Notes under the pieces: generated by a model
Database searches by the model: none
Told to the model about the DNA's origin: nothing
What the model saw: only the letters and a program-made list of their open reading frames with translations
Position numbers and translations under genes: made by a program
IMG/VR virus record: IMGVR_UViG_3300045918_000145
Coordinates: 3,872 to 67,871 of that record
DNA from: a virus
Direction: 5' to 3' (one strand)
DNA: 64,000 nucleotides
Shown: piece by piece, positions 1 through 64,000 of the stretch
Position numbering within the stretch: the stretch's first letter is position 1
Layout: every line of letters starts with the position of its first letter

Positions 1-107
1 GGGAAAAGAAGAAACGGGATAAGGGATAACGGCTTCAGTTCAGGGGTGCCGGACTTATCGGCATCCCTCTGGAACGTTATGGTTATGTCGCGAAAGGGAG
101 GAACAAC

Positions 108-380
108 GTGAGCAAACAAAAACTGATAAAGGCACTTCAAGGCGTTGACGAATTTGTAAACTATTTTGCAGAGGAACGCACTCAGACGATAATCACAGAT
201 ATTCGAGCCAGTATCGAAAACAGCACCACTCTGCGCGATCAGTTTGCTATGGCGGCATCTACTGGATTAATAGCAAATAGACAAAACTACATTAGGCATG
301 GAATGGATACGGCTGATATAGCTTTGTTTTCATACCGATTGGCAGATGCTATGCTTAAAGCAAGAGAGGAGAGTGTATGA
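108..380 (+). CDS. Conserved phage hypothetical protein (LRDxFA...AYxxADAMLKAR type)
   Basis: GTG start after GGAGGA RBS; C-terminal LRDQFAM...YRLADAMLKARE pattern is common in small phage proteins. Confidence 0.6.
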   Translation: MSKQKLIKALQGVDEFVNYFAEERTQTIITDIRASIENSTTLRDQFAMAASTGLIANRQNYIRHGMDTADIALFSYRLADAMLKAREESV

Positions 381-886
381 GTGAAAAATTCAAAGAGTTC
401 ATAACTAACTACAAGCCAAGATTTAGAGATGAAAATGGCTATCCTGAATACCGAATAGAAGATATGCAGAAAGCCTTTAATGCTGGAATAGCAGGCCTCG
501 CCAATAAATTCGAGGCAAGTGACGCTGACGAATGGGATAGACACCTAGCAGACCTGAATGAAGAAAACAGGTCGTTGCGTGAACAACTCGCCACCGTGAC
601 AGAGCAACGGGATAACGCTAACAAAGCGTGGGAAGATTTAACGACAGTCACAGAAGAATGTATTGCACAGTGTAACACCATAAAAACGGAGAGGGATGAA
701 TTCAAAGAGTCAATGCTTGAGTGGTTTAGAACTTCTGAAATGTGGCGCACTAGAGAGCGTGATGCTGTTAAAACCATCTCATCCCAAAAGGAAGAGATGG
801 GTAAATACCGAATGTCTATTATTGAACTTGAAGCCGACAACGCCAAGCTGTTAAACGATTGCAAGATGCTGGCTCAATGGATCTAA
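377..886 (+). CDS. Coiled-coil hypothetical protein
   Basis: ATGA overlap with the previous gene; heptad-rich E/K/R sequence. Confidence 0.65.
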   Translation: MSEKFKEFITNYKPRFRDENGYPEYRIEDMQKAFNAGIAGLANKFEASDADEWDRHLADLNEENRSLREQLATVTEQRDNANKAWEDLTTVTEECIAQCNTIKTERDEFKESMLEWFRTSEMWRTRERDAVKTISSQKEEMGKYRMSIIELEADNAKLLNDCKMLAQWI

Positions 887-1034
887 GGCAGACCCGCATT
901 TCAGAATGGTTGTGAATGCCCAACTTGCCAAACAGCGAGGAAATACATTTAAACATTAGCCGTGATCATCAAGCCTGCAGAGCGTTTTAATAGATTGACG
1001 TAAACTGAGGACGGATAATTCAAGGAGTATACGT

Positions 1035-1208
1035 ATGCCAGTTAAACAACTAACTAAAGACGAGATAGCTGCAATACAGCACACTATAACTCCAATACAT
1101 AGAGTACATGATATAAGCCAAAGAAGAACACATATATCATCTGATGCATCTAATTCTAAAATGGCTATTAAGACTAGGAGGGAATCAGTTGATAAATGGA
1201 GAAACTAA
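1035..1208 (+). CDS. Small hypothetical protein (57 aa, MPVKQLTKDEIAAIQHTITPIHRV...)
   Basis: Translated by hand; AAGGAG RBS upstream; not in the ORF track. Confidence 0.55.
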   Translation: MPVKQLTKDEIAAIQHTITPIHRVHDISQRRTHISSDASNSKMAIKTRRESVDKWRN

Positions 1209-1675
1209 TGCGAACAGGTACTGAGTCACCCCACGTAACAAAACTCAAAAGAAAACTTCCTCAATCATCCTACCCAGATAAAATATGCAAATGGTGTGAA
1301 ACCAAACTAGTTAGAACCAGGCAAAGTCTTACCGAGTGGAATCTTATTACTACTTGCGGAAAAGGATGCGCTACTAACTGGCGTTGGTATAAATGTAGTA
1401 AAGCTCAGCATGAAATAAATGAACCACCACTACCAGACAAGTTTTGTATGGCTTGTGATAATTTATTAGTACGTAGAGAGAATGAACATAAGCAAGCTTG
1501 GATTAAACGTAATTACTGCAGCAAAACATGTGCCGCCTGTGGCAAGACTCGTGTAAAAGTTAAAGTACCTATTGCAGAGTTATCTGAGGAACTCCGTGTA
1601 GGAGTTAAAAGATATATTCCAGGTACGCCTGAGTTTGAAGTATTAGCCAAACAATATCTAGCAAGGGGGTTCTAA
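1196..1675 (+). CDS. Protein with two tandem CxxC...CxxxC zinc-ribbon repeats
   Basis: PDKICKWC...CGKGCA and PDKFCMAC...CSKTCA; GGAGGG RBS. Confidence 0.65.
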   Translation: MEKLMRTGTESPHVTKLKRKLPQSSYPDKICKWCETKLVRTRQSLTEWNLITTCGKGCATNWRWYKCSKAQHEINEPPLPDKFCMACDNLLVRRENEHKQAWIKRNYCSKTCAACGKTRVKVKVPIAELSEELRVGVKRYIPGTPEFEVLAKQYLARGF

Positions 1676-1935
1676 TGTACGCTGAAGAAATAATATCTAA
1701 GATTGATGGACCAATATTCAAAAAACAACGAGAGCTATTACATGCTATTATTAATAGCGGAGTATTAGCTAAAGTAGCTGTAGAACCTCTACAAGGGCTT
1801 GAAAATCTACTAGATGAAATAGCTGACTGCGCTCATGACGTGTACGGAAAAGATTGTCTATTTGCAGATCCAGAATTAGAGCGTAAAGCAGAAGAAAATC
1901 AACACGTAGAACGAATACAAACATATAACCACTAA
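1675..1935 (+). CDS. Hypothetical protein
   Basis: TAATG stop/start coupling. Confidence 0.6.
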   Translation: MYAEEIISKIDGPIFKKQRELLHAIINSGVLAKVAVEPLQGLENLLDEIADCAHDVYGKDCLFADPELERKAEENQHVERIQTYNH

Positions 1936-1946
1936 CGGAGGTAGTC

Positions 1947-2243
1947 ATGTTTCAAATTGAAGTTTCAACTGGCGAAGAAGGAAAAGTAACAATGCGTGGT
2001 TGCGCTGATGGCACAGTTGAACTATGTAAATTGGTTGAGAAGAAAATAGTTAATAAAGAGACAGAAGAAGTAACCTATAGCCCTGAGCTAATAGCATATG
2101 CTTACTATGCATCCATTGAACAGGCTTTCAATAAGATTGCACGTATGCGTATAGGGTCATCCAATGCAACCTCTCTCGTAGAGCTTACGGAAGCCATAAA
2201 ACAAATTCGTTTAGACATTAAACAGGAGCTAGGAGTGTTGTAA
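1947..2243 (+). CDS. Hypothetical protein
   Basis: GGAGG RBS; in operon. Confidence 0.6.
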   Translation: MFQIEVSTGEEGKVTMRGCADGTVELCKLVEKKIVNKETEEVTYSPELIAYAYYASIEQAFNKIARMRIGSSNATSLVELTEAIKQIRLDIKQELGVL

Positions 2244-2407
2244 TGCCAGAGAATGAAAACCAAAAATACTATGATTATCTGATTACACTACGTAATACCG
2301 GCAAGATTAATATGATGGCAGCAGTACCTTATCTTGAAAGAGATTTTGGTTTAACAAAAGAAGAAGCCAAGACAATTCTATTTGCTTGGATGAAATTACC
2401 TGATTAA
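2243..2407 (+). CDS. Small hypothetical protein (54 aa, MPENENQKYYDYLITLRNTGKINMMAAVPYL...)
   Basis: Translated by hand; AGGAG RBS and TAATG coupling. Confidence 0.6.
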   Translation: MPENENQKYYDYLITLRNTGKINMMAAVPYLERDFGLTKEEAKTILFAWMKLPD

Positions 2408-2470
2408 CACATACGCCATACGGACATCCCACCCTACGGGTGGGTGTCCTACTGGCGGATAGGAGATGTA

Positions 2471-2695
2471 ATGAAAACGGCAGAAGAAAAAGCAAGTGCA
2501 TTACTTAATAAGTTAAACATACGCGGCAAACTTTATGACAATATTAAACCTGAACTTATTATAGCATTAAAGATTCAAGATCGTGATACTCGACACGCTT
2601 GTGCTGAAGCAGTATTACAAATAAAAGGTGAGTGGTATGATAATCAGATTCGTAATGACGCACATGATGCTTGTATGAATGTACGGGCTGTATAA
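2471..2695 (+). CDS. Hypothetical protein
   Basis: Start refined to the ATG after AGGAG (MKTAEEK...). Confidence 0.55.
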   Translation: MKTAEEKASALLNKLNIRGKLYDNIKPELIIALKIQDRDTRHACAEAVLQIKGEWYDNQIRNDAHDACMNVRAV

Positions 2696-2697
2696 CT

Positions 2698-2723
2698 ATC
2701 TGCCTCCGGCAGATTTTTTGCTT
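2698..2723 (+). promoter_or_regulatory. Hairpin motif GCC-TCC-GGC-N9-GCTT, copy 1 (N4 vRNAP-type C-GGA-G triloop on the template strand)
   Basis: ATCTGCC-TCC-GGCAGAT stem with GCTT at fixed spacing; shared with 10224 and 63764. Confidence 0.55.
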
Positions 2724-2744
2724 ATAAATCCAAGGAGGCTAGAT

Positions 2745-3920
2745 ATGGATGCACCTGTATATAAAGAAGCTGAACAAGCCCTTAAAGTAGCAAAGATTAC
2801 ACTAATGATGCAGAAAAATACTGTCTGTTACACGACTGTAGTTTTCTCATTGAAACAAGAAATAACTGCAGATATTCCAAACATGACTACTGCAGCAACA
2901 GACGGAAAACATCTGTACATTCATCCAGATTTCTTTATGGGTCTGTCTCCAAATGAACGTCTTACGCTATTGGCTCACGAAGCTCTACATGTACTCCTAG
3001 ACCACATGCACCGCAAAGGGGATAGGGATCATAAGCTTTTCAATATAGCCGCTGACTACGTTATCAATGGATCACTGGTGAATGCACAATATGCCTTACC
3101 TAAAGGCGGATTACATGATCATAAATATGACGGTATGACCACCGAGCAAGTATATAAACTTCTTGAAAAGAAAAACAATCAGCAGAAACAAGAATTATTC
3201 GACAAATGTAAAGATGGATCACTGAATGGTAATGACATCACTTACCCAGATCAAGTAGACCCTGGTGAAGCTGTTACTCAGGATGAAGTAACCAAGATCA
3301 TTCTACGAGCTGTGACTCAAGCTAAGGCTATGGGTCAGCCAGCAGGTACGATGCCAGCTGAAATAGAATTGGCACTGCAGCATACCTTAAATCCACCTTT
3401 ACCTTGGCATATCATTCTAAGCCATTACCTCACAGAATTTGCTAAAGAGGACTTCACTTTTAGAAGACCTAATAGACGATTCTTACCTGATTCATATTTG
3501 CCAACAGCTCACTCAGAAGCTGTATGCAATTTAGCTATCTGCGTGGATATCTCATCATCCGTAACTGACCACGAATTCAACGTGTTCATTACTAAGATAG
3601 CTGAGATAAAGAATTCTATGAATCCACAGGAAACTACAGTTGTCTCATTCAATACTCAAATCACTGGTGTACAGAAACTGACGGCAGATGATAATCCATT
3701 GACCAAACTCAAATTCAAAGGTAGGGGTGGTACAGCTATTGCTCCCGTTCTCGAATGGGCAGCAGAAAACAAACCAACAGTAATGATCATATTTACTGAT
3801 GGTGAGTTCACCCAAGTAGAGCCAAAAAACAAAGGCGTACCTATGCTTTGGCTCATTCATGACAACCCTATGTGGAAGACTAAGTGGGGAAGAGTAATTC
3901 ATTACAATATAACTAAATAG
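2745..3920 (+). CDS. Metallopeptidase plus VWA-domain protein (N4 gp25-like, DUF2201 type)
   Basis: TAATDG, HEALH zincin motif, DISSS MIDAS, GRGGT, FTDGE; start refined to the ATG after AGGAGG. Confidence 0.85.
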   Translation: MDAPVYKEAEQALKVAKITLMMQKNTVCYTTVVFSLKQEITADIPNMTTAATDGKHLYIHPDFFMGLSPNERLTLLAHEALHVLLDHMHRKGDRDHKLFNIAADYVINGSLVNAQYALPKGGLHDHKYDGMTTEQVYKLLEKKNNQQKQELFDKCKDGSLNGNDITYPDQVDPGEAVTQDEVTKIILRAVTQAKAMGQPAGTMPAEIELALQHTLNPPLPWHIILSHYLTEFAKEDFTFRRPNRRFLPDSYLPTAHSEAVCNLAICVDISSSVTDHEFNVFITKIAEIKNSMNPQETTVVSFNTQITGVQKLTADDNPLTKLKFKGRGGTAIAPVLEWAAENKPTVMIIFTDGEFTQVEPKNKGVPMLWLIHDNPMWKTKWGRVIHYNITK

Positions 3921-4001
3921 GTGATAGTGAGATTTATGAGGTAGATTAGACTCAAGTGTTCTTGCCATGACCACCTACTAAAAAATTAAACAGGAGAATA
4001 T

Positions 4002-4751
4002 ATGAACCCGATTAAACGCTTAAATGATCTGACACACGCAGAACTTCTGGCAATTGTATATGACTCAGAAGATTACAATAACCTAATTGATCTTGAGTGT
4101 GCTCATAGAGGTATCAGTTTGTTACCACCGTATCCTGGGCTTGAACCTAGCAAGACAGCTGCTAAACCAGATACTCAACTTTTCAAAGTAGGTAACTGGG
4201 GATTTGCAACAGTCGATGTTGCTAATGAAGTTATAAACTTTATGGTTAGCAAAGGTATATGGAAAGAAGAATCCCAATCAGGTGTTAATGTCATGATGCC
4301 TTTGGAAGAAAATAGTTATTACTATCCTGAAATCAAAAAAGCATTAGTTTACACTCAGACTGCGTATGACCAAATAAAAGATGAAGTTGATAAACAAGCC
4401 ACACTCTATAAAGAGTGGAAAGAAAACAATGACGTTTATTCAGCAATATGGAAAGAGCGCAAAGAAGTAATTAAAGACTTCAACTCTCAGCGTGACTACG
4501 CTACTGAACTGAAGAACAACATGATCAAAACTCACAACAGTCTTCAGCGTTACCTAGTACTATCTCAGGGATCTTATCCAATAGCTGTAAGCTTCCTTAA
4601 AGAAGCTGACAAACTTGGAGACTTACGTGTTGATGAAAATGATAGTGTCTTCTACAAATGCACACGTAGACAAGAGCATTTAATTGCAACCAGGGAAACA
4701 CATCAACAGAATTGTATGTCTGACCTGCTAGGTGTTGATTCACTTACGTAG
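4002..4751 (+). CDS. Hypothetical protein
   Basis: Long ORF with AGGAG RBS. Confidence 0.7.
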   Translation: MNPIKRLNDLTHAELLAIVYDSEDYNNLIDLECAHRGISLLPPYPGLEPSKTAAKPDTQLFKVGNWGFATVDVANEVINFMVSKGIWKEESQSGVNVMMPLEENSYYYPEIKKALVYTQTAYDQIKDEVDKQATLYKEWKENNDVYSAIWKERKEVIKDFNSQRDYATELKNNMIKTHNSLQRYLVLSQGSYPIAVSFLKEADKLGDLRVDENDSVFYKCTRRQEHLIATRETHQQNCMSDLLGVDSLT

Positions 4752-4764
4752 GTGAGGAGAAACC

Positions 4765-5097
4765 ATGTCAGAAGAAATAGTAGAAAAACCAAAGCGTAAG
4801 ATATCCAACACTGAGCTGGATAATGTAAAGAACTATCTGTCTATTGAGGTAGCATATAACTTTTCAATCATACTGCCGTATAAAGAAGGAATAGCTTTTC
4901 TAGCTGCTCTTGAAAACGTAGAAAGAGTTAGTATGCCTCACTATGGACAATCACGCATTAAGTTTAATATTGAAAGATTTGAAATTAAAACTGAGATAGT
5001 TTCTCAAGCTTTTTATCGTGAACAAAAGATGAACCACCTATTAGGAGTAACAGATGAGCAATATAATTCTCACACCATGTCAGAAGACTGCTACTGA
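4765..5097 (+). CDS. Hypothetical protein
   Basis: GAGGAG RBS; precedes the helicase. Confidence 0.65.
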   Translation: MSEEIVEKPKRKISNTELDNVKNYLSIEVAYNFSIILPYKEGIAFLAALENVERVSMPHYGQSRIKFNIERFEIKTEIVSQAFYREQKMNHLLGVTDEQYNSHTMSEDCY

Positions 5098-6364
5098 TGC
5101 TTTCTTAGACTTCTTAGTAAGCGATGACATATTCTTTAGTATTACTGGCCCAGCAGGTACAGGCAAATCATTTTTGATTAAACATCTACTGCAGACTTTC
5201 TATTCTAAGTATTCTGCTTATTGTTTACTATTACAGAAAGAAGTTAAACGCTTTGATATTAGAATAACTGCTACTACTAACAAAGCAGTCAACGTAGTAG
5301 AAGACTTCTTAGGTAGTGTACATAACGATCACGCTAATGTTGAAGTAAGCACGATCTATTCATTGCTTGGATTAAAGATTCAGAACAACTATAAAACTGG
5401 TAAACAAGAACTGGTCTTCAATAACAAAAGCGAAGGCTATTTCAATTCATTATTTGGGCCAGAGATTCCTCTGATCTTTATTGATGAGTCATCCTTTATC
5501 AGTGAAGAATTACAAACCATAATTGAAAATACAGCTCCTAAAGATAGGGGCGTAAAAATTGTCTATATTGGAGATAAGCATCAGCTAGCTCCGGTAGGAC
5601 AAAAGTTTTCAATAATGGATTCTCTGAACTGTAGCAAAGTAGAATTGACAGAGATAGTTCGTAATGCAGGTCATATTCTTAAAACTGGTACTCAGTTTAG
5701 GCAGACAGTTGAAACAGGTATATTCAAACCAATCAATTACAATGGAATTGATGTAGTCCACATGGATGGCCCTACTTTCCAACAGGCTGTTGAAAACTCT
5801 TTCACTGATCCAAATTGGTATCCAAATAAAAGTAAAGTACTGGCTTGGACTAACAACAGAGTACAAGAATATAACCAACATATTCGTACAGCTATGAATA
5901 AGCCAAAGCTATTCACTACAGGAGAATACGCTGTAACTAATGAGTATATCAAAAGTAACAAGTACACCTGTGGAGTAGACTCAGAAGTCCTACTTACAAA
6001 AGTTCACTATGAACCAATCCATTTATTCAACGTAAAAGGATTCATGGTAGAAATAGATAATGAATTTGTTGGATTCATGCCAGAGAACTTTCAAGATGCT
6101 AAAGCAGCTATGAAAGAGTTCGCTGCAGATAAGGAATGGAAGAAGTACTTTGAGATTAAAGAGACTTGGCTTGATCTTAGAGCTGTATATTCAAGCTCTA
6201 TTCATAAAGCTCAGGGATCTACTTATGAAACAGTATTCCTTGATCTATCTGATATTGGTACTAACTGGAATGCTAATGATGTAGCTAGACTTCTTTACGT
6301 TGGCATAACTCGTGCTTCTAAACAAGTAGTCTGTTATGGCTATCTACCTGATAGATACACCTAA
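5054..6364 (+). CDS. SF1 DNA helicase, Dda/RecD-like (N4 gp37-like)
   Basis: Walker A GPAGTGKS, IDESS, IGDKHQLAPV, HKAQGSTY, YVGITRA. Confidence 0.92.
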   Translation: MSNIILTPCQKTATDAFLDFLVSDDIFFSITGPAGTGKSFLIKHLLQTFYSKYSAYCLLLQKEVKRFDIRITATTNKAVNVVEDFLGSVHNDHANVEVSTIYSLLGLKIQNNYKTGKQELVFNNKSEGYFNSLFGPEIPLIFIDESSFISEELQTIIENTAPKDRGVKIVYIGDKHQLAPVGQKFSIMDSLNCSKVELTEIVRNAGHILKTGTQFRQTVETGIFKPINYNGIDVVHMDGPTFQQAVENSFTDPNWYPNKSKVLAWTNNRVQEYNQHIRTAMNKPKLFTTGEYAVTNEYIKSNKYTCGVDSEVLLTKVHYEPIHLFNVKGFMVEIDNEFVGFMPENFQDAKAAMKEFAADKEWKKYFEIKETWLDLRAVYSSSIHKAQGSTYETVFLDLSDIGTNWNANDVARLLYVGITRASKQVVCYGYLPDRYT

Positions 6365-6373
6365 AGGATATTT

Positions 6374-6934
6374 ATGACAGACACTCAAGTACTATACCAG
6401 CTACAAGAAGACGCTGTTCAGGTACTTATGGATGAGACATTTGAACACGTAGAACGTGAAATGAATGAACAGTATCAAGCATTAGGTAAAAGAAATGCTC
6501 AACTAAACTATGCAACAGAAACCAAGTTCATGTACGCTGGTACGCTCTATCCGACAGGTGGAGCACGATCTACAGCCTATGGCAAACGTATTCCTATTCT
6601 ACATTATTCATTATTGAATGAGCTAGAAACCATCAACAAATCTCTGACTCAAGATGACTTTCATTATATCAAAAACTTCTTTATAGCAGCAGTAAGCCAA
6701 TCACATAATGCCATTGTACTAGATGCTCTACTACCTGTAGTACTAGTAAATGCCTTAAAAGCTAAGCTTTCATGGACTCGATTTAAAGTACTTGACACAG
6801 GTGTCTATGGAGGATTACAACAAGAACCCATTTCTGTCACTAGACAAAATATCCAGAACCTGCAAGAGCACTACAAGTCAGTCATAGCAAGAGTTCAATG
6901 TATGCTTATGGATAAGCTGTTACTACAGAAATAG
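6374..6934 (+). CDS. N4 gp38-like conserved protein
   Basis: Synteny between the helicase and DNA polymerase. Confidence 0.5.
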   Translation: MTDTQVLYQLQEDAVQVLMDETFEHVEREMNEQYQALGKRNAQLNYATETKFMYAGTLYPTGGARSTAYGKRIPILHYSLLNELETINKSLTQDDFHYIKNFFIAAVSQSHNAIVLDALLPVVLVNALKAKLSWTRFKVLDTGVYGGLQQEPISVTRQNIQNLQEHYKSVIARVQCMLMDKLLLQK

Positions 6935-6944
6935 AAAGGAAGCT

Positions 6945-9491
6945 ATGCGACACGCAACTTATGGTAATGACCCTTCTTCCGCATCAATCGCAATACTCGT
7001 AAAAGAAACTTCCTTCAATAGTGACGAAATCAAAGAACACTACATAGACGCTCTTGGTGCTAACCCAGGAGCGTTTATTGCCTACAGCCTATGGTATGAT
7101 GACAATGGTAAGTGTCCTGCAGCTCTAGCGAAGGATTATCTTCAGACTCTGCTATTATCTCTAAAGCAACTTGACATATCTACAATTATTGTCACAGATG
7201 CTGCGTATTTTAAATACATTACAGAATCTAAGCAATCTGCATTATCTCTAATCGGACATCACACTATCTCTAAAATAGATGGTTACGACTCCGTATTTGA
7301 CGTGTGGTACGCTCCAAACTTTCATGCAGCAAAGTATAACCCCAAGACAGAGAAAGACCTCACAGAGGCTCTCAGATGCTTTAAACAGCATTTGACAGGT
7401 AATTACGAGAAACCAGGAAGTAATGTCATCCATTTCGCAGCGTATCCTGAATCTATTTCTGCAATAACTGCATCTCTTGAGCTTTTACTTAAATACCCAG
7501 AGCTGACAGTTGACATTGAAACCAAAGGGCTTGAGTTCTGGAAATGTGGAGTAGCAACCATCGCGTTCGCGTGGGATAAACATAACTTCATATCCATACC
7601 AGTTGATCGTGGTGAGTATCCTTGTGCTGTAAAGCGTCTACTCAGGATATTCTTTGAGAACTACGAGGGTAAACTGATAGGACAGAATCTTGGATTTGAC
7701 TTTAAGGTACTTACCTTTGAATTATGGATGGATAATCTACAAGACATAAAAGGTATGATTAATGGAATCCAGATATTAACTAGAAATTTTGAGGATACAA
7801 AACTCATAGCTTATTTGGCTATTAACAATGCTGTAGAGAACATTCTTAAGTTAAAAGTGCTCTCTGCTCCCTATATGGGTAATTATGCTGAAGAGGATAT
7901 TGAGGATACTACTCTTATACCTTTAGATAAACTGCTTGAGTATAATGGTAAGGATTGTTTAGCTACTTGGTTTGTGTACGATCTTTACTATCCTAAGATG
8001 GTAGCTGATGATCAAGAGACTCTTTATAAAGAGTTATTTAAACCATCAGTGATTACCTTATTACAAACCGAGCTGGTTGGTATGCCTATTTTACCTGATA
8101 AAGTAGCTTATGCCAAGGATAAATTGAGCAAACTACAAGCTGAGTATATGGACTATCTAAACAACTCAAAGCTTATTCAAGAGTTTCAGTTAGAGGTACA
8201 GGCTAAAGCTGTAATAGAATTCACAGCTAAGGCTAAAAAGAAAGTCTTTGATATTGACGATCCAAGAGTTCAACGATTGGTGTTCAATCCAAATAGTGAT
8301 CAGCAAGTAGGAAACTTACTGTATAACTATCTTGGCTTACCAGTACTTAGTTACACAGATGCTAAACAACCGTCTACTGATGGTAAGACTTTAAAGAAGC
8401 TTCTAAACCATACAACTAATCCAGAGTATCTCAAGATCATTGAGATGCTTAGAGGTTTAACTCAGGTATCTAAGATTCTTACTTCATTCATACCAGCCTT
8501 TGAAAATGCTGTTCAGATGCCTGATGGAAGCTGGAGACTCTATGGTAACTTCAATCTTGGAGGAACTGTTTCAGCTAGGCTATCCAGCTCTAAACCAAAC
8601 CTTCAAAATTTGCCCGCCAACTCCATCTATGGAAAACTGATTAAGGAGTGTTTCGGATGTCTCGATGGCTGGCTATTTGGAGGAGCTGACTTTAACTCTC
8701 TTGAGGACATGGTTTCAGCTCTGACTACCAGAGATACCAACAAGATGAAATGTTATCTTGATGGCTTCGATGGTCATTCACTACGAGCAGCTAGTTATTT
8801 TAAAGATCAAATGCCTGACATTACAGATACTGTTGAATCCATTAATAGTATCGCTGAGAAGTATCCTCATCTAAGACAAGCTTCCAAAGCTCCTACTTTT
8901 CTGCTTACCTATCAGGGTACATTTCACGGTTTGATGAATAATCTTGGTTTGGATCAAGCTTCAGCATTGATCATAGAAGCAAACTACCACGAGCTTTATA
9001 AAGAAGCTGATAAGTGGGTAGATGATAGACTGCAACAGGCATGTGTAGATGGATATGTTACAGGAGCATTTGGCTTACGTTTAAGGACACCTTTATTGAA
9101 ACTCAATGGTAAGGGTAAGCTCAACTACAAAGCAGCTCAGGAAGGACGTACAGCAGGTAACATGCTTGGTCAATCCTATGGTCAGTTAAACTCCAGAGCA
9201 GCAAATGAATTCAGAGAAAGAGTATGGGCTTCAGAGTATAAATACGACATTATTCTTTGTGCTCAAATTCATGATGCAATTTATCTTATCTGGAGAAACA
9301 CAGTAGGTATAACAAAATGGGTTAATGATAATCTCATTGACTGCATGAAGTGGTGTGAACTTGTAGAGCTTCAACACCCAACAGTTAAACTAGGTGCAGC
9401 TCTTGATATATTCTATCCTGACTGGTCTATCAAGACTACTCTCAGCAACAATGATTCCATTCAAAACATCTATGAAACATGTAAGAAATAA
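6945..9491 (+). CDS. Family A DNA polymerase with 3'-5' exonuclease (N4 gp39-like)
   Basis: Exo DIETKG; motif A GADFNSLED, motif B RQASKAPTFLLTYQG, motif C QIHDAIY. Confidence 0.95.
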   Translation: MRHATYGNDPSSASIAILVKETSFNSDEIKEHYIDALGANPGAFIAYSLWYDDNGKCPAALAKDYLQTLLLSLKQLDISTIIVTDAAYFKYITESKQSALSLIGHHTISKIDGYDSVFDVWYAPNFHAAKYNPKTEKDLTEALRCFKQHLTGNYEKPGSNVIHFAAYPESISAITASLELLLKYPELTVDIETKGLEFWKCGVATIAFAWDKHNFISIPVDRGEYPCAVKRLLRIFFENYEGKLIGQNLGFDFKVLTFELWMDNLQDIKGMINGIQILTRNFEDTKLIAYLAINNAVENILKLKVLSAPYMGNYAEEDIEDTTLIPLDKLLEYNGKDCLATWFVYDLYYPKMVADDQETLYKELFKPSVITLLQTELVGMPILPDKVAYAKDKLSKLQAEYMDYLNNSKLIQEFQLEVQAKAVIEFTAKAKKKVFDIDDPRVQRLVFNPNSDQQVGNLLYNYLGLPVLSYTDAKQPSTDGKTLKKLLNHTTNPEYLKIIEMLRGLTQVSKILTSFIPAFENAVQMPDGSWRLYGNFNLGGTVSARLSSSKPNLQNLPANSIYGKLIKECFGCLDGWLFGGADFNSLEDMVSALTTRDTNKMKCYLDGFDGHSLRAASYFKDQMPDITDTVESINSIAEKYPHLRQASKAPTFLLTYQGTFHGLMNNLGLDQASALIIEANYHELYKEADKWVDDRLQQACVDGYVTGAFGLRLRTPLLKLNGKGKLNYKAAQEGRTAGNMLGQSYGQLNSRAANEFRERVWASEYKYDIILCAQIHDAIYLIWRNTVGITKWVNDNLIDCMKWCELVELQHPTVKLGAALDIFYPDWSIKTTLSNNDSIQNIYETCKK

Positions 9492-9499
9492 GAGGTTAT

Positions 9500-9676
9500 A
9501 TGTCAATCACTGAAGAGACGCGTTTACAGATGTTGTATCTATTAGCTCCAGTGGCATTAGATCCACAATGCATGGATAAGTTGTTAGATGAGATGGAAAA
9601 GGCAAACGGTGTAAGACCCACACCAGAAGAAATTATGAAGCATATTAATTTACTGCGATCAGTAAGAGGAGTCTAA
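9500..9676 (+). CDS. Small hypothetical protein (58 aa)
   Basis: Translated by hand; GAGG RBS; stop abuts the next start. Confidence 0.55.
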   Translation: MSITEETRLQMLYLLAPVALDPQCMDKLLDEMEKANGVRPTPEEIMKHINLLRSVRGV

Positions 9677-10222
9677 ATGCATTACTATATTGGTATTGAT
9701 AATGGAGTTACAGGATCTATTTGTATTTTAAATGAGAATGGGTCTTGTCTACACTATGCACCAACACCTGTTAAACAAACTCTCAATTACACAAAAGAGA
9801 AAGAGTTCATAATGCGTGTAGTTGTAAAAGATATGGCCGAATTACTTATGCCATATAGAGAAGGAACAGTTGTACTGGAACGCCCTATGCTTAATCCATT
9901 ACGGTGGACTGCTTCTGTATCAGCTATACGTTGTGATGAAGCTACCAGAGGAGTAATTGAAGCTCTTGGTATGAAGTTAATCTATGTAGATTCTAAAGAG
10001 TGGCAATCTGAAATGCTACCTAATAGGAAAGCTATTTCAAGACTTCCTAAAGGATCTACAAATGAAGCCAAGAAAGCTCAGGCTAAACTGACTGCAGCCT
10101 ATGCAGCAGAGACTAAGAAACTGTCGCTCATGTGTGCTCAACGACTATTTCCTAATCTTGAATTTAAGAAAGATGGAGATGCTGCTCTTATAGCTGAGTG
10201 GGTTAGAAAGAATAAATTATAA
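9677..10222 (+). CDS. RuvC-like Holliday junction resolvase
   Basis: IGIDNGVTG, VLERP and DGDAALIA acidic motifs of the RNase H fold. Confidence 0.75.
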   Translation: MHYYIGIDNGVTGSICILNENGSCLHYAPTPVKQTLNYTKEKEFIMRVVVKDMAELLMPYREGTVVLERPMLNPLRWTASVSAIRCDEATRGVIEALGMKLIYVDSKEWQSEMLPNRKAISRLPKGSTNEAKKAQAKLTAAYAAETKKLSLMCAQRLFPNLEFKKDGDAALIAEWVRKNKL

Positions 10223-10223
10223 G

Positions 10224-10247
10224 CAGCCTCCGGCTGTTCATTTGCTT
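10224..10247 (+). promoter_or_regulatory. Hairpin motif GCC-TCC-GGC-N9-GCTT, copy 2
   Basis: CAGCC-TCC-GGCTG stem; GCTT at the same spacing. Confidence 0.55.
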
Positions 10248-10269
10248 GTTCAATTTAAAGGAGAATAAG

Positions 10270-10443
10270 ATGAGTGCATTAACACAAAAGCTTAAAAAAG
10301 AAATATGTGATGTATTAAAAGAGTTTACTTTAGACTCTGGTGAATGTGTATCTGAAATAATGATTGGCCCTTTTACCGATGATGGTAATTATCAAATACG
10401 AGTTACTCTTGAATCAGGTGAGGTAATTACAGATGAAACATAG
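10270..10443 (+). CDS. Hypothetical protein
   Basis: ATG after AAGGAG. Confidence 0.55.
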   Translation: MSALTQKLKKEICDVLKEFTLDSGECVSEIMIGPFTDDGNYQIRVTLESGEVITDET

Positions 10444-10699
10444 TGCAGCATTGAAAGTAAAACCAGGTGAGCTATTAGCTCTTAACCTAAACAAAGATGG
10501 AATACTTTGGGAAGTGGTCAGTATTATGTTTCCTACATTTACTGTTCAGGAAGCTGGTACAATCTATCGTCCTAAAGCTATTGGTTACTGGTACTTTTCT
10601 AAACCAACTAAAGCTCAGTTTAATGCATACAATAAACGAAGGGAGAAATACTATGGGAACAGTGACTCTGAAACCAGTACAGCCAGTACCAGTTTCTGA
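10433..10699 (+). CDS. Hypothetical protein
   Basis: GAGG RBS; overlaps its neighbours. Confidence 0.55.
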   Translation: MKHSAALKVKPGELLALNLNKDGILWEVVSIMFPTFTVQEAGTIYRPKAIGYWYFSKPTKAQFNAYNKRREKYYGNSDSETSTASTSF

Positions 10700-10943
10700 A
10701 GAAGTAATTATGATAGGAACTGCACGACTAGGTACAGTTAAAACTATAACTGATCAATCTAGTTTTAAATTTCATGTAATTCTTGAATCCAAAAACATGT
10801 GGAGTATCTATCAAGGATTTGGACAAACAGTTGATGAAGCAATGCGAGATGCTATTGAGAAAAATAGAGATCGTAGGTTTCAAGAAATAAATGAACTTGA
10901 AACACTTGAAAATATCATCTGGGGGGATCATGAAATTAACTAA
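10653..10943 (+). CDS. Hypothetical protein
   Basis: Start refined to the ATG after GGGAG (MGTVTLKP...). Confidence 0.5.
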   Translation: MGTVTLKPVQPVPVSEEVIMIGTARLGTVKTITDQSSFKFHVILESKNMWSIYQGFGQTVDEAMRDAIEKNRDRRFQEINELETLENIIWGDHEIN

Positions 10944-11922
10944 TAGCAAGAACATAGGTCTGTCTATGGCTGTCTTTCTAGCGCATGACGACTATGACTA
11001 TGACCCAAGACCAAACGTACTCTCAGCGACCACTCTACAGAAGTCTGTAAGACAGATCATATTGGCTAAACGTATAGAGTCAACTGACATGTCAATGGAT
11101 ATCAGCTCAATGGTAGCCTCTTCTTTTGGTACAGCTGTTCACGATGCTGTTGAGAAAGCATGGTCAGAGAAACGCTATATGAAGGCCATGAAGAAGCTTG
11201 GATACTCTGCAGATACCATCGCTAGAATTAAAGTTAATCCTATGCCAGAGGAACTAACAGAAGACACTATTGCTATCTATGTTGAACAACGTAGTGAGCG
11301 TAAGTTAGGTGCTTGGATTATTGTAGGTAAGTTTGACTTTGTAGGTGACGGTCAACTTGAAGACCATAAAAGCACTGGTGTCTATACCTACATGAAGAAA
11401 ACCAACAATGAAAAGTATCGTCAGCAAGGATCTGTTTATCGCTGGCTTAATCCAAAGATAATTACTCGTGATCAGATGCTTATCAATTTCATCTTTACAG
11501 ACTTCTCAAAACTGAAAGCTGCTCTTGAAAAAGATAAAGGTTACCCACCAGAGCGTCTTATGGATATGCCAGTAGCTTTGATGTCATTGAGTGAAACTGA
11601 AAAATGGATTAATGATAAACTGAAACTAATTGATACAAATTTCAATGTAGCTGAACCAGATCTTCCATTATGTAATCAGCAGGAACTCTGGCAGGATGAC
11701 ACAGTTTACGCTTACTACAAAAGCGGAGATTCAGATAAGTCTACCAAGAATTTTGATAACTTTTCTGAAGCTCAGATGCGTTTAAACAAAGATGGCGGAT
11801 CTGGTATTATCAAGATTCGCAAAGGTGCAGTTAAATACTGTGCTTGGTGTGTTGCTGCATCTATATGTTCACAGTGTCAGCAGCTTATTGCTGATGGTTC
11901 ATTTAATCCTGAAGGAGCTTAA
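10930..11922 (+). CDS. PD-(D/E)XK exonuclease (N4 gp42-like)
   Basis: FGTAVHDAVE, GKFDF, EDHKST and a C-terminal C..C...C cluster; start refined. Confidence 0.85.
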   Translation: MKLTNSKNIGLSMAVFLAHDDYDYDPRPNVLSATTLQKSVRQIILAKRIESTDMSMDISSMVASSFGTAVHDAVEKAWSEKRYMKAMKKLGYSADTIARIKVNPMPEELTEDTIAIYVEQRSERKLGAWIIVGKFDFVGDGQLEDHKSTGVYTYMKKTNNEKYRQQGSVYRWLNPKIITRDQMLINFIFTDFSKLKAALEKDKGYPPERLMDMPVALMSLSETEKWINDKLKLIDTNFNVAEPDLPLCNQQELWQDDTVYAYYKSGDSDKSTKNFDNFSEAQMRLNKDGGSGIIKIRKGAVKYCAWCVAASICSQCQQLIADGSFNPEGA

Positions 11923-11924
11923 CT

Positions 11925-12116
11925 ATGAAACTAAAAACGATTAAACCAATGGAGACTCGTAAAGACTCTATTAGTTTTGTAATCGAATTTGAACCAAGAC
12001 TTAAACGTAATGTTGGTATTGGTTATGTTGATGAGGGTGCAGCATCACTAGATGATTTTAAAAAGCATCCAATAGTTGAACGATCTTGGCTAGACATAAA
12101 GGAGTTTTCAAAATGA
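11925..12116 (+). CDS. Hypothetical protein
   Basis: AGGAG RBS. Confidence 0.5.
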   Translation: MKLKTIKPMETRKDSISFVIEFEPRLKRNVGIGYVDEGAASLDDFKKHPIVERSWLDIKEFSK

Positions 12117-14293
12117 AAGATCTATCCACACTGACATTCCATCCAACCTCAGAGAAACTGGTAGAGTTATTGTGTGAAAAGACACAGAACTCAAATCCTC
12201 AGTTCTTTCGTATGATGGTTTGCTATTACATCTGTAAAATGGCATCCAGCATGAGAGTAACCATTAGTACAAAAGACCGTGGCGAAATACCAATTAACTT
12301 CTACGGCATCAATCTGGGTGTTAGTGGTATTGGTAAAGGTCATAGTACTAACATTCTTGAAGATCAAGTAATTGATAAATTCAAGGGTACTTTTTTTGAT
12401 GCAACACTTGTCAAAGTAGCGGAGGCTAACCTTAAAGTACTATCTGTTAAACGGATGAATATTCATAACAATAATCCAAACCTAACAACTCCTATGATGG
12501 ATTTTGATGAAGCACATGCACAGGTTACTAAAGAGTATGAATCTCTTGGTAAGCTTGCTTTCTCATTTGACTCAGGAACTACCGCTGCTGTAAAGCAGAT
12601 GAGGCATAAATTGCTCATGTCCGGTATTGGAGCTATGAATCTTGAGATGGATGAAATAGGTTCTAACCTTCTTGGTAATGTGGATGTTCTAGGAACATTC
12701 CTTGAGCTGTTTGATGTTGGTAAAGTCAAACAGAAGTTAACCAAGAATACAAAAGAATCTGTACGATCAGAAGAGATTGACGGTAAGACTCCTACCAATC
12801 TTATGCTCTTTGGTACTCCAGCTAAACTACTTGATGGAGCTAAGACAGAAGATGAGTTCTGGTCATTCATATCTACTGGCTACGGTAGACGTTGCTTTTT
12901 TGGCTACACTAAAGGCAGTGGTAGAAACAAAAGTCTTACTGCCAATGATGTTTATGACAAACTGACTAGTGTACAATCAGACCAACTGATGACATCGTTG
13001 TCTAATCAGTTTGCTGCTCTTGCTGCAGAAGTTAACTACAACAAGAAGCTACAGGTGTCTAAAGATGTAAGTCTACTGTTGATCAGCTACAAACTTCATT
13101 GTGAAGACCAGGCGGATAGACTAGGTGAACATGAAGAGATGCTTAAAGCTGAACTGTCACATCGTTATTTCAAAGCTCTGAAGCTTGCAGGAGGATTCGC
13201 TTTTGTAGATGGTCATGGTGAGATTACTGAAGACAACATGTATCATGCAATAGCTATGGCTGAAGAGTCTGGTAAAGCATTTAAGCTAATGCTCAATCAA
13301 GATAAGAACTATGTCAAGCTTGCAAAGTATATTGCCAGCATAGGCAGAGAAGTCACTCATGTTGACCTTACAGAGAGCTTATCCTTCTACAAAGGAGCAC
13401 TTTCTCAGAAGTCAGATCTTATGCAACTAGCTGTAGCTTGGGGCTATAAGAATTCAGTTATTATCAAACGTAAGATTGACAACAACATTGAATTCATAAC
13501 TGGTGAGAAACTGACTGAAACCAATCTTGAAGAAATGTATCTGTCACACAGTAAAGACATCGCCGTTGACTATGACAATGTACTTGCTCCATTTGATAGA
13601 CTTGTTGATCTTGTTAAAATGAAAGATCATCACTGGTGCAGTCATCATTCTACAAATGGCAGACGTTCAGAAGAGAATCTTGCACCTGGATTTAATCTGG
13701 TAGTATTGGATGTGGACGGTGGAACTAAACTCGAAACAGTTAAAATTCTACTCAAGGATTTTAAATACATAATCCATACAACCAAACGTCACACCCCGCA
13801 TGACCACAGATTCAGAGTAATCATGCCTACCAACTACATTCTGAAATTGAATGACACGGACTTTAAAGAGTTCATGCGTAACATCTACGAATGGCTTCCA
13901 TTTGACTCTGATACTGAAACTGGTCAACGTGCTCGTAAGTGGGCTACCACAGATGGTTGTGAAGTGTTTACCAATGATGGTGAATCACTTGATGCTTTAC
14001 TATTTATTCCTCGTACCAGCAAGAATGATGAGCGTCAGAAGATCATCCTCAACCACCAGGATATGACAAGCATGGAGCGTTGGTTTGTTACTAAGATGGA
14101 AACAGGTAACAGAAACAATCAGCTGATAAAATATGCTTTGATGCTGGTTGATGCCGGTTATCAATATGTTGACATTGAACTGAAAGTAAACCAGTTAAAT
14201 CAGAAACTCGAATCACCACTGTCTCCTGAAGAACTAAAGACAACTGTATTTCAAACCAGTTATAAAAAATACATTCAACAGGGAGGACAATAA
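12113..14293 (+). CDS. DNA primase (N4 gp43-like) with C-terminal PriCT-like domain
   Basis: SGIGKG, EMDEIGSNL, VVLDVDGG, HTTKRH, GNRNNQL; synteny. Confidence 0.88.
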   Translation: MKDLSTLTFHPTSEKLVELLCEKTQNSNPQFFRMMVCYYICKMASSMRVTISTKDRGEIPINFYGINLGVSGIGKGHSTNILEDQVIDKFKGTFFDATLVKVAEANLKVLSVKRMNIHNNNPNLTTPMMDFDEAHAQVTKEYESLGKLAFSFDSGTTAAVKQMRHKLLMSGIGAMNLEMDEIGSNLLGNVDVLGTFLELFDVGKVKQKLTKNTKESVRSEEIDGKTPTNLMLFGTPAKLLDGAKTEDEFWSFISTGYGRRCFFGYTKGSGRNKSLTANDVYDKLTSVQSDQLMTSLSNQFAALAAEVNYNKKLQVSKDVSLLLISYKLHCEDQADRLGEHEEMLKAELSHRYFKALKLAGGFAFVDGHGEITEDNMYHAIAMAEESGKAFKLMLNQDKNYVKLAKYIASIGREVTHVDLTESLSFYKGALSQKSDLMQLAVAWGYKNSVIIKRKIDNNIEFITGEKLTETNLEEMYLSHSKDIAVDYDNVLAPFDRLVDLVKMKDHHWCSHHSTNGRRSEENLAPGFNLVVLDVDGGTKLETVKILLKDFKYIIHTTKRHTPHDHRFRVIMPTNYILKLNDTDFKEFMRNIYEWLPFDSDTETGQRARKWATTDGCEVFTNDGESLDALLFIPRTSKNDERQKIILNHQDMTSMERWFVTKMETGNRNNQLIKYALMLVDAGYQYVDIELKVNQLNQKLESPLSPEELKTTVFQTSYKKYIQQGGQ

Positions 14294-14688
14294 TGATTTG
14301 GAATGATTACGAGATAAAAGTAAAAGCTATTCCTAAAGAACAGTTTAATTCTAAAGAATACGTAACAGAACGCATTGGTGTCTTCGTTGGTACGCAAGTT
14401 CAAATAAACGTTGAACGAGCACGACTTGTTATAGAAGCCAAAGAAAAAGAATTGGATATCAGGACACGGTACTATGCACAATATAATGCTATCATGGCTG
14501 AATACAAAACTAAACTCTATGGTGACTATAACCTATCAGTAGAGATACTTGATATGGCTTACGCTCATGCATACGAAAGAGGCCATTCATCAGGATACTC
14601 TGAAATAGAAGGCATCTTTTATGAAGTGATAAGTGATTACGCAAAAGCATACGATCTTGGTTTAAAGGACGGTAGAAATGGTAAATAA
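14293..14688 (+). CDS. Hypothetical protein
   Basis: GGAGG RBS; AYERGHSSG motif. Confidence 0.65.
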   Translation: MIWNDYEIKVKAIPKEQFNSKEYVTERIGVFVGTQVQINVERARLVIEAKEKELDIRTRYYAQYNAIMAEYKTKLYGDYNLSVEILDMAYAHAYERGHSSGYSEIEGIFYEVISDYAKAYDLGLKDGRNGK

Positions 14689-15397
14689 CAATCTCGTACT
14701 CATATGTGGAACAAGCGGAGGAGGCAAATCAGCCTCACTCCGTAACATTCCTGATCCTGCAGGAGTGATCTATCTTAACTGCGAATCTGGTAAACTTCTG
14801 CCATTCGCGTCTAAGTTTAAGTCACTCACTATCACTGATCCTATGGATGTATATCAGGCTTTCACAGAAGCTGAAAGTATGCCAGCCATACACACTATAG
14901 TAGTTGACAGTGTGACATTCCTCATGGACATGTTTGAGAGCGTCTATGTAATTGGCGCATCTGACACTATGAAGATGTGGGGAGAGTATCAACAGTTCTT
15001 TAAGAATCTGATGCAACAGCACGTAGCTAAATCGACTAAGAATGTCATCTTCACAGCCCATACTCTTAACGTACTCAATGAAAATGAAATGGTTGTTGAG
15101 TGTAAAGTTCCTATCAAAGGAGCACTTAAGAACAACGGATTGGAAGCCTATTTCTCAACAGTCGTTACGGCTCGTAAGATAAGCATTAAAGGACTGAAGG
15201 ACTATCAGAATGAAAATCTGATTATTACTCCTGAAGAAGAGATGCTTGGTTTCAAATATGTATATCAAACCAAGATAACCAAGGAAACCATTAACCATAG
15301 GATTAGATCTTCTATGGGTCTATGGTCTACTGCTGAAACATTCATTGATAATGATGCTCAGATTCTTTTGAATAGGTTACATAAGTATCATTCCTGA
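14678..15397 (+). CDS. AAA ATPase, Sak4-like (N4 gp44-like)
   Basis: GTSGGGKS Walker A, IVVDSVTF Walker B. Confidence 0.88.
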   Translation: MVNNNLVLICGTSGGGKSASLRNIPDPAGVIYLNCESGKLLPFASKFKSLTITDPMDVYQAFTEAESMPAIHTIVVDSVTFLMDMFESVYVIGASDTMKMWGEYQQFFKNLMQQHVAKSTKNVIFTAHTLNVLNENEMVVECKVPIKGALKNNGLEAYFSTVVTARKISIKGLKDYQNENLIITPEEEMLGFKYVYQTKITKETINHRIRSSMGLWSTAETFIDNDAQILLNRLHKYHS

Positions 15398-15409
15398 TTA
15401 CACGAACAT

Positions 15410-16270
15410 CCTTGGGGCGATAACAGTCTCCCCTGAAGATATGAGATAAGGCGGCATCCATTGATACCAATAATAATGGTAGGCCATAGAAGGACTCTGG
15501 CGAAGGAAAGTCGGTAACTAAACCTGACAGCCTGGAAATAGACAGGAACGCGGTGATAGCACTAGAGAAAGAGATTGGGAGCGAAAGGCAGTGAGACTCT
15601 GCGGCTCTAGTGCTTTCATGCATTATTACAGTTTGGGTTACACCCCAAGAACGGAGATTGCCGCGTAAGCAAAGCGTCGTTGGTATAAGGTGTAACCCAA
15701 TTCAATTTGGATAAAGTGATTGAGGGCATAAGATAGAGGCGGATTCTATTAACTTAGACGGCTGAACAATGAGCGACCTCAGCTTTATCCAAATAAATAT
15801 GGCAGGGTTAGACAATGCTGAATGATTTCTCCACTCTTAATATAGATTTACGGTGTGTATCTATGAGAGAAATGTATGATACATCATTCAGTCCCGATAG
15901 GCGGGAAAACGTCAGGTGAGAGAGAAACTCATCGAGTACGGTAGAATCCGTACCTAGTGGCAATGAGACACTGCTACACAGGGATCAATACTCCAGAAGA
16001 AATGCGAGCCTATCAGCCATTATAAAAAAGTAACTCAACTCTTCCCCCTCTCGGAACACATGGGAACGCCTGACAGACTGAAGAGGTCAATGGCAGGACG
16101 TGGACTAGGCACGAAGCATGTGGGTTGACCGTGAAACCGATAAGGATACCTAGGAAGCACACGGATGTAGGCGGAGCCTGACCGAAATCTGACGCAACAA
16201 TAAGTAACAGTACACTTAGGGGCTAAAGAATCTGTGACCTAGCTGGTATCCAGAGTGAATCCAGCAACTA
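15410..16270 (+). ncRNA. Large structured ncRNA or array of ncRNA domains, family unassigned
   Basis: Several 10-12 bp closing stems, nested helices and multiple T-loop-like hairpins; no credible ORF on the + strand; strand inferred from the flanking operon. Confidence 0.65.
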
Positions 16271-16287
16271 AACTAAAAGGAGTATAA

Positions 16288-16614
16288 ATGATTGAAGCGT
16301 ACAAAAAAGCAATACTGAACTATGCGAACTTCCAAGGAGTTGCGACACGTTCAGAGTACTGGCTATTCCTGTTGTGCAATGTGCTTATTGGATTCTTTAT
16401 TGGATTCATTGGAGCATTAATATCACCTAATAGTGTTGCACCTATGACAACACTATATCAATTACTTGTTCTTATGCCATCCATATCTTTGACTGTCAGG
16501 CGTACGCATGATTCAAATCATTCTGGCTGGTGGGCATTACTACCAATTGTAAATTTTATCTTTATGTTTTTTCCCTCAGTACCAAGCCGTTACAGAATAA
16601 TTGAAGTTAACTAA
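16288..16614 (+). CDS. DUF805-family inner-membrane protein
   Basis: YANFQGVATRSEYW, SLTVRRTHDSNHSGWW; three hydrophobic segments. Confidence 0.85.
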   Translation: MIEAYKKAILNYANFQGVATRSEYWLFLLCNVLIGFFIGFIGALISPNSVAPMTTLYQLLVLMPSISLTVRRTHDSNHSGWWALLPIVNFIFMFFPSVPSRYRIIEVN

Positions 16615-16659
16615 GCAGTAAACATCGTCCGAGATGTTAAACCACAAAGGAGAAACAAA

Positions 16660-17409
16660 ATGGGATTATTCGACAAAGTATCAACCAGCAGCACAGTGAA
16701 AGCAGAAGTTGACGTAGTACGTGGTCAGAAGAAAGAGCCGTTGGCATCCAACATTTACAATGCAATAATTAAGTATGCCTACGCAATCAAATCGAAAGGA
16801 GGAGCTTTGGGAGTTACAGTTGTACTGACTACTCCTGAAGGACGTGAACTGAAGGAAATTCAGTACATCACATCTGGTGACGCAAAAGGAAACAAAACCT
16901 ATTACGAGAAAGAGAATGCTGAAACCAAAGCAATGGAACAGTTCTCACTTCCAGGTTTTAATGCTATTGATTCACTCTGTCGTCTGGTACTGGGTAAAGG
17001 AGTTCTTGAGTGTGATAACGAAAAACGCACCATCAAACTCTACGACTACGATACAAAAACTGAATTGCCAAAAGAAGTTGATATGCTGATCGACCTCGTT
17101 GGCAAACCAGTAGCTGTAGCTGTTCTAAATCAGATTGAAGATAAGACAGCAAAGAGTGCTCAGACTGGTGCTTATGAGCCAACTGGCAAAACCTACTCAA
17201 CCAACGTAATCGACAAGTACCTTGATGCAGATGATCGTAAGACTGCTCAGGAGAAAGCCAATAACGTTGAAGCCACGTTTGCTGAAGCTTGGCTTACTAA
17301 ATGGAAGGATCAAGTATCCAACCAGTCCACAACTTCTAAAACGGCTGGACAGCCAGGTGCGCCAGCTGCTACTGGGGAGGTAGCAAAAAAGACTAACCTC
17401 TTTGGGTAG
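16660..17409 (+). CDS. ssb: Single-stranded DNA-binding protein / late activator (N4 gp45-like)
   Basis: Synteny; YITSG...GNKTYYE, LPGFN and C-terminal ...LFG typical of N4-type SSB. Confidence 0.8.
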   Translation: MGLFDKVSTSSTVKAEVDVVRGQKKEPLASNIYNAIIKYAYAIKSKGGALGVTVVLTTPEGRELKEIQYITSGDAKGNKTYYEKENAETKAMEQFSLPGFNAIDSLCRLVLGKGVLECDNEKRTIKLYDYDTKTELPKEVDMLIDLVGKPVAVAVLNQIEDKTAKSAQTGAYEPTGKTYSTNVIDKYLDADDRKTAQEKANNVEATFAEAWLTKWKDQVSNQSTTSKTAGQPGAPAATGEVAKKTNLFG

Positions 17410-17473
17410 TCTGCTAGCTTTATTGGCTCGCATACTTGCTGGCTTGACTAGATTCATTTTATATCCAACTGCA

Positions 17474-17504
17474 GTAGAGCTACGTTGCATAAACGTAGCT
17501 CTAC
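17474..17504. repeat. Perfect 13-bp inverted repeat in the intergenic spacer after ssb
   Basis: GTAGAGCTACGTT-gcata-AACGTAGCTCTAC. Confidence 0.85.
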
Positions 17505-17575
17505 TCGTTGGCAGCAAACCAAAATTACAATTGCCATACACGCCAATGTACCAACCACCTAAAAGGAGAAGATTT

Positions 17576-17899
17576 ATGCAAGTTACTTTGAATCAGGCTG
17601 AAATTGAAAAAGCACTTATTAACTATGTAGGACAACAGGGAATCAGTATTACTGGCAAGAACGTGGATGTAACGCTCGTAGCGGGTCGTTCGCCTAATGG
17701 TATGACTGCTAGTATTAATATCTCTAACGATGGTGTCACAGAGGCTAATATCGTTACTACTCGTACCTTTGGATCTGCTACTAATAGCAACAATATTAAT
17801 TGCACTTCCGTAGTTGAAGCATCTGATGTTGCGGGTGAGCCAACACCTGTAGAAGAAGATGAAGCAGTTACTGCTCAGCGTCCTCTGTTTGGTGCATAA
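17576..17899 (+). CDS. N4 gp46-like protein
   Basis: MQVTLNQAEIEKAL... N-terminus, acidic tail, LF end; start refined after AAGGAG. Confidence 0.65.
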   Translation: MQVTLNQAEIEKALINYVGQQGISITGKNVDVTLVAGRSPNGMTASINISNDGVTEANIVTTRTFGSATNSNNINCTSVVEASDVAGEPTPVEEDEAVTAQRPLFGA

Positions 17900-18108
17900 T
17901 GTTCAAAACTTTATTTGATGTTATAAAATCAGCGGTAGTGTTGTTGTTACTCATTGCAGGAATGATGACACTACCATTTTTTATTGTAGCATGTGTTGTT
18001 TTACTGGTTGGCTATGGATTATTTGTAGCCATACACGAATCAAGATTGAAGAAGGAGAGAATGAATGAAGCCAACAAAAACAAAGCAAAAACCACAGCCA
18101 CTGAATAA
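17899..18108 (+). CDS. Small membrane protein
   Basis: Long hydrophobic stretch followed by a basic tail. Confidence 0.55.
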   Translation: MFKTLFDVIKSAVVLLLLIAGMMTLPFFIVACVVLLVGYGLFVAIHESRLKKERMNEANKNKAKTTATE

Positions 18109-18439
18109 CGACTTTGTTATTGCAGAAATGGTTAAAAAGATAACAGTCATCAAGCCAATCAATACAGGAGCAAAATATGATCATGGCAAAGCAAGACATG
18201 ATCTAATTACTCCTGAAATTGAAACTGAAATGGCAGAGATTCTTACTCAAGGTGTAGATGAGTATGGTGAGGAATCTTGGAAGACTATCGAAAATCCAAT
18301 TAAACGCTATACAGCAGCCTTGAAGCGTCATACTAATGCTATGGCAAGGGGTGAATTGATTGACCCTAAATCAGGCAAATACCACGCTTCTCATATAGCA
18401 GTTAATGCTATGTTCCTACAGTACTTTCAAAATAAGTAA
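18065..18439 (+). CDS. dATP/dGTP diphosphohydrolase-domain protein (DUF5664 type)
   Basis: GAKYDHGKARHDLI...YGEESWK...RYTAALKRH...DPKSGKYHASH. Confidence 0.8.
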   Translation: MKPTKTKQKPQPLNNDFVIAEMVKKITVIKPINTGAKYDHGKARHDLITPEIETEMAEILTQGVDEYGEESWKTIENPIKRYTAALKRHTNAMARGELIDPKSGKYHASHIAVNAMFLQYFQNK

Positions 18440-18455
18440 TTTGAGTAATAAAAGT

Positions 18456-18481
18456 AAAAGGGCTGATCACTCAGCCCTTTT
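18456..18481. terminator. Bidirectional rho-independent terminator between the convergent middle and late operons
   Basis: AAAAGGGCTGA-tcac-TCAGCCCTTTT. Confidence 0.85.
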
Positions 18482-18483
18482 GT

Positions 18484-21400
18484 TTAATCACCCATAAGCA
18501 TTTCACCTACATGTTCTAATCCATTCACATACAGTATCTTTGGCCCGCCACTTAATAACGCTGATAGCGGATTACCTATGAATGATAGCATTCCTTTTGT
18601 TACGCCTGGTATTGAATTCAAGATATTCTGATTGCCTAACTGGTGACCAATTATGAATGTAGCCAGCGTACTAAATGGATGCTCAGCAACTACATTTTTG
18701 ATATGTTTCAGAACACGCAACTGATACTTAGTAAACCACATCAAACCAACATTATTAGCATACTCAATCATCCTATGTGTAGGCGGAGCGAAATCAATAA
18801 ATTCATCGGTGACTTTACTAACTGCATTATCATGTGTCATGCCTTCTTTAGTATAGTGCTTATACAGAACGTATCTGCCAACATAGTCAGTCATTTTAAC
18901 TGCATTGTTGAGCATACGGTAACCTTCAGTGTCCTCTGTCATAAATATAGTTCTACCAACCTTTTCAACCGTTGGATGCAGTTTACTCAAACCAGTATCA
19001 ATGGCTTTATTTAAACCAAATTTAAACGGTGACTGTATGTGGCCTGTATCAACGTCATCTACGATTGATGGTAATAATCCAGCTGCTATCATTGCGGTAG
19101 ATGGGTTAATAGCTATCTCGTTTTCAAGACGTTTAATCTCACGAGTCATATTAGTAACCATGACACTACGCTCAGCAGCACTCAATGACTGCTTAACTGC
19201 GGTTACTTCACGTTTCTGTAATAGCACCTGTAACTTACTATTGTCAGCTTGGTAGCGTAATGCACTACTGAATGCTTCTCGTTGCAAAGGTATGATATCC
19301 TTTAAAGGAATACCTTTTGACTTGAGATACATGACGTTACTTACATGGTTACCCCAAGTAACAAAGAAGTTACGCACAACAATATTAGCTTTCGTGAGCT
19401 TAGTAAGTTGAACCAAGAAATCCTCAATAGTCTTGGCCCTATTAGCTGTACGCCCCAGAACACTTTGCACTTGCTTATCTGAATCCACAAAGGGATTCTC
19501 AAAACCTAAAGCAAACTGCATACCCTCCACAACAAGAGACTCGAATACATTTCTCTCTTCCTTCGTTTTACCAAACATTTCACTGATAGAATACTTACGC
19601 TGACCAAACACAAGATCAACTATATCCTGAGGTATCATCATTTCATTCTTACCCCAATATGAAAGTATCTGCTGCTTCATTTTAGGTGGGAACATATTAT
19701 AGATATCACGGTAACGTGCATGATCTGAATGTGGGCCAATCTTTACAAATGACCCAGGATATTTCTCTCTATCAGTATCCCACATATCCTTTAAAGCTAT
19801 AACCACATCCTGATTTATTTCAGGCGTGACAATTTTATCTACTCTCGTACTAGCCATAGCACCCAATATAGAATCAAACTCAGAGAATTGCTGTAAATAT
19901 GTATCTTTAGCAAACTCACTCATGACGTATCGCATGTTGGTTATATTACCTTTAGTGTCAAACTTAGGCGTAAGATAATTCTCTCCTAAATCAACACCAG
20001 TGGTACGTGCAGACGACTGAAGCATTACTTTTATTTTGGCTTCAGTAGCTCTCAAAACTTTTGCATTATTTGCATCAGCTGCAAATTCAGGATTAACCTG
20101 ATTGCCTATTTGATGCTGTATATCGTAAGAGTTAACACCTTTAGTTTTGTTCTGCTGAAAGGATACAATACCTTCCTGTAAATCGTTGATCGTACCGCCA
20201 CCAACGTTTGTGTAGACATAAATAGTATCCTGTACGGGATCAGTTGGATCACGTTTAAGTTCACCATTACGAGTGAACCCTTGATCAGCCAATCTTTGTT
20301 CATCATGGATTGTTCCAAATTCCATCTGAACACGACTATTCAGAATAGTCTTTGTGTAACCTTTTTCCATTAGAGCTGGATTGTCATAAAACAGATCAGT
20401 CAGTATCTGTTCTTTTAGTAACTTATGACTATTCAAAACATTCTCAATAGCACTGATATCTTCTTTCATCAGATTAGAAATAATCTTCTTGTCAGCCATT
20501 TTCATGTAATCCATAGATTTAACAGAAGCAGCTCTATCGAGTAACTCTACAACCTGGCTGAATGTACTGTCAGTAAGTGAACCATCAAAACCAGTCTTAT
20601 TCATTAGTGCTAGATTATTAGCATTACGATAATTGACACCTTGCTTGAAGCTGTGTCCTGTGATCATTCCATAAGCAAGGTCAGTAACTCCACCTTCAAA
20701 GAAAGTCATATACTGCTTTATACGCGCAGGATTCTTAATAACAGGAGTGAGCACTGCTTGGATTTCACCCAAGAGTCTATCTACCTCTGCCTGTCGCTGG
20801 ACTTTATTGTCAATGAAGCCTCGTATAACCTGTAGACTGTTCTTGTCCAACAGAGAGCTTATATCGCCTTTAAGTAACGTTTTACCCATAGCTGATTTTT
20901 CATGGCTTTCAAGTTTACGCTTAAAGTACTGATTTAGAGTATCTCGTATGACCTGAGCCACATCATTTTTAGCTCCATCAAGAACTAACTTACGATTGCC
21001 AAGCATGTCATAGAAAACTCTGAAACGCTCAGTCACACCTTTCATCTCATTGAAAAGTGTAGGTACTATTCCTTGCTCTTGATCGTTATACCAAAGCATA
21101 GCCAATCGCATTTGGTGACCAATCATATTGTCAACTTCAGGAAGCTTCTTAAGCTCAGCCATCATCTTACCGATAGCTGTTGTACTCATGACCTTAGAAG
21201 CAACATCCTTAATCTTGTTATCCATTGTTACACCAAAAGCAGTTGTTTTAGCTTCAGCCTCTCCAGCTGCTTGGAATAACACATTGGCTTGTTTATTCTC
21301 TATAAGAGACAGAGCCTTGACTAGATTCTCAAGCTCTACAGCTACATTGCTTGAGTGCTGTTGGTGATTAAAAGTAGTCTGAACAAAATCCATGATCTTA

Positions 21401-24400
21401 GTAAAGAGATTGACTATTGTGGTTTGAATATTCTTTTCAAATATACCTAACAGACCCTGGCGTTTCTTGATCATTTCAGGAGTAACAGATAACTTATCCA
21501 GCTCACGCTTAAAGTTTTCGTTGGTCATACCAAAAGAAAGAAATTCATCTAATGCTGCAAAGCTTTTATCTGCACGTTGAACGGGGTTGAATACGTAATC
21601 CCAACGAGCCTTGGCAGCCACGATTTCATGTGCATTAGCTGCATCAGTAAGATCAGCATTTGGATCATTCATAAATACCCTAAAAGCATTGTTGCCGTAG
21701 GTATCTTTGAATGAGTCATAAGCCAAGTTATACAGATCTGAAACCTGATTACGTAACTCAGCATTCTGATTCAAACCAAAATGAGTAATGTGATGGATTA
21801 ACTCATGGGCATAGACTTCAGCAGCTGACATTCTAATACCCTGAGTAAGCATACCAGGAGCAGGAGAACTACTCTGATTCTGTCTCTGAATATAAATCTT
21901 TTTACCAGTGTCATCCAATTTATATAAACCACGAGTGTCTTCCAACAATGACTTATGCTCAGCTATGAATACTTGTACAGGAGTCATTACACGAGCTACG
22001 ATGTCATTCAGAATACGCTTTAGATCCGCAACGTGTTCAGGTGAATTCTGTACACTGGTATGAGCTGCCTGATTGTCTAGTGCAAGAATGCTGTCAAATT
22101 TATCCACCACATTCTGAGAATCTATATTCTCCGTGTTAGGACGATTGGTTATTGGATCAACATAGTCATTCTCATTGGTTGATGTATCATTAGCAGATGA
22201 TGCAAAGAACTTTTCTTGACCAAGATCTTTTAGAGAATTTATGTCTATATTAGTATTCTCAGCATCCATAGTTAACACTGAATTTGGTTTAACATTGCCA
22301 AGTTTTTTATCATCAGCAAATAATGTCTTACTTGGATTTGATGGCTCAATAGTAACACCAATACCATTTAAAGGATATTGAGCTGACTGAGTTATATTGC
22401 CAGTTATTTCCTTTTTATTATTGGTTACTTCTTCCGCCATATGTTTTGCATCAAATGTTACTCTATTAAACAGGTTATCCAACGCTTCTTTATTTTCTGC
22501 CTCAGTATTAGTTTCACGAAACCCAGATACTTCTCTTAAGAATTGCTGTTGAGCTGCTTTGTAAGGTATTTCATCACCAGATTCTCTAGCTTCTTGTCGT
22601 ATTAAACCAACTTCCATTCTTACTTCTTCTTTGGAATATCCGTATGTGTCAAAGTTGACAACGTTATCTTTGAATAAAGCTGCAATAAGCTCAGGTTGGC
22701 TAATATCATTTGATGAAATAGCATTCTCAAGAGTTTGTTTAAGTTCCATTTCTGTATGCATATCAAACATAGCCTGACCAAGGCTGTAGTTAGAAACTAC
22801 GTCAAAGAATCTTTGATTTGCACTATCTCTAACAGCTTCACTATCTTTGATACTATGAGGGAAACCGTCATGGGCATTGAGTATATCTACTCCTTCAAGA
22901 CCCATTAGATGATTAGCTACCATTGAGTCAATCATCTGAATAGATCGAACCATAGCTGAAGCACCTACTTCTTTTAGGTAAGGAATACTGTCAACGTAAC
23001 CCGTAAATGGAGATAAACCAGATTCTGCAGTATATGATTGTGAAACCGTAGCTGCATCAGAATAGTCCTTAGTTTTGTTACCCGCGTTATCTTTTTGCCT
23101 ACCTACCTCAGCCAGTGTTAAATAACTATGGTCATTATCAGTATTATCAGGAGTTTTAATCTTTGGAATAAGATGTTCTATACTTTTAAGAATTACTTGT
23201 AATTGAGCATTAGTTATACGTCCAACATCTTTCTTTTCAACCATTACACCTTTAGCTTTAGCCTCTGCAGCATTAGCAGCAATCTGCGCGTCTACTTTAG
23301 ATTTCAGAACTAAATTGTAAACTGTAGCTGCTCTTTGAATAAGAGTATTAAATGGCTTACGGGCTTCAATGACAGGCGCATAAACTGTGTCAATGGCGTC
23401 TTCCATTGCCTGACCATAAGTTTCTCTGGTTGCTTTAGTTATAAGTTTGATGGCATCTTTATCTAATTTAAACTTTTTCAGTTTATTAATATCCAGGTTG
23501 CCATTAGTCATATATTTAGCCAAAGACATTTCTGAACTTGGCTTACCATCATGACTATTGGTAAGAACGGCTACAGATTTAAGTATTTTTTTAAGATCAG
23601 CCTCTACTATATCTTTGGATTTATTATCAACTACGCCTTTAATGACTTTTTCAATACCACCATAAATGCCGTCACTAATGACGTTCTCTCCGGTCAAGAT
23701 CATATTCTGTTTATTGATGCCAGCACTGTACATAGTCTGCATTGTTCTTGGCTTAGCAAGTTTACGAATAAGACTATTGATAATGCCTTCATTGACTATC
23801 TCACCCGTTTCTTTGTCAACATGTTCTGTGAATCTACCAAGTAAGGTTTCCAGAGCCATTGAATAATTATATTGTCTGTTGGCCTTATTACGAACGTCAT
23901 CTTTTAGTGTTGAGTTTTTACTGTCAAGACGTAATTGCTTTTTCATTTCAGCTATCTTCAACGCCCATTGCTGAGCCATACGTTGATAAGCATCATTGAG
24001 GTTATACTGACCAAGTAGTTTATCAAGATTTGGTGCTGTTTTACGTCTATCAATACTCATACCGCCCATAGCCAAAGATGCTAATACTTCGCGCTTATCT
24101 GCACTATCTGGTATCAACATCATAATTCCAATGATAGGGCCATTACTTACACCATCTATTTCATTGTACATATCGGTTTTGAATAAACCTTTACCAGGGT
24201 CTTCAGACGACTTATAAGCCTCGTAACGAGCATACTCAACCAGACCCTTAAGACTATGTAGCTTTTCTTTACCAGCGACTACACCGGCTGCTATGGCACT
24301 CTTTTGAGTGTCATTCATAACGCCTGTAGCCTGATAGGTTTGAATTGCTTTTATGGCATTAGCAAACACATCTTTTTTAAGTAGATCTGTTAGTTGAGTT

Positions 24401-26133
24401 AATTGATTATCAACACCACCAACCTTACCTGATTCAATACCAAAGGATAAGGCAACTGCTTGTAGAAATGCATTGTCAGTGGCTTTATCTGTTTTTGGAT
24501 TAAATTCAGTAAGCCACGAAGTAGGACTAAATAGATTCCTGTGCATCTTTGAATTCTGTGGATTAAGATTGCCAGTTTGAATCATACGCATATTGTTCAT
24601 AAACTTTGCAGCTATGTAAAATAAAGTATTTTGGTTTTCTGTCTTTCTTAAATCAGCTTGCCTCATCCAAGCTTTTAGATTCTTGAGGTCACGCTGAATA
24701 CCTCTGTTAGCACCATCTACACTCTTATTACGGGTTTCTAGCAAATGCGTATCGTCAACCATACCAATGATAGCATCTAAAGCAGAACCCTCTCCTAGAG
24801 CCTGAAACACATCCATTGAATGCTGACTTGCATCGTATGCAACATCCACATTCTTTTTAAGATTTGCTGTTTGTTTCTTGCCAACAGTACCATTTCTGCC
24901 TATAGGAGCGTTATCAGGCATAAATATTTTAGACCATGAAAAGTTAGTAGCATCTGACTCATTGTCGAACAATTTATCAAACGCACCTGGGGCATTACTC
25001 ATATGTTCTTCGCCAATAGTCATATGAGTTGGAGTGTCATATTTATGATCACTCACCAGTTTTAGAAACTTAGCGGTAGATTTTCCATTCTTACCTTCAT
25101 TCTTAGGATCACTATCAAAAGCTCTTTGCTCAGCTGTTTGAGGATGGAACACTTCACCAGTTTCCAGAGTCTCATTATTTTTAAGAGCTTCAATACCTCG
25201 TGTTCCGTCTTCTTTACCCGTATAGACTTCTTGGCGTTCAAAGTATGGTTTACCGTTTTTGGTCTTCATTGTTTCCATAGCTGCTATAGCCATGAAACCA
25301 AGAGACATCTCAAGACGCGCTTTGGCATTCATATCAGATGTTTCAGTTGGCTTAATAGACATACGTTGTAGTATCTTTGAACCAAGTTGTTTAGCCAAAG
25401 CCTCAGCAGGTACTCCTAATTTCATTAAATGCTCCACTAGACTATCAGGCATTGGTTCATCTTTACCATAACCCATCAAATCTCGAAGAGATTCCGTAGT
25501 TTGACCAGTAGCAGTAGTACCGTTAGTATGAAGCCATTCATACATTGTAGCAGCCATAGCTGTCTTAGTAGGTACGTCAAGCTTGCTAGTGTATGTATTA
25601 CCTTCATAGGTGACTGATGCAGGTTCTTTTGGATTAGTTGCATCACGAAATGGTAGATACTTAATCATATCTTTAAAACGATAGAATCTATCGCCTTTAG
25701 GCTCAAAGATCTGTTCAATAGTTTGTTGGAATGGTTTATTAAAGTTGTCATTGAAATACTTGATAGATGCTATTTCTTTATCTGAAATATCATTTTCACG
25801 CAGAAGGGTAGACTTAAGCGCATTGGTTACTGAACCAACTCTTTGAACAATGTTCTTGAGAAGTTTCTTTAAACCAACAGGCTCAAACTGGTTAAGCTCG
25901 TTGTTCGTGTCTTCTTCACGATTTGTGTATGAATAAGCTACAGAGGACTTAATAGCCTCCTGTTGAGCACTTTTTATTACTTGGTCATACTGATCTTTAA
26001 AAGATTTCTTTTGACTCTGTAAGTCTTCTACATGCTTCTCAAGTAGCATTGTTTTACCATTTCGTACTTGATTCTGTATTTTGGTATTAAGTTTATACTT
26101 GAGCATATTCATATTTAAACAGGATTGTGACAT
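18484..26133 (-). CDS. Virion RNA polymerase, catalytic plus C-terminal part (N4 gp50-like, lacking the N-terminal ~1000 aa)
   Basis: T7-like motifs EIDGVSNG (~aa 660), RKLAKPRTMQTMYSAG (~aa 790), AHDGF (~aa 1089); AHELIHH zincin-like motif; own GGGAG RBS. Confidence 0.9.
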   Translation of the reverse strand: MSQSCLNMNMLKYKLNTKIQNQVRNGKTMLLEKHVEDLQSQKKSFKDQYDQVIKSAQQEAIKSSVAYSYTNREEDTNNELNQFEPVGLKKLLKNIVQRVGSVTNALKSTLLRENDISDKEIASIKYFNDNFNKPFQQTIEQIFEPKGDRFYRFKDMIKYLPFRDATNPKEPASVTYEGNTYTSKLDVPTKTAMAATMYEWLHTNGTTATGQTTESLRDLMGYGKDEPMPDSLVEHLMKLGVPAEALAKQLGSKILQRMSIKPTETSDMNAKARLEMSLGFMAIAAMETMKTKNGKPYFERQEVYTGKEDGTRGIEALKNNETLETGEVFHPQTAEQRAFDSDPKNEGKNGKSTAKFLKLVSDHKYDTPTHMTIGEEHMSNAPGAFDKLFDNESDATNFSWSKIFMPDNAPIGRNGTVGKKQTANLKKNVDVAYDASQHSMDVFQALGEGSALDAIIGMVDDTHLLETRNKSVDGANRGIQRDLKNLKAWMRQADLRKTENQNTLFYIAAKFMNNMRMIQTGNLNPQNSKMHRNLFSPTSWLTEFNPKTDKATDNAFLQAVALSFGIESGKVGGVDNQLTQLTDLLKKDVFANAIKAIQTYQATGVMNDTQKSAIAAGVVAGKEKLHSLKGLVEYARYEAYKSSEDPGKGLFKTDMYNEIDGVSNGPIIGIMMLIPDSADKREVLASLAMGGMSIDRRKTAPNLDKLLGQYNLNDAYQRMAQQWALKIAEMKKQLRLDSKNSTLKDDVRNKANRQYNYSMALETLLGRFTEHVDKETGEIVNEGIINSLIRKLAKPRTMQTMYSAGINKQNMILTGENVISDGIYGGIEKVIKGVVDNKSKDIVEADLKKILKSVAVLTNSHDGKPSSEMSLAKYMTNGNLDINKLKKFKLDKDAIKLITKATRETYGQAMEDAIDTVYAPVIEARKPFNTLIQRAATVYNLVLKSKVDAQIAANAAEAKAKGVMVEKKDVGRITNAQLQVILKSIEHLIPKIKTPDNTDNDHSYLTLAEVGRQKDNAGNKTKDYSDAATVSQSYTAESGLSPFTGYVDSIPYLKEVGASAMVRSIQMIDSMVANHLMGLEGVDILNAHDGFPHSIKDSEAVRDSANQRFFDVVSNYSLGQAMFDMHTEMELKQTLENAISSNDISQPELIAALFKDNVVNFDTYGYSKEEVRMEVGLIRQEARESGDEIPYKAAQQQFLREVSGFRETNTEAENKEALDNLFNRVTFDAKHMAEEVTNNKKEITGNITQSAQYPLNGIGVTIEPSNPSKTLFADDKKLGNVKPNSVLTMDAENTNIDINSLKDLGQEKFFASSANDTSTNENDYVDPITNRPNTENIDSQNVVDKFDSILALDNQAAHTSVQNSPEHVADLKRILNDIVARVMTPVQVFIAEHKSLLEDTRGLYKLDDTGKKIYIQRQNQSSSPAPGMLTQGIRMSAAEVYAHELIHHITHFGLNQNAELRNQVSDLYNLAYDSFKDTYGNNAFRVFMNDPNADLTDAANAHEIVAAKARWDYVFNPVQRADKSFAALDEFLSFGMTNENFKRELDKLSVTPEMIKKRQGLLGIFEKNIQTTIVNLFTKIMDFVQTTFNHQQHSSNVAVELENLVKALSLIENKQANVLFQAAGEAEAKTTAFGVTMDNKIKDVASKVMSTTAIGKMMAELKKLPEVDNMIGHQMRLAMLWYNDQEQGIVPTLFNEMKGVTERFRVFYDMLGNRKLVLDGAKNDVAQVIRDTLNQYFKRKLESHEKSAMGKTLLKGDISSLLDKNSLQVIRGFIDNKVQRQAEVDRLLGEIQAVLTPVIKNPARIKQYMTFFEGGVTDLAYGMITGHSFKQGVNYRNANNLALMNKTGFDGSLTDSTFSQVVELLDRAASVKSMDYMKMADKKIISNLMKEDISAIENVLNSHKLLKEQILTDLFYDNPALMEKGYTKTILNSRVQMEFGTIHDEQRLADQGFTRNGELKRDPTDPVQDTIYVYTNVGGGTINDLQEGIVSFQQNKTKGVNSYDIQHQIGNQVNPEFAADANNAKVLRATEAKIKVMLQSSARTTGVDLGENYLTPKFDTKGNITNMRYVMSEFAKDTYLQQFSEFDSILGAMASTRVDKIVTPEINQDVVIALKDMWDTDREKYPGSFVKIGPHSDHARYRDIYNMFPPKMKQQILSYWGKNEMMIPQDIVDLVFGQRKYSISEMFGKTKEERNVFESLVVEGMQFALGFENPFVDSDKQVQSVLGRTANRAKTIEDFLVQLTKLTKANIVVRNFFVTWGNHVSNVMYLKSKGIPLKDIIPLQREAFSSALRYQADNSKLQVLLQKREVTAVKQSLSAAERSVMVTNMTREIKRLENEIAINPSTAMIAAGLLPSIVDDVDTGHIQSPFKFGLNKAIDTGLSKLHPTVEKVGRTIFMTEDTEGYRMLNNAVKMTDYVGRYVLYKHYTKEGMTHDNAVSKVTDEFIDFAPPTHRMIEYANNVGLMWFTKYQLRVLKHIKNVVAEHPFSTLATFIIGHQLGNQNILNSIPGVTKGMLSFIGNPLSALLSGGPKILYVNGLEHVGEMLMGD

Positions 26134-26159
26134 AATACACTCCCAATGGTTAAATTTAG

Positions 26160-26185
26160 AAAAGGCTTCCTTACGAAAGCCTTTT
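26160..26185 (-). terminator. Rho-independent terminator immediately upstream of the vRNAP catalytic gene
   Basis: Minus strand AAGGCTTT-cgtaag-GAAGCCTT followed by TT. Confidence 0.65.
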
Positions 26186-26208
26186 CAGATTAGATTAATA
26201 CGAAGTGC

Positions 26209-26244
26209 CTAGCACTTTTTCCCGCCACCTTTTTTCTTAGCCAT
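26209..26244 (-). CDS. 11-aa mini-ORF MAKKKGGGKKC
   Basis: Near-perfect SD AAGGTGGTGAT 5 nt upstream of the ATG; stop lies within the AAGTGC-TAG-GCACTT hairpin. Confidence 0.5.
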   Translation of the reverse strand: MAKKKGGGKKC

Positions 26245-26276
26245 TTGAAATCACCACCTTTATAGTTAGTAACAGC

Positions 26277-26305
26277 TGTATAGTATATATTACGTAATAT
26301 GGCAA
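26277..26305 (-). promoter_or_regulatory. Candidate sigma70-type promoter with a palindromic spacer
   Basis: TTGCCA-N17-TATACA on the minus strand; perfect palindrome ATATTACGTAATAT at 26287-26300. Confidence 0.35.
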
Positions 26306-26309
26306 TAAT

Positions 26310-26540
26310 TTATGTTGGAGATGTAGGCCATACTGGATTGTATGGATCACATGTTTCAGGGAAATCTCTAAGAGCTTGACGATATATTACCCATTCTGCT
26401 TTTTTCTCTGGGGTGAGGGGTGAGTCAGAACCTTGTGTCCAATCGCATTTAAACAATAAATTATTACGAATCTCTTTATATCTTGAAATTAAATATTCGT
26501 TTTCTGTTATGTCTATATTTTTCCTAATTATCACACTCAT
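26310..26540 (-). CDS. Tail fibre assembly chaperone-like protein
   Basis: RNNLLFKCDWTQGSD...WVIYRQALRDFP...VWPTSP; start refined (ATGA overlap). Confidence 0.8.
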   Translation of the reverse strand: MSVIIRKNIDITENEYLISRYKEIRNNLLFKCDWTQGSDSPLTPEKKAEWVIYRQALRDFPETCDPYNPVWPTSPT

Positions 26541-28756
26541 CGTTTTGTCCCTAAACCTACCATAGATGCACGAATAAAATCTAAATAGTTGTACTGACCC
26601 GGTCTTGAATTTGAATAAGTAAATTGCAGGGTATAAGTCCAATTACCTACTCCGGGTGAATCATATAATGTTAAAGCACCAATCAACTGCTCAAGCGGAG
26701 GTATATCAGGATAGGTACAAACCGCTGTTTGCTGAAATAACATGGCGTTTGGCGTACCAATAATCTCTCCGTTTCTACAAAATTGTGCTGTTACGGTATA
26801 CGAATTACTTAATTCAATTCCATTTGAGCTAGCCATACAACCAGCATTTATCATAAAGCTGGCATTTAAGATTACTCCGTATGCTTTGCCAATGGGCATA
26901 TCAAATTCTATGGAAAGTTTGTTGATAGAATGAGATAGATCTTCCCAACCCGAAATAAATATATCATGGTTGGTAGCAGTGTAATCATGACTTTCTAGTG
27001 GAAAAGTTACAGCATTACCCTTTATCTGCAACGTATCAACACCCAAGTCTCCTGTGGATATCTTATCGCCATCAATAGTCGTCTGGGTCGGTCTAGTCCA
27101 AATATTTGCCGCCATATTGACAGCACCCTTAGCTTTATCTGCTATAGCATTAAGTAGTGTCTGTCTGGTTGAGTATACATTAGCAAATTTACTTCTAAAA
27201 ACAGTTCCATCAATTACTACGTTACTGCCTGGTATAGTACCAAAACCAGTAAGCCCACTGATATATGTGGTAAGATCTGATACGGCAGTGCCATACGCAG
27301 TGTTTTCAGTTGTTATATGATACGTTGAAGCAAGTTCTGCTATTCCCTCCACTTCGTTAGCGAGCGTGTTGTATTCTAAAAGTGCTGCCGGTTTTTCACC
27401 TGGAGTAATAATATTGTTAGAGGCGATGTCTGTTAATGTATTTAATGCTGCTGTAGCATTTGCACTAGCATTAGCGAGTATTGTAGATGCTGTGCTATCA
27501 ATATCAGCTAAACTTGTTGGCTTATCTGTAAGATGAGCATACCCAGCAGACCCGCTACTAAAAGTCACTTTACCCGTAAAATCAAAGACACCACCATCAA
27601 AACTAAATTTATTATTTGCATCTTGTGCAAATTGAAATGTTCCGTTTTTATTAATTCGCCACCCAGCCGTTCCTATTACAAAATTTGAGCTTTCTATGTA
27701 ATTACCTATTTTAGCGTTAGTAATATTTCCATCAGTAATCATTGCAGTTGTGATTGTTGCGTCAGCAATCAAGGCTGAATTTATATATACTTGCCCATCT
27801 GTGACAATAAATGGCACTGCTTGCTCAAGAGGATCATCAGGGTCAACTATTGAAAATCTGTCGGCCAGTATAATAAAGTCTGCATTCTCTCCATCGTTGG
27901 CTAAACCAAATCCAGCAATGTGACCATTAACATCAGTCTTGAGAGTATATTGAGCGTATAGATTGGCTTCAACTAGTTTCCAGTGAGATGCATTATCAGG
28001 CGGAAATAAGCCAATATTAGGCGGATCAGTAAGCTTGGTAATGCATTGGTATATCTTTCCACTATAAGTGTCTGTAAGACCGCCTATCATGGCAGACTCA
28101 CCTTTTTGGTATTCCTTATTATCTACCCATAAAGGTGCAATGGTTTGTGCTCTGACTTGTGATTCTATTTGTAAGGCAGCACTTAAATCTCCAAGTGAAT
28201 TACCAGTAGATGCAATAAGCGTTTCAACATGAGTAGCTATAGCTCCATCTAGATTTGCGGTTGTTGTGTATTCATCTAATGTAAGAGCTATATTATCTCC
28301 TACTGAGGATAATAAACCATCCCTTCGTGTAGCCCATGCTGCGTCTGCAGTAGCAGTAGTAGAGTAATCAGCAAAGATTCCTGCGAGGCTATCTGTTGTT
28401 ACAGCTAGTGACACCGCATTATTTAAATCCCAAACGTCACTTTCAATAGTACCAATTCTATCAATACGGCTAGCCAAGTCACCAAATAACTCTGTGGATT
28501 TAATCTGACCAGTTAATTTATTGATAAGATACTCAGTAGTGATCAAATCAGTTACTTCATCATTAGTAGGCGTATGACCGTCCTGACCCTTTTCTGTAGC
28601 ATATTTGACTATAATAGGTAAGTCAGTATTAGATACAATAATTTGAGCGTTCTGGGTCAGATTAACTACATCAGGACTATCCAATACAGTAATGTTAGAC
28701 CTATTCTGTACAAGTACTACTGGACGATCTTGTTGTATCAAAACTAAATCGTTCAT
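26537..28756 (-). CDS. Tail fibre / host-specificity protein with a lambda-J C-terminal-like (DUF1983-type) region
   Basis: LTGQIKSTEL, YTLKTDVNGHIAGFG, ADRFSI, PFIVTDGQVYINSALI, ITNAKIGNYIESSNF...GWRINKNG. Confidence 0.8.
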   Translation of the reverse strand: MNDLVLIQQDRPVVLVQNRSNITVLDSPDVVNLTQNAQIIVSNTDLPIIVKYATEKGQDGHTPTNDEVTDLITTEYLINKLTGQIKSTELFGDLASRIDRIGTIESDVWDLNNAVSLAVTTDSLAGIFADYSTTATADAAWATRRDGLLSSVGDNIALTLDEYTTTANLDGAIATHVETLIASTGNSLGDLSAALQIESQVRAQTIAPLWVDNKEYQKGESAMIGGLTDTYSGKIYQCITKLTDPPNIGLFPPDNASHWKLVEANLYAQYTLKTDVNGHIAGFGLANDGENADFIILADRFSIVDPDDPLEQAVPFIVTDGQVYINSALIADATITTAMITDGNITNAKIGNYIESSNFVIGTAGWRINKNGTFQFAQDANNKFSFDGGVFDFTGKVTFSSGSAGYAHLTDKPTSLADIDSTASTILANASANATAALNTLTDIASNNIITPGEKPAALLEYNTLANEVEGIAELASTYHITTENTAYGTAVSDLTTYISGLTGFGTIPGSNVVIDGTVFRSKFANVYSTRQTLLNAIADKAKGAVNMAANIWTRPTQTTIDGDKISTGDLGVDTLQIKGNAVTFPLESHDYTATNHDIFISGWEDLSHSINKLSIEFDMPIGKAYGVILNASFMINAGCMASSNGIELSNSYTVTAQFCRNGEIIGTPNAMLFQQTAVCTYPDIPPLEQLIGALTLYDSPGVGNWTYTLQFTYSNSRPGQYNYLDFIRASMVGLGTKR

Positions 28757-29061
28757 AGAGGATTCCGCACAGAGATATGAAATTGATCAGAAGTCTGACT
28801 TCCTGAGATATCTGATCTCATCAGTTCTGCTAGATAACCACCAACAGGTAACCCACCGAAACCAATAGATACTTCTCCACGAGGCCCGTCAACAACTGTA
28901 CCAGTCAACGTAGTAGTTGTTGGAGTTGTAGCAACTCGACACACAACAGTACTGGATGTAAGATCCACAACCACAGTTTCACCAGCAGGGCCAATTGTAT
29001 TTTGATACTGTATAAGAGTAGATCTTGAGTCACCATGAACAATATTTAGAGTGCCAGTCAT
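28753..29061 (-). CDS. Small tail-associated protein (BppU N-terminal-like)
   Basis: LNIVHGDSR...VDLTSSTV... beta-rich; ATGA-coupled on both sides. Confidence 0.5.
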   Translation of the reverse strand: MTGTLNIVHGDSRSTLIQYQNTIGPAGETVVVDLTSSTVVCRVATTPTTTTLTGTVVDGPRGEVSIGFGGLPVGGYLAELMRSDISGSQTSDQFHISVRNPL

Positions 29062-32000
29062 ATGTTATCCTTTAACACATTTGATTTAACACATTTGAGA
29101 ATGTCATTAGCTTCATCTATTTGTGAATCTATATCAGCAATTGCTTCAGAGTACAATTTCATAATTGGTTTACCGTTAGCGTCTACTCCTACCTGTATTT
29201 CAATATCACCTATGTTATCAACAGCTGACAAGTTATCTGCTACTTCAACTGGAGCTTCAGTTACTGTTTCAGGTTGAACCTGTGGAGCAACAACCTCATC
29301 AGATGTAGGTGTTACTATTGCTTCTGGTTTTGCGGTAGTCTCAGGAGCTGTTTGAGCTTCTTTGGTATATGTAATTGGTTCCAGACCAATATCCTGTCTA
29401 GCTTTATTTATAAGTTCATATACCTTCTCTATTCCAGTATTTTTAAATGCTGCTTCTGCCTTGGCAATCGCTTCGGTTTGAGTAGTATAATGACCGCCCA
29501 TACGTTTGCCAATAGATGTTTCATATACCGTATAACCAAGCCCATCAGCTTTATGAGCCATGAATTTAAATTCAGATAAGCCATGAAACTCAATAAGTCT
29601 ACCTTTAGTTTCAACTACCTCACCGTCTGTATTTTCATAAGAACCAACAACTAGTCTGCTGTTAGGTTTAAATCCAGCTTTGGTTGATCCATAGTCGCCT
29701 GTTTCTGTTTTACTAGCGGCGGTGACTGTTTCGGTATCTCCTTCAGGTTTGACAGTAGTTTCTGTTTGAATAGGTTTGCTTGTTTCATTTTTGCTTCCTT
29801 CATTAGCTTTATTGGATTTAATCCAAGCTTCTTTATATTTAGTACCTAACTCAGTAATATTATCCAAATAATCCTGATGGTCGTTATTCTTTTTGGCAGC
29901 TTGATAAATATCTCGTATTTCTTTCAAACCTTTTTCAGTTACGTTGCCAGTTTTCAATTCAGCCTGTAATGCAGTTAATCTCTTCTTGCCAGTTTTTTCT
30001 ACTGGCTTTTGTGGAGTGTCAACTACAGGTTTACTTTCCACAACAGGTTTTGTAGCAACTGGACTTGTCACAACAGGAACAGATTCTGTAGGCTTAATAT
30101 TAGAGGCTGTAGGAGCTGTTTGAGCAACAGTGCTAGTACTTGTATTGGTTTTATTGGATAACGTCTTAAATAGACTCTTAGCCAGTTTAACCTCACTATT
30201 TAAAGCAGCAGCCTCCTCCTTGATGTTACCTATTAAAGGATTTGCTCCTAAACCAGATCTTTGATCAATTACGAATGTTTTACCTACTGCTTTTGCTTTG
30301 GCTTGAGCCTCTGCGTAAGCCACTTGATGCTTTGCTGATAATGGAACACCTTTAGTTACATGGTCATATACAGCCTGAACCATTTCAGCTTTTGCAACAT
30401 GAACATCACGAAACTTTTCTAAACCATTCAATTCAGCAGTAGCTTTTGCAGTATTATTAACCTGCGGGTTAAGGAAATGAGTTATACCCTGTATATAAGA
30501 ATCAATACCTTTAAAGTCAGATCCTTTTATACCGTGATAAATGTCATTGCTAACCTCAGCAATAGTTTTACCTGTGGTATTAGATCTAGTAGCTTTTTCT
30601 TCAATGGCTTGACGTATTGCACTGGCTTCTTTCTTATCAGCTAGTAAAGCTTTTACATCTGTGTCTAAGTCAGGTCTTTTGATAAGTTCATCAATGTTAT
30701 CATTAGTTAGTTCATTCTTGTGAGCACTTGACCCAAACGACACGCTTTCAACAATCTGCGATTGTGTCGCGGTCTTTGGGTCAAGTGTCACAGCATCTCT
30801 TTCCTTGTTACGTTTTGCTTGAGCGTTGGCATATATGATGTCAACGAAACCATTCAATTTCTCTACTCTGGCTTCTTGCTCAGGCATCAATTTAGTTAAA
30901 CCATCAAACTCAACTTCCTCAACTTTTGAAAGTGTCTCACCACTCTCAGTTTTACTAGCCAGTTCCTGAAGTCTTGTCATGGTTTCCAGGTATGATTTAC
31001 GCTCGTGTGCTTCTATCTCTGAAGCTTTATTATAAGCATCTGGAGTGTCATACTTAGTAAGGATCTCTGTGGCTTTGATTGGATTATAATTTGGATTAGC
31101 TGGATCAGACATTTCTACATGAGTGTCATCAGTATGCTCTATGGTTGCTATATCCTTTTTGTAATTAGCGTCAGCCTGAGTAACATTCAATTTATTGGCT
31201 GCAACTAGAGATTCCTTTTGAATCTTAGCCATAACCTTACTCTCAGGTGTAGCACTTAAGATATTGCCTACAAATGACTTGGTTTTATCAGCAGCTATTT
31301 TTGTTCCAAAAGCTGCTCTGTCAACAACTGCACCTAAAGGGCCAGAACCAACACCACCAAGTAATTCATTGGCTAGGTTGGTAAATGTAAGTGGTTCACC
31401 TATTGAAGATGTAGCTATTGCTTCTGTTGCTGGTTCACTTAAAGCTTCACCAGTCGCATGACCTGCAAAATGACCTAGTTTAGATTTAAAACTGTGAGCC
31501 GACATTATTGCAGAAGCAACTTTGTTAACTTCGTTTTCAGTATATTTTTCTACAGCTACTCCACTAGCTTTAGCCGCAATTGTTATAGCAGTTTGATCAC
31601 CCGCAGCTACGATGATTCTGGCTTTATTTAAAGCTGCACGAGCAGGAGCACTAAATACTCGACCTAAGCCAGCACCTAATGCAGTATCTGCTGCTGCGAG
31701 AGTAGTTGAATAAGTTAATGCCTTTTCCTGCGCTGATTGAACCCATTCTTTATTCTGAGCCAATAATGCTAGGTTTTGCTTGGTAGGTGGTAATCCTATA
31801 GATTTTAATTTATCTTCGGCCAGTTCCAAGAATTTAGATGATAATGCATCTCCAGATTCAGCCGCAAACATACCAGCACCAGCACCTATGGCAGTACCTA
31901 AACCAGGAACTACACTACCAGCTGCTCCACCTGCTGCAGCTCCAGCAGCTATGCTTGTCATGGATGAAATGGAATCAGCACCCACATTGATTACACCGCC

Positions 32001-32540
32001 TGGATTGGCAACCAATTCAGGTACAGCTGCAACCATTGCTTTAACACCATCCCATGACCAGAAGCCGTTCTTCTCTATTTTCTTTTCAACATCTAATAGA
32101 GTCTTGGCTACTGCTTTATCTTCAGAAGTATAAATACGTCCTTTTTGTTTTTCAAAATACTTACTAGCGTTATTAGCAAAACTCGAACCTACTGAACCAT
32201 CTTGATTTAAAGCATCACCAGTTATAGGTAAACGACTCACTAAGTCTTTATGCGAATCAAGTACCTTTGTGAATAAATTAGATAGATATCCACTATTATC
32301 AGAATCTTCCTGTTTTGCAGCAGCATCTATATTTACTTTATTATATTCACTTTTATAAGCAGTATTAGAAAGAACATTATTAAAGGCTTCCCTAGTAAGT
32401 GCTTTATCTTCAGCAGACGCATTCTGATAAGTTTTATCATTACCATACATTCTATTAAAGCTAAGATTAGCTATTGCCTGTTGCGTATCCGCATCAGCAC
32501 TATGCCATTCAGGGGTATCTGAAACTATAACATCAGCCAT
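29058..32540 (-). CDS. Virion RNA polymerase N-terminal (ejection) part as a separate protein
   Basis: Occupies the gp50 position right after gp51; Gly/Ala-rich hydrophobic segments; no polymerase motifs. Confidence 0.65.
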   Translation of the reverse strand: MADVIVSDTPEWHSADADTQQAIANLSFNRMYGNDKTYQNASAEDKALTREAFNNVLSNTAYKSEYNKVNIDAAAKQEDSDNSGYLSNLFTKVLDSHKDLVSRLPITGDALNQDGSVGSSFANNASKYFEKQKGRIYTSEDKAVAKTLLDVEKKIEKNGFWSWDGVKAMVAAVPELVANPGGVINVGADSISSMTSIAAGAAAGGAAGSVVPGLGTAIGAGAGMFAAESGDALSSKFLELAEDKLKSIGLPPTKQNLALLAQNKEWVQSAQEKALTYSTTLAAADTALGAGLGRVFSAPARAALNKARIIVAAGDQTAITIAAKASGVAVEKYTENEVNKVASAIMSAHSFKSKLGHFAGHATGEALSEPATEAIATSSIGEPLTFTNLANELLGGVGSGPLGAVVDRAAFGTKIAADKTKSFVGNILSATPESKVMAKIQKESLVAANKLNVTQADANYKKDIATIEHTDDTHVEMSDPANPNYNPIKATEILTKYDTPDAYNKASEIEAHERKSYLETMTRLQELASKTESGETLSKVEEVEFDGLTKLMPEQEARVEKLNGFVDIIYANAQAKRNKERDAVTLDPKTATQSQIVESVSFGSSAHKNELTNDNIDELIKRPDLDTDVKALLADKKEASAIRQAIEEKATRSNTTGKTIAEVSNDIYHGIKGSDFKGIDSYIQGITHFLNPQVNNTAKATAELNGLEKFRDVHVAKAEMVQAVYDHVTKGVPLSAKHQVAYAEAQAKAKAVGKTFVIDQRSGLGANPLIGNIKEEAAALNSEVKLAKSLFKTLSNKTNTSTSTVAQTAPTASNIKPTESVPVVTSPVATKPVVESKPVVDTPQKPVEKTGKKRLTALQAELKTGNVTEKGLKEIRDIYQAAKKNNDHQDYLDNITELGTKYKEAWIKSNKANEGSKNETSKPIQTETTVKPEGDTETVTAASKTETGDYGSTKAGFKPNSRLVVGSYENTDGEVVETKGRLIEFHGLSEFKFMAHKADGLGYTVYETSIGKRMGGHYTTQTEAIAKAEAAFKNTGIEKVYELINKARQDIGLEPITYTKEAQTAPETTAKPEAIVTPTSDEVVAPQVQPETVTEAPVEVADNLSAVDNIGDIEIQVGVDANGKPIMKLYSEAIADIDSQIDEANDILKCVKSNVLKDNI
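29071..29098. repeat. 14-bp tandem duplication at the 3' end of the vRNAP N-terminal gene
   Basis: TTTAACACATTTGA x2. Confidence 0.9.
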
Positions 32541-34780
32541 TAGTTATTCCTTTTAACTTTACGCTTGCTGAGATTTATAGCTACTGCGTCAACACCATCT
32601 CTAAGAGCTTCATATATAACTTTATTTCCTGCGTCATCGTTTCCAACATTTCCTGGGTTATTTGTTTTTTGTCCTAAACCAGCTGTGCCAAGACTTGAAT
32701 CTGCTTTCATAACAGATAGAATCATTCTTGGAGATACATCATATTTTTTAGCAGAAGCCATAACCATTTTACCAGTGATATCACTCTTAGGAGCAACTCT
32801 TTTAATATAGTTATCAACATCTACATCTGTTTTTACGTCAGGAGTTGCATTATAAATGTTGCTAACTCTATTAACATGACCTTCTTTAGTAGCGTAATTT
32901 TTTATGTTATATCCACCAACTATACCTCTTTTAGCGTCTGTAACATTTCTTACTAGATCACCTTCGTTAGTAGAAGCTTCGGCTGTAGATGCACCACCAC
33001 GCAGTTTTTCAATCATTTTTACGTCATTATCTGCACCTACAAATTTACTTACAGTTTTTTGAGGATCTTTTACAAAATCAACAACTCCTGACAGAAAGTT
33101 TCTTACAGGAGATTTACCGGTAATAACATTATTTATTACAGCTTCTGTTTTATCATCAGTACGCATTTCATTTACTGGTTTACTGGACTTATTACCGGCA
33201 GCACGATTAGGAGTAGTTGCTGATGCATCAGGATTAGGAGAAGCTGGTACAACAGTAGTTGTACCACCACTACCACGTAAATCTTTAATTCTCTTTGCCT
33301 CTGCTGATACCTCTGCTGTAGTAAATGGAAGAGTAGGTTTAGCAACTTCAGTCGGTTCTTTAGGATTCGCAGTTTCACCAGCAGTTTTATTACCGAAACC
33401 CATAGCCTTTTTAAACTGAGCATAAGTTGTATCAATACTTTCTGATGTCAAAGGATCAATTACCGATCTACCTCTACTCAACTGCTCATCCCTACCAGCA
33501 GCAAACATGTTCTTTCTTAGCGTTACACCATCTTGTAACGCTTTGGCTTCAACCTCAGATACATTAATATCTGCAGCAGTTGCTGCTTTAGTAAGAGCTA
33601 CTTTATTTTTATAATTTTCAGTAAGTTCAGCAACTCTTTTATTAATTTTATCGAAACCAATCTGATTTAAATCGTTACCAAAGAAACCACCACCATCGTA
33701 AGCTTCTTGAAATGATTGTAGTAGTATTGCATCAGCTTCTCCCGGAGGAACCATTTTACCTAAACTTTCACGAATTGTTCTTAACTTGCCAGATTCACTA
33801 AATGTACCTGCCCATTTTTCAATAGGATTATTAACAATATTGCCAAGTTGATTTACAATGGATTGACTGAGGTTGCCTTTAGCATCCATCAAACCACCAG
33901 AAGACTCTACGGCTTTAAGATACTTATCCTGTACCCCGTTACTTAAAACTAATTTTAATTGATCTTTTAGAACTATAGATTTATTTTTTGCATCATTGAC
34001 TCTACGAGTACCTTCTATAGCATAAGCATCATTGTAATCCTTCATTACTGTAGTTTGATATTGAGTGAGAGTACCTGCTTTCTCTAGTTCAGCACGTAAA
34101 GCTTCACGAGCTTTTGGTTTTTCACTCTCTGGTAGATCAAGTATGGACGCTTCAATAGCCAACATACCTGCGTCATGTCCACCAGATTTTTTAGTCTTAG
34201 GATCAATCTCAGCAGCTGCATTTAAAACATGATTAACTCGTGACTCATGTTCTTGAAGTTTAGCCGTATTTATGTTCTGAACCTCAGTGGCTTTCTTTGC
34301 TATATATCCTGGCAGCTGCTCATCAGCGAACCCGTTAGTAGCACCCTCACCTATAAGAGTGTTCTTAAAGGCTGAAGCTGCTTTGAGAGGGTCACGACCA
34401 CCTTCTGTTGTTAAGAAACCATCAGCATTACGAGTGGCTAATTCTACAGCCTTCTTTTTAAGAATATCTGTTTGATCAGTTATGGTTTTACTAACTGTAC
34501 CCATATCAATCATATTACCAAATTTCTGTTTGATAATATCCTGGTCTTCAGGTGTTGTTAACGCGGCATTCAAACCACCGGCTTGTAACTTATCCTTTAG
34601 GTAATTTTGAACATTATTAGTATTTTCCTGCTGATACTGAGCTTCTTGGTTTGTCATCAAACCTTTGATGCTACTAAGTATATCAGTCATATTAGACTTT
34701 TGGGCGTTTATACCAGCTTGCATTCCCGCAGAGGGATCAGAAACTGTAGCACCATATTTTTGATATTGCGGTTCTGACAT
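32540..34780 (-). CDS. Ejection protein with C-terminal lysozyme-like domain (N4 gp51-like)
   Basis: Synteny; AKKYDVSPRMILSVMKADSSLGT...NNPGNVG. Confidence 0.65.
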   Translation of the reverse strand: MSEPQYQKYGATVSDPSAGMQAGINAQKSNMTDILSSIKGLMTNQEAQYQQENTNNVQNYLKDKLQAGGLNAALTTPEDQDIIKQKFGNMIDMGTVSKTITDQTDILKKKAVELATRNADGFLTTEGGRDPLKAASAFKNTLIGEGATNGFADEQLPGYIAKKATEVQNINTAKLQEHESRVNHVLNAAAEIDPKTKKSGGHDAGMLAIEASILDLPESEKPKAREALRAELEKAGTLTQYQTTVMKDYNDAYAIEGTRRVNDAKNKSIVLKDQLKLVLSNGVQDKYLKAVESSGGLMDAKGNLSQSIVNQLGNIVNNPIEKWAGTFSESGKLRTIRESLGKMVPPGEADAILLQSFQEAYDGGGFFGNDLNQIGFDKINKRVAELTENYKNKVALTKAATAADINVSEVEAKALQDGVTLRKNMFAAGRDEQLSRGRSVIDPLTSESIDTTYAQFKKAMGFGNKTAGETANPKEPTEVAKPTLPFTTAEVSAEAKRIKDLRGSGGTTTVVPASPNPDASATTPNRAAGNKSSKPVNEMRTDDKTEAVINNVITGKSPVRNFLSGVVDFVKDPQKTVSKFVGADNDVKMIEKLRGGASTAEASTNEGDLVRNVTDAKRGIVGGYNIKNYATKEGHVNRVSNIYNATPDVKTDVDVDNYIKRVAPKSDITGKMVMASAKKYDVSPRMILSVMKADSSLGTAGLGQKTNNPGNVGNDDAGNKVIYEALRDGVDAVAINLSKRKVKRNN

Positions 34781-34792
34781 AACTGCCCCTTG

Positions 34793-35314
34793 TTAGAATG
34801 AGTTTTTAACGCCCCAGTTTTTCATATAGTCAGCACGTCCTGCATCATTCGCTGTAGTACCATACATGATACCTTTAGACGCTTCTAGCCTACGACCTTC
34901 ACGCTCACTGTTTCTTCGATTTAAATCATCAGCAGAGTTCATAAAGTCTGTTTTCTGTAAAGCCATCTGATTGCCATAATAACCACGCATAAAGTCATTT
35001 TGCTTCTCTTGGTTAATAGCACTATATACGCCTAGACCTACCTGAGCAGCTCCTAGAGCCATTCCACCTTTACCCTTCATATCAAACCAACCACCTTGAG
35101 CTTCAGGCGACCCTGGCGTGGCAGCTCCGGTTATGTGATTAACGCCATCCGTATTTACACCGTACTGATTAACACCCTTCCACCAATCTCCCATACTAAC
35201 ATCGGATAGTGGTATATTTTGTAGCGGAACACCGTTTAAGGCTGCTTGCGCTCCACCTTGCGGTAAAAATCCTAAACCCATATTAGTTTTTTTAGGATCA
35301 AAAAGATTAGTCAT
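34793..35314 (-). CDS. Small ejection/structural protein (N4 gp52-like)
   Basis: GGMALGAAQVGLGVY hydrophobic helix followed by a coiled coil; synteny. Confidence 0.65.
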   Translation of the reverse strand: MTNLFDPKKTNMGLGFLPQGGAQAALNGVPLQNIPLSDVSMGDWWKGVNQYGVNTDGVNHITGAATPGSPEAQGGWFDMKGKGGMALGAAQVGLGVYSAINQEKQNDFMRGYYGNQMALQKTDFMNSADDLNRRNSEREGRRLEASKGIMYGTTANDAGRADYMKNWGVKNSF

Positions 35315-35323
35315 ATTATCCTC

Positions 35324-37483
35324 CTACACTCTAAAGTTTGAACCATACATATCTTCTGTTACCAAACGTGGTAACTTTAATCTATTGCTGAAATAATTTG
35401 GAATCTCTTCATGTAGTATATACATGGTATTTTCAACTAATCCAAGAGTTCTTTGTATGAACGCATCAGGAGTCTCGCCAAGTACCATTCTAAATTTAAC
35501 TGGTTTTACATATGACAAAGGATCTACGTCATAAGCATTCTCAAGTAGATCTTGTTTGGCTTTCAATTCTTCTCTAGCTTTATCTGCTACTGTAGTAAAC
35601 GCTTCATATTCATTTGCTATATCTTTTGCTTCTGCAATAAGAAATTCATTGGCAGCTGATATTAAAGCCATGCCCATCTGTAAAGCGGTCTGAGCTGAAC
35701 TCAACAGATACGTCTTCATGATGTCTGCAAGTACTCCGTACTGCTGACTTATCACAGCTATGGCAGTTAAAAGGATTGCTCCTATAACTCCCCATTGAGC
35801 ACCGTATTTAACCACAATCCATTTAGCTGCATAACCCATAGCCATACTTACTAAGACTGGTACTAGAATCATCATGGCTGCTGCAGCATATGCACCAGCC
35901 ACAATATTGGCACATAACGTAGCCCACCAGGCTGTCATTGTTCCCCATGACGCTATCGTTACAATAACCAATATTATAACCATAACAATAATAACTACAA
36001 ATTTAAACCAACCTTCCTCGTACCATTCAACTTTAGTTTCAACAACGCTGTTTATGACCATCAGTGTGCCATCTGTATATAAGGCATTACGACTGATTGT
36101 AGACATAGAATTAGCAATGCTATACTGAATGGGTATTATAAGATTATGGTTTTTAGAATCAGTTTTGACTGATCTGATACCAGTCGCAATAGCTTTGTCA
36201 CCATATATATAATTAGTCAAAACAAGATTACTAACAGTTATACGTCTAATTAACGTTTTGCTTATCTTGGTGTCTAAAACCAACTTGTCAACTAAACCAA
36301 GTTGTATGGATTTAGTTGTAGTTCCCATCTTTGCTACATCTAACATGCCTTCCAAGATTTCAGATGTAACACTATCATAAGATAACTTTAGATTTAAACC
36401 ATACTCTAAAAAGTCAATTCCTGCTGAGGCAGATATCTTATAGTTTGAGTAAGCATTTAACTCATGTACTCGATTAAAGAATAAATTTAAATACTGTAAA
36501 CTTTCTGATTGAACTGTCTGTAGATCAACACCAAACATAACGTAAGCATGATCAATATCGCCCACACTAGGATTATTGTTTATTTGTGTGCCTAAATACT
36601 CAAACGGCATACGTAATATATTGAGCAGTCTTTTACTAGTTTTATATAAAGACGTATCCTTTAAAGACACGTCAGTTAGATCAACATTATTATATCTAAT
36701 AGGAATTACAGGAAGAAAAGTATCTTCTTTAAACTTAGTAGTTGGTTCTGTTAACTCTGGATATAGACCAGTTGTTAAGTTGCAAAACCAAGTATATTTA
36801 GTTGGTAAGACTAAACCATCTTTGTCATATTTTTGATATATGGCGTAAAAGCAAAGAGTATCTGCTGGTAATATAAATGTATTTTCTAACAGTACTGATT
36901 CAGAGTGAGTTGATATATCTAAAACCCAATCAATAACTGTATCAACAATAAAACCATCTGTGTCATATATTGAAGTGTAGGTTTTAACATACACATCGTA
37001 TGCAATTAATCCATATAAATCATCAACATTTAAAGTAATTGAATTTAGCATCACCTTGTATACTTCGGTGTCTGTGTAACCAGGATAGTTTAAAACTATA
37101 TTGTTTGAAGAAGAGTACTGACGTGTAAGAGTTAAAAAACGAATTACTCTAAGTTTGTTAGAATACTCCTCGTATCCTGACTCTAAACAAACAACACCCT
37201 TAGAATAACCAATATTTATTTTTATAAGGTTGGCTAACTCTACATCAGTTAGTATGTTTGGTTGAGTGGTTTTACCTGTAGGAAGTTTTAAATCATAATC
37301 TTTTTTGGCATAGTTATAACCATTGTTCATAGGTATACTTATACCACTGACAATGCTTTTAAGAATGTTACTGGTTATACTTTCATCACCTATAATAGAC
37401 GCATATACACTGCTACCTAAAGGATTCTTAGGTGCTATAGCTAAATGCATAGCAGATGTATATACGTCTATCTTAGTGCTCAT
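35324..37483 (-). CDS. Tail structural protein (N4 gp53-like)
   Basis: FLPVIPIR, IDHAYVMFGV, KVEWYEEGWF followed by hydrophobic helices. Confidence 0.75.
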   Translation of the reverse strand: MSTKIDVYTSAMHLAIAPKNPLGSSVYASIIGDESITSNILKSIVSGISIPMNNGYNYAKKDYDLKLPTGKTTQPNILTDVELANLIKINIGYSKGVVCLESGYEEYSNKLRVIRFLTLTRQYSSSNNIVLNYPGYTDTEVYKVMLNSITLNVDDLYGLIAYDVYVKTYTSIYDTDGFIVDTVIDWVLDISTHSESVLLENTFILPADTLCFYAIYQKYDKDGLVLPTKYTWFCNLTTGLYPELTEPTTKFKEDTFLPVIPIRYNNVDLTDVSLKDTSLYKTSKRLLNILRMPFEYLGTQINNNPSVGDIDHAYVMFGVDLQTVQSESLQYLNLFFNRVHELNAYSNYKISASAGIDFLEYGLNLKLSYDSVTSEILEGMLDVAKMGTTTKSIQLGLVDKLVLDTKISKTLIRRITVSNLVLTNYIYGDKAIATGIRSVKTDSKNHNLIIPIQYSIANSMSTISRNALYTDGTLMVINSVVETKVEWYEEGWFKFVVIIVMVIILVIVTIASWGTMTAWWATLCANIVAGAYAAAAMMILVPVLVSMAMGYAAKWIVVKYGAQWGVIGAILLTAIAVISQQYGVLADIMKTYLLSSAQTALQMGMALISAANEFLIAEAKDIANEYEAFTTVADKAREELKAKQDLLENAYDVDPLSYVKPVKFRMVLGETPDAFIQRTLGLVENTMYILHEEIPNYFSNRLKLPRLVTEDMYGSNFRV

Positions 37484-37491
37484 TTAGTACC

Positions 37492-38055
37492 TTATGAAGG
37501 TGTAGGTGTTGCTGGAGATATCTTTGCACCTTCACGAACTTTATTTAGTACAAGTTTTATTTCTGCTTCATTTAATCCAGCAGGTACTGTACCCGCGCTA
37601 CCAGCGTCAGTACTAGCACGAACTGACCAGGTATCAACCATAATCTTAGCTAGTTTCTGCTCAGCATCTCTATCAAATCCGTCAGTCTGCTTAGCAAATA
37701 GAGCACATTGTCTACCAACTACACCAACAGAATTCAAAGGTGTTATTTTATCAAATATGGTTCTTTCAGCAGCAGTTGAATTGATGCCAATAGTTGTCGG
37801 AATAACATTACTTGTCTGAGCCAATTCAGTAGCAGTTTTCTGAGCCAGTAATGCATTCTCAGCTAGTGTCTTAGAACTAGCATCAGCCATTGCAGCATCT
37901 CTATTTTTCATCTGATTAATGGCATCAGCAATAGAGACACGCAATTGATCTATCTGAGCACGAGCTTTACCTAGTACAGGAATCCTGCCTTTAGGTGCTA
38001 TATAGACCTCTGTGGAGGAGTAACTATTGGATGTAAGGATAGGTTCTAAAGCCAT
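37492..38055 (-). CDS. N4 gp54-like protein, C-terminal half
   Basis: GVVGRQCALFAKQTDGFDRDAEQKLAKIMVDTW. Confidence 0.65.
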   Translation of the reverse strand: MALEPILTSNSYSSTEVYIAPKGRIPVLGKARAQIDQLRVSIADAINQMKNRDAAMADASSKTLAENALLAQKTATELAQTSNVIPTTIGINSTAAERTIFDKITPLNSVGVVGRQCALFAKQTDGFDRDAEQKLAKIMVDTWSVRASTDAGSAGTVPAGLNEAEIKLVLNKVREGAKISPATPTPS

Positions 38056-38522
38056 GCCGCTGCTCCTTCTAACGAGACTAAAGGATCAATAGGTGTTGTT
38101 ACATCAGGCACGTAATTGAATCCTAAACCTTCAGGAATACTATCGCACGTATTAGATAATTCAGTTACTGTCTGCTGGCGTACTAAACCAATCTGAGCAT
38201 TAAGCAGATTAACCTGTTGTGCGTTCATAAGAAATTGTACAGAGGTTTGGAGCACTGCTGTCAGTGCTCCTAGATAAACCGTAGTGTATTCTTTACCTGT
38301 TATTCTCTGTGCATCATATTCTTGTTGAAGATGTAATTTGGTTGTTCGCATTAAAGCATCAAACACACCAATACCATCAAGAGCTTCAGTAGTTAAACTA
38401 GATAAGGGCATACCAAAACTAGGCTTAGGATCGACTAAACCACCTTCAGCATTTGTCAGCTCTTTGGTTGTTTTATCCCAACCAGCTGGATTCATATCTA
38501 ATGGTTGTAATCCTAACGTCAT
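38046..38522 (-). CDS. N4 gp54-like protein, N-terminal half
   Basis: GIGVFDALM...HLQQEYDAQRITGKEY. Confidence 0.7.
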   Translation of the reverse strand: MTLGLQPLDMNPAGWDKTTKELTNAEGGLVDPKPSFGMPLSSLTTEALDGIGVFDALMRTTKLHLQQEYDAQRITGKEYTTVYLGALTAVLQTSVQFLMNAQQVNLLNAQIGLVRQQTVTELSNTCDSIPEGLGFNYVPDVTTPIDPLVSLEGAAAWL

Positions 38523-38533
38523 GATATACCCCT

Positions 38534-39133
38534 TTATTTATTTGTAATCAACTGACGCTGAGCCAGGTCTTTTAACTCTTCTGCTGACAGTGGATCGAGT
38601 ATTTCAATTGAGTACTCAGGAATGAGTTTGGTTTTGGTAACAATCTTGTTGCCCACTTTTGTATCATAGTGAGAAACAAACTGTTTATTACGCAATTCCT
38701 GAAGTATAAGATTTGGTACGTGCCAACCCTGCTCTGCATTGAATGGTACAAACTTTTTGATCATACCTATCTCAGAATTACCAACAGAGACAATTTCACC
38801 CTTCATGTTAGCTTTAACCGGATTCATACAGGCTACTCTGATACGAACCAGTTTAAGGCATTCCTGCTTACGCTGAGCTTTAAGTTGAGCTGGTGTTTCT
38901 CTCATCAATGGTACGGATGTTTCTAAAGCCATGACTTCATTATTTGTTACAATTGTATCTGCTTCTTCATCATCGTAACTATCTTCACCATCCATCTTCG
39001 CATTTACCTTTGCTTTCAAAGCTTCCAGTTTAATGTTTGGATGATACTTTACACCCATGATATCTGCGCGTTCTTTAAGCATTGCGAGTTCATCAATAAC
39101 TACAACTTCTTCTGTCTCGGTTACTTCACTCAT
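38534..39133 (-). CDS. N4 gp55-like protein
   Basis: LKERADIMGVKYHPNI, LVRIRVACMNP, GWHVPN. Confidence 0.8.
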   Translation of the reverse strand: MSEVTETEEVVVIDELAMLKERADIMGVKYHPNIKLEALKAKVNAKMDGEDSYDDEEADTIVTNNEVMALETSVPLMRETPAQLKAQRKQECLKLVRIRVACMNPVKANMKGEIVSVGNSEIGMIKKFVPFNAEQGWHVPNLILQELRNKQFVSHYDTKVGNKIVTKTKLIPEYSIEILDPLSAEELKDLAQRQLITNK

Positions 39134-39179
39134 TTTAAGTCTCCTTGTCCGTATTTGTGTCGGACGACTGTTGAATAGA

Positions 39180-39203
39180 GGGTAGCCCCGTTAGAGGCTA
39201 CCC
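39180..39203 (-). terminator. Hairpin after the major capsid gene (partial terminator)
   Basis: GGGTAGCC...GGCTACCC; weak U-tract. Confidence 0.5.
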
Positions 39204-39225
39204 CATGTTAACCTATAGGTTAATA

Positions 39226-40764
39226 CTAGATTTTGGCTACTGTTTTCAGAACTGCAATACGCTCTGGACGAAGTGCCATGAAACCATAATACCACTTGAT
39301 GGACATAAATCCAGTTTCACCATAAGGATCATTTGCATAAGACTCAGGAGAACCTGGCTTAGCATGTTTGATGGTGAATTTGGAACTTGCACCACTAGTC
39401 TGGAAACCAATAGTAGTGAAGGAAGCATCACCTACAACCAGCATAGGGAATACGTCATACTTAGCAGCAGTTGCGCGATACCCAGCATTTGTACCCTCAG
39501 CTGCTCCTACACCAGCCCAATGCATCATCTCAGGAACAACGACCATACGGAACTGACCAACAGTTCCGATCTCGCCATTAAGTACAGAACCTGCATCAGC
39601 ATAATGTGCAACACTGATGAATGCCTGGTTGTTGAAATAATCTTTCATCTGTTCAACAGTCAGGGTCAATTCTGAACCAATGTACATTACGCGACCTGCA
39701 CGAATGACTTTGGTATCAACCATACGTGAACCAGAGATAACTTTGGTTGTCTTAGGGCAACGGTTGTTATCCAGTTCAACTGACAGACGAGAGAGGTCAG
39801 CGTAAGTTACTTCAGTAATACCAGAAGCAGTTACACCTGTCATGGTGCTATTGGATACGCCTCCACCAGCGTAATAAACAACGCCAGCCTGAGTAAGAAG
39901 ATCCAACTGAAGAAGGTCTTCTACTATCTCATTTGCGCCAAAGATCATCTCACGATTGATGTGCATCTCAAGTTCTGAATCAGTATCGAAATCCAGAGAT
40001 TCCTGAGTGTACTCATCGAAGAAACCGTACTTCTTGAATGTACCCTCAAGCTCTACACGAGTAAAACCAACACGGTTAACACGACCACCAGTTTCTGTCA
40101 GTGTTGGGAACTTACCAGTGATAGTACCGATGTCTTTGCTCGAACCGTAAAGATTACCAGCAGAAGAAACAACGGATGTATCAAGACCAGTAGCAGTAGT
40201 AACTGTTACACCTTTGTTGTCAGTGAAACGGAAACCAAGATCATAAGCAGAACCTGCTCCAGTGTTAACCAGAGTAGCAAAGCCAGCATCACCAGCAGCT
40301 ACAGCAAGACCAAGACCCTGAGCAACTTTGATCTGATTAGCCCAGTTGATAACTTTATCACGAGCAGCATCAGAAGCAAGAATTGCAGAAGCAGCAGTTC
40401 CGGTAAAGTAAATCTTACCACCGACATTCGTGCAACCATCAAGAATTGGAATCCAAGGAATGGAGCCATCTGCTTTGGTCATGATCAGTGTACATTCAAA
40501 TACAGCACCAGCACCCAGAGCAATAACGCCAGCAGCATCAATACCCTGATCCGTAAGGTTGGCATCATCAAGCAGAGGAACATAGTGGTAACGCTTTATT
40601 TTCTTGCCCATGTTTTTAGGCATAGCAGTTGTGTCAGCCAGAGGGCTAAAATACTGATCTTTTTTAACTTCAATCAGAGCCTGTTTGATAAAATTGTCAG
40701 TACGAATCTGACTACCCACAGTGGAGGCTGTTCCGCCAACTGGGTTATTGTATTGCATTCCCAT
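39226..40764 (-). CDS. Major capsid protein (N4 gp56-like) with an ~120-aa insertion
   Basis: YHYVPLLDD, DQGIDAAG, GNLYGSSKDIG, TETGGRVNRVGF, DPYGETGFMSIKWYYG. Confidence 0.95.
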   Translation of the reverse strand: MGMQYNNPVGGTASTVGSQIRTDNFIKQALIEVKKDQYFSPLADTTAMPKNMGKKIKRYHYVPLLDDANLTDQGIDAAGVIALGAGAVFECTLIMTKADGSIPWIPILDGCTNVGGKIYFTGTAASAILASDAARDKVINWANQIKVAQGLGLAVAAGDAGFATLVNTGAGSAYDLGFRFTDNKGVTVTTATGLDTSVVSSAGNLYGSSKDIGTITGKFPTLTETGGRVNRVGFTRVELEGTFKKYGFFDEYTQESLDFDTDSELEMHINREMIFGANEIVEDLLQLDLLTQAGVVYYAGGGVSNSTMTGVTASGITEVTYADLSRLSVELDNNRCPKTTKVISGSRMVDTKVIRAGRVMYIGSELTLTVEQMKDYFNNQAFISVAHYADAGSVLNGEIGTVGQFRMVVVPEMMHWAGVGAAEGTNAGYRATAAKYDVFPMLVVGDASFTTIGFQTSGASSKFTIKHAKPGSPESYANDPYGETGFMSIKWYYGFMALRPERIAVLKTVAKI

Positions 40765-40786
40765 GATATTTTCCTTTTAGCATCCT

Positions 40787-41959
40787 TTAGATGCGTAGTT
40801 TATTTAGTTTCACAAAGTCTTCATCAGACATCTCAAGAGGATTGTAGTTATTGGTATCTTTAACTACAGTCTTCTGCTGCCGTGAAGGACTAGCAGCTTG
40901 TTTACGATTTAACCGATCCTGCTCACTTGTATCGCTGTTTGTACTAGTTTGGGTTGTCTGTTTAGTCTGATTATGATTACCATTAGTTTGGTTTACATTG
41001 GCAGTCTTGAACATACTGTTCTCATGCATATAAGTCCCAACTCTTTGGTAAGCATCAAAATCACTAACACCAGACAATTTACCAAGACTACGTTCATAAG
41101 CGACAGCTTCTACAACTTGGTCATAAATACCACTTTCCATATGCATATTGATTGCCCGTATAGCTTCTGGGTTCTTAGCTATGGATGTTCTGCTCATTGA
41201 ATCCCATTCTTCGCCTAAGACAGTGAGAGTTTTATTATAGACAGGGCTGGAACTAATAGATTCCAGTACCTCATCAAGTAAAAGCTCTGTGTCATTAATA
41301 GTACGAGTAGATGGGGTGTAAGATTCAGCACCTTGTAAGTCAATAGTCATTGGGTCAACACCACTGTCTTTTAACAGTTGTGTGATTGCCTCTGGTTTCT
41401 TTTGACTTAGATCAATTAGATAATTAAGTTTAGCTTCATCAAGTAAACCATGATTTTCTAACAATTTCAACGTTTTTAAAGAAGGCTTCAATCCAGCCAT
41501 CTTTTTATGATAATTTGCACCCATCTGCATAAGTTGAATTGCATCATCAACGGACTTGATTTTCATCGTAGTACCGTTGGCTTTAAACTCAGCTAAGAGC
41601 TGCTTACCGATAGCAGCATAATCAGGCTCAGTATCAGACTCTTTAACCTTGTCATCAGTTTTATCTGATGTCGTGTCTGCTGTTTTAGTTGTATCGTCTA
41701 CAACAGTCTTATCGGAGGTTGTAGTAGTATCATCTGCTACTGGACCTTCATCGGTAGCATGTTCATCATCACCAGCGTCAGAACCTGAATCGTCATCTGA
41801 TTGGTCATCTGCAGAACTATCGTCTGTAGATGTATCAGTTGTGGTGTCTGTGGTTGTAGTTGTTTGAGTGTCTGTAGAAGGATTTGATTTAAAAGAATCA
41901 ACACCCTGCTTCAGAAATTCCTCATCGGACATTTCCAGTGCTTCAGCAGGATTAGCCAT
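40787..41959 (-). CDS. N4 gp57-like protein (annotated tape measure/scaffold)
   Basis: LEMSDEEF at both ends, D/T-rich linker, FKANG...MQMGANY. Confidence 0.85.
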   Translation of the reverse strand: MANPAEALEMSDEEFLKQGVDSFKSNPSTDTQTTTTTDTTTDTSTDDSSADDQSDDDSGSDAGDDEHATDEGPVADDTTTTSDKTVVDDTTKTADTTSDKTDDKVKESDTEPDYAAIGKQLLAEFKANGTTMKIKSVDDAIQLMQMGANYHKKMAGLKPSLKTLKLLENHGLLDEAKLNYLIDLSQKKPEAITQLLKDSGVDPMTIDLQGAESYTPSTRTINDTELLLDEVLESISSSPVYNKTLTVLGEEWDSMSRTSIAKNPEAIRAINMHMESGIYDQVVEAVAYERSLGKLSGVSDFDAYQRVGTYMHENSMFKTANVNQTNGNHNQTKQTTQTSTNSDTSEQDRLNRKQAASPSRQQKTVVKDTNNYNPLEMSDEDFVKLNKLRI

Positions 41960-42305
41960 TAGTCAATTCCTCCTTAAGAAGCTCTTCACGAGTGTTCTCA
42001 TCTTCGCCAATAGCTACTTCAGCATTAAGACCCTGTGTATAAACAGCAATTAAATACTGCTTCAACTGACCTATAGCATTAATCTGCTGATCAACTATTT
42101 TCTGGCTCTTTTCATCCTGCATACCAGGATGTGCTTTAAGCATTACCTGTCTAATAGCATGAGACTCAAGAAAATCTTTTTCGATCAGTTCTTTGAAATC
42201 AGGATTGCTTTGGAGTCTAACCAACCGATCCTTACGAGCTACATCTTTTTTAGCCTGTTCAATTGTAATCTCTAACTTTGCCAACTCTTCTGCTCTTTCA
42301 CTCAT
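41952..42305 (-). CDS. N4 gp58-like protein
   Basis: RLQSNPDFKELIEKDFL; start refined after AAGGAG. Confidence 0.75.
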   Translation of the reverse strand: MSERAEELAKLEITIEQAKKDVARKDRLVRLQSNPDFKELIEKDFLESHAIRQVMLKAHPGMQDEKSQKIVDQQINAIGQLKQYLIAVYTQGLNAEVAIGEDENTREELLKEELTNG

Positions 42306-42370
42306 TGTGAATCTCCTTGTGTCCTCACTATCCATTGTCGATGTGAGATGCTTGGTTTGGTGCTGCTATC

Positions 42371-43060
42371 TTAATAATTTGCCCATTGTTTAAGTCTATC
42401 AACTACGTTTAAATCATTACCTACTTGAGCAACATTTGCCCCTATTGCTATTTTGCCACCATGCTTAATAGCTTTCTCAGTAGCTCTATTCATAAAGTCG
42501 CCTTTACGTAGTTGCTTTAACATATAGGCAGATGGTCCACCAAAAAATGTAGTACCTAACTTAGTTGCTGCTGCTCCACCTGGAATTACTTGTGCCGCAG
42601 CTAATACAGCACTTTTGGTATCACCGTTTTCTATAGCAGTTTTATAGTCATCTACTGCTATTGGAATATTTACAGCACTATATGGAGTAAACTGCGCTGC
42701 AGTTCTAAGTATATTAGTTGCAGTGTCTGCCCCTTCTTGATTCCACTCTGTCTTTCCTAGTGTATCTTTAGGAGCAGCATCTATTGATTTCCATTTACCT
42801 GCTAATTCAGGATCACCATTTGGATCATAACCGCCATCCATAGGTTGATCATCATTAGCTTTGATAATTTGATCTATTGTATTACCCGGATCGAGTCCAC
42901 CGTGACCTCTTGGTATAGTAGACACATATTCATTCTGTGGTAAACGCATTCCTTTAGTATCTACTTTCTTACTACCCCAAGACTTCATTTTATCAGGACT
43001 ACCAAACTGAGCCTTTGGATAAAAGAAGTCATCCAAATTTATGGAACCAAAGTCAGCCAT
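42371..43060 (-). CDS. Accessory protein between portal and gp58 with a pre-toxin-TG-like helical segment
   Basis: AQFTPYSAVNIP...GDTKSAVLAAAQVIPGG. Confidence 0.45.
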   Translation of the reverse strand: MADFGSINLDDFFYPKAQFGSPDKMKSWGSKKVDTKGMRLPQNEYVSTIPRGHGGLDPGNTIDQIIKANDDQPMDGGYDPNGDPELAGKWKSIDAAPKDTLGKTEWNQEGADTATNILRTAAQFTPYSAVNIPIAVDDYKTAIENGDTKSAVLAAAQVIPGGAAATKLGTTFFGGPSAYMLKQLRKGDFMNRATEKAIKHGGKIAIGANVAQVGNDLNVVDRLKQWANY

Positions 43061-43062
43061 GA

Positions 43063-45255
43063 TTAAACTTTAGCAGGAGCGTTCTGTTGTTTAGCCATTT
43101 CTTTAACAAGAGCATTATTATCTTTGGTATTCTGCATCTCTATGTTCTGTTGATGCTTAGTACCATCAGATTCTTGCAAATAATCCAAATCCTGCTTATC
43201 AGCCATTGATTTATGGAGTTTACCTTTGGCTTCTGCTTCACCTGTTTTAGCTTGGTTAAGTTCAGCCTGAGAAGCGTCCTTCATTCCGCGTCCTTGAACT
43301 GCCTGTGCATTAGCACCATGTTCAGCTGCAAGAGCATTTTCTTTAGCGATCTGAGCTTTAAGTAGTTCAAGTTTTAATTGTTGTTCAGCCTGTACAAATG
43401 GATCAGGTTGCGGCTGATATTTTTCAATCTGCTGTGCAAGGTCAGGCATTTTACGAAGTCTAGCAATCTTGGCTAGGATCATCTTCATAAACTCAATGTC
43501 CATACTAGGGCCAGCAGTTTGAAGCATATACGCAAGTTCCTGAGCCTGTGAAGCGTCTTCCTCTGCTGTACTAATACTAAGCCTTAGATCAAATTTGCCA
43601 GCCAGGTCATCACGCCTAACCTGAATAAATTTATCATCGGTAATCCTAACCACTTCTTCAGCAGATAGGAATTCTGAGTTCATTGCTATGATCTTACGAC
43701 CTACATCAATAATTCCATTAGCCAATCTTCTCAATATACCAAGCTCTCGTTTCGCTGCCGCATCCAACGCGCTACGCGCATTTGATGCTACGCTTCCGAG
43801 AGCTTGGGAATTTATACCTGAGTTGTACGCCTTTACTCCAGTGAGGCTCTCAGCCTCTGTATTCTGCACATTGAGCATGTCAAATACTGAACGAGGAATC
43901 TCAGGAAACTTATGCATGTACACACCTTGATTAGGGTCTACATTTGCATTGAATTCATAATCCTGACCCTTCTTGAACTTACGTAGGTTAGTTACATCAA
44001 GCATGTCTTTACGCATACCAGTTTGACTATTAGCAGACTTAGCCATTAAGTCAATAGCACCGCGAGTTACAGCTCCTATGATGTCCTGATTGTCTTTAAG
44101 CAACTCACCATCAGGCTCACCAAATACAGACTCTCTAACAGGCATATAGACAGCCATAACGAATGGAGGTCTATGATCAGGGAATGGATTCAGTTCCATA
44201 CGGATGACTGTAGTACCTACCCATGAACAGACTATCTGCTTGGTTGTGCCATCACCATCTACATCCCACTCGCCCCAGTAGGTATAAACTATGAACTGCT
44301 TACGAGCTTTGTCTTTAAAGCTAAACGTATTAGAGTCAGCTGAGTTGGTAAAGTTTGCTGTAGTGTTTGGAGTCTCTACAGCGTCAATATTGATATTGTC
44401 AAGATTCTTATACTTACCGTCTTTCTTAAGAGATGAAAGTGAAGTCTTAAACTTTTCACCAATGAATACTGCTTTAGCTAGGTCACCACCACAAGATGGA
44501 TCAATAATAATATTCTCGCTAGGAACAATATCTACAGTCGGATGGTTACTAGTTTCTACTTGTTTAAGAACAGTTTCCTCTCCAACTTCTCTAGCAAATA
44601 ATGCTGTACCATCCTTCTGATACATATCTAAAGCATGATTCAAACCAGGCGTACTTTCATCAGCATAAGCCTCTGGATCTTCAACTCGAAGCTTTATTAA
44701 CTGATCATACATCTTAGCTAACTCACCGCCAGAGTCATCTTTCATATACTCATAGGTGGGAGTAGTAACTTCTACTTCTTCAGTAACTGAAAGCCAACCA
44801 GTCTTAACTATAACTGTTCCAATATCAACAGCATCTCGTACATAATCATCAATGAATTTAACTTTATTGATCTGAGTATTGAATTGCTGATTGAGAACTA
44901 ATTCATTTTGTTTTGCTCGCTTAACGTCACCAGCAGTTTCAGGATAAACATTATATAAGTCAGGAGTACTAAGGAACGGATCAGCTAATGAGGAGTATCT
45001 CCACTCACCTTGCTTACGAATAAGCTTAGGTGCAACATTAGATCTGCCTTCTACTTTAGTTCTAACGTTAGCTCTATTAGCAAGCCAAGCTATAACATTG
45101 CTTCTGTGAGTTTCTTGATCTATCTCAGCGTCATCAATGTTTTCTTTTAGATCAGCTATTGTTGGTTCATTTTTCCAATTGGTGAGCTTCTTGTCATTAT
45201 CAGACTCAGTATCCTCTTGGTCAAGATCATCATCAAAGCTTTCTGTATCTTGCAT
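43063..45255 (-). CDS. Portal protein (N4 gp59-like)
   Basis: WKNEPTIADLK, GRSNVAPKLIRKQGEWRYSSL, GEPDGELL, SLTGVKAY, RRLANG. Confidence 0.95.
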   Translation of the reverse strand: MQDTESFDDDLDQEDTESDNDKKLTNWKNEPTIADLKENIDDAEIDQETHRSNVIAWLANRANVRTKVEGRSNVAPKLIRKQGEWRYSSLADPFLSTPDLYNVYPETAGDVKRAKQNELVLNQQFNTQINKVKFIDDYVRDAVDIGTVIVKTGWLSVTEEVEVTTPTYEYMKDDSGGELAKMYDQLIKLRVEDPEAYADESTPGLNHALDMYQKDGTALFAREVGEETVLKQVETSNHPTVDIVPSENIIIDPSCGGDLAKAVFIGEKFKTSLSSLKKDGKYKNLDNINIDAVETPNTTANFTNSADSNTFSFKDKARKQFIVYTYWGEWDVDGDGTTKQIVCSWVGTTVIRMELNPFPDHRPPFVMAVYMPVRESVFGEPDGELLKDNQDIIGAVTRGAIDLMAKSANSQTGMRKDMLDVTNLRKFKKGQDYEFNANVDPNQGVYMHKFPEIPRSVFDMLNVQNTEAESLTGVKAYNSGINSQALGSVASNARSALDAAAKRELGILRRLANGIIDVGRKIIAMNSEFLSAEEVVRITDDKFIQVRRDDLAGKFDLRLSISTAEEDASQAQELAYMLQTAGPSMDIEFMKMILAKIARLRKMPDLAQQIEKYQPQPDPFVQAEQQLKLELLKAQIAKENALAAEHGANAQAVQGRGMKDASQAELNQAKTGEAEAKGKLHKSMADKQDLDYLQESDGTKHQQNIEMQNTKDNNALVKEMAKQQNAPAKV

Positions 45256-45289
45256 AATAGTTTCCTATGTAGAAATTATAATTTATGCT

Positions 45290-45318
45290 GCTATACCGTG
45301 GTTTGGTACACCTGTCAA
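45290..45318 (-). promoter_or_regulatory. Candidate sigma70 late promoter upstream of the portal gene
   Basis: TTGACA-N17-TATAGC on the minus strand. Confidence 0.45.
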
Positions 45319-45873
45319 CTAAAACCGATATTCTAGGTTTATTTCAGCAAAACCTTCACCTTTATCTAAGGCTCTATTAACTTTGCCAGTTGCCCCACCT
45401 TGTAAGTGAATATCTTTGATCCTAAGAATATCTCGCTTATAATATCCTTTGAACTTCTGTTCACCATCAAAGTGTTGTTCGATCCCACCACCAATGTAAT
45501 TGTTATTCTCAAAAGCAAACCAAGGAGCTTTCTTATTCTCTACCTGACTAGTTACTTCACCTGATTGAGTATCTATCTTTACAAGAACAGTGGCCCCATT
45601 TGGGGCTGGTGGAATATCAGCTGTATCAACCCATTCTTCGTCATCCTTGATCTGAGCTTCAGGAAACTTATCTTTTACATCGCCTTTGTCTACTACTTTG
45701 ACAGGAGGTTTAATTACTGGCCCATTTTTCTTAGGACTATCTACAGCTGGTTTTGGTTGTATGAAACCTTTGTCAGGAGTAGGCACTGGCTTAAACCATA
45801 TAGACCATACGCCATAAATAGCAATTAGTAATATAGCCACTAGACCTGCAACGTTATTCTTTAGGTACTCCAT
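45319..45873 (-). CDS. Lysis-cassette membrane protein, spanin candidate
   Basis: N-terminal TM helix, Pro-rich linker, C-terminal amphipathic beta-strands ending EINLEYRF. Confidence 0.45.
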   Translation of the reverse strand: MEYLKNNVAGLVAILLIAIYGVWSIWFKPVPTPDKGFIQPKPAVDSPKKNGPVIKPPVKVVDKGDVKDKFPEAQIKDDEEWVDTADIPPAPNGATVLVKIDTQSGEVTSQVENKKAPWFAFENNNYIGGGIEQHFDGEQKFKGYYKRDILRIKDIHLQGGATGKVNRALDKGEGFAEINLEYRF

Positions 45874-46066
45874 CAGTTTTTGCTCCTGTTACTCCAAATC
45901 TACTTTTGATGACTGCTGAAATCCATTCAAATCCACCGACAGTGGCGAGGTACACTAACAGAATCCAAGGATCTACTCCGTACTTGTATCCATCCCATAG
46001 AACTAGAATGGTAGCTGTTGCACATGCTACGTTACGCCATACTCTTGATGTGTTCACAGGACTCAT
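45854..46066 (-). CDS. Holin candidate (two TM segments)
   Basis: 70 aa, two hydrophobic helices and a charged C-tail, next to the endolysin. Confidence 0.5.
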   Translation of the reverse strand: MSPVNTSRVWRNVACATATILVLWDGYKYGVDPWILLVYLATVGGFEWISAVIKSRFGVTGAKTDGVPKE

Positions 46067-46204
46067 TTGACACTCCCTATACACTGTTTACAGATTGTGC
46101 ATTCTTCCCAATCTTTACTTACCCAACCTTGTTTTGGACACATCTTCATATGATCTCTCCAGAAAGATAGATTTTGATAAGTCATCAACTCTGTAAGAAA
46201 ATCT

Positions 46205-46675
46205 CTATCCAACGATAATCTCCCGATTGCGCCAAGCGACTTGAACTTCCTTCCACTTCTTGTGTTCGCTGTGAGGGGCATCGAATAGATTCTTGAAGTA
46301 GAATCCTGAGCACAGTCCATGATCCACTGAAATATCAGCCGCAATCTTCCATATCTTTGTAGGAGCTTCCCACCAGATTACATCCTTATGAACCATTGGA
46401 ACAATATCACGAGCAAGATTGAAATTATGAGGAGACTGCCCACCGTCAGCGCAAGTAACAAGTTCATCGGATTCATCAACCAGTCCATCATGATCGTTAT
46501 CAATACCATCATGAGCTTGAATATAGAGGCCATGCTGTTCCTTTATGGATCTGTATGCTCCCGTTTTGGGAACAACCATCCATTCGTATCCTGTTTGTTT
46601 GTAGGCTTCCAAGCGAACAAGATCGCATGTAGCCAGAAAGTTATCCACCATTAGTTGATATTCTTGCTGGGTCAT
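46205..46675 (-). CDS. Endolysin, M15-family (L-Ala-D-Glu type) peptidase
   Basis: YRSIKEQ, QSPHNFNLARD (H...D zinc ligands), DAPH. Confidence 0.82.
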   Translation of the reverse strand: MTQQEYQLMVDNFLATCDLVRLEAYKQTGYEWMVVPKTGAYRSIKEQHGLYIQAHDGIDNDHDGLVDESDELVTCADGGQSPHNFNLARDIVPMVHKDVIWWEAPTKIWKIAADISVDHGLCSGFYFKNLFDAPHSEHKKWKEVQVAWRNREIIVG

Positions 46676-46944
46676 TTACAAATCTCCTTTGGGTTAATAC
46701 CAAGAATAAACCTTTGAAGATCCTGATCAGCATGTCGATGTTCTATCTTACCAATTCTATTTTCAAGTTCATTTATACGATTAAGTTCCCTACGTTCCTC
46801 AGAGAAATGAACATACATATTATGTTTCACATTGAAGTCACCAAGCACTTGAGAGATAGCAAGAACAATAAGTGCAATCCAAATAAGATACCATTTAGCC
46901 CTTCTATAACGATTTCCCCATCTACTAACTTCTGGTGTAGTCAT
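46672..46944 (-). CDS. Single-TM protein in the lysis cassette
   Basis: WYLIWIALIVLAISQVLG followed by a coiled coil. Confidence 0.55.
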   Translation of the reverse strand: MTTPEVSRWGNRYRRAKWYLIWIALIVLAISQVLGDFNVKHNMYVHFSEERRELNRINELENRIGKIEHRHADQDLQRFILGINPKEICK

Positions 46945-47285
46945 GGCTTGACTCCTTTTGATAAGGCAGTAGGAGCAATAGTATCTGTTCCAAGTGTCTT
47001 TAGAATAGATCCAGAATTCTTAAGAATTAAGATTAGTAAAACTGTTAAGCCAGCAATTAGAAATGCGTCTAAGACTTTAGTAAATCTACCCTTAAGCCAA
47101 CCAGATGTTTCAGATCTGAGACGAATACAGGAAGCGTGTTCAGTTTCTATACTTTTAAGTGAAGAAACAAGTTCTTTTATCTCTGTTACTAAAGCATCAA
47201 ACTTCTCAAATAGAGTAGACGTTTTTTCATCTACAGATATTCGATGTTCTTCAAGACGTGCAACTCGCTCTTCAATTGTCGGCAT
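46941..47285 (-). CDS. Coiled-coil plus C-terminal TM protein (holin/antiholin-like)
   Basis: EERVARLE N-terminus; FLIAGLTVLLILIL helix. Confidence 0.5.
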   Translation of the reverse strand: MPTIEERVARLEEHRISVDEKTSTLFEKFDALVTEIKELVSSLKSIETEHASCIRLRSETSGWLKGRFTKVLDAFLIAGLTVLLILILKNSGSILKTLGTDTIAPTALSKGVKP

Positions 47286-47475
47286 CAGTGGCTCCTAGAT
47301 TATACTGGTTTGGGATACTTGAGTTTTATTGCATTACAAGTGTCAATATAGTTTTGTACTTGTACAGGATCATTCTTAACAATACCATCAATATATTCAG
47401 AGATAGGAGGATACTCCATAGCCCTTGCTACATTGTAAGGATACAATGGATCAAGTTTTTCACTCATATAAACTC

Positions 47476-49161
47476 CTATCTAATTAATTTTTTTGTAAAT
47501 GATAGACGCATATAATCAAAGTCAAACTGTGTAGTGTTTGCAGCACCACTACTTGCGCCAGCAAATACACCATGATACATACTAGTTACATTTGGCATAT
47601 TTGAACTAGAATTATCTATTACCTCTGAGAACAATTGTGTACCATCTGCACCAAATATTTTACAGGTAACGGACTGCAGATCATCAGCTATTTTCATAGT
47701 TGCGCGATACCATGTTCCGATTGTAAAAGCGTAGTCTGCAGATGTTAATGTGACTCCGACTTTTGAAGCAAGAAATCTAATAGCTGTAGTTGAGTGCGAC
47801 ATGTCATAAATTAATGCTACTTGACTAGTTAATCCTCCAACTGTTAGTGAATTAAAAAATCCGGCTCGCATATATCCTGCAGTATTAGCAACGGGAATTC
47901 TAAATACGAACTCCATTTCTTCACCACCGGATAGTTGCAAAAGATCTGTACGAAACCAATAGGAACTGCCAGCTGTTGCACTATTTGCTAACCTAATAAT
48001 ACCTGGATGATTTGGTAATCCAACTTGTGTCGTACATGTGCCACCAACTAAAGCTTCTCCTAACCAAGGAGCGTTAGAGTTTGCTCCAGCTTGTAGAAAA
48101 TCTGTTTCATATGTAAGGTTAGATGTTGCTGTAATCCAACTCCTAACTCCAGCTGTGGTAGAAGCAAGCACCTTACCGTCCACGTCTGGATTTCCTAGCG
48201 AAGGTTCCGAAGTCGATATTGTATTACAGATCAAAGTCCAAGTTGCTGTTTGGAATTGATAAACATCTCCATTACTCTGAAGATAGAAGTCATTATTTAA
48301 TGGAATATCCGTTCCAAAGTCATGCGATGCTGGTACTTCACTGCCTGTCCACCAAGTATCATTGTAGCCAAGACGAGCGTACTCGTCTACAGTCAAAGTC
48401 CACGATTCAAGATGCCCATCACCAGTGTCTCCTCCTCCAAAAAGTTTCCGTGAATCCCCACCCCACCAAGCATTTTCAATCTTGAAAGTCCCACCACTTG
48501 ATAACGTGAACTGACCTCTACGCTGGTTGTAGCCATTAAGAGCATAACCACGTGTCCACGGTGTTAGATTTGATAGATCGTAGCCATGTCCGTCAGCAAG
48601 CAGGTCTGTTCTGACATAAACGTATTCATCACCAGATAGTGTCTCTATTTCATAAGAACCTTCGACAGTAGTTGGATCAAGTTGAATGAAAAAACTATTT
48701 ATCTCCTCATGTATCCTATTATCAATTATAATTTTACGAATACTGCTACTGCCGTTGAATATAAAAGGATTAGTAGGCGTAGTACCTATCCCAGCAGGGC
48801 TTTCTGATATTTCAGTAGGAGCTAATGTTACGATTAATGGTGACGGAACTGCACCTACATCAGCGGCTGTAATACCAGTGAGTGAAGTCGGAGTTATGGA
48901 GATTATTTTAGAAACTAAATCTCTACTCGCGGTCAACATCAAAAGTTCATCAGAAATATGTAACTGGGTGTTTGCACCAGTAAAGAGATTCTGCACACTT
49001 ATATCTGTAGCGGCCCCACTATTAGCTATACTTACTACGGTATTGCCAACTCCATTGTAACTCGGAGTTGCTTGTACGTCAGCAGCTGTAGTCGGCAAAT
49101 CAGTTATCTCAGCGAGTGTGTATTCAGTAGATGTATTATTATTTTTTATGGTAATTGACAT
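47476..49161 (-). CDS. Tail fibre / receptor-binding protein (mosaic, C-terminal lectin-like domain)
   Basis: T/S/G-rich; LGNPDVDGKVLASTTAGVRSW fibre linker; beta-rich C-terminus. Confidence 0.65.
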   Translation of the reverse strand: MSITIKNNNTSTEYTLAEITDLPTTAADVQATPSYNGVGNTVVSIANSGAATDISVQNLFTGANTQLHISDELLMLTASRDLVSKIISITPTSLTGITAADVGAVPSPLIVTLAPTEISESPAGIGTTPTNPFIFNGSSSIRKIIIDNRIHEEINSFFIQLDPTTVEGSYEIETLSGDEYVYVRTDLLADGHGYDLSNLTPWTRGYALNGYNQRRGQFTLSSGGTFKIENAWWGGDSRKLFGGGDTGDGHLESWTLTVDEYARLGYNDTWWTGSEVPASHDFGTDIPLNNDFYLQSNGDVYQFQTATWTLICNTISTSEPSLGNPDVDGKVLASTTAGVRSWITATSNLTYETDFLQAGANSNAPWLGEALVGGTCTTQVGLPNHPGIIRLANSATAGSSYWFRTDLLQLSGGEEMEFVFRIPVANTAGYMRAGFFNSLTVGGLTSQVALIYDMSHSTTAIRFLASKVGVTLTSADYAFTIGTWYRATMKIADDLQSVTCKIFGADGTQLFSEVIDNSSSNMPNVTSMYHGVFAGASSGAANTTQFDFDYMRLSFTKKLIR

Positions 49162-49367
49162 GCGTACGCTCCATCAAGAAAGGTTACTGGCTGATTATCC
49201 ATAAAGAACAGAGTTCCGTAAGGAAATATAGGCTGACTTTTAAAAACATACACAGCCGAACGTTTTGCTGAACAATTTATCTTAGTAGCAACACAAGACA
49301 TTACAAGTGAGACACTTGAACTTTTGCCCAATACTGTAATAAGTGATGTCTTAGCAGTTACGCTCAT
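49146..49367 (-). CDS. Hypothetical protein
   Basis: ATGA-coupled in the operon. Confidence 0.45.
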   Translation of the reverse strand: MSVTAKTSLITVLGKSSSVSLVMSCVATKINCSAKRSAVYVFKSQPIFPYGTLFFMDNQPVTFLDGAYACQLP

Positions 49368-49714
49368 ACGCCTTCCTGACTAACAACTAGTGTGTCTTGA
49401 ATAACTTCTTTCTTAAACTTCTTATCAGAGTTTCTAATCTCAACAGTAAGAAAGTAAGTTCCATTTGGTATATTTGGACCACCATCAGAAATAGGATCAA
49501 TGATGAGTCTGAACTGACCTGGGATATTAGTTGTACCATTAGTACCATCCCAAGGAATAAGAGTACCGCTAGCTACAGAAGTCAAATCTGCCAGAGCAGT
49601 TTTAACTGTCCAACTAGCAAACCATGTTCCAGGCCATACTTTATTCACTGGAGCTATACTACATTTGACATCTAACCAAAAACTATCTCCATGCTTATGA
49701 GGCCATGTAGTCAT
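49364..49714 (-). CDS. Small tail-associated beta-rich protein
   Basis: KHGDSFWL...; AGGAG RBS. Confidence 0.5.
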   Translation of the reverse strand: MTTWPHKHGDSFWLDVKCSIAPVNKVWPGTWFASWTVKTALADLTSVASGTLIPWDGTNGTTNIPGQFRLIIDPISDGGPNIPNGTYFLTVEIRNSDKKFKKEVIQDTLVVSQEGV

Positions 49715-49723
49715 ATCTATCTC

Positions 49724-51070
49724 CTATGCTAAATTACAATATACTCTAGGAATTGAGAATGTTATTCCTGCTATTGTTCTATCTGCTCGTACTGATGGAA
49801 GAGCAGGTACAAGAAATGTTGTAATGTCATTAGCACTAACGCCTTCTACTACAGTTGCTCCAATCGAGTATAGAACTTCACAAATTGTAGCAGAAAATAA
49901 TTCCTCTGTAACTGCTACATTGAACACCTCAATAGTCTTACCTTCCTGAGTAGCTTCAATAGCAGCTATGGATTCCTGTACGTCACCTACGAAAACTATT
50001 GATACATTATCCGATATGTTTAAAGCAACAAGAGATTCAACTATATTTCCGGTGAATGATTTTAATACTATTTGCGTAGTAGTTATTCCTGTAACGGATT
50101 CAGTAATAGTACTGACTGTTACCTTTAATCCATCCTGTACTGTGGTAAGCCCTGTGAGGCTCTCTAGGATAGCACCGTATACTACGGCAAGGACTGTATT
50201 GCTATGACCTGCCTGAGAGAGTGATTCTGTAACTGCACCACTAACTGAGAAGATGCCTATCGGGGTTGCATTAACTATTGAGAGCGATTCTGTTACAACT
50301 CCACCAAATGATGTTAAGCCAATAGCAATAGCATTAGCTGAGGCTAGAGACTCATTGGCTACGCCCACATATACAGGTGTGCCTGTCTGAGTCGTATTAG
50401 ATGAACTGATTGATTCAGTAATTGAATCTGATACTGTAAATATTCCTGTTTGTAAACCATCAACACTGCTAAGTGATTCTGAGATAACTGATCCAAATGT
50501 GACTAGCACAGATTGTGTACTATTGGCTGAGGATAAACTCTCGCTTACTGATGCACCAAATATAACTATACCATCCTGAACTGTAGTTGAAGACGCTATA
50601 GATTCAGTAATTGAATTCACATAAGCCATTCCACCAATCTGAGTATCACTAACTGCTGAGAGACTCTCTGTTATTGATGGATAGAAATTAGCTTGTGTAA
50701 CTTGTGCGCCATTCAGTGTGTTAGTGGATTCAGTTATTAAAGATCCAAATGCAGCGAGAACCGTTTGTGTACCATTAACTATAGATAAAGATTCTGTTAT
50801 AACTGAGGGTACTGAACTTACACCTAATTGTGTACCATCAATTGTTGATAATGACTCTATTATAGTATCTGTAAATATCTGAGTATTGGGATATGTCTGT
50901 GTGTCTAAAAGTGATGATAGTGATTCTGATACTACTGATGTGAAAACAGTTTGTATTGATTTAGTATCAAGTAGTGCTGATATGGATTCTGTAATAGTAA
51001 CATTGAATACTTGCGGGCCACCAGTTCCTGCAGCAAAAGCAGCACTAAACGCAGAACTAAAAGAACTCAT
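49724..51070 (-). CDS. Fibre protein built from ~19 tandem 21-aa 'ITESLS' repeats
   Basis: Visible periodicity with an invariant Glu in each unit. Confidence 0.7.
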   Translation of the reverse strand: MSSFSSAFSAAFAAGTGGPQVFNVTITESISALLDTKSIQTVFTSVVSESLSSLLDTQTYPNTQIFTDTIIESLSTIDGTQLGVSSVPSVITESLSIVNGTQTVLAAFGSLITESTNTLNGAQVTQANFYPSITESLSAVSDTQIGGMAYVNSITESIASSTTVQDGIVIFGASVSESLSSANSTQSVLVTFGSVISESLSSVDGLQTGIFTVSDSITESISSSNTTQTGTPVYVGVANESLASANAIAIGLTSFGGVVTESLSIVNATPIGIFSVSGAVTESLSQAGHSNTVLAVVYGAILESLTGLTTVQDGLKVTVSTITESVTGITTTQIVLKSFTGNIVESLVALNISDNVSIVFVGDVQESIAAIEATQEGKTIEVFNVAVTEELFSATICEVLYSIGATVVEGVSANDITTFLVPALPSVRADRTIAGITFSIPRVYCNLA

Positions 51071-51073
51071 AAC

Positions 51074-52357
51074 TTAGTAGTCCGATTCAAGTGACCATCT
51101 ATTTAAACCAATATTACAAATAGCTGCTGTCGCGTTATTATTCACATTCACTTGTGGAGCGAGTAACGCAGTGGTCAATGGAATGTTTGTGGTAAGTGTA
51201 CCAGACACAGATACACCGTTGACCATGTTGGTTATACGATAGCCTATATTGCCGCCAGGAGCACAATAAAATATTGCTTCAATTACGCTGGCAATAGTCA
51301 GTGCAAAATTTGTTGCGCCAAGGTCAATAGCAGTCATGGTAGTCGTGCCATCACCAGCACATATAAATAGGTTTCCTGCTGATGCTGCAAGAGTACAGCA
51401 CACGCCAACTCTTGCTGTTACAATGGTTTTAAATTCAGAGTTAGCAACAAGAGTTAAGGAGTTGATCAAACCAACAAAGATCCTCTGCGTAACACCTATT
51501 GTTCCACCTATAGCACCCATAGTGAATCTGGATACAAAGAAGAATCCACCCGATCTGTGAGCTTCATATTGTGGGCAGAATAGTCCAGCTGCTGCTGCGG
51601 CTGTTGCAGCGGTAGGGATGTTGATGAATCGCATCTTACCTTTAACAGTACCGTCACCAACCATCGGAATTTGAACTCCAGTTCCGGTTTGGGTGCAGGT
51701 GGTATTCATAAACGCAAAAGTAGTTGCCGCACCTACCATTGCTGATTTGAGTCCATTCAATGCGAGAATAGATTGAAATGGGTTATCCACACCAGATGGT
51801 CCAATCCATTTAGGCAAGACCCGATCAGCGATGATCTTGGCATATACTTGGAGCATTCCCGCTTTAGCAGGGGGATCTATTAACATGGGTTGATAAAACT
51901 GGATTGATGCATGAGGATATTCAGAGTAGACCTTGTTGATTACCCAACCCGCACCGTCCCAGCATATCTGCATACCCGTATTGATAAGATTGGCAGCTGC
52001 CCAAGGAAGGGTGTATGTAGTCGTGCCGGAACCGCCTGTGAATGTAGCAGAAATAGTTAGTGACAATGAGTTAGTAGATGCCACGCAGATAAGGTCAATG
52101 GTCTGTCCAAGAACAGAACCATTGACAACAGTAGCAATATCCGCATCACCATCACCATCAGTGGTTATGTCACATCGCTCCACATATAATACCTGTGCAG
52201 AAACACCGGCAGTGATAGTAAGCGGAACAGCAGTGCCTGTATGCGCCGCAGTGCAGGTTGATATGATTTGAATTAGGGCGGCATTCCACTCATTAACATC
52301 AGTGTTGGTAGCATCACCATCCTGGGTCTGCATATTTACAAAAGCATGTCTTGGCAT
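51074..52357 (-). CDS. Tail/fibre protein with a C-terminal beta-sandwich
   Basis: A/T/G-rich; located in the fibre module. Confidence 0.55.
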   Translation of the reverse strand: MPRHAFVNMQTQDGDATNTDVNEWNAALIQIISTCTAAHTGTAVPLTITAGVSAQVLYVERCDITTDGDGDADIATVVNGSVLGQTIDLICVASTNSLSLTISATFTGGSGTTTYTLPWAAANLINTGMQICWDGAGWVINKVYSEYPHASIQFYQPMLIDPPAKAGMLQVYAKIIADRVLPKWIGPSGVDNPFQSILALNGLKSAMVGAATTFAFMNTTCTQTGTGVQIPMVGDGTVKGKMRFINIPTAATAAAAAGLFCPQYEAHRSGGFFFVSRFTMGAIGGTIGVTQRIFVGLINSLTLVANSEFKTIVTARVGVCCTLAASAGNLFICAGDGTTTMTAIDLGATNFALTIASVIEAIFYCAPGGNIGYRITNMVNGVSVSGTLTTNIPLTTALLAPQVNVNNNATAAICNIGLNRWSLESDY

Positions 52358-52369
52358 CTATTACTCCAA

Positions 52370-52573
52370 TTATGCTATATCTTGGTTAGTAGCCTTTTCG
52401 AGTATAGACTCAAGGAAGAAGTTTTCTTTTACTTCACCATCTGCATCAGTATAACGCAGTTTAAAATAAACATCAGTCTCACCTTCAACTATCTTCGCAC
52501 CAATTACTTCAGCATTTTTGATAACAAACTTTACCTCGTTAACTCTATCACCATTCTGATATGCTAATGCCAT
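52370..52573 (-). CDS. Small SH3-like fibre-module protein
   Basis: YQNGDRV...YTDADGEVKENFF; AAGGAG RBS. Confidence 0.55.
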   Translation of the reverse strand: MALAYQNGDRVNEVKFVIKNAEVIGAKIVEGETDVYFKLRYTDADGEVKENFFLESILEKATNQDIA

Positions 52574-52586
52574 GACTATCTCCTTT

Positions 52587-52610
52587 AAAAAGAAGGGGCA
52601 TTGCTGCCCC
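52587..52610 (-). terminator. Rho-independent terminator
   Basis: GGGGCA-gcaa-TGCCCC followed by TTCTTTTT on the minus strand. Confidence 0.7.
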
Positions 52611-52617
52611 CGTTCAA

Positions 52618-53304
52618 TTATGCTCTGGTTACAGAAGCGGTATAGGTTACATTCAATGTATCGTTGAGAGCAATGGTTTTAGAACCGCCAGTGAATGCGC
52701 CCGCAGAATACAGAACACCGGCAGTTGAACCCTGAGTAGCAGCTGCACCTGAACCAGTTACGAGGAAGCAACCAAGAACTGTACCACCACCAGATGCACC
52801 AGTGAATACAACAGTGCCTGTAGCTTTAGTTGAAGTTGTACCTGGAGTTACAGAACCCCATGCTCCAGCAGATACACGAGCAGCAACAACAGTAGTAGCT
52901 GCTTCAGTGAATCCTGCATGTGAAGCCATTGTGTCAGCATCAGTAGGTGTACCTGCTGTGTACAAACCAACGTAAGGAGCACCAAGAGTAGCACCTGAGT
53001 TACTGATTGCACCAAGTATGAAAGCCATACCTTCACGAGTAACCAGATTCTCAATGATGTCTTCCCATTTGAATTCAACCATAGGAAGCATCTTAGCCTG
53101 AAGAACTGCAACTAGAGAAGCTATGTCATTCTCAACAGCAATATCATACTGTTCTTTGAGTGCGGCATACTCTTCACGAAACTCATCTTTAGGTCCGTAG
53201 CATGTAACCTTATACGAACCAGCTACACCAGCAGCATCAACCGATCCTGCACCCTGAGCTACACTTGCTACTGCACTGCTATCAATATTCCCAGACTCTT
53301 CCAT
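52618..53304 (-). CDS. Structural protein of the fibre module
   Basis: KWEDIIENLVT, YVGLY, HAGFTE, DTLNVTYT; its own terminator suggests high copy number. Confidence 0.6.
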   Translation of the reverse strand: MEESGNIDSSAVASVAQGAGSVDAAGVAGSYKVTCYGPKDEFREEYAALKEQYDIAVENDIASLVAVLQAKMLPMVEFKWEDIIENLVTREGMAFILGAISNSGATLGAPYVGLYTAGTPTDADTMASHAGFTEAATTVVAARVSAGAWGSVTPGTTSTKATGTVVFTGASGGGTVLGCFLVTGSGAAATQGSTAGVLYSAGAFTGGSKTIALNDTLNVTYTASVTRA

Positions 53305-53331
53305 TTTATACTCCTTTATAACTGCTATGTA

Positions 53332-54066
53332 TTAAACCCAACCATTACTTTTAAATGTAGCTCTTTCAGTCCTATCCTGTAGAGGTAAACCATACATACC
53401 TAACTTTTGGCAAGCCAATTCATATGACTGTTCATACGTAGCACTCTTATCAGCGTTAGCAGTAGAATCATTCGCACCCATAGGTTTGAATGTCTTGGCC
53501 GCTATATATGCTACTAGAGGATCAATGATATTCTCATCTATGTTCAACTCATACGTATCTGGATCATACAAGGTAGACGCAACTAGTTTAGTTGGATATG
53601 ACTGATACACAATATTTATTGTTTGTGCAATGGTAATGTTTGTAATTTGTAAAGTATCTTTAGCAAGAGAAACAATTACAGGATAGAGATAAGGCTCATC
53701 AAGATTTGGCGGATTATAATTCATACGTATTTCATTGCCACTAGAGTCATACACATTAAGGACTTTAATTATATTTAGAAAGCCTTCAGTGTAATCTGGT
53801 ATTTCAATATACTGATCAACTGTTATGTTGGCTGGAATTATTGCTCGACTAGAACGTAAGTAATAGTTTCTAGTTTCAGGAGTGATATGTAAAACCAATT
53901 CATTCTCTAGTAACTTGAATCGTTTATATATCTCAACGATACCGAGATTGATCAGGTTACAAACCTTTTCGTAGTGCTCCTCTTTAAGCACACCATCAGT
54001 ACCACTGAGAGTTGTATTAGCAAACACACCAGTAGTGAGCATATTAAACAGATCTGTCAAAATCAT
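53332..54066 (-). CDS. Head-tail adaptor (N4 gp67-like)
   Basis: INLGIVEIYKRF...; synteny downstream of terL. Confidence 0.75.
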   Translation of the reverse strand: MILTDLFNMLTTGVFANTTLSGTDGVLKEEHYEKVCNLINLGIVEIYKRFKLLENELVLHITPETRNYYLRSSRAIIPANITVDQYIEIPDYTEGFLNIIKVLNVYDSSGNEIRMNYNPPNLDEPYLYPVIVSLAKDTLQITNITIAQTINIVYQSYPTKLVASTLYDPDTYELNIDENIIDPLVAYIAAKTFKPMGANDSTANADKSATYEQSYELACQKLGMYGLPLQDRTERATFKSNGWV

Positions 54067-54091
54067 AATAGTGCGTCCTTAGTATAAATTT

Positions 54092-55684
54092 TTAAACAAC
54101 ATACGAGGATAATCCAGAACCGTCAACTATTTCTTCATCATCAATATCCCACATGTCACCTTTAGTCTTTGACAACTTTGTTTCTTCAGATGGTCGCCAT
54201 ACCTTCAATGAGGACAGCATTGATATTGTATCCAGGCAATCATCATGCTTAGACTTCATTCCTGCAGCAGATACCAGTGACAATTCAGTGATGTGTTCTT
54301 GTACAAACGGAGTATCTTTTAACTCTTTAGGATAGAACATCAGATGAGATTTAAACCAAGGAACAACAATATTGAATCTTACCATCTTATTTGTGTTTGG
54401 TCGAATGCCCGCAGTAGTTGAATGACCTTCAGTAGCCAGATTGAAATATGAATTCCTGTCTAACATCTGTCCTTGAATCCAAGGTATAAAGCCACCTTGC
54501 TGACCGCTTACCTCAATGCCTACCTGCTGAGGACTGTACACCTGAGCCAATCTAAACAAGTCATCAATGTTCTTATCCATTGTCTGTCGTTTGCAGATAC
54601 CATCAACTAGAAAGAAGAATCCTTTATTGTTCACAGCCCACACAGATATAACTGAGTAGTCAGCTGATTGTTTCTCACTGGTTGCAAAGTCAGTAGTGAT
54701 ATAGAAATTGAATCTGGATTTGTTTGCCAATAAAGTTGATCGGTCATACCACAGGATATCACTGTCTTCAATTAACCGATCTTCCTCACTCATAATCCTG
54801 AGCATCAATTCCTGATTGAAGTCAGCAATCTTACCCTGAGCTAAAGCAAAATCATATTGACGCTTTACATATAAGTAAGGAAAGCGACTATCCCATGCGC
54901 CTCTGAAATCTTCTTCAGTACAGGGAAATTGACTACACACAGGGAACACGTTGACCTTCCATGCTCCTGACTCGACTGCCTTATATAAAGGATCCCGCGC
55001 ATTGAATGGAGTGCCTGACCATATGATTTTAGATTTGGTTGGATGTAATGCGAAGTTGACAGCCTTGTTTACAGTAGCTTCTATGGACGCTATGACTGTT
55101 TCAGATCTTGCATCCTCATCAGATATCAAGTCATCCAATACAGCAAGCTGAGGACGCACACCCATCTCTTTACTACCACGAACACCTGTCTTTGCTCCGT
55201 AACCTTTGACGATAAACGTCTGACCATCTATGTTTGTGAACTCCCACCTGATATCAGTAAGTCTGACTTCAGGAAGATAACGCATAAGGAATTCACTATT
55301 CTCACGTCTGAACTCTAAGTTCTTACGCATGTTCTTGACACCGTTCTCAATACTGTCTGATACGTACAAAGCTAGATTGATCTTACCAAATCCAGGTATC
55401 TCACCATACACAGCAATGTACAAATACAGGTACTCAGCCATAAGTGTAGTCTTGGCTGAACCACGAAAACAAAGATTAACTATCTTCTGATCAGGCCCAT
55501 GAATATTATCCAGCATCCTAAGATGAGTAACCGGAGTTTCATGTTCTTCACCAGCTGCACCATTAACCATCTTGATAAAGTTAACAAACTCAAGAGCAAA
55601 TGAGTCAGGAATATAGAATTCATCATTACCATAATCAACAGAGTTAAGCCATTCAATAACAGTCTGCTTTAGATATCCACTCAT
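54092..55684 (-). CDS. terL: Terminase large subunit (N4 gp68-like)
   Basis: FRGSAKTT, RPQLAVLDDL, GTPF, TTDFATS, HDDCLDTISML; 530 aa. Confidence 0.96.
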   Translation of the reverse strand: MSGYLKQTVIEWLNSVDYGNDEFYIPDSFALEFVNFIKMVNGAAGEEHETPVTHLRMLDNIHGPDQKIVNLCFRGSAKTTLMAEYLYLYIAVYGEIPGFGKINLALYVSDSIENGVKNMRKNLEFRRENSEFLMRYLPEVRLTDIRWEFTNIDGQTFIVKGYGAKTGVRGSKEMGVRPQLAVLDDLISDEDARSETVIASIEATVNKAVNFALHPTKSKIIWSGTPFNARDPLYKAVESGAWKVNVFPVCSQFPCTEEDFRGAWDSRFPYLYVKRQYDFALAQGKIADFNQELMLRIMSEEDRLIEDSDILWYDRSTLLANKSRFNFYITTDFATSEKQSADYSVISVWAVNNKGFFFLVDGICKRQTMDKNIDDLFRLAQVYSPQQVGIEVSGQQGGFIPWIQGQMLDRNSYFNLATEGHSTTAGIRPNTNKMVRFNIVVPWFKSHLMFYPKELKDTPFVQEHITELSLVSAAGMKSKHDDCLDTISMLSSLKVWRPSEETKLSKTKGDMWDIDDEEIVDGSGLSSYVV

Positions 55685-56385
55685 AGAATTGCATCCGATA
55701 TGTCAGCATTAGTGATAAGTTTACTTTGAGCTACAGTCTTAACTGACATGGAACCACTCTCAATCATCTGTCTCTGCTGTCTTGCCAATGCCATAGTAGT
55801 TTCTCGTAACTCTTGAATGGTAGAGTCTTCTTTAACACCAATACTCAACTCTACTTTCTTTATCTCAGGTGGCTTGAGAGTAAGCAGTAGATTAGCAGCA
55901 GCATCACTCCTAACCTTCTCACTCTTAGCGTTCATCATCAGGTCAGCCTGTACATTGATCGCCTTCTGGTACAGAGGAGCATTCAAGATATGAGTAGGCA
56001 TCATGGTTTGACCCATGAGCAATACAACCAACTTACTACTTGCATACCTTGAACATATAGCACCAATCTCAGATCTATCAACATTCCTTTGAATCAGATC
56101 ATTATATCTAACAGGGAATGTCTTAGCCCAGGATGTTGTTTGATTATCACCAAGCAATCTATGACTAACAAACTTCACAGCACTCAGGTAATCAGTGATC
56201 TTAAACTTACCTTCACTCATTACACTAGTCAAGCCAATCACATTCTCTCTGAACACAGCCAGCTGTTCAGGATCAGCAATAGCAGTATTGATAACATCCA
56301 CCAACTCAGGATTAATATTCTTCCTGACGTGAGGTGGCATTGCATCTCTGAATTCTTCAATGGTAATAGGATCAGCGTATGACAT
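55681..56385 (-). CDS. N4 gp69-like protein (putative terminase small subunit)
   Basis: YLSAVKFVSH, AKSEKVRSDAAANLLLTLKPPE; start refined. Confidence 0.8.
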   Translation of the reverse strand: MSYADPITIEEFRDAMPPHVRKNINPELVDVINTAIADPEQLAVFRENVIGLTSVMSEGKFKITDYLSAVKFVSHRLLGDNQTTSWAKTFPVRYNDLIQRNVDRSEIGAICSRYASSKLVVLLMGQTMMPTHILNAPLYQKAINVQADLMMNAKSEKVRSDAAANLLLTLKPPEIKKVELSIGVKEDSTIQELRETTMALARQQRQMIESGSMSVKTVAQSKLITNADISDAIL

Positions 56386-56860
56386 TACTATCTCCTCCAC
56401 ACTGATTCCACAGGTGCTCTGCTTCATCATGATCCCTACAGCGTATCAGATCTGGATTGATAACGTAAGTCTTTCTGAAGTCAGTGAAGTGATACTTTAA
56501 CTTTTCATCAGTCTTATGAGGAATGAACTGACTGGTCAGACCTCGTATTAAACCAACAGACTTAAGCTCAGCAATGTTCCTACTTAGTGTTTCCTTGTCA
56601 GTCTTATCCATCTCTGTAACTGCCACGTAGTTACAAACATTATTATTCAAAGACCGATTATACTTCAAGTTATTAAACACACTGAAGGCTCGCTTACTTA
56701 CTTTATCCAATAGATCAAACACATCTTCAGCCATAGTCTTCACCTTTGCATTAGTCATAGGGCCAATAACAGAGAAGGGCACACGTATCTTATTTACGCT
56801 CCTTCTCCGTATCAGTACCTCAGAGGTTTCTTCATTATACGTTACTTTACCAAAGCTCAT
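56372..56860 (-). CDS. Winged-HTH protein, RepL-like
   Basis: TLSRNIAELKSVGLI...YVINPDLI; ATGA-coupled start. Confidence 0.45.
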   Translation of the reverse strand: MSFGKVTYNEETSEVLIRRRSVNKIRVPFSVIGPMTNAKVKTMAEDVFDLLDKVSKRAFSVFNNLKYNRSLNNNVCNYVAVTEMDKTDKETLSRNIAELKSVGLIRGLTSQFIPHKTDEKLKYHFTDFRKTYVINPDLIRCRDHDEAEHLWNQCGGDSNVIR

Positions 56861-57126
56861 CCTACGACAACCCAATCCTCAGCAAGTATATCAGTCTGTG
56901 ACGCAAGCCAAGGAACAACATTATCTTGAGCAGTCTTCATAGCAAGATAAGCACTATACGGAACTAGGTCATCTTTGAATACACCATTCATTGTACCAAA
57001 CTTATTACCACTAGCAGGATACACATTCTCAGGAACATAATAAATAAACATGCCCTTACCATTCCAACCAAACCTGGCTATCTTTTGCCCTTGCTTCAAT
57101 AGAACTAACGCATCTCCAAAATTCAT
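56857..57126 (-). CDS. DUF2829 / Tad2-like protein (89 aa)
   Basis: MNFGDAL..LKQGQKIARFGWNGKGMFI...VPWLASQTDILAEDW. Confidence 0.85.
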   Translation of the reverse strand: MNFGDALVLLKQGQKIARFGWNGKGMFIYYVPENVYPASGNKFGTMNGVFKDDLVPYSAYLAMKTAQDNVVPWLASQTDILAEDWVVVG

Positions 57127-57127
57127 G

Positions 57128-57283
57128 TTACTTCTCCTTAGCTGACATTGCTGTGAACTCAATGTTATGAATCGCCATTGTTAGTGCTCCAATGATTTCC
57201 AGATGAGTAAGATCCCCAGTAACAGCAATAGATAATGAGTTGTCTTCACCCATTGATACAATGATACTTCCTGTGTTAGTCAT
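57128..57283 (-). CDS. Small hypothetical protein (51 aa)
   Basis: Translated by hand; AGGAG RBS. Confidence 0.5.
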   Translation of the reverse strand: MTNTGSIIVSMGEDNSLSIAVTGDLTHLEIIGALTMAIHNIEFTAMSAKEK

Positions 57284-57500
57284 AACCTTCTCCTTTTAGT
57301 GCTTGGTTTTATATTCCCATTGTAACTATTTTACAATGGGTTTATTACTTCAGGAGGTTTCTATACAAACCCGCCCTTGTAACTACCTAAAATATAATAT
57401 AATTTTTTTCACTTTTTGCTATATATATACTCTCCTGCCACTACGCACTACGTTCGCTTCGCTCACTTGTGCTCGTGTCAGTCGAGTGAATAACCCAACC

Positions 57501-57695
57501 CTACCTCTCATCAAACCATCTGCCTACAGTCTCTTGCTTCATTACGAATACCTTACCTTCATAATGAACAACAGTCATACTCATAAGAACTCCATCATCC
57601 ATAGGCTGAGTAACATTCTCTAGCGTACCAAGTAACAGAAGCTCAGGCATTATGTCTTTAGGTATTACATATAACTTAGGGTCTAAATCCAACAT
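57501..57695 (-). CDS. Hypothetical protein
   Basis: GGAG RBS. Confidence 0.45.
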   Translation of the reverse strand: MLDLDPKLYVIPKDIMPELLLLGTLENVTQPMDDGVLMSMTVVHYEGKVFVMKQETVGRWFDER

Positions 57696-57696
57696 A

Positions 57697-57942
57697 TCAA
57701 AACTCCGGTGGCAATACAGTCAGTATTGAGCCGTACACAATTGTATCTCTGATGATTCCATTGATATCAATCTGCTGAAACGCAGCACCCAACAGAAACA
57801 ACTCAGCCTTTTCTTCCTTACTCATATTCATAGTCAGCTCATCTATACGAGTAACACCATGCCGCTTACACAGCATACGCTTAATCCAGTAAGCTGATAT
57901 CTTCTCATTGAAGTCTGATGTCAATCCAGTAAATGATTCCAT
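57697..57942 (-). CDS. Hypothetical protein
   Basis: First gene of the leftward block. Confidence 0.45.
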   Translation of the reverse strand: MESFTGLTSDFNEKISAYWIKRMLCKRHGVTRIDELTMNMSKEEKAELFLLGAAFQQIDINGIIRDTIVYGSILTVLPPEF

Positions 57943-58250
57943 GTCTATAAGCTACACATCTTGTATCTATATTACAAGAGAATTCTTTCCATTGTATAAT
58001 ACATACACGATAGTCTAGGCTAAGTATTTGATATCACTCACATTAATGTAAAATATATGAACCGAAACTTTTTAGAAAGAAACATAATCTAGGTACGAGT
58101 CCAGTACTTGATGCGCAGCATCACAATCTAAAACCAACCCCCCCGGATCGAAAAACAATCGGCTAACGATTTTACAGTTCTATAAGCACACAGGCAAACC
58201 TTGCCACAGCTTGGTACATTGTACCTATCTTACATGTAAGGAGACATCTC

Positions 58251-58478
58251 ATGAATGTCACAACTCACGAAGTAGAAGCACCTGGGCTATGCCCTTCGTT
58301 CATCAGGCCTTATCTTAAGGCTATTGAGAACATCGGCACTATTGCCGAGAACATTACAGCAACTGGTGTTGTTGTATCACAGGCGGCACTTGCTGCTGCC
58401 GAACTGTCTAAAGCAATGATCGAATTGCGTTTAGCAGAAGTAACTGGTCAGCTTACACCACGTGCAAGCTTGACCTAA
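58251..58478 (+). CDS. First early protein, hypothetical
   Basis: AAGGAG RBS; followed by a UUCG hairpin. Confidence 0.6.
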   Translation: MNVTTHEVEAPGLCPSFIRPYLKAIENIGTIAENITATGVVVSQAALAAAELSKAMIELRLAEVTGQLTPRASLT

Positions 58479-58480
58479 AC

Positions 58481-58509
58481 ATGTAGCCTACCTTCGGGTA
58501 GGCTTACAT
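58481..58509 (+). terminator. Terminator-like hairpin with UUCG tetraloop
   Basis: AGCCTACC-TTCG-GGTAGGCT. Confidence 0.65.
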
Positions 58510-58608
58510 TCTTTGTGTCACACACAAACATCTAATCTACTACACACATCTACTGCACACAGCATCAGATAGTATCTTAAAGATAGTATCTGTATAGTGT
58601 ATTAAGTT

Positions 58609-58624
58609 AAAACCTTTTCATAGT
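58609..58624 (+). promoter_or_regulatory. Early-region motif AAAACCT(T/C)TTCATAG, copy 1
   Basis: Repeated at 58961, 59244 and 60517, each upstream of an RBS. Confidence 0.65.
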
Positions 58625-58668
58625 TTGGTAGCTTGTCTACCTATATCTATATCTCTGGAGGTTTCACC

Positions 58669-58923
58669 ATGAAATCAATCACTATCGTTGGCGTTAATGC
58701 TATTGGCGAGCCTGTCAAGCTTGCCAAAGAAGTTGTCAGTTTCACTGACTCTAAGAACTACTTCAAAGTTACTTTGAATGTTAGTTCAGTAACTGTCACT
58801 ACTCCTAAAGGAGTATATCAGTTAGAGAAGCATCCAACCCTGAATATCTATCAGGGCAAATGCGGTGATACTAAGACTCATGTGAGTCTTAAGAAGATCG
58901 TTGGCGAGATTCGTTACTGGTAA
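58669..58923 (+). CDS. Early hypothetical protein
   Basis: Start refined to the ATG after GGAGG. Confidence 0.6.
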   Translation: MKSITIVGVNAIGEPVKLAKEVVSFTDSKNYFKVTLNVSSVTVTTPKGVYQLEKHPTLNIYQGKCGDTKTHVSLKKIVGEIRYW

Positions 58924-58960
58924 GCTATTGCCCACCTTGTGTGGGCTTAGCTTCTTATTT

Positions 58961-58976
58961 AAAACCTCTTCATAGA
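58961..58976 (+). promoter_or_regulatory. Early-region motif, copy 2
   Basis: AAAACCTCTTCATAG. Confidence 0.6.
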
Positions 58977-59005
58977 TAGGTATCTATCAAACTAAAGGAG
59001 ATATT

Positions 59006-59083
59006 ATGAAATGTATCTACGTTACTCAATGCATGTATAAAACTAAATCAGGCAATTGCGTATGCAAGCGTTGCCGTAAATAA
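59006..59083 (+). CDS. 25-aa Cys-rich mini-protein MKCIYVTQCMYKTKSGNCVCKRCRK
   Basis: TAAAGGAGATATTATG start context. Confidence 0.5.
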   Translation: MKCIYVTQCMYKTKSGNCVCKRCRK

Positions 59084-59093
59084 AGGAGATATT

Positions 59094-59168
59094 ATGAGCA
59101 TCACTATCTTTGACATCATTGCTATCGCAGTAGTGAATGTCTTGTTGTACATCCTCGTAGTTATCTAG
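59094..59168 (+). CDS. 24-aa single-TM mini-protein MSITIFDIIAIAVVNVLLYILVVI
   Basis: Identical TAAAGGAGATATTATG start context. Confidence 0.5.
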   Translation: MSITIFDIIAIAVVNVLLYILVVI

Positions 59169-59243
59169 CCTAGCTTACCATCACAATGCCATTGCGCTTT
59201 CATAGGCAATGGCATCCTGTCTAAAGTCACATACTTCAAAGTC

Positions 59244-59259
59244 AAAACCTTTTCATAGT
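59244..59259 (+). promoter_or_regulatory. Early-region motif, copy 3
   Basis: AAAACCTTTTCATAGT. Confidence 0.65.
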
Positions 59260-59305
59260 CAGGATCGCTTAGGCGATTACATCTATCCTTGCAAGGGAGT
59301 ATCAA

Positions 59306-59545
59306 ATGAAGAAATTTGCATTCGTAGTAATGGCAATCGTGTTGGCAATGTCAGTATCAGTACCATCGTATGCAGCATATAGTGCTGCAAAGAATGACTC
59401 TGCTAAGCCTGCAGCAGCCAAGTCATCGTCAGCCACTGACAGTCATGTCACTGCAGGCAAATCTGGTAAAGGTAGTAAAGGTAAGGCCGGCAAATCTGGT
59501 AGTTTCAAATCCGGTAACTTCAAGTCAGCTGGCCGTAGTAAGTAA
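59306..59545 (+). CDS. Secreted Lys/Ser/Ala-rich early peptide
   Basis: MKKFAFVVMAIVLAMSVSVPSYA: Sec signal with an AxA-like cleavage site. Confidence 0.65.
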   Translation: MKKFAFVVMAIVLAMSVSVPSYAAYSAAKNDSAKPAAAKSSSATDSHVTAGKSGKGSKGKAGKSGSFKSGNFKSAGRSK

Positions 59546-59640
59546 TAATTGGTGAGCGTTAGGGAGTGAACTAACAGCCAAGTAAAGCCCATTCCTATTT
59601 AGGTTTGGGCTTTATACTTTAAATTAAAACTAAAGGAGAA

Positions 59641-60060
59641 ATGTATATGAGAATCGCTGAATTTCAGGGAGAATACCGATTTTTAAGTAATTTCTGGCCT
59701 GCACAAGTCACACTGGATAATGTAGTTTATCCATCTGTTGAATGTGCTTATCAAGCAGCTAAAACATTGATACTGGTAGATCGTAAACCATTTACATGTA
59801 TGAATGCTGGACAAGCAAAACGAGCAGGTAAATCACTAATTATACGTCCTGATTGGAATCAGGTGAAACTAGCAATTATGGCTAATTTAGTTAAACAGAA
59901 ATTTAATAACAACGTAGAATTGCGTGTTAAATTACTAAATACTGGTAATGATGAATTGGTTGAAGGTAACCGCTGGAATGACACCTTTTGGGGAATTTGC
60001 AATGGTAAAGGTACTAATCATCTTGGTAAAATTATCATGGATGTACGATCACAACTTTAA
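59641..60060 (+). CDS. NADAR-family protein (YbiA/DUF1768 type)
   Basis: FLSNF, YPSVECAYQAAK, KF...LLNTG..ELVEGN.W.DTFWG...G.NHLGKIIM. Confidence 0.9.
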   Translation: MYMRIAEFQGEYRFLSNFWPAQVTLDNVVYPSVECAYQAAKTLILVDRKPFTCMNAGQAKRAGKSLIIRPDWNQVKLAIMANLVKQKFNNNVELRVKLLNTGNDELVEGNRWNDTFWGICNGKGTNHLGKIIMDVRSQL

Positions 60061-60149
60061 TCTGTATGAATGCCTATTTACCTGTGACAGGTAAATACCA
60101 GGCGCAAGAACTGCGCCTTGGCATTCATAGCTAATCCAAGGAGATAATC

Positions 60150-60329
60150 ATGTTTACCTATAGCGAATTACTATGTATGGCATCAGCCATACTTTTGCAG
60201 CTTAAGAGTCCTCATTTACCAGAGGACTGCGATTATTATAAGGAGCTGAACACGCTCTATACTAAACTAGTCAAGGAGGTTGCCAATGCTCAAGATAATA
60301 GAACAAAAAGTCAGGGAGCATCCATTTAA
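60150..60329 (+). CDS. Early hypothetical protein (59 aa)
   Basis: Translated by hand; AAGGAG RBS. Confidence 0.45.
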   Translation: MFTYSELLCMASAILLQLKSPHLPEDCDYYKELNTLYTKLVKEVANAQDNRTKSQGASI

Positions 60330-60438
60330 GGATGTTGATGATCTGCATGTGTTTATTGATAAGCTATTTGACAAGCTTGTTAATGGTAGAACTACTGAAA
60401 CAACTAAGCTTGCAAAAGCACATAGGGCTTCCATATAG
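60286..60438 (+). CDS. Early hypothetical protein (50 aa)
   Basis: Translated by hand; AAGGAGG RBS. Confidence 0.5.
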   Translation: MLKIIEQKVREHPFKDVDDLHVFIDKLFDKLVNGRTTETTKLAKAHRASI

Positions 60439-60516
60439 CCTTGTGAGAGGACGATAGGGTTAGTAGCCTTATCGTCCTATGCTTTGCAATTACACACTGC
60501 TTAAAAGCACACATCT

Positions 60517-60532
60517 AAAACCTTTTCATAGT
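60517..60532 (+). promoter_or_regulatory. Early-region motif, copy 4
   Basis: AAAACCTTTTCATAGT upstream of the gp2-like gene. Confidence 0.65.
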
Positions 60533-60576
60533 CTGGCATTTATGCCTATCTGTTTCAACTATCAAGGAGAATTATC

Positions 60577-60897
60577 ATGAAGAAAACTACCACCACAACT
60601 GCTGTAAAAGCTGCACCTGCTCGCTCCGTTAAACCTGCTGTTGCTGCATCTGCAAAAGCCAAGGCTGTTGCATTTGTTAACTGGAGAATCGCTGATGACG
60701 CCGGTGAAACCCTGCTTCGCTCTACCAAAGGCTTCAGCTTGTTTGATAACGAGTATCTTACTTTGGAAGAGAAAGCTCTGATTCAACTCGCTCGTGACAA
60801 TAGCGGTTCTGCTACTGTTAAAGCTGAACTGCGTATCGTAATCCATCAGGACAAACCGGAGAGTTTGGATACTTCCAAAATCACTCTCGTCAAGTAA
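60577..60897 (+). CDS. N4 gp2-like ssDNA-binding RNAP II co-activator (tentative)
   Basis: A/T/K-rich N-terminus followed by KAKAVAFVNW; position upstream of the RNAP II genes. Confidence 0.5.
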   Translation: MKKTTTTTAVKAAPARSVKPAVAASAKAKAVAFVNWRIADDAGETLLRSTKGFSLFDNEYLTLEEKALIQLARDNSGSATVKAELRIVIHQDKPESLDTSKITLVK

Positions 60898-60912
60898 TGA
60901 ACCTGATGATTC

Positions 60913-60938
60913 TAGGGCTATCCTTTCGGATAGCCCTA
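60913..60938 (+). terminator. Terminator after the gp2-like gene
   Basis: TAGGGCTATCC-tttc-GGATAGCCCTA. Confidence 0.7.
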
Positions 60939-60969
60939 CTGTTTTGCAAACAAACTAAAGGAGATAGCC

Positions 60970-61206
60970 ATGAAAGAAAAAGAGTTTAAATGGAAAGTCT
61001 GGAAGAATGCCAAGACAGGTAAATATGTACGTGGACTGTATACCTACAACTGGGCTTCAGATAGATTCTCTGTTCACATACATGATAGATGTGGTCTTAG
61101 AAATCACGATTTTATAACATGCGATGACCACGTAAGTTTTGGTAATTATAGATTAGTTCATGACCCAAATGAATTAGATAAAGCATTAGCCTCATTCAAA
61201 AAGTAA
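60970..61206 (+). CDS. Early hypothetical protein
   Basis: AAAGGAG RBS. Confidence 0.6.
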   Translation: MKEKEFKWKVWKNAKTGKYVRGLYTYNWASDRFSVHIHDRCGLRNHDFITCDDHVSFGNYRLVHDPNELDKALASFKK

Positions 61207-61225
61207 CTATCTAAAGGAGACAGAC

Positions 61226-61984
61226 ATGCAATCTGAAGTTAAATGGATCATGAATTACCTTGATGAACGTGAGCTTATTCCAGAGATGGATAAGGCTATA
61301 AACCTTATCTATCACTATGCTAATCATGAGTATTCGTATGAGTCTAAGACTCTACGTTTGCAAGAATGGAATCCATCATCACAGGATGCTTACGCTATCT
61401 TGTGTCATATAATGATTGGATGTTTCATTCATGGTGAAATGAACTATCAAGCCATGATTGGATTCATTGCCAATGACATCAGATGTAATGATCAGATTGA
61501 CAGGATTAAGACAGCCGCTGAAGTTATTGCGCTGGCTTATCAATGTGAGCTGATTGTTATAACTAAAGTTGGTGACGTAATGGTCATAACTACAGAGTTT
61601 GAATTGGATGAGGATATCCCAGACTTTGAGTGTCATCAACCAGAATCATTTCCTTATGTTGCAGAGCATAACCAGATACTCGGTAATAGGTTCAAACAGC
61701 ATAATGAAGACACCTGTATTGAGCATATCAATACTATGAATGCTATTCCTCTTACGCTTGAGTGGAGAGTGCTTATTGATCTATCTGAATCTACTGACTC
61801 AGATGATATACACTTCATCAAGATGAGTGAAAGAACCTATGACAGTATAGGTGAACGAAAGTTCTATCTCAAGCATCACTATGACACTAGAGGTAGAGTT
61901 TACTGTCAGGGATACTATGTGAACTATCAGGGTTCACAGTATAAGAAAGCCATAGTTCAGTTGGCTAACAAGGAGCTTATATGA
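61226..61984 (+). CDS. RNA polymerase II subunit 1 (N4 gp15-like)
   Basis: LKHHYDTRGRVYCQGYYVNYQG (T7-type DxRGR motif). Confidence 0.9.
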   Translation: MQSEVKWIMNYLDERELIPEMDKAINLIYHYANHEYSYESKTLRLQEWNPSSQDAYAILCHIMIGCFIHGEMNYQAMIGFIANDIRCNDQIDRIKTAAEVIALAYQCELIVITKVGDVMVITTEFELDEDIPDFECHQPESFPYVAEHNQILGNRFKQHNEDTCIEHINTMNAIPLTLEWRVLIDLSESTDSDDIHFIKMSERTYDSIGERKFYLKHHYDTRGRVYCQGYYVNYQGSQYKKAIVQLANKELI

Positions 61985-62124
61985 AACTTGATGCTACACG
62001 CTTGCGTGATAAATGGGCGATACGACCAGTGAATCAATTGGGTACTTGTGGGTGTATTGATGGAGTGTTTTGGTCTGTTACATATCTGGAGTGTAAACCA
62101 TACAATGTACTAGAAAGGAGCTGA
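61981..62124 (+). CDS. Small hypothetical protein (47 aa)
   Basis: Translated by hand; ATGA overlap. Confidence 0.45.
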   Translation: MKLDATRLRDKWAIRPVNQLGTCGCIDGVFWSVTYLECKPYNVLERS

Positions 62125-62125
62125 T

Positions 62126-62500
62126 ATGAATACTCAGAATATCCGCAAGACATTTGATTTGCTAGAGGATCTAGCAAAGAATGGCTGTATTAAAGTTACT
62201 ATTAATAAGCCACCAGAAGAACATAAGAATTGTAGACTACCCGGCATATTTGCACTTGTGCCTGTTAGCAACAATCGTGATTTTAATATGGCTGACGGCT
62301 TGTGGACAGTATTACACAAGCATGGCGGAATGTCATGTGGTAATGGCTTAGGTAAAACTAAAGATAAGAAATACTACTGGGTACAAGGACAGAATAAAGA
62401 AGAATTCCATTCAGGTGAATATATTTATGTAGAACAAGAAACCAATAGCTATAGAAAGTGGGTATGTGAAGAACTAATCAATCAATTACTAGGAGTCTAA
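62126..62500 (+). CDS. Hypothetical protein inserted between the RNAP II subunits
   Basis: AAGGAG RBS. Confidence 0.6.
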   Translation: MNTQNIRKTFDLLEDLAKNGCIKVTINKPPEEHKNCRLPGIFALVPVSNNRDFNMADGLWTVLHKHGGMSCGNGLGKTKDKKYYWVQGQNKEEFHSGEYIYVEQETNSYRKWVCEELINQLLGV

Positions 62501-62502
62501 CT

Positions 62503-63705
62503 ATGAAATCGTTTAGCCCAATAGAGTATGTAAAGATCGACATAGCAAACCAGTTTGGCAAAGATAAACTGTCATTCGCTCAGCGTATTGCTTGGGTTGA
62601 TTCAGTTAAGGATCTGCGTAGTAAAGTACTGTTGGCTGAAAAGCCAGCTCAGTATATAGCTGCTGTATATGCTCTTGAAGATGCTATTAACAAAGTACCT
62701 TCAGGTCATCTTGTTGGCTTAGATGCTTGTGCTTCAGGCATCACAATCCTTGGCATTCTTGCTGGTTGTGAAACTACATCTAAGAACACTGGTATTGTTG
62801 GTAACAAGAGAATGGACTTCTATAAAGAGTGTACAGAAGCCATGAATGAGCTTCTTACAGAGGATGTGAACGTATCCAGGACTGACGCTAAGAAATCTAC
62901 AATGGTTCACTATTATGGCTCTAAAGCCAAGCCTAAAGAGATATTTGGTGAGGATACTGAAGAGCTTATGGCATTCTATGCAGCTCAGGAAAGTATTGCC
63001 CCAGGTGCATGCTTCATGATGCGTGAGTTGCTTAGTTCATGGCAACCATTCGTTCTGAACCATAGTCATACTCTACCTGATGGATTCAATGCTATTGTGC
63101 CTGTCTTACAGAAGTGTAAGACTAAGGTAGAAATTGATGAACTAGATCATGCAACTCTTACATATGTATATGAAGAGAATGTAGGATCAGAGAAAGGTCT
63201 AGCTGTAGCAGCTAACATGACTCATGCAGTTGACGGGTTTATAGTTAGAGAACTAGTTAGACGCTGTAACTACAGCCGTGTTCAATTATTAATGGTTAGT
63301 GCAGTACTTGATGCTAACAAAGACACAGCGGGTAATAGTATTCATGACATAGAGCGTACAGCCAATGATCATGGATTTATCAGCTTACGTGGTGCTAACT
63401 TTATTGATGCATATAGTGTACTAGAGTTTTCTAAAGAGTATCGTAAAGAACTCTATCAGTTAATCCAAGAAACACTAGCTAAACCTAGCTTCGCAGTCAT
63501 TACTATACATGATGAATTCAAGTGTCATCCGAAGTATATGAATCATCTAAGAGAATGCTATGTAACCATACTAGCAGAATTGGCTGACTCGACAGTAGGA
63601 CAGCAGATCATACGTGAGGTGAGAAATGACCCTACATATATCTTGGAGAAGATATCTAAGACCCTAGGTGATCAGATCATGAAATCAGAATACTTCCTAT
63701 CATAG
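62503..63705 (+). CDS. RNA polymerase II subunit 2 (N4 gp16-like)
   Basis: EYVKIDIANQFGKDK, motif A GLDACASG, motif B RTDAKKSTMVHYYGS, motif C IHDEF. Confidence 0.93.
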   Translation: MKSFSPIEYVKIDIANQFGKDKLSFAQRIAWVDSVKDLRSKVLLAEKPAQYIAAVYALEDAINKVPSGHLVGLDACASGITILGILAGCETTSKNTGIVGNKRMDFYKECTEAMNELLTEDVNVSRTDAKKSTMVHYYGSKAKPKEIFGEDTEELMAFYAAQESIAPGACFMMRELLSSWQPFVLNHSHTLPDGFNAIVPVLQKCKTKVEIDELDHATLTYVYEENVGSEKGLAVAANMTHAVDGFIVRELVRRCNYSRVQLLMVSAVLDANKDTAGNSIHDIERTANDHGFISLRGANFIDAYSVLEFSKEYRKELYQLIQETLAKPSFAVITIHDEFKCHPKYMNHLRECYVTILAELADSTVGQQIIREVRNDPTYILEKISKTLGDQIMKSEYFLS

Positions 63706-63709
63706 AATT

Positions 63710-63747
63710 TAGACTACTATCCTTAATTGGGTAGTAGTCTATTTTTT
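63710..63747 (+). terminator. Rho-independent terminator after RNAP II subunit 2
   Basis: TAGACTACTATCC...GGGTAGTAGTCTA-TTTTTT. Confidence 0.85.
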
Positions 63748-63763
63748 ACTTAAGAACTTTATG

Positions 63764-63789
63764 AAACGCCTCCGGCGTTTGCTTCGCTT
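63764..63789 (+). promoter_or_regulatory. Hairpin motif GCC-TCC-GGC-N9-GCTT, copy 3
   Basis: AAACGCC-TCC-GGCGTTT directly after the terminator. Confidence 0.55.
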
Positions 63790-64000
63790 CTTGTAGAATA
63801 GATACAAGAATATAGTAGTTTAAAAAACTACTAAAGCTGACACCTAACTTTTCGATTTTGACAAAAAAAGCATAACACTAGGCTGACACCTATCATCAGT
63901 TTTAACAGATTAAATTACATCTAAATTTAGACTGTCTTTAGATAGTCTACAAACTACTGAAAGGAGAACTATATGGTACGAGAAACAAATGACTGCTACA

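Follow-up and report, generated by a model that had tools for sequence, protein, structure and literature searches.

Genome context

The source is a 71,755-bp IMG/VR virus record, with bases 3872-67871 making up the window, that is, the whole 64,000-nt stretch analyzed here, in whose coordinates all positions below are given; GC content is 39%. The ends of the record overlap, which indicates that the assembly is circularly permuted. The phage is N4-like, uncultured and metagenome-derived. Early and middle genes lie on the plus strand, from about 58.2 kb across the record ends to 18.4 kb, and the minus strand carries the late genes, between 57.9 and 18.5 kb. The early region encodes the small subunit of RNA polymerase II (RNAPII; N4 gp15-like, 61226-61984, plus strand; phrog_2166, 8.5e-36) and its large subunit, RNAPII-L (N4 gp16-like, 62503-63705, plus strand; phrog_2051, 8.5e-119; PF00940). 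An intrinsic-type terminator with a 10-bp stem and a T6 tract (63709-63748, plus strand) closes this early operon. On the minus strand, a 2549-aa protein (18484-26133; PF21867) comprises the polymerase and C-terminal part of the virion RNA polymerase (vRNAP). RNAPII-L is only about 40% identical to its counterparts in the nearest cultured phages, the early region had no megablast match among GenBank phages, and scanning the window for Rfam families and tRNAs returned nothing.

Two further stretches are noted here in their own right. Between the Sak4 and SSB genes lie 890 nt (15398-16287) of purine-rich DNA of about 45% GC, which contain only short reading frames (the longest of 101 codons, on the minus strand), gave no Rfam match, and include an 88-nt core that is 78% identical to the relative G002 (see below). 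In addition, an element made up of TAACGGCTT-AGTT-AG, a GC hairpin and GAACGTT-TGGTTATG is present in two copies, one at about positions 25-95 and the other about 640 nt before the first base of the window; the surroundings are GC-richer and moron-like and also have sigma-70-like promoters.

Three TCC-loop hairpins ahead of middle operons

The sequence GCCTCCGGC occurs at 2702-2710, 10226-10234 and 63768-63776, in each case on the plus strand and between genes. Three copies in the window compare with 0.04 expected, and none of 100 shuffles reached three. An earlier note on this DNA had reported three intergenic copies of GCC-TCC-GGC-N9-GCTT with variable outer stems and had proposed a genome-wide motif scan. 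That scan bears the report out, as the whole 71,755-bp record holds three forward and no reverse copies of GCCTCCGGC, and the full pattern GCCTCCGGC-N9-GCTT returns these sites again, each without a mismatch. Across IMG/VR, GCCTCCGGC-N6-TT-N-GCTT gave 51 single matches on unrelated contigs, which were taken as chance, and the motif thus led to no close relative there.

Site 1 (2698-2723, plus strand) consists of ATCTGCC-TCC-GGCAGAT (2698-2714) and a T6 tract, with a predicted start G at 2720. Site 2 (10224-10247, plus strand) consists of CAGCC-TCC-GGCTG (10224-10236), with a predicted start G at 10244, and site 3 (63764-63789, plus strand) of AAACGCC-TCC-GGCGTTT (63764-63780), with a predicted start G at 63786. 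The stems are thus 7, 5 and 7 bp long, and their outer parts vary from site to site (ATCT/AGAT, CA/TG and AAAC/GTTT) while complementarity is kept. Folded as single-stranded DNA, the template strand gives -6.2, -4.4 and -6.4 kcal/mol at sites 1, 2 and 3, respectively, with the loop reading GGA, in the form C-GGA-G, at all three. Every site also has a T at +8 and a G at +14, counted from the loop center.

As the earlier note described, the sites follow a stop codon or a terminator: site 1 begins 3 nt past a TAA and site 2 begins 1 nt past a TAA, and site 3 is preceded by the hairpin-plus-T-run terminator at 63709-63748. Sites 1 and 2 lie 25-26 nt ahead of the start codons at 2745 and 10270, and site 3 is followed by a 187-nt leader that runs to the ATG at 63973. 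Site 1 heads an operon that includes a VWA/DUF2201 (N4 gp25-like) gene, a Dda-like helicase gene and the DNA polymerase gene; site 2 heads several small ORFs followed by exonuclease, primase and Sak4 genes; and site 3 heads the first genes past the RNAPII genes. Sigma-70 promoters were considered at sites 1 and 2 and rejected, as none were called there in a scan of window positions 1-18,500. A search of the intergenic early region (57.9-61.2 kb) for GC-containing T-N-C triloop hairpins found none, and there is no TCC-hairpin site within 57.9-63.7 kb. All three sites are downstream of the RNAPII genes and, as had been claimed, outside the early block.

Several neighboring elements are recorded separately. 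A GC-rich TAC-loop hairpin, CCCACCC-TAC-GGGTGGG (2428-2444), lies 270 nt upstream of site 1 and has neither a T at +8 nor a G at +14; the middle regions of KpCHEMY26 also hold TAC-loop hairpins. The near-palindrome TCTTGTA-N7-TACAAGA occurs twice, at 57959-57979 in the divergent region between late and early genes and at 63789-63809 directly after site 3, which would put it at +17 of the transcript predicted there; an operator and a 5' RNA hairpin are possible roles, and a similar CTTGTA…TACAGG follows the first hairpin of G002. The leader after site 3 carries GCTGACACCTA in tandem (63836-63846 and 63882-63892), with CATAACAC (63870-63877) preceding the second copy only. Also in this leader, GACACCTAAC is kept at the same position in G002 and G003, and it resembles GTGACAC, the core of the SP6 promoter.

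Conservation of the hairpins in related phages

A protein search returned many metagenomic relatives of RNAPII-L at 60-74% identity, and IMG/VR loci and complete genomes were retrieved from an alignment of 20 such relatives. The relatives compared here are five complete IMG/VR genomes and one partial contig, with RNAPII-L 41-68% identical to that of the present genome, which is G000 in the comparisons (G002, 68%; G003, 64%, with a GC content of 55%; G005, 45%; G006, 44%; G001, 41%).

The TCC-loop hairpin class is present in every relative fetched, in phage LUZ7 and in four other genera of the Schitoviridae, with C-TCC-G hairpins past RNAPII-L in Litunavirus, Littlefixvirus, Efbeekayvirus and Pylasvirus; no TCC hairpin was found after gp16 in N4. 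In G000, G002, G003, G005 and G006 the early/middle-gene strand carries intergenic xCC-TCC-GGx hairpins, and G001 has a variant with another closing pair, GCGGCA-TCC-TGCCGC. In eight of eight genomes the first TCC hairpin follows RNAPII-L by 16-814 nt, and a search upstream of RNAPII-L in the relatives found none. The bias towards this loop is also clear from the six genomes taken together: of the 37 GC-containing triloop hairpins that lie between genes on the early/middle strand, 14 have a TCC loop, and none in the opposite orientation does, compared with 10 of 402 triloop hairpins in coding DNA.

When 22 sites from eight genomes are aligned on the loop center, all have T at +8 and 21 have a purine at +14 (G in 15), neither of which was used in selecting the sites. 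Stem positions covary, with 96.7% of cells paired, all six pairs varying on both sides and the fifth pair taking four pair types; no shuffle or slid register approaches this level of pairing, although the pairing statistics are partly circular, since the sites came from a hairpin search; that circularity does not extend to pairs five and six, to the T at +8 or to the purine at +14.

The genomic slots are conserved as well. The slot downstream of RNAPII-L, that of site 3, is occupied in G000-G006 and, in LUZ7, by the promoter PE7. In G000, G002, G003, G005 and G006, a separate intrinsic terminator lies 12-60 nt upstream of this hairpin. The slot of site 1, directly before the VWA/DUF2201 gene, is occupied in G002, and that of site 2, ahead of the exonuclease/primase operon, in G002, G003, G006 and LUZ7 (PM2). 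The operons served are those of replication genes, namely helicase, DNA polymerase, exonuclease, primase and Sak4.

Promoters, terminators or operators

LUZ7 provides the experimental counterpart, as its transcription starts have been mapped by ONT-cappable-seq (Putzeys et al., 2022; PMC9163698). In that phage, early hairpin promoters have G starts 13-14 nt from the hairpin center, and in middle promoters, attributed to RNAPII, a GC-rich hairpin precedes the G start by about 15 nt, with stems of at least 6 bp in middle and at least 4 bp in early promoters (PMC9163698). Our own scan of LUZ7 located intergenic TCC-loop hairpins centered at 8245, 9529, 35259 and 39361. The published starts of PE7 (8259), PE8 (9543), PM2 (35273) and PM3 (39375), of which that of PM2 was confirmed by primer extension (Table S2, bioRxiv 10.1101/2022.03.18.484859), equal these independently located centers plus exactly 14 nt. 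PE7 and PE8 were classed as early and PM2 and PM3 as middle promoters (bioRxiv 10.1101/2022.03.18.484859).

From these sequence likenesses, sites 1-3 are very probably promoters, with starts predicted at 2720, 10244 and 63786, and the hairpins are most likely a further example of the known signal type mapped in LUZ7. Starts at +14 have been shown in LUZ7; for the present phage, we infer both promoter activity and the identity of the polymerase.

The appearance of sites 1 and 2 could also suggest that the hairpins, rather than being promoters, are mainly terminators, or elements for RNA-level stability or processing where operons end. A T6 tract follows the 7-bp hairpin of site 1, both sites were called by a terminator consensus scan, and both abut stop codons; moreover, the PM3 hairpin of LUZ7 coincides with a terminator, T41 at 39374, of 54-68% efficiency (Table S3, bioRxiv 10.1101/2022.03.18.484859). 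The T run is weak after site 2 (TTCATTT), however, and site 3 and many of the relatives' sites have none. In five genomes a canonical terminator already precedes the hairpin in the RNAPII-L slot, which argues that the hairpin is not there for termination. Terminators also have no fixed loop, +8 T or +14 purine that persists among phages whose GC content ranges from 37 to 55%, and in LUZ7 the reads enriched for 5' triphosphates begin at +14. We therefore consider a mainly terminating or processing role quite unlikely. The coincidence of T41 and PM3 instead shows that one element can both end and start transcripts, a dual role in keeping with the terminator-like appearance of sites 1 and 2. By the same token, 3' ends at such hairpins do not rule out promoters, since PM3 has a 3' end at 39374 and a start at 39375.

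A conserved 9-nt core, a fixed spacing to GCTT and a position 25-26 nt before two start codons would likewise be expected of an operator or translational operator bound by a phage DNA- or RNA-binding regulator and unrelated to initiation. Site 3 is 187 nt from its gene, however, the elements do not overlap ribosome-binding sites, and the LUZ7 counterparts are mapped transcription starts, which together make a purely regulatory role very improbable.

The earlier note had seen in the hairpins a possible sign of a rewired cascade. The same TCC/+14 hairpins occupy the same slots, behind the RNAPII genes and ahead of replication operons, in LUZ7 and in every relative examined. The arrangement is thus normal for Schitoviridae other than N4, and only by comparison with N4 itself can the cascade be called rewired.

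A split virion polymerase and a linear early motif

What is unusual in this clade is its virion polymerase, which is split, together with a linear early motif in place of hairpins. The vRNAPs of G000, G002 and G003 are 2549-2577 aa long and align to residues 1235-3586 of the 3604-aa vRNAP of G006, so that the 2549-aa protein is without the N-terminal domain of about 1000 aa found in N4 gp50. A separate 1160-aa protein (29058-32540, minus strand) is homologous to the N-terminal domain of unsplit vRNAPs, matching residues 393-795 of the G006 vRNAP at 8e-11, and is 33% identical to a 1296-aa protein of G002, which likewise corresponds to the N-terminal part. The two pieces are separated by a tail-fiber cassette. 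No counterpart of the separate N-terminal protein surfaced in G003. The split, which the earlier note had assumed in speaking of a split vRNAP, is real.

The early block holds five plus-strand copies of a linear motif, AAACCYT-N4-(C)ATA(G)-N3-GG, between 58196 and 60541, starting at 58196, 58610, 58962, 59245 and 60518 (as spans, 58196-58214, 58607-58633, 58959-58985, 59242-59268 and 60515-60541). It is often preceded by GCACACA with a spacer of N3-4, and each copy stands ahead of an early gene and is followed by a variable hairpin. The motif is conserved only in G002 and G003, with four copies each, and only in their early regions, so that the genomes with the linear motif (G000, G002 and G003) are the genomes with a split vRNAP. 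The possibility that it hides a hairpin (AAA-ACC-TTT) was rejected, as the copies in G003 are unable to pair.

C runs lie near the physical left end in N4 (C9 at 32-40) and LUZ7 (C7 at 29-35), and G001-G006 have runs of C6-C9 upstream of their early genes. By comparison, a C7 run followed by GG (58138-58144, plus strand) would mark the left genome end of the present phage. The first early promoter slot is 40-60 nt downstream of the C run; here, 58 nt downstream, the linear motif at 58196 occupies the slot of N4 P1 and LUZ7 PE1. We propose the linear motif as a candidate set of early (virion polymerase) promoters of non-hairpin type, which suggests that the split vRNAP may read a promoter that is not a hairpin.

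Which polymerase probably reads the hairpins

Taken together, these comparisons lead us to regard it as fairly probable that the three elements are the TCC-loop, +14 hairpin promoters of non-N4 Schitoviridae, with RNAPII as their most likely reader. In such a scheme, negative supercoiling or local melting would allow the template strand to fold into a C-GGA-G mini-hairpin, to which a phage RNA polymerase of the single-subunit type would bind, starting RNA at the G 14 nt downstream, and each transcript would then enter a middle operon. The reader would most likely be the heterodimeric RNAPII (61226-61984 and 62503-63705), probably together with a cofactor that binds single-stranded DNA, and sites 1 and 2 would probably also halt part of the transcripts arriving from upstream.

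The earlier note had favored the virion polymerase as the driver of middle genes and had named RNAP II only in brackets; the first of these does not hold up well, and the bracketed alternative is the better reading. RNAPII is the more likely reader for several reasons. The TCC/+14 class is kept wherever RNAPII is conserved, and early promoter types differ, being TAC/TTC hairpins in LUZ7 and Litunavirus, GCAC-TYC-GTGC in G006 and the linear motif in the present phage. That the early block has a motif of its own argues in the same direction. The hairpins here lie only downstream of the RNAPII genes and so cannot be what first expresses RNAPII.

Some evidence nevertheless points to the injected virion polymerase, whose 2549-aa catalytic piece would drive the middle operons during DNA entry. 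The template GGA loop and its closing C-G pair are those of N4 P2 and P3, which are vRNAP promoters, and since vRNAP-read promoters share the loop, the loop alone cannot tell the polymerase. PE7 and PE8 of LUZ7, which belong to the same class, share the slot of site 3 and were detected in the 5-min early sample, are classed as early, the stage assigned to vRNAP, and this weakens the assignment to RNAPII. Further, genome entry in N4 needs transcription (PMC3715699), so that a distal vRNAP promoter could fire late.

Against this, the DNA upstream of the RNAPII genes contains no hairpin of this kind here, in G002 or in G003, and vRNAP would thus lack a promoter for the genes expressed first, unless it also read the unrelated linear early motif. 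In phages with hairpin early promoters, the early class differs from TCC/+14 in loop or stem sequence, and in LUZ7 in spacing as well, as its strong early promoters combine a TTC or TAC loop with a start at +12 or +13 (bioRxiv 10.1101/2022.03.18.484859). PE7 and PE8, at 197 and 1111 RPM, compare with 3,852-46,374 RPM for PE1, PE3, PE4 and PE5 (bioRxiv 10.1101/2022.03.18.484859), so that the main early promoters exceed them 20- to 200-fold. Finally, the N4 register would place a C, and not the required G, at template position -8. Reading of the hairpins by the virion polymerase thus seems unlikely. The loop-binding residues of N4 (W129, K114, R119, D901 and R904) could not be aligned across eight vRNAP polymerase domains, even with hairpin-using LUZ7, and their absence here is uninformative.

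It is tempting to speculate that in the split-vRNAP clade (G000, G002 and G003) the virion polymerase has exchanged hairpins for the linear motif of about 20 nt (GCACACA…AAACCYT…ATA…GG), with TCC/+14 hairpins kept solely behind the RNAPII genes, a possibility that we put forward tentatively. If true, such a division in nature would identify RNAPII as the reader of the TCC/+14 class, PE7 and PE8 of LUZ7 included, and would also show that a vRNAP is able to recognize a non-hairpin promoter.

As to the cofactor, phmmer, blastp and PDB sequence and profile searches for a Drc/gp2 homolog found none. A 106-aa early protein (60577-60897), whose gene is preceded by the last copy of the linear motif, has a basic, disordered N-terminus and is 60-82% identical among relatives, which exceeds the conservation of RNAPII-L. 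Its hhalign alignment with LUZ7 Drc centers on A-x-A-[FY]-[VL]-N-[WF] and is weak, with a pairwise E of 0.003 and a probability of only 10%; its AlphaFold model (mean pLDDT 66) had no Foldseek match, and the ESM Atlas gave nothing. We mention this protein as a candidate polymerase cofactor.

The present phage adds an uncultured freshwater clade to the phages with TCC-loop hairpin promoters and, by comparison across distant genera, defines what they have in common, namely that position +8 is always T, that +14 holds a purine and that the genomic slots are fixed. Experimental data for the class come only from LUZ7, where its members straddle the early and middle stages. With hairpins only behind the RNAPII genes and a linear early motif, this clade offers a clean system for the question of the polymerase. 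The hairpins may also be used as markers of operon starts when annotating N4-like genomes from metagenomes.

Comparison with N4 and LUZ7

The N4 vRNAP promoters P1 (at 96), P2 (565) and P3 (4554) have the loops TTC, TCC and TCC, respectively, and a start G 11 nt from the loop center. The present sites resemble them in forming a template-strand hairpin in which a stem of 5-7 bp carries a loop of 3 nt whose central template base is G, in having a GC-rich core, variable inverted-repeat flanks and a T-rich stretch before the G start, and, for P2 and P3, in an identical TCC/GGA loop. Three differences stand out. The conserved G lies 14 nt from the loop center, beyond the 11 nt of P1-P3, which agrees with the wider spacing that the earlier note had remarked upon. 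The second stem pair is C-G here and G-C in N4, which puts a C rather than a G at template position -8. And the N4 promoters lie upstream of gp1, gp2 and gp15 near the left end, whereas the present sites are about 5.7, 16 and 24 kb from it, compared with 96, 565 and 4554 nt. The RNAPII middle promoters of N4, in turn, are short AT-rich linear sequences spanning -7 to +2, not GC hairpins, and depend on gp2 and gp1 (PMC4496689); they share with the present sites a genomic role, heading replication-gene operons in the left half of the genome.

The likeness to LUZ7 is closer. [quoted passage not shown] The present sites differ in their fixed inner stem, GCC/GGC, and shared GCTT start region, and the phage differs in having neither TAC/TTC-loop early hairpins alongside nor a recognizable Drc. 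The starts are mapped in LUZ7, whereas the present phage is known from its genome alone, and it is through this correspondence in loop, spacing and slot that the three hairpins can most likely be placed among the TCC-loop hairpin promoters of the Schitoviridae outside N4.

Follow-up and report, generated by a model that had tools for sequence, protein, structure and literature searches.

A mosaic of separately folding, covarying modules between the Sak4-like and SSB genes of freshwater N4-like phages

The DNA analysed here (hereafter, the window) is a stretch of 64,000 nt, positions 3,872 to 67,871, of the 71.8-kb virus record IMGVR_UViG_3300045918_000145, the annotation of which in this analysis fits an N4-like phage. 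Its + strand carries an operon that encodes, in this order, DNA polymerase, exonuclease (phrog_2139), primase (phrog_2135), a small ORF, a Sak4-like ATPase and, beyond a gap, a DUF805 protein and SSB; the gene order gp42-gp43-gp44-gp45 of phage LUZ7 is the same. The genes are packed tightly on either side of the gap (12086-14293, 14293-14688 and 14678-15397 before it, 16288-16614 and 16660-17409 after it). The features that border the gap are as follows.

14678-15397, + strand: gene for a Sak4-like AAA_24 ATPase resembling N4 gp44 (PHROG phrog_124, 1.1e-42; Pfam AAA_24)
16277-16290, + strand: Shine-Dalgarno sequence AAGGAG (16277-16282) and the DUF805 start codon (ATG at 16288), read from the sequence
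16288-16614, + strand: gene for a DUF805 membrane protein (Pfam DUF805, 4.4e-21)
16660-17409, + strand: gene for SSB of the N4 gp45 type (PHROG phrog_743, 3.1e-56)

The product of the Sak4-like gene is full length (239 aa), and its stop codon abuts the first of the modules described below, module A. Comparison of leaders among relatives shows that SSB has a short leader of its own, a hairpin followed by a ribosome-binding site, at 16615-16659. The DUF805 gene is an accessory insert that is present in the window and in two related loci, L030 and L040, but missing from the other relatives; a protein search with its product yielded distant relatives only (at most 46% identity) and was of no help in finding the RNA. 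The AAAAGGAG block near the ribosome-binding site of DUF805 is also found in the leaders of L030 and L029. An opposite-strand gene of 2549 aa is 40-45% identical to its counterpart in L002 by protein search.

Throughout the gap (15398-16287, 890 nt), each of the six frames contains 9-24 stop codons. Reassignment of a stop codon that would open an ORF is out, because all three kinds, TAA, TAG and TGA, are present in every frame. With all frames stopped and the neighbouring genes tightly packed, the preliminary description of this DNA was right that an otherwise gapless operon here lacks a plausible + strand ORF. The stop-free stretches on the antisense strand match no Pfam or PHROG family, and the proteins that occupy the same slot in relatives gave no tblastn match in the gap. 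The GC content of the gap is 0.43-0.51 versus approximately 0.37-0.41 in the flanks, and the strand is purine-rich. Neither a sigma-70 promoter nor an intrinsic terminator was found inside the gap.

The region had been described as densely structured, and the statistics bear this out. Seven perfect 10-mer inverted-repeat matches within 120 nt were counted in the gap versus a mean of 0.07 in 300 shuffles, a count that tops all 71 tiles of 890 nt in the window. The minimum free energy (MFE) of the + strand of the gap is -260.7 kcal/mol versus -234.2 +/- 6.6 for shuffled sequences (z -4.0), and the - strand gives z -3.2. All six pairings proposed for the region are perfect complements, the four small hairpins lie where they had been placed, and CCTGACAG, reported to occur twice, is indeed found at 15523 and 16069; outside the gap, it occurs once more in the window, at 33087.

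Relatives were fetched via the flanking Sak4-like and SSB genes, the closer ones from a large protein index (homologues of 75-89% identity), and six units were delimited by nhmmer and profile maps across these relatives. The units and their parts in the window are the following.

15398-15630, + strand: module A, a multi-stem junction of about 230 nt (covariance model, 11 copies)
15398-15560, + strand: core of module A, with hairpin P1 at 15414-15433
15440-15445 with 15495-15499, + strand: long-range helix of module A, enclosing a variable hairpin
15531-15546, + strand: 3' hairpin of module A, CCUG-GAAAUAGA-CAGG inside CUG/CGG
about 15552-15620, + strand: hairpin P5 of module A, which covaries and includes the 10-bp stem noted earlier and the tip GCAG-UGAGACU-CUGC
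15631-15706, + strand: module B1, a hairpin with a 12-bp closing stem (15633-15644/15689-15700; MFE z -4.4)
15705-15794, + strand: module B2, a hairpin with a 12-bp closing stem (15705-15716/15783-15794) and a variable interior (MFE z -4.8)
15795-16025, + strand: module B3, two sub-domains within an AUGGC/GCCAU closing helix
15818-15891, + strand: sub-domain 1 of B3, a hairpin
15896-15902/16008-16014, + strand: closing helix GAUAGGC/GCCUAUC of sub-domain 2 of B3, a multi-hairpin junction that holds three of the four small hairpins
16036-16172, + strand: module C1, a compact pseudoknotted domain of about 135 nt (six copies)
16160-16275, + strand: module C2, a conserved GUAGGCG..GCCUGACCGAAAUCUGACG followed by a GCUGG-..-CCAGC hairpin at about 16243-16266

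Among the relatives that were found in IMG/VR by the Sak4-like protein, SSB mostly follows Sak4 directly, with no gap, and only the first ~160 nt of the gap recur, at the same position in L002 and in another phage, L016. In the more distant N4-like phages, the SSB gene also comes directly after the Sak4 gene. The order of the modules in the loci that carry them is given below.

Window: A-B1-B2-B3-C1-C2, then DUF805, then SSB
L030: B1-B2, about 300 nt of other sequence, C1-C2, then DUF805, then A, then orf129, then SSB
L039: B1-B3-A-C1, then SSB
L032: A-B1-A
L038: A-B1 and part of C2, then SSB
L040: A-C1, then DUF805, then SSB
L042 and L043: B1-C1, then SSB
L031: C1-C2, then SSB
L029: C2, then SSB
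L033 and L037: A alone
L002: another module (D), then A, then SSB

In total, there are 11 copies of A, six each of C1 and B1, four to five of C2, and two each of B2 and B3, the last two thus having one homologue each. Outside the window, the copies derive, with two exceptions, from uncultured N4-like phages assembled from metagenomes. Wherever N4-like genomes carry modules, these lie between the Sak4-like and SSB genes, upstream of SSB, and C1 or C2 is always the last module before an ORF. No module is repeated elsewhere in the window. Because module A may precede B1, follow B3 or an ORF, or be present twice in a locus, it is not part of one obligatory fold. Comparison of these close relatives indicates that the six modules are gained, lost, duplicated and reordered as units. 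The preliminary description had put forward, as its main interpretation, a single GOLLD/ROOL-type ornate RNA some 870 nt long; this is not supported by the comparison, in which the six units occur independently, in other orders and in other copy numbers.

Sequence identity between the window and L030 is 67-84% in the modules versus 36-55% at the third codon positions of the Sak4, SSB and DUF805 genes. The homologues contain compensatory changes, as the covariation check proposed at the outset was meant to reveal, and, judged from these alignments, the modules are under purifying selection, each keeping its own base-pairing through compensatory changes.

Covariation is strong in module A. With covariance model R1, 11 copies were detected at E-values from 1e-23 to 1e-48, and nothing else credible. 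In the model alignment, 95.5% of the cells are paired and 20 of the 25 pairs show compensatory changes, a level reached by none of 500 shuffles; the covariation score is 0.56 versus at most 0.16 with slid partners. Two U-G pairs, which would be A-C mismatches on the other strand, are conserved in 10 and 7 of the 11 sequences, respectively. In six loci, module A starts within 5 nt of the upstream stop codon, and it does so behind three different genes, those for Sak4, Nmad5 and DUF805. A genome-level count gives one copy of A per genome, and the locus map of L032 shows A twice.

The phage of L016 is represented by a complete 62-kb genome with terminal repeats (G001), which carries module A. No homologue of the N4-type vRNAP or SSB was found in G001 by protein search, and only one of its proteins, a Tad2-like one, is shared with the window. 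In G001, module A follows two tRNA-like hairpins that are not called by ARAGORN and precedes a helicase gene, and the position of P5 is occupied by a terminator-like hairpin with a U-run. On this evidence, module A has moved into an unrelated phage. The Tad2-like gene, which belongs to a common phage family and provides weak context for a counter-defence role, lies about 1.3 kb upstream of A in G001.

The B modules differ in how widely they are shared. Inside the closing stem of B1 are a CCAA/UUGG helix, a variable tip and then a conserved AAUUCAAU tail. The six copies of this module (window, L030, L032, L038, L039 and L042) include one compensatory replacement of G-C by A-U, as well as a U-G wobble for which pairing is possible only on the + strand. 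The sole homologue of B2 (L030, 4181-4298) has an A-U to G-C replacement in the stem (ATAAAG/CTTTAT versus ATAGAG/CTCTAT). B3 has no match in L030; its homologue is in L039 (2772-3035, about 235 nt aligned), where 5 of the 49 predicted pairs are compensated. One of these is in the GAUAGGC/GCCUAUC helix, so that the long-range pairing suggested earlier for these segments is retained in L039. The conserved U-G pairs of B3 also fit the + strand only. Of the four small hairpins that had been called T-arm-like, the positions stand but the T-arm nature does not: they are ordinary covarying hairpins in B3 or, in one case, the tip of the last hairpin of module A, and the 7-nt loops of B3 lack the UUCRA T-loop consensus.

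Module C1 contains covarying pairings of the kissing-loop and pseudoknot kinds. Hairpins S1 and S3 have complementary loops, which appear across the homologues as CCUCU/AGAGG, CCCAC/GUGGG and ACUCC/GGAGU; the loop of S4 pairs with a downstream CCUAG (CUAGG/CCUAG, versus UCGG/CCGA in a homologue); and S5a and S5b form an H-type pseudoknot (CCGUG/CACGG, ACCAG/CUGGU and GCAACUU/AAGUUGC across homologues). A script check of each sequence showed that all seven helices are retained in the six copies despite the changed sequence. MFE gives no signal for C1 (z +1.9), as expected because the fold is knotted. Identity between the window and L030 is 84% in C1, versus 50-55% at third codon positions. Copies of C2 are present in L030, L031 and L029, with only the 3' part in L038, and its terminal hairpin covaries. 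One of the pairings proposed earlier, 16144-16150 with 16245-16251, which would join C1 to C2, fares poorly: it is lost in L030 and L031, and C1 occurs without C2 in three relatives.

Because the conserved wobble pairs fit the + strand alone, the + strand is taken to be the one that folds. The folded molecule is probably RNA of this (gene) strand, although single-stranded DNA of the same strand would also be compatible.

None of the known RNA families searched for accounts for the modules. ARAGORN found no tRNA genes in the window, L016, L002, L001, L004 or the entire G001, in agreement with the earlier statement that no tRNA cloverleaf is present in the window. An Rfam 15 cmscan of the window gave no matches at gathering score, and when 15200-16500 was scanned at E<=10, the four matches obtained were at chance level and to unrelated families, with GOLLD and ROOL not among them; the GOLLD and ROOL models did not match in six homologous loci either. 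The proposal of an unclassified RNA family is consistent with this outcome of the Rfam searches at both thresholds. The Rfam Intron_gpI model detects nothing in the window region, although the same model finds three introns in L032 (E 9e-6 to 3e-4), and the gap sits between a stop codon and a ribosome-binding site with no gene interrupted, unlike a group I intron. The DUF805 and DUF805b RNA motifs, reportedly described by Weinberg in 2017, are said to be Rfam families located upstream of DUF805 genes; they are absent from the E<=10 Rfam matches just upstream of the DUF805 gene here, and C1 and C2 also precede SSB genes in loci without a DUF805 gene. The main text of PMC5737381 does not mention the DUF805 motif.

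Several more specific candidates were tried and rejected. A sponge of the CsrB/RsmZ type is contradicted by the motif counts (GGA 19 versus 19.0 +/- 3.6 expected; AGGA 7 versus 6.2), and a guide-RNA array (CRISPR, TIGR-Tas or VIPR) by the lack of any repeated module in the window and by the neighbours, which are the Sak4-like ATPase, DUF805 and SSB. Hairpin promoters of the N4 type do not fit, as the stems here enclose 6-70 nt or whole domains rather than loops of 3-4 nt. On inspection, the CUGACAG...GAAA in module A, which could be read as hammerhead-like, has the core order AG, not GA, and no Rfam match; an RNase P-like reading of GGAAAGUCGG has no Rfam support. Thus, the modules are not members of the GOLLD, ROOL, tRNA, group I intron, DUF805 motif, Csr sponge or guide-RNA array groups, because a defining feature of each was tested for and found to be lacking.

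A blastn search of the region against 50,697 phage records gave no match. In IMG/VR, a pattern scan returned only L002 and L016, a further scan gave two chance matches inside genes, and another yielded no additional locus; the C2 pattern gave nothing in IMG/VR, and the C1 pattern one chance match, inside a gene. A pattern scan of metagenomes produced 10 matches, all by chance and in coding sequence, and a scan of bacterial genomes 42 versus about 30 by a rough chance estimate, none of which was confirmed by model R1. The RNA families represented by the modules appear to be undescribed and rare.

Several explanations of the locus have to be weighed. The main rival of the reading favoured below, and in our judgement less likely than it, is that the modules are cis-acting 5'-UTR or intercistronic leaders of the DUF805-SSB mRNA that set the stability, processing or translation of the highly expressed SSB message. 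Such leaders could serve as an operator to which SSB itself binds (the T4 gene 32 case), as barriers to 5'-end-dependent decay, or as RNase III/E processing sites that uncouple SSB from the genes upstream. The constant location of the modules between the Sak4 and SSB genes in N4-like loci, in gene orientation and with no promoter or terminator of their own, is what such leaders would lead one to expect, as is a pseudoknotted C1 with C1 or C2 always the module closest to the next ORF. The gene-32 precedent points the same way: T4 gp32 represses its own translation via a leader pseudoknot, and twelve candidate structured RNAs have been reported directly upstream of phage gp32 (SSB) genes (PMC10690425). 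However, most N4-like relatives lack the modules, and SSB keeps its own hairpin-plus-RBS leader either way; in the window, SSB is parted from the modules by an additional spacer as well as by the DUF805 gene. Module A, moreover, is found before or after the other modules or twice, is downstream of the DUF805 gene in L030, and in the unrelated phage without an N4-type SSB has a terminator-like hairpin at its end and a helicase gene after it. Stabilisers or RNase sites would also not need folds as elaborate as the conserved multi-stem junctions and kissing loops. A single RNA of about 870 nt of the GOLLD/ROOL kind, with the domains folding jointly into one particle, is very improbable. Its total length would be within the size range of ROOL, the dense multi-domain fold and the phage location would suit it, and one module lies beside tRNA-like hairpins in G001, as is often the case for GOLLD and ROOL (PMC5737381). 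Nevertheless, no Rfam model, GOLLD and ROOL included, matches beyond chance level at E<=10, the domains are found apart, reordered, duplicated or split by an ORF, the C1-C2 pairing is not conserved, and no covarying helix between modules was seen.

The modules might instead act as DNA, their hairpins forming in single-stranded or extruded DNA and serving replication (as an origin or a priming signal), transcription (as hairpin promoters of the N4 type) or recombination or insertion (as hot spots resembling PeSL or MITE elements), in which case the RNA fold would be incidental; we consider this improbable. N4-like phages do use DNA hairpin promoters, in which a GC-rich stem (at least 4-6 bp) carries a loop of 3-4 nt and the hairpin precedes the start by about 13-15 nt (PMC9163698), and the region lies in the replication module. 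The 12-bp stems of B1 and B2, furthermore, are conserved in sequence and not just in pairing, and the module boundaries match points of gene gain and loss. Domains of 70-230 nt, however, are unlike N4-type promoters, the conserved G-U wobbles can form on the + strand alone, which is not the template strand, and RNA tertiary structure is suggested by the kissing loops, the pseudoknots and the conserved nucleotides at junctions. Nor are the modules dispersed repeats, given that none is repeated in the window and A is present once per genome. The remaining alternative, decay of a lost gene or a remnant of a group I intron or homing-endonuclease cassette, is close to refuted. Relatives do carry Nmad5 or other small genes in the slot, and their primase and Sak4 genes contain group I introns with HNH genes. 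The slot proteins, though, have no tblastn similarity to the gap, its antisense frames match no family, the Rfam group I model that detects the L032 introns finds nothing in the window, and the genes on both sides of the gap are complete; covariation and a level of conservation well in excess of the neutral rate are the reverse of what decay produces.

Among known systems, the small-RNA cluster of LUZ7 is the closest functional analogue of the modules, and phage tRNA islands are the closest in layout. The gap between orf69 and orf70 of LUZ7 gives rise to the abundant sRNA1-3, which are shorter than 250 nt, one of them apparently via processing (PMC9163698). It resembles the gap described here in being a gene-free structured gap (398 nt, MFE z -6.2) of the same + strand N4-like operon, but lies four genes downstream of SSB, whereas the modules are upstream of SSB. 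The LUZ7 cluster, which is served by a TSS and terminators of its own, does not resemble module A by sequence or by model, and neither covariation nor modular shuffling has been described for it. Phage tRNA clusters encode co-transcribed, processed small stable RNAs, for example, the species 1 and 2 RNAs of T4. Like these, the modules form an array of small structured RNAs in one slot, in gene orientation, with content that varies among relatives; in contrast, no module is a tRNA, and processing here is presumed.

GOLLD and ROOL are likewise phage-associated RNAs with complex folds, often located beside tRNAs, and together the six modules reach a length within the size range of these RNAs (PMC5737381). 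They differ in that there is no detectable similarity and the units here are separable and reordered. As to a tRNA neighbourhood, there is no tRNA in the window, and tRNA-like hairpins lie beside A in G001 only. The T4 gene 32 operator and the gp32-upstream RNAs are structured and partly pseudoknotted, and are followed by an AU-rich stretch with UAAA repeats and a ribosome-binding site (PMC10690425). The pseudoknotted C1 and UAAA-rich RBS leaders are seen in the loci described here as well, but with a gene between the modules and SSB in the window. Further differences are that the SSB here is unrelated (N4 gp45 type), the modules are far larger, more numerous and missing from most relatives, and A also occurs away from any SSB gene. 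The RNase III hairpins of T7 early mRNA and the PeSL hairpins of T4-like phages lie between cistrons and mark points of gene exchange. The modules are similarly intercistronic elements at gene-exchange points of a phage operon; however, the T7 and PeSL elements are single irregular hairpins without conserved junctions, whereas A, B3 and C1 are multi-helix structures with conserved unpaired nucleotides.

The reading that we favour, with moderate confidence, is that the gap holds an accessory island of small structured RNA genes that would be co-transcribed with the replication operon and processed. The clade that hosts the island is that of freshwater N4-like phages, and the slot is in the middle (replication) operon, between the Sak4-like and SSB genes. 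Under the favoured reading, the modules would be transcribed as part of the operon RNA, because there is no internal promoter or terminator and A starts at the stop codon of the preceding gene. They would then be released by cutting at the single-stranded, mostly AU-rich linkers that separate most of the modules (about 15621-15632, 15701-15706, 15795-15797 and 16019-16036), as in phage tRNA clusters, and could act in trans as small stable RNAs on host or phage factors. A role in host takeover or counter-defence is a guess from their accessory, patchy distribution, and the tRNA-decoy or anti-defence role suggested in the preliminary description is speculative. The island reading fits the shuffling of the modules as units, their duplication and patchiness, the transfer of A to a phage in which A would end a transcript, and the complexity of the folds, and the small RNAs of LUZ7 provide a precedent. 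It is also close to the second suggestion of the preliminary description, an unclassified RNA family or a processed RNA array, which agrees with the picture from the comparison, the processing itself being conjectural.

A more far-reaching version, which we regard as rather unlikely, is that such loci are phage 'RNA islands', hot spots that would exchange complex RNA genes in the way anti-defence genes are exchanged, with A, which unrelated freshwater phages share, and C1 as new classes of trans-acting RNA. A and C1 might then bind or mimic host factors, for instance as decoys against RNA- or tRNA-directed defences, or they might be ligand-sensing RNAs or small ribozymes. RNAs with multi-stem junctions and pseudoknots often do sophisticated biochemistry, and, to our knowledge, few such structured RNAs are known from phages.

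The locus provides at least three folds supported by covariation (A, B3 and C1) that are described in no database. Each module is self-contained, and the combinations of modules in the relatives amount to a natural experiment. For searches aimed at large RNAs, the locus is a caution, as a long, dense gap may be a string of small RNAs rather than a GOLLD-like molecule. If the modules are leaders, they would form a rapidly evolving control region of unusual complexity for a phage SSB gene. If they are instead released in the form of stable RNAs, the phages known to encode trans-acting RNAs other than tRNAs would come to include N4-like ones.

The hexamer CCTGAC occurs three times (window positions 15523, 16069 and 16177; z = 8.5 against shuffled sequences), with one copy in the conserved core of each of three separately folding RNA modules of the gene-free gap: A, C1 and C2. 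Modules A and C1 further have in common the pattern CCUGACAG-(hairpin)-CAGGA(A)CG(C/U)GG, on the strength of which we propose that they may be distant paralogues.

Module D is missing from the window and was found in three relatives, in the same slot between the Sak4-like ATPase and SSB genes that holds the other modules:

L001, about 4720-4810: module D
L002, 4885-4978: module D
L030, about 4500-4560: module D, second conserved motif only (CCGUGUACGUUGAA)

This module has the closing pair GUGGGUGAUGA/UCAUCACCCAC and the conserved motifs GAGCGAAAGCCGGUACUGCC and CCGUGUACGUUGAA. Given module D and several more stretches of 80-300 nt that lie outside the named modules in the relatives' gaps, the module pool comprises more than six members.

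Further structured elements lie upstream and downstream of the SSB gene:

Window 16615-16659, and 60 nt upstream of SSB in relatives L029, L033 and L038-L043: short leader of the SSB gene
Window 17473-17505: perfect 14-bp hairpin just 3' of the SSB gene, within a listed TTG-start ORF (17402-17899)
Window 18456-18481: 11-bp palindrome AAAAGGGCTGA/TCAGCCCTTTT

The leader consists of a small hairpin followed by AAAACAUAAAAAGGAG; the stem sequence varies between loci (e.g., ACCCU-AUA-AGGGU), and the 3-nt loop of some copies recalls the N4-type hairpin promoters. Because PHROG similarity in ORF 17402-17899 is confined to residue 59 onward, the real start codon probably lies downstream of the listed TTG, which would make the 14-bp hairpin intergenic. 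The palindrome, located between the convergent + strand operon and a - strand gene of 2549 aa, looks like a bidirectional terminator.

Module A is also carried by G001 (locus L016), a complete 62-kb phage unrelated to the window phage, and the only protein common to the two phages is Tad2-like (Thoeris anti-defence 2-like, PF11195), encoded in G001 ~1.3 kb upstream of the module:

Window 56857-57162, - strand: Tad2-like gene
L016 7567-8148: Tad2-like gene
L016 9260-9420: two tRNA-like elements, just upstream of module A

The tRNA-like elements, which received no ARAGORN call, contain canonical T-arms (GGUGG-UUCAAUU-CCACC and UGGG-UUCGAAU-CCCA) and may be degenerate or unusual tRNAs.

In close relatives, matches to the group I intron model scored 30-36 bits, below the gathering score of 50:

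L032 620-795, 2911-3168 and 3663-3850
L038 226-2086

These candidate introns adjoin HNH/NUMOD4 endonuclease genes, at or inside the primase and Sak4 genes, both of which are unbroken in the window. Nmad5 (nucleotide-modification-associated) genes occupy the Sak4-SSB slot of L029, L033 and L038; together with a window gene encoding a dATP/dGTP diphosphohydrolase N-terminal domain (18065-18439), they are a hint that phages of this clade may have modified bases in their DNA.

Follow-up and report, generated by a model that had tools for sequence, protein, structure and literature searches.

We observed that the virion RNA polymerase (vRNAP) of an uncultured N4-like phage, which in N4 is the product of one gene (gp50), is encoded by two genes, 2.9 kb apart and separated by a tail-fibre cassette, and that each of the two products has one terminal cysteine, at its broken end. 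[quoted passage not shown] For the explanation as a whole, in which a fission, a variable gene slot and a cysteine rule are combined with an inferred docking and disulfide clasp of the two proteins and with the role of that clasp, we put the probability at about 0.6. The window, by which we mean the whole stretch of 64,000 nucleotides that was analysed, comes from an uncultured viral contig of 71.8 kb that is 97% complete. The first-pass annotation of this DNA had proposed a single vRNAP divided between an ORF of 1160 aa (29058-32540) and one of 2549 aa (18484-26133); both were found at those positions on the minus strand, 2.9 kb apart and together 3709 aa long. In place of a single polypeptide of about 2800-3800 aa there are two ORFs (1160 and 2549 aa), separated by three genes, and the features of the region are as follows.

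35324-37483, minus strand: gp53-like protein, 719 aa (phrog_2220).
34793-35314, minus strand: protein at the gp52 position, 173 aa, no cysteine (gene order; cysteine count).
32540-34780, minus strand: protein at the gp51 position, 746 aa, no cysteine (gene order; cysteine count).
32540..37483, minus strand: the upstream ejection-protein genes as a group, in N4 order (gene order compared with N4, VBP32 and pVco-5).
29058..32540, minus strand: gene of the stand-alone vRNAP NTD protein, 1160 aa (ORF and homology to fused-vRNAP NTDs); the protein has, in order, a conserved core of about aa 1-850, a variable region and a conserved C-terminal tail (31-sequence family alignment).
31551..32045, minus strand: Gly/Ala-rich hydrophobic low-complexity region of the NTD protein, aa 166-330 (sequence reading).
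29061..29222, minus strand: conserved C-terminal tail (aa 1107-1160) of the NTD protein, in which a short strand region precedes the helix Y.EA......I.EA..IL.C.
29091-29093, minus strand: codon of Cys1150, the sole cysteine of the NTD protein (cysteine census).
28753..29061, minus strand: 102-aa ORF, first gene of the inserted cassette; its start overlaps the stop of the NTD gene (ATGA).
26537..28756, minus strand: tail-fibre gene, 739 aa, with a lambda J / Phage_Tail_Tip-like region (Pfam PF09327 and PHROG tail-fibre families).
26310..26540, minus strand: tail-fibre assembly (chaperone) gene, 76 aa (PHROG tail fibre assembly families, E down to 6e-16); its start overlaps the stop of the 739-aa fibre gene, as read directly from the sequence.
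26134..26309, minus strand: intergenic region 5' of the polymerase gene, with a terminator-like hairpin (about 26160-26185) and then a T-rich run, read by eye.
26140-26144, minus strand: ribosome-binding site GGGAG (Shine-Dalgarno), 6 nt before the ATG at 26133.
18484..26133, minus strand: gene of the NTD-less vRNAP (polymerase domain plus C-terminal domain, CTD), 2549 aa (ORF, PHROG, Pfam).
26119-26121, minus strand: codon of Cys5, the sole cysteine of the 2549-aa polymerase (cysteine census).

By PHROG match the window contains the full Schitoviridae hallmark set of heterodimeric RNAPII, DNA polymerase, primase and gp42-like exonuclease, and likewise the gp56 capsid protein, gp57, the gp59 portal and the large terminase. 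The context is that of N4, with portal, gp57, capsid protein and the gp55, gp54, gp53, gp52 and gp51 positions upstream, together with RNAPII subunits, DNA polymerase and primase, and the phage is best explained as a member of a large uncultured freshwater branch of N4-like phages. Neither a megablast search of positions 18000-33000 against deposited phages nor tblastn searches of phages with the 1160-aa protein and with the gp51-position protein gave a match, so there is no cultured close relative for comparison.

The 2549-aa protein matches PHROG 2206 'virion RNA polymerase' (E = 0) and Pfam vRNAP_dom_2; its sequence identity to cultured vRNAPs is only about 25%. As had been noted from the sequence at the outset, it has a ribosome-binding site of its own, the GGGAG listed above, and T7-like catalytic motifs, which fall at residues 658 (EIDGVSNG), 790 (RKLAK) and 1087 (AHDG); its motif A aligns with N4 gp50. 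The CTD is present, residues 1487-2495 aligning with N4 residues 2493-3451 (BLASTP, E = 2e-24), and phmmer matched the protein to the solved N4 vRNAP chains (E = 8e-31), including the 2493-residue construct that lacks the NTD. The other ORF had been described as Gly/Ala-rich and devoid of polymerase motifs, and this agrees with its Gly/Ala-rich low-complexity stretch at about residues 161-260 and with its having neither a Pfam nor a PHROG polymerase match. A phmmer search with the 1160-aa protein gave 83 matches, about 35 of them to stand-alone proteins of 900-1300 aa, and giant proteins of 3100-3700 aa were matched via their first ~950 residues (E = 8e-23 to 1e-4). The homology to single-chain vRNAPs spans some 700-800 residues, and its best-conserved block, shared with fused vRNAPs and with other large phage proteins, is the Gly/Ala-rich region, which is a candidate membrane-inserting segment; in N4, membrane-spanning helices are predicted at residues 224-278 of the NTD, which enters nanodiscs (PMC13434306). 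The similarity to the N-terminus of vRNAPs was thus borne out for the NTDs of fused forms, with weak colinear matches to VBP32 and pVco-5, though the N4 NTD itself gave no significant pairwise match by BLASTP. A profile of the NTD family matched solved structures at chance level only, and a protein Atlas search with residues 930-1060 gave no usable match. Among viral contigs, a single-sequence pattern scan with the 1160-aa protein found nothing and an alignment-based scan for the NTD protein found six loci.

Both halves can be placed on one fused relative, P0045, a vRNAP of 3550 aa (PHROG vRNAP, E = 0), whose residues 162-824 align with residues 167-838 of the NTD protein (pairwise E = 1e-32) and whose residues 1172-2133 align with residues 190-1124 of the 2549-aa polymerase (pairwise E = 3e-70). 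The borders of the N4 vRNAP are NTD 1-906, linker 907-1006, polymerase 1007-2101 and CTD 2124-3500 (PMC13434306). By these alignments the 1160-aa and 2549-aa proteins tile the fused 3550-aa vRNAP colinearly, with the break inside the NTD-polymerase linker, and the earlier proposal of one vRNAP divided near the mini-vRNAP boundary is upheld by the colinearity of both halves with P0045. The module order is also that of N4 gp50 (3500 aa) and other Schitoviridae vRNAPs, such as gp71 of Pseudomonas phage DEV: a membrane-active NTD, a T7-like single-subunit polymerase and a large CTD.

Since the record is an uncultured viral contig, and since split vRNAP calls in Shigella phage pSb-1 have been put down to errors (PMC10654107), one may consider a misassembled metagenomic contig or a broken, pseudogenised gene. 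We regard such an artefact as hardly credible. The junctions were checked in Logan contigs (a re-assembly of public runs), where a wetland run that is probably the source sample covers 18000-33000 in one piece with zero differences; identical short pieces occur in two other studies (pond and wetland), and one of them bridges 28958-29108. The same layout, including the fibre, is found in L006, a contig 68% identical that was independently assembled from another sample, and at least seven additional contigs, drawn from different samples, show the split as well. The sequences at the two broken ends are conserved, and each end has a start or stop and a cysteine of its own. More widely, stand-alone NTDs make up about 40 protein clusters and 25 polymerases are of NTD-less length, most of the latter being assigned to the split form by their length and N-terminus rather than by sight of an NTD gene. 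In a tree rooted on N4 these 25 polymerases make up one side of one branch (SH-aLRT 94; 24 of the 25 at 100), nested among fused forms; the contig L017 is a sister with a fused protein of 3125 aa. A single ancient fission would have cut the vRNAP gene within the flexible linker that joins the membrane-active NTD to the polymerase domain.

Between the two genes lies a gap that varies in length (194 nt in L008, 241 nt in L007, 1.75 kb in L012, 2.85 kb in L016 and 6.66 kb in L014) and in content, holding in different relatives nothing, a tail-fibre cassette or an endolysin. That a tail-fibre cassette separates the halves in the window, as first read from the sequence, is confirmed by the lambda J-type tail tip domain of the 739-aa protein (PF09327, Phage_Tail_Tip, E = 3e-27, 95.5 bits against a cut-off of 22), by its tblastn matches to J-type fibres and by the tail-fibre assembly gene that follows it; the 102-aa ORF has a 75%-identical copy at the same place in L006. 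No convincing direct or inverted repeats were found flanking the cassette, and there is thus no sign of its recent insertion as a mobile element. The intergenic hairpin at about 26160-26185 was not flagged by a consensus promoter/terminator scan, which performed no better than on shuffled sequence. In Litunavirus a related fibre sits in the replication region beside a full-length vRNAP, and the position of the tail fibre is not common to it. The gap made by the fission probably became a slot for accessory late genes, here filled by a translationally coupled 102-aa ORF, a fibre and its chaperone.

Cysteine is nearly absent from N4 gp50 and Schitoviridae vRNAPs, and the window proteins share this trait; the published Cys frequency in vRNAPs is 0.00075% (PMC11445570), N4 gp50 and the fused L017 protein have zero cysteines and fused vRNAPs in general almost none. 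The gp50 family is characteristically cysteine-free, and here each half has one cysteine at its broken end: Cys1150 of 1160, 10 residues from the C-terminal end, and Cys5 of 2549, both proteins being otherwise without cysteine. The same distribution was observed across the clade. In 43 NTD proteins (46,116 residues) there are 46 cysteines, all within the last 13 residues and in 41 of the 43 proteins, the two exceptions having a C-terminal end that looks truncated or aberrant; in 25 NTD-less polymerases (64,097 residues) there are 25, all at positions 5-10. The cysteine is the sole invariant column of the NTD tail alignment, and M1 and C5 are invariant in the N-terminal alignment of the polymerases. 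Some NTD proteins have a CC doublet, whereas P0094, the one likely partner identified, whose contig equals that of P0015 in length, has a single cysteine, and strict 1:1 pairing is therefore not proven. A lipoprotein reading of the polymerase cysteine was ruled out by the lack of a preceding signal peptide, and a split intein by the lack of an intein-sized domain flanking either cysteine.

A natural vRNAP of two polypeptides, checked by PCR and seen on gels, was already described in Alteromonas phages AltAD45-P1 to P4 (Garcia-Heredia et al. 2013, PMC3821669). As far as our literature search reached, that no N4-like phage with the present layout had been described holds for the split site and the gap with its fibre, and does not hold for a vRNAP in two polypeptides as such. 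In AltAD45 the break is at the other linker, dividing NTD plus polymerase from the CTD (2495 + 1409 aa), and the genes are adjacent, whereas in the window the break separates NTD from polymerase and 2.9 kb lie between the genes; the AltAD45 genome, of 104 kb, is also organised differently. In our own reading of the AltAD45-P1 record the only cysteines are Cys2493 of 2495 in the upstream half and Cys4 of 1409 in the downstream half, one at each broken end and none elsewhere, as in the window. AltAD45-P1, a cultured phage split independently at the polymerase-CTD linker, thus obeys the same rule of one cysteine per broken end. The authors of the AltAD45 paper did not remark on this placement and took the cysteines to indicate that this protein is not injected (PMC3821669). 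The vRNAP of pSb-1, a close relative of N4, is annotated as three ORFs (gp101-103) and so resembles the window in having several; unlike the window it has no junction cysteines, and its three ORFs, used as a negative control, contain no cysteine at all. A survey put that split down to an error in gene calling or sequencing and joined the ORFs end to end (PMC10654107), and it is probably not a real split. We found no publication on the cysteine rule, the NTD-polymerase split site or the variable slot in a literature search, and consider these new; vRNAP splits as such are known from AltAD45.

The placement of the cysteines suggests a head-to-tail disulfide clasp that would rejoin the NTD protein and the polymerase. 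We infer docking of the NTD tail on the N-terminus of the polymerase and, in the virion, a disulfide between Cys1150 and Cys5; an almost linear head-to-tail chain would thereby be restored. Both proteins are cysteine-free elsewhere, like the ejected proteins of the phage family, and would have kept one cysteine at the broken end. A packaging signal in the CTD could then carry the clasped NTD into the capsid, at ejection the polymerase could be pulled along through the tail by the NTD, and reduction in the cytoplasm could release the polymerase from its membrane anchor. Virion assembly takes place in the reducing cytoplasm, so that formation of the disulfide would have to await packaging or release. 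Complex prediction of the NTD tail with the first 300 residues of the polymerase gave a score of 0.58, against 0.03 for the best of three controls. Of 80 solved complexes 58 reach the mark used, as do 2 of 110 mismatched pairs, counts that hold only roughly here because our own alignments were used; among the passes, scores of 0.60 or lower belong to just 7 of the 80 solved complexes, yet to both passing mismatches. At least 65% of contacts agreed between runs and partner pLDDT was at least 66, with no interface given, and the prediction lends weak support to the docking. Neither the NTD tail (by hhalign) nor the first ~128 residues of the polymerase has a detectable counterpart in the linker of a fused relative, and it is consequently their conservation only that points to them as docking modules.

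With the split taken as real, the two proteins might still act separately, the NTD being a third independent ejection protein packaged via the gp51-like protein, the polymerase travelling alone and the cysteines bonding elsewhere, whether to the gp51-position protein, to the portal or to another copy of their own chain. The NTD of N4 is modelled as associated with gp51 around the portal (PMC13434306), and its packaging without the polymerase is conceivable; the terminator-like hairpin and separate ribosome-binding sites would also allow unequal amounts of the two proteins. We nevertheless consider this unlikely. The gp51- and gp52-position proteins have no cysteine and hence cannot be disulfide partners, bonds within homodimers leave the pairing of facing ends unexplained, and the tail-to-N-terminus prediction beat its controls. 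Cysteines are confined to split vRNAPs, and within these to the ends that face each other, at two different split sites in unrelated lineages. The first-pass annotation had imagined a stand-alone translocation protein ejected with a near-naked polymerase; two separate proteins are indeed encoded, but that picture is probably incomplete, as the unique cysteines at the broken ends suggest that the pieces are re-joined.

Less probable still is a non-covalent docking through the conserved tail and N-terminal segment, with the cysteines binding metal or serving some other chemistry. It would accord with assembly in a reducing cytoplasm, and many polymerases have C-x3-H after the start (e.g. CITAHG, CLNIHN), which could be part of a metal site; that histidine, however, is missing in the window polymerase and its nearest relative, the NTD tail has no conserved second ligand, its cysteine being the only invariant column, and a stable zinc site needs more than two ligands. 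A true peptide ligation without an intein, in which an acyl shift at the NTD cysteine and attack by the polymerase cysteine would rebuild a single chain, has nothing in its favour beyond the one cysteine on each side of the break, and is very improbable: there is no intein or Hint (intein-type fold) domain, the NTD cysteine has only 2-12 residues after it and the polymerase cysteine 4-9 before it, and AltAD45 gels show both separate polypeptides, at 270 and 175 kDa (PMC3821669).

By analogy, a stand-alone NTD protein would work like T7 gp14, gp15 and gp16 and N4 gp51/gp52, which are separate tail-ejected proteins that build a trans-envelope conduit (PMC13434306). No sequence relation to any of these was found, and unlike them the NTD protein is a homologue of part of the polymerase polypeptide.

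A single chain of 3500 residues is treated as a hallmark of N4-like phages. Metagenome surveys have dropped shorter vRNAP homologues or concatenated split ones (PMC10654107). The present results indicate that a whole freshwater clade makes its vRNAP in two pieces, broken at the linker defined by recent N4 cryo-EM, and that the NTD is a separable ejection module. The clasp of NTD protein and polymerase would explain how the split enzyme is packaged via a CTD signal and threaded NTD-first through the tail, and also why cysteine is avoided elsewhere in vRNAP proteins. More tentatively, and at somewhat short of even odds, terminal cysteine pairs may be a general, redox-switchable means by which phages join giant ejected proteins from separate genes into a single thread, with the disulfide holding the pieces together in the oxidising outside and periplasm until the host's reducing cytoplasm cuts it and the active polymerase is freed from its membrane anchor. 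The variable slot and linker insertions suggest that the fission opened an exchange place for host-range and effector genes, and if the terminal-cysteine clasp is general, fission plus clasp would free both linker and gap for cargo, of which the fibres, the lysins and the GGDEF-like domains of NTD homologues are examples.

The viral record that holds the window comes from an uncultured phage and is 71.8 kb long and 97% complete; the window makes up most of it. Its N4-type gene set includes two RNAPII subunits, a DNA polymerase, a primase and a gp42-like exonuclease, along with the virion and packaging genes for a gp56-type capsid protein, gp57, portal and large terminase. The late genes run on the minus strand in N4 order (portal, gp57-like protein, capsid, small virion proteins) and continue as follows:

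minus strand, gp53-like protein, 719 aa
minus strand, protein at the gp52 position, 173 aa
32540-34780, minus strand, protein at the gp51 position, 746 aa
29058-32540, minus strand, N-terminal domain (NTD) protein, 1160 aa, first after the gp51-position gene
minus strand, small ORF, 102 aa
minus strand, tail fibre with a Phage_Tail_Tip domain, 739 aa
minus strand, fibre-assembly gene, 76 aa
spacer of 177 nt with a hairpin and a GGGAG ribosome-binding site, between the fibre-assembly gene and the polymerase ORF
18484-26133, minus strand, NTD-less virion RNA polymerase (vRNAP), 2549 aa

In N4, VBP32 and pVco-5 the vRNAP gene directly follows the gp51 position, whereas in the window the 1160-aa ORF lies there. 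The first-pass annotation had read this region as a vRNAP split into two genes around a tail-fibre cassette, and when ORFs and motifs were re-read all of its details, including the three polymerase motifs, were correct. The minus-strand 746-aa protein is free of cysteine and weakly glucosaminidase/lysozyme-like at its C-terminal end (Pfam E = 0.004, under the cut-off), and may be an ejection protein ending in a cell-wall hydrolase. The N4 gp54-type virion protein (PHROG 2050, a 303-residue profile) is represented by two overlapping minus-strand ORFs, 37492-38055 and 38046-38522 (158 and 187 aa), each matching a different half of the profile; every related locus has these two ORFs, so the clade may contain a second split structural gene.

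By PHROG 2206 (E = 0) and Pfam vRNAP_dom_2, the 2549-aa protein is a vRNAP. It can be aligned to N4 gp50 over the polymerase domain and the C-terminal domain (CTD) and matches solved N4 chains, including an NTD-less construct of 2493-2494 residues, close to its own length of 2549. Identity to the best cultured relatives is about 25%, and its N-terminus is shorter than theirs by about 850-900 residues. The 1160-aa protein had no family match and no tblastn match among deposited phages, and an exhaustive phmmer search gave 83 matches. About 35 of these are stand-alone proteins of 900-1300 aa, colinear with it from residue 1 to about 850, while others are giants of 3100-3700 aa, in which the match is confined to the giants' own first ~950 residues. 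PHROG identifies one such giant, P0045 (3550 aa), as a vRNAP. Residues 162-824 of P0045 match 167-838 in the 1160-aa protein (E = 1e-32), and residues 1172-2133 match 190-1124 in the 2549-aa protein (E = 3e-70); in a profile comparison, polymerase residue 129 corresponds to P0045 residue 1128. Because both proteins align colinearly to P0045, they tile a fused vRNAP without overlap, the break falling in the inter-domain linker, which bears out the earlier proposal of a split near the domain boundary. In N4 these borders are NTD 1-906, low-complexity linker 907-1006, polymerase 1007-2101 and CTD 2124-3500; the N4 NTD has membrane-spanning helices, goes into nanodiscs and associates with gp51 (PMC13434306, 2026).

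The members of the split family all come from metagenomes. In the nearest relative, L006 (NTD protein 68% identical), the order is NTD gene, 100-aa ORF, fibre, small ORF and polymerase; in two other loci the NTD and polymerase genes nearly adjoin (241 nt in L007, 194 nt in L008), and in L016 the slot between them measures 2.85 kb. Accessory genes in the slot (GH108 endolysin, CHAP-domain protein, collagen-like fibre) are:

L012, 13401-13991 (slot of 1.75 kb, with a GH108 endolysin)
L013, 13580-14242
L014, 12648-14330 and 16586-17206 (slot of 6.66 kb, with a CHAP-domain protein and a fibre-like one)

The slot behaves as an exchange hot spot for late accessory genes. In a sister lineage, L017, whose capsid protein is 51% identical, the vRNAP is fused (3125 aa). 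In a polymerase-domain tree, a single branch sets the 25 polymerases of NTD-less length apart from the rest (SH-aLRT 94; 100 for 24 of the 25), and with N4 as outgroup these 25 are nested among fused forms. This fits one fission, under a root that is assumed and not inferred from the data. Several stand-alone NTD homologues (P0016, P0029, P0036 and also P0020) carry a GGDEF-type nucleotide-cyclase domain above the Pfam cut-off, with the signature [SH]GDE[FY] and an upstream LTGIPNRR motif, in the former linker, flanked by the conserved core of the NTD on one side and by the cysteine tail on the other. Judged from sequence, these would bring an ejected cyclase-like domain:

L009, 8460-12038, GGDEF-bearing NTD homologue
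L010, 115-3948, GGDEF-bearing NTD homologue
L011, 10001-14983, GGDEF-bearing NTD homologue

The only cysteine of the 1160-aa protein is residue 1150, and the only one of the 2549-aa protein is residue 5. This single-terminal-cysteine pattern was found in all seven readable NTD-polymerase pairs and in 11 of 11 stand-alone NTD proteins of the fetched loci; cysteine is absent from N4 gp50 and from the fused vRNAP of L017.

Cysteines in the two halves
Stand-alone NTD proteins: n = 43; 46,116 residues; 46 Cys, all in the last 13 residues; Cys in 41 of 43 proteins
NTD-less polymerases: n = 25; 64,097 residues; 25 Cys, all at positions 5-10

The cysteine is the sole invariant column of the NTD-tail alignment, after a helix-like motif Y.EA......I.EA..IL.C, and M1 and C5 are invariant at the polymerase N-terminus. 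In the public gene call the polymerase begins at Met8 (2542 aa; window region 26112-26133) and so lacks Cys5; 26133 is the better start, because the upstream ATG has a GGGAG Shine-Dalgarno and the cysteine is kept in all orthologues (24 of 24). One NTD-less polymerase, P0100 (2990 aa, metagenome), keeps Cys5 and has some 490 additional residues between N-terminus and polymerase core. As background, cysteine makes up 0.66% of the window's other late proteins. A published survey of 191 Schitoviridae put it at 0.00075% in their vRNAPs and suggested that passage through the periplasm is the reason why ejected proteins avoid it (PMC11445570).

A split vRNAP as such is not new, since a 2013 paper described a two-polypeptide vRNAP, PCR-verified and with both products on gels, in Alteromonas phages AltAD45-P1 to P4 (PMC3821669). 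There, as read from the record, it is the other linker that is broken, the one joining polymerase to CTD, whereas the window's break lies between NTD and polymerase. The only cysteine of the upstream AltAD45 ORF (2495 aa) is 2 residues from the C-end and that of the downstream ORF (1409 aa) is at residue 4, a placement on which the 2013 paper does not remark (PMC3821669); on sequence, AltAD45 is an independent case of the terminal-cysteine rule. The three "vRNAP ORFs" of Shigella phage pSb-1, which a later survey took as gene-calling or sequencing errors (PMC10654107), contain no cysteine at all (L019 30194-40982), and their junctions are an overlapping stop/start and a 59-nt gap. This pattern is more in keeping with such errors, in a genome close to N4, than with a true split, and the ORFs serve as a sequence-level negative control for the rule. 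In the searchable literature we found no description of the NTD/polymerase split site, of a split throughout a large freshwater clade, of non-adjacent vRNAP-half genes with a variable slot, or of the terminal-cysteine rule. The window system probably works as N4 gp50 does, and each of its three modules is homologous to the N4 counterpart, but the vRNAP family as usually defined is one polypeptide without cysteine, and the system departs from both features.

That the split is an artefact is the least credible of the alternatives. In the Logan contigs of what is probably the source run, 18000-33000 is continuous and free of differences, identical short pieces occur in pond and wetland runs of two other studies (one spanning the junction at 29058), and L006, from another run, is split as well; the misassembly at the junctions that the first-pass annotation had allowed for was not seen. 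Near-identical DNA to 18000-33000 of the window occurs in wetland and pond metagenomes of three studies, and this is therefore a freshwater phage. The comparisons establish that the vRNAP is split, at which site, and that this holds across a clade; they also establish the slot and the rule on cysteines.

From these we infer that the NTD tail docks onto the N-terminal end of the polymerase and that a disulfide joins the two cysteines. Complex prediction for the NTD tail against the first 300 polymerase residues scored 0.58, versus 0.03 for the best of three controls, with at least 65% of contacts shared between runs and partner pLDDT of at least 66, and weakly supports such docking. Of 80 solved complexes, 58 reached the mark used, as did 2 of 110 mismatched pairs, counts that are rough as our own alignments were used; at scores of 0.60 or less it was reached by only seven of the 80 and by both passing mismatched pairs. 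It is rather unlikely that the two halves act separately, their terminal cysteines bonding to other disulfide partners, and metal-mediated docking is more doubtful still, while a true ligation of the halves is very improbable.

The disulfide clasp would form after the particle has reached an oxidising environment, giving a nearly linear chain with overhangs of just a few residues. In N4, according to Kazmierczak et al. in 2002, a study that PMC3821669 cites too, encapsidation reportedly requires the CTD and injection the NTD, so a free NTD would lack a packaging signal and a free polymerase a leader. The clasp would solve both of these problems of fission, and cytoplasmic reduction could then free the enzyme.
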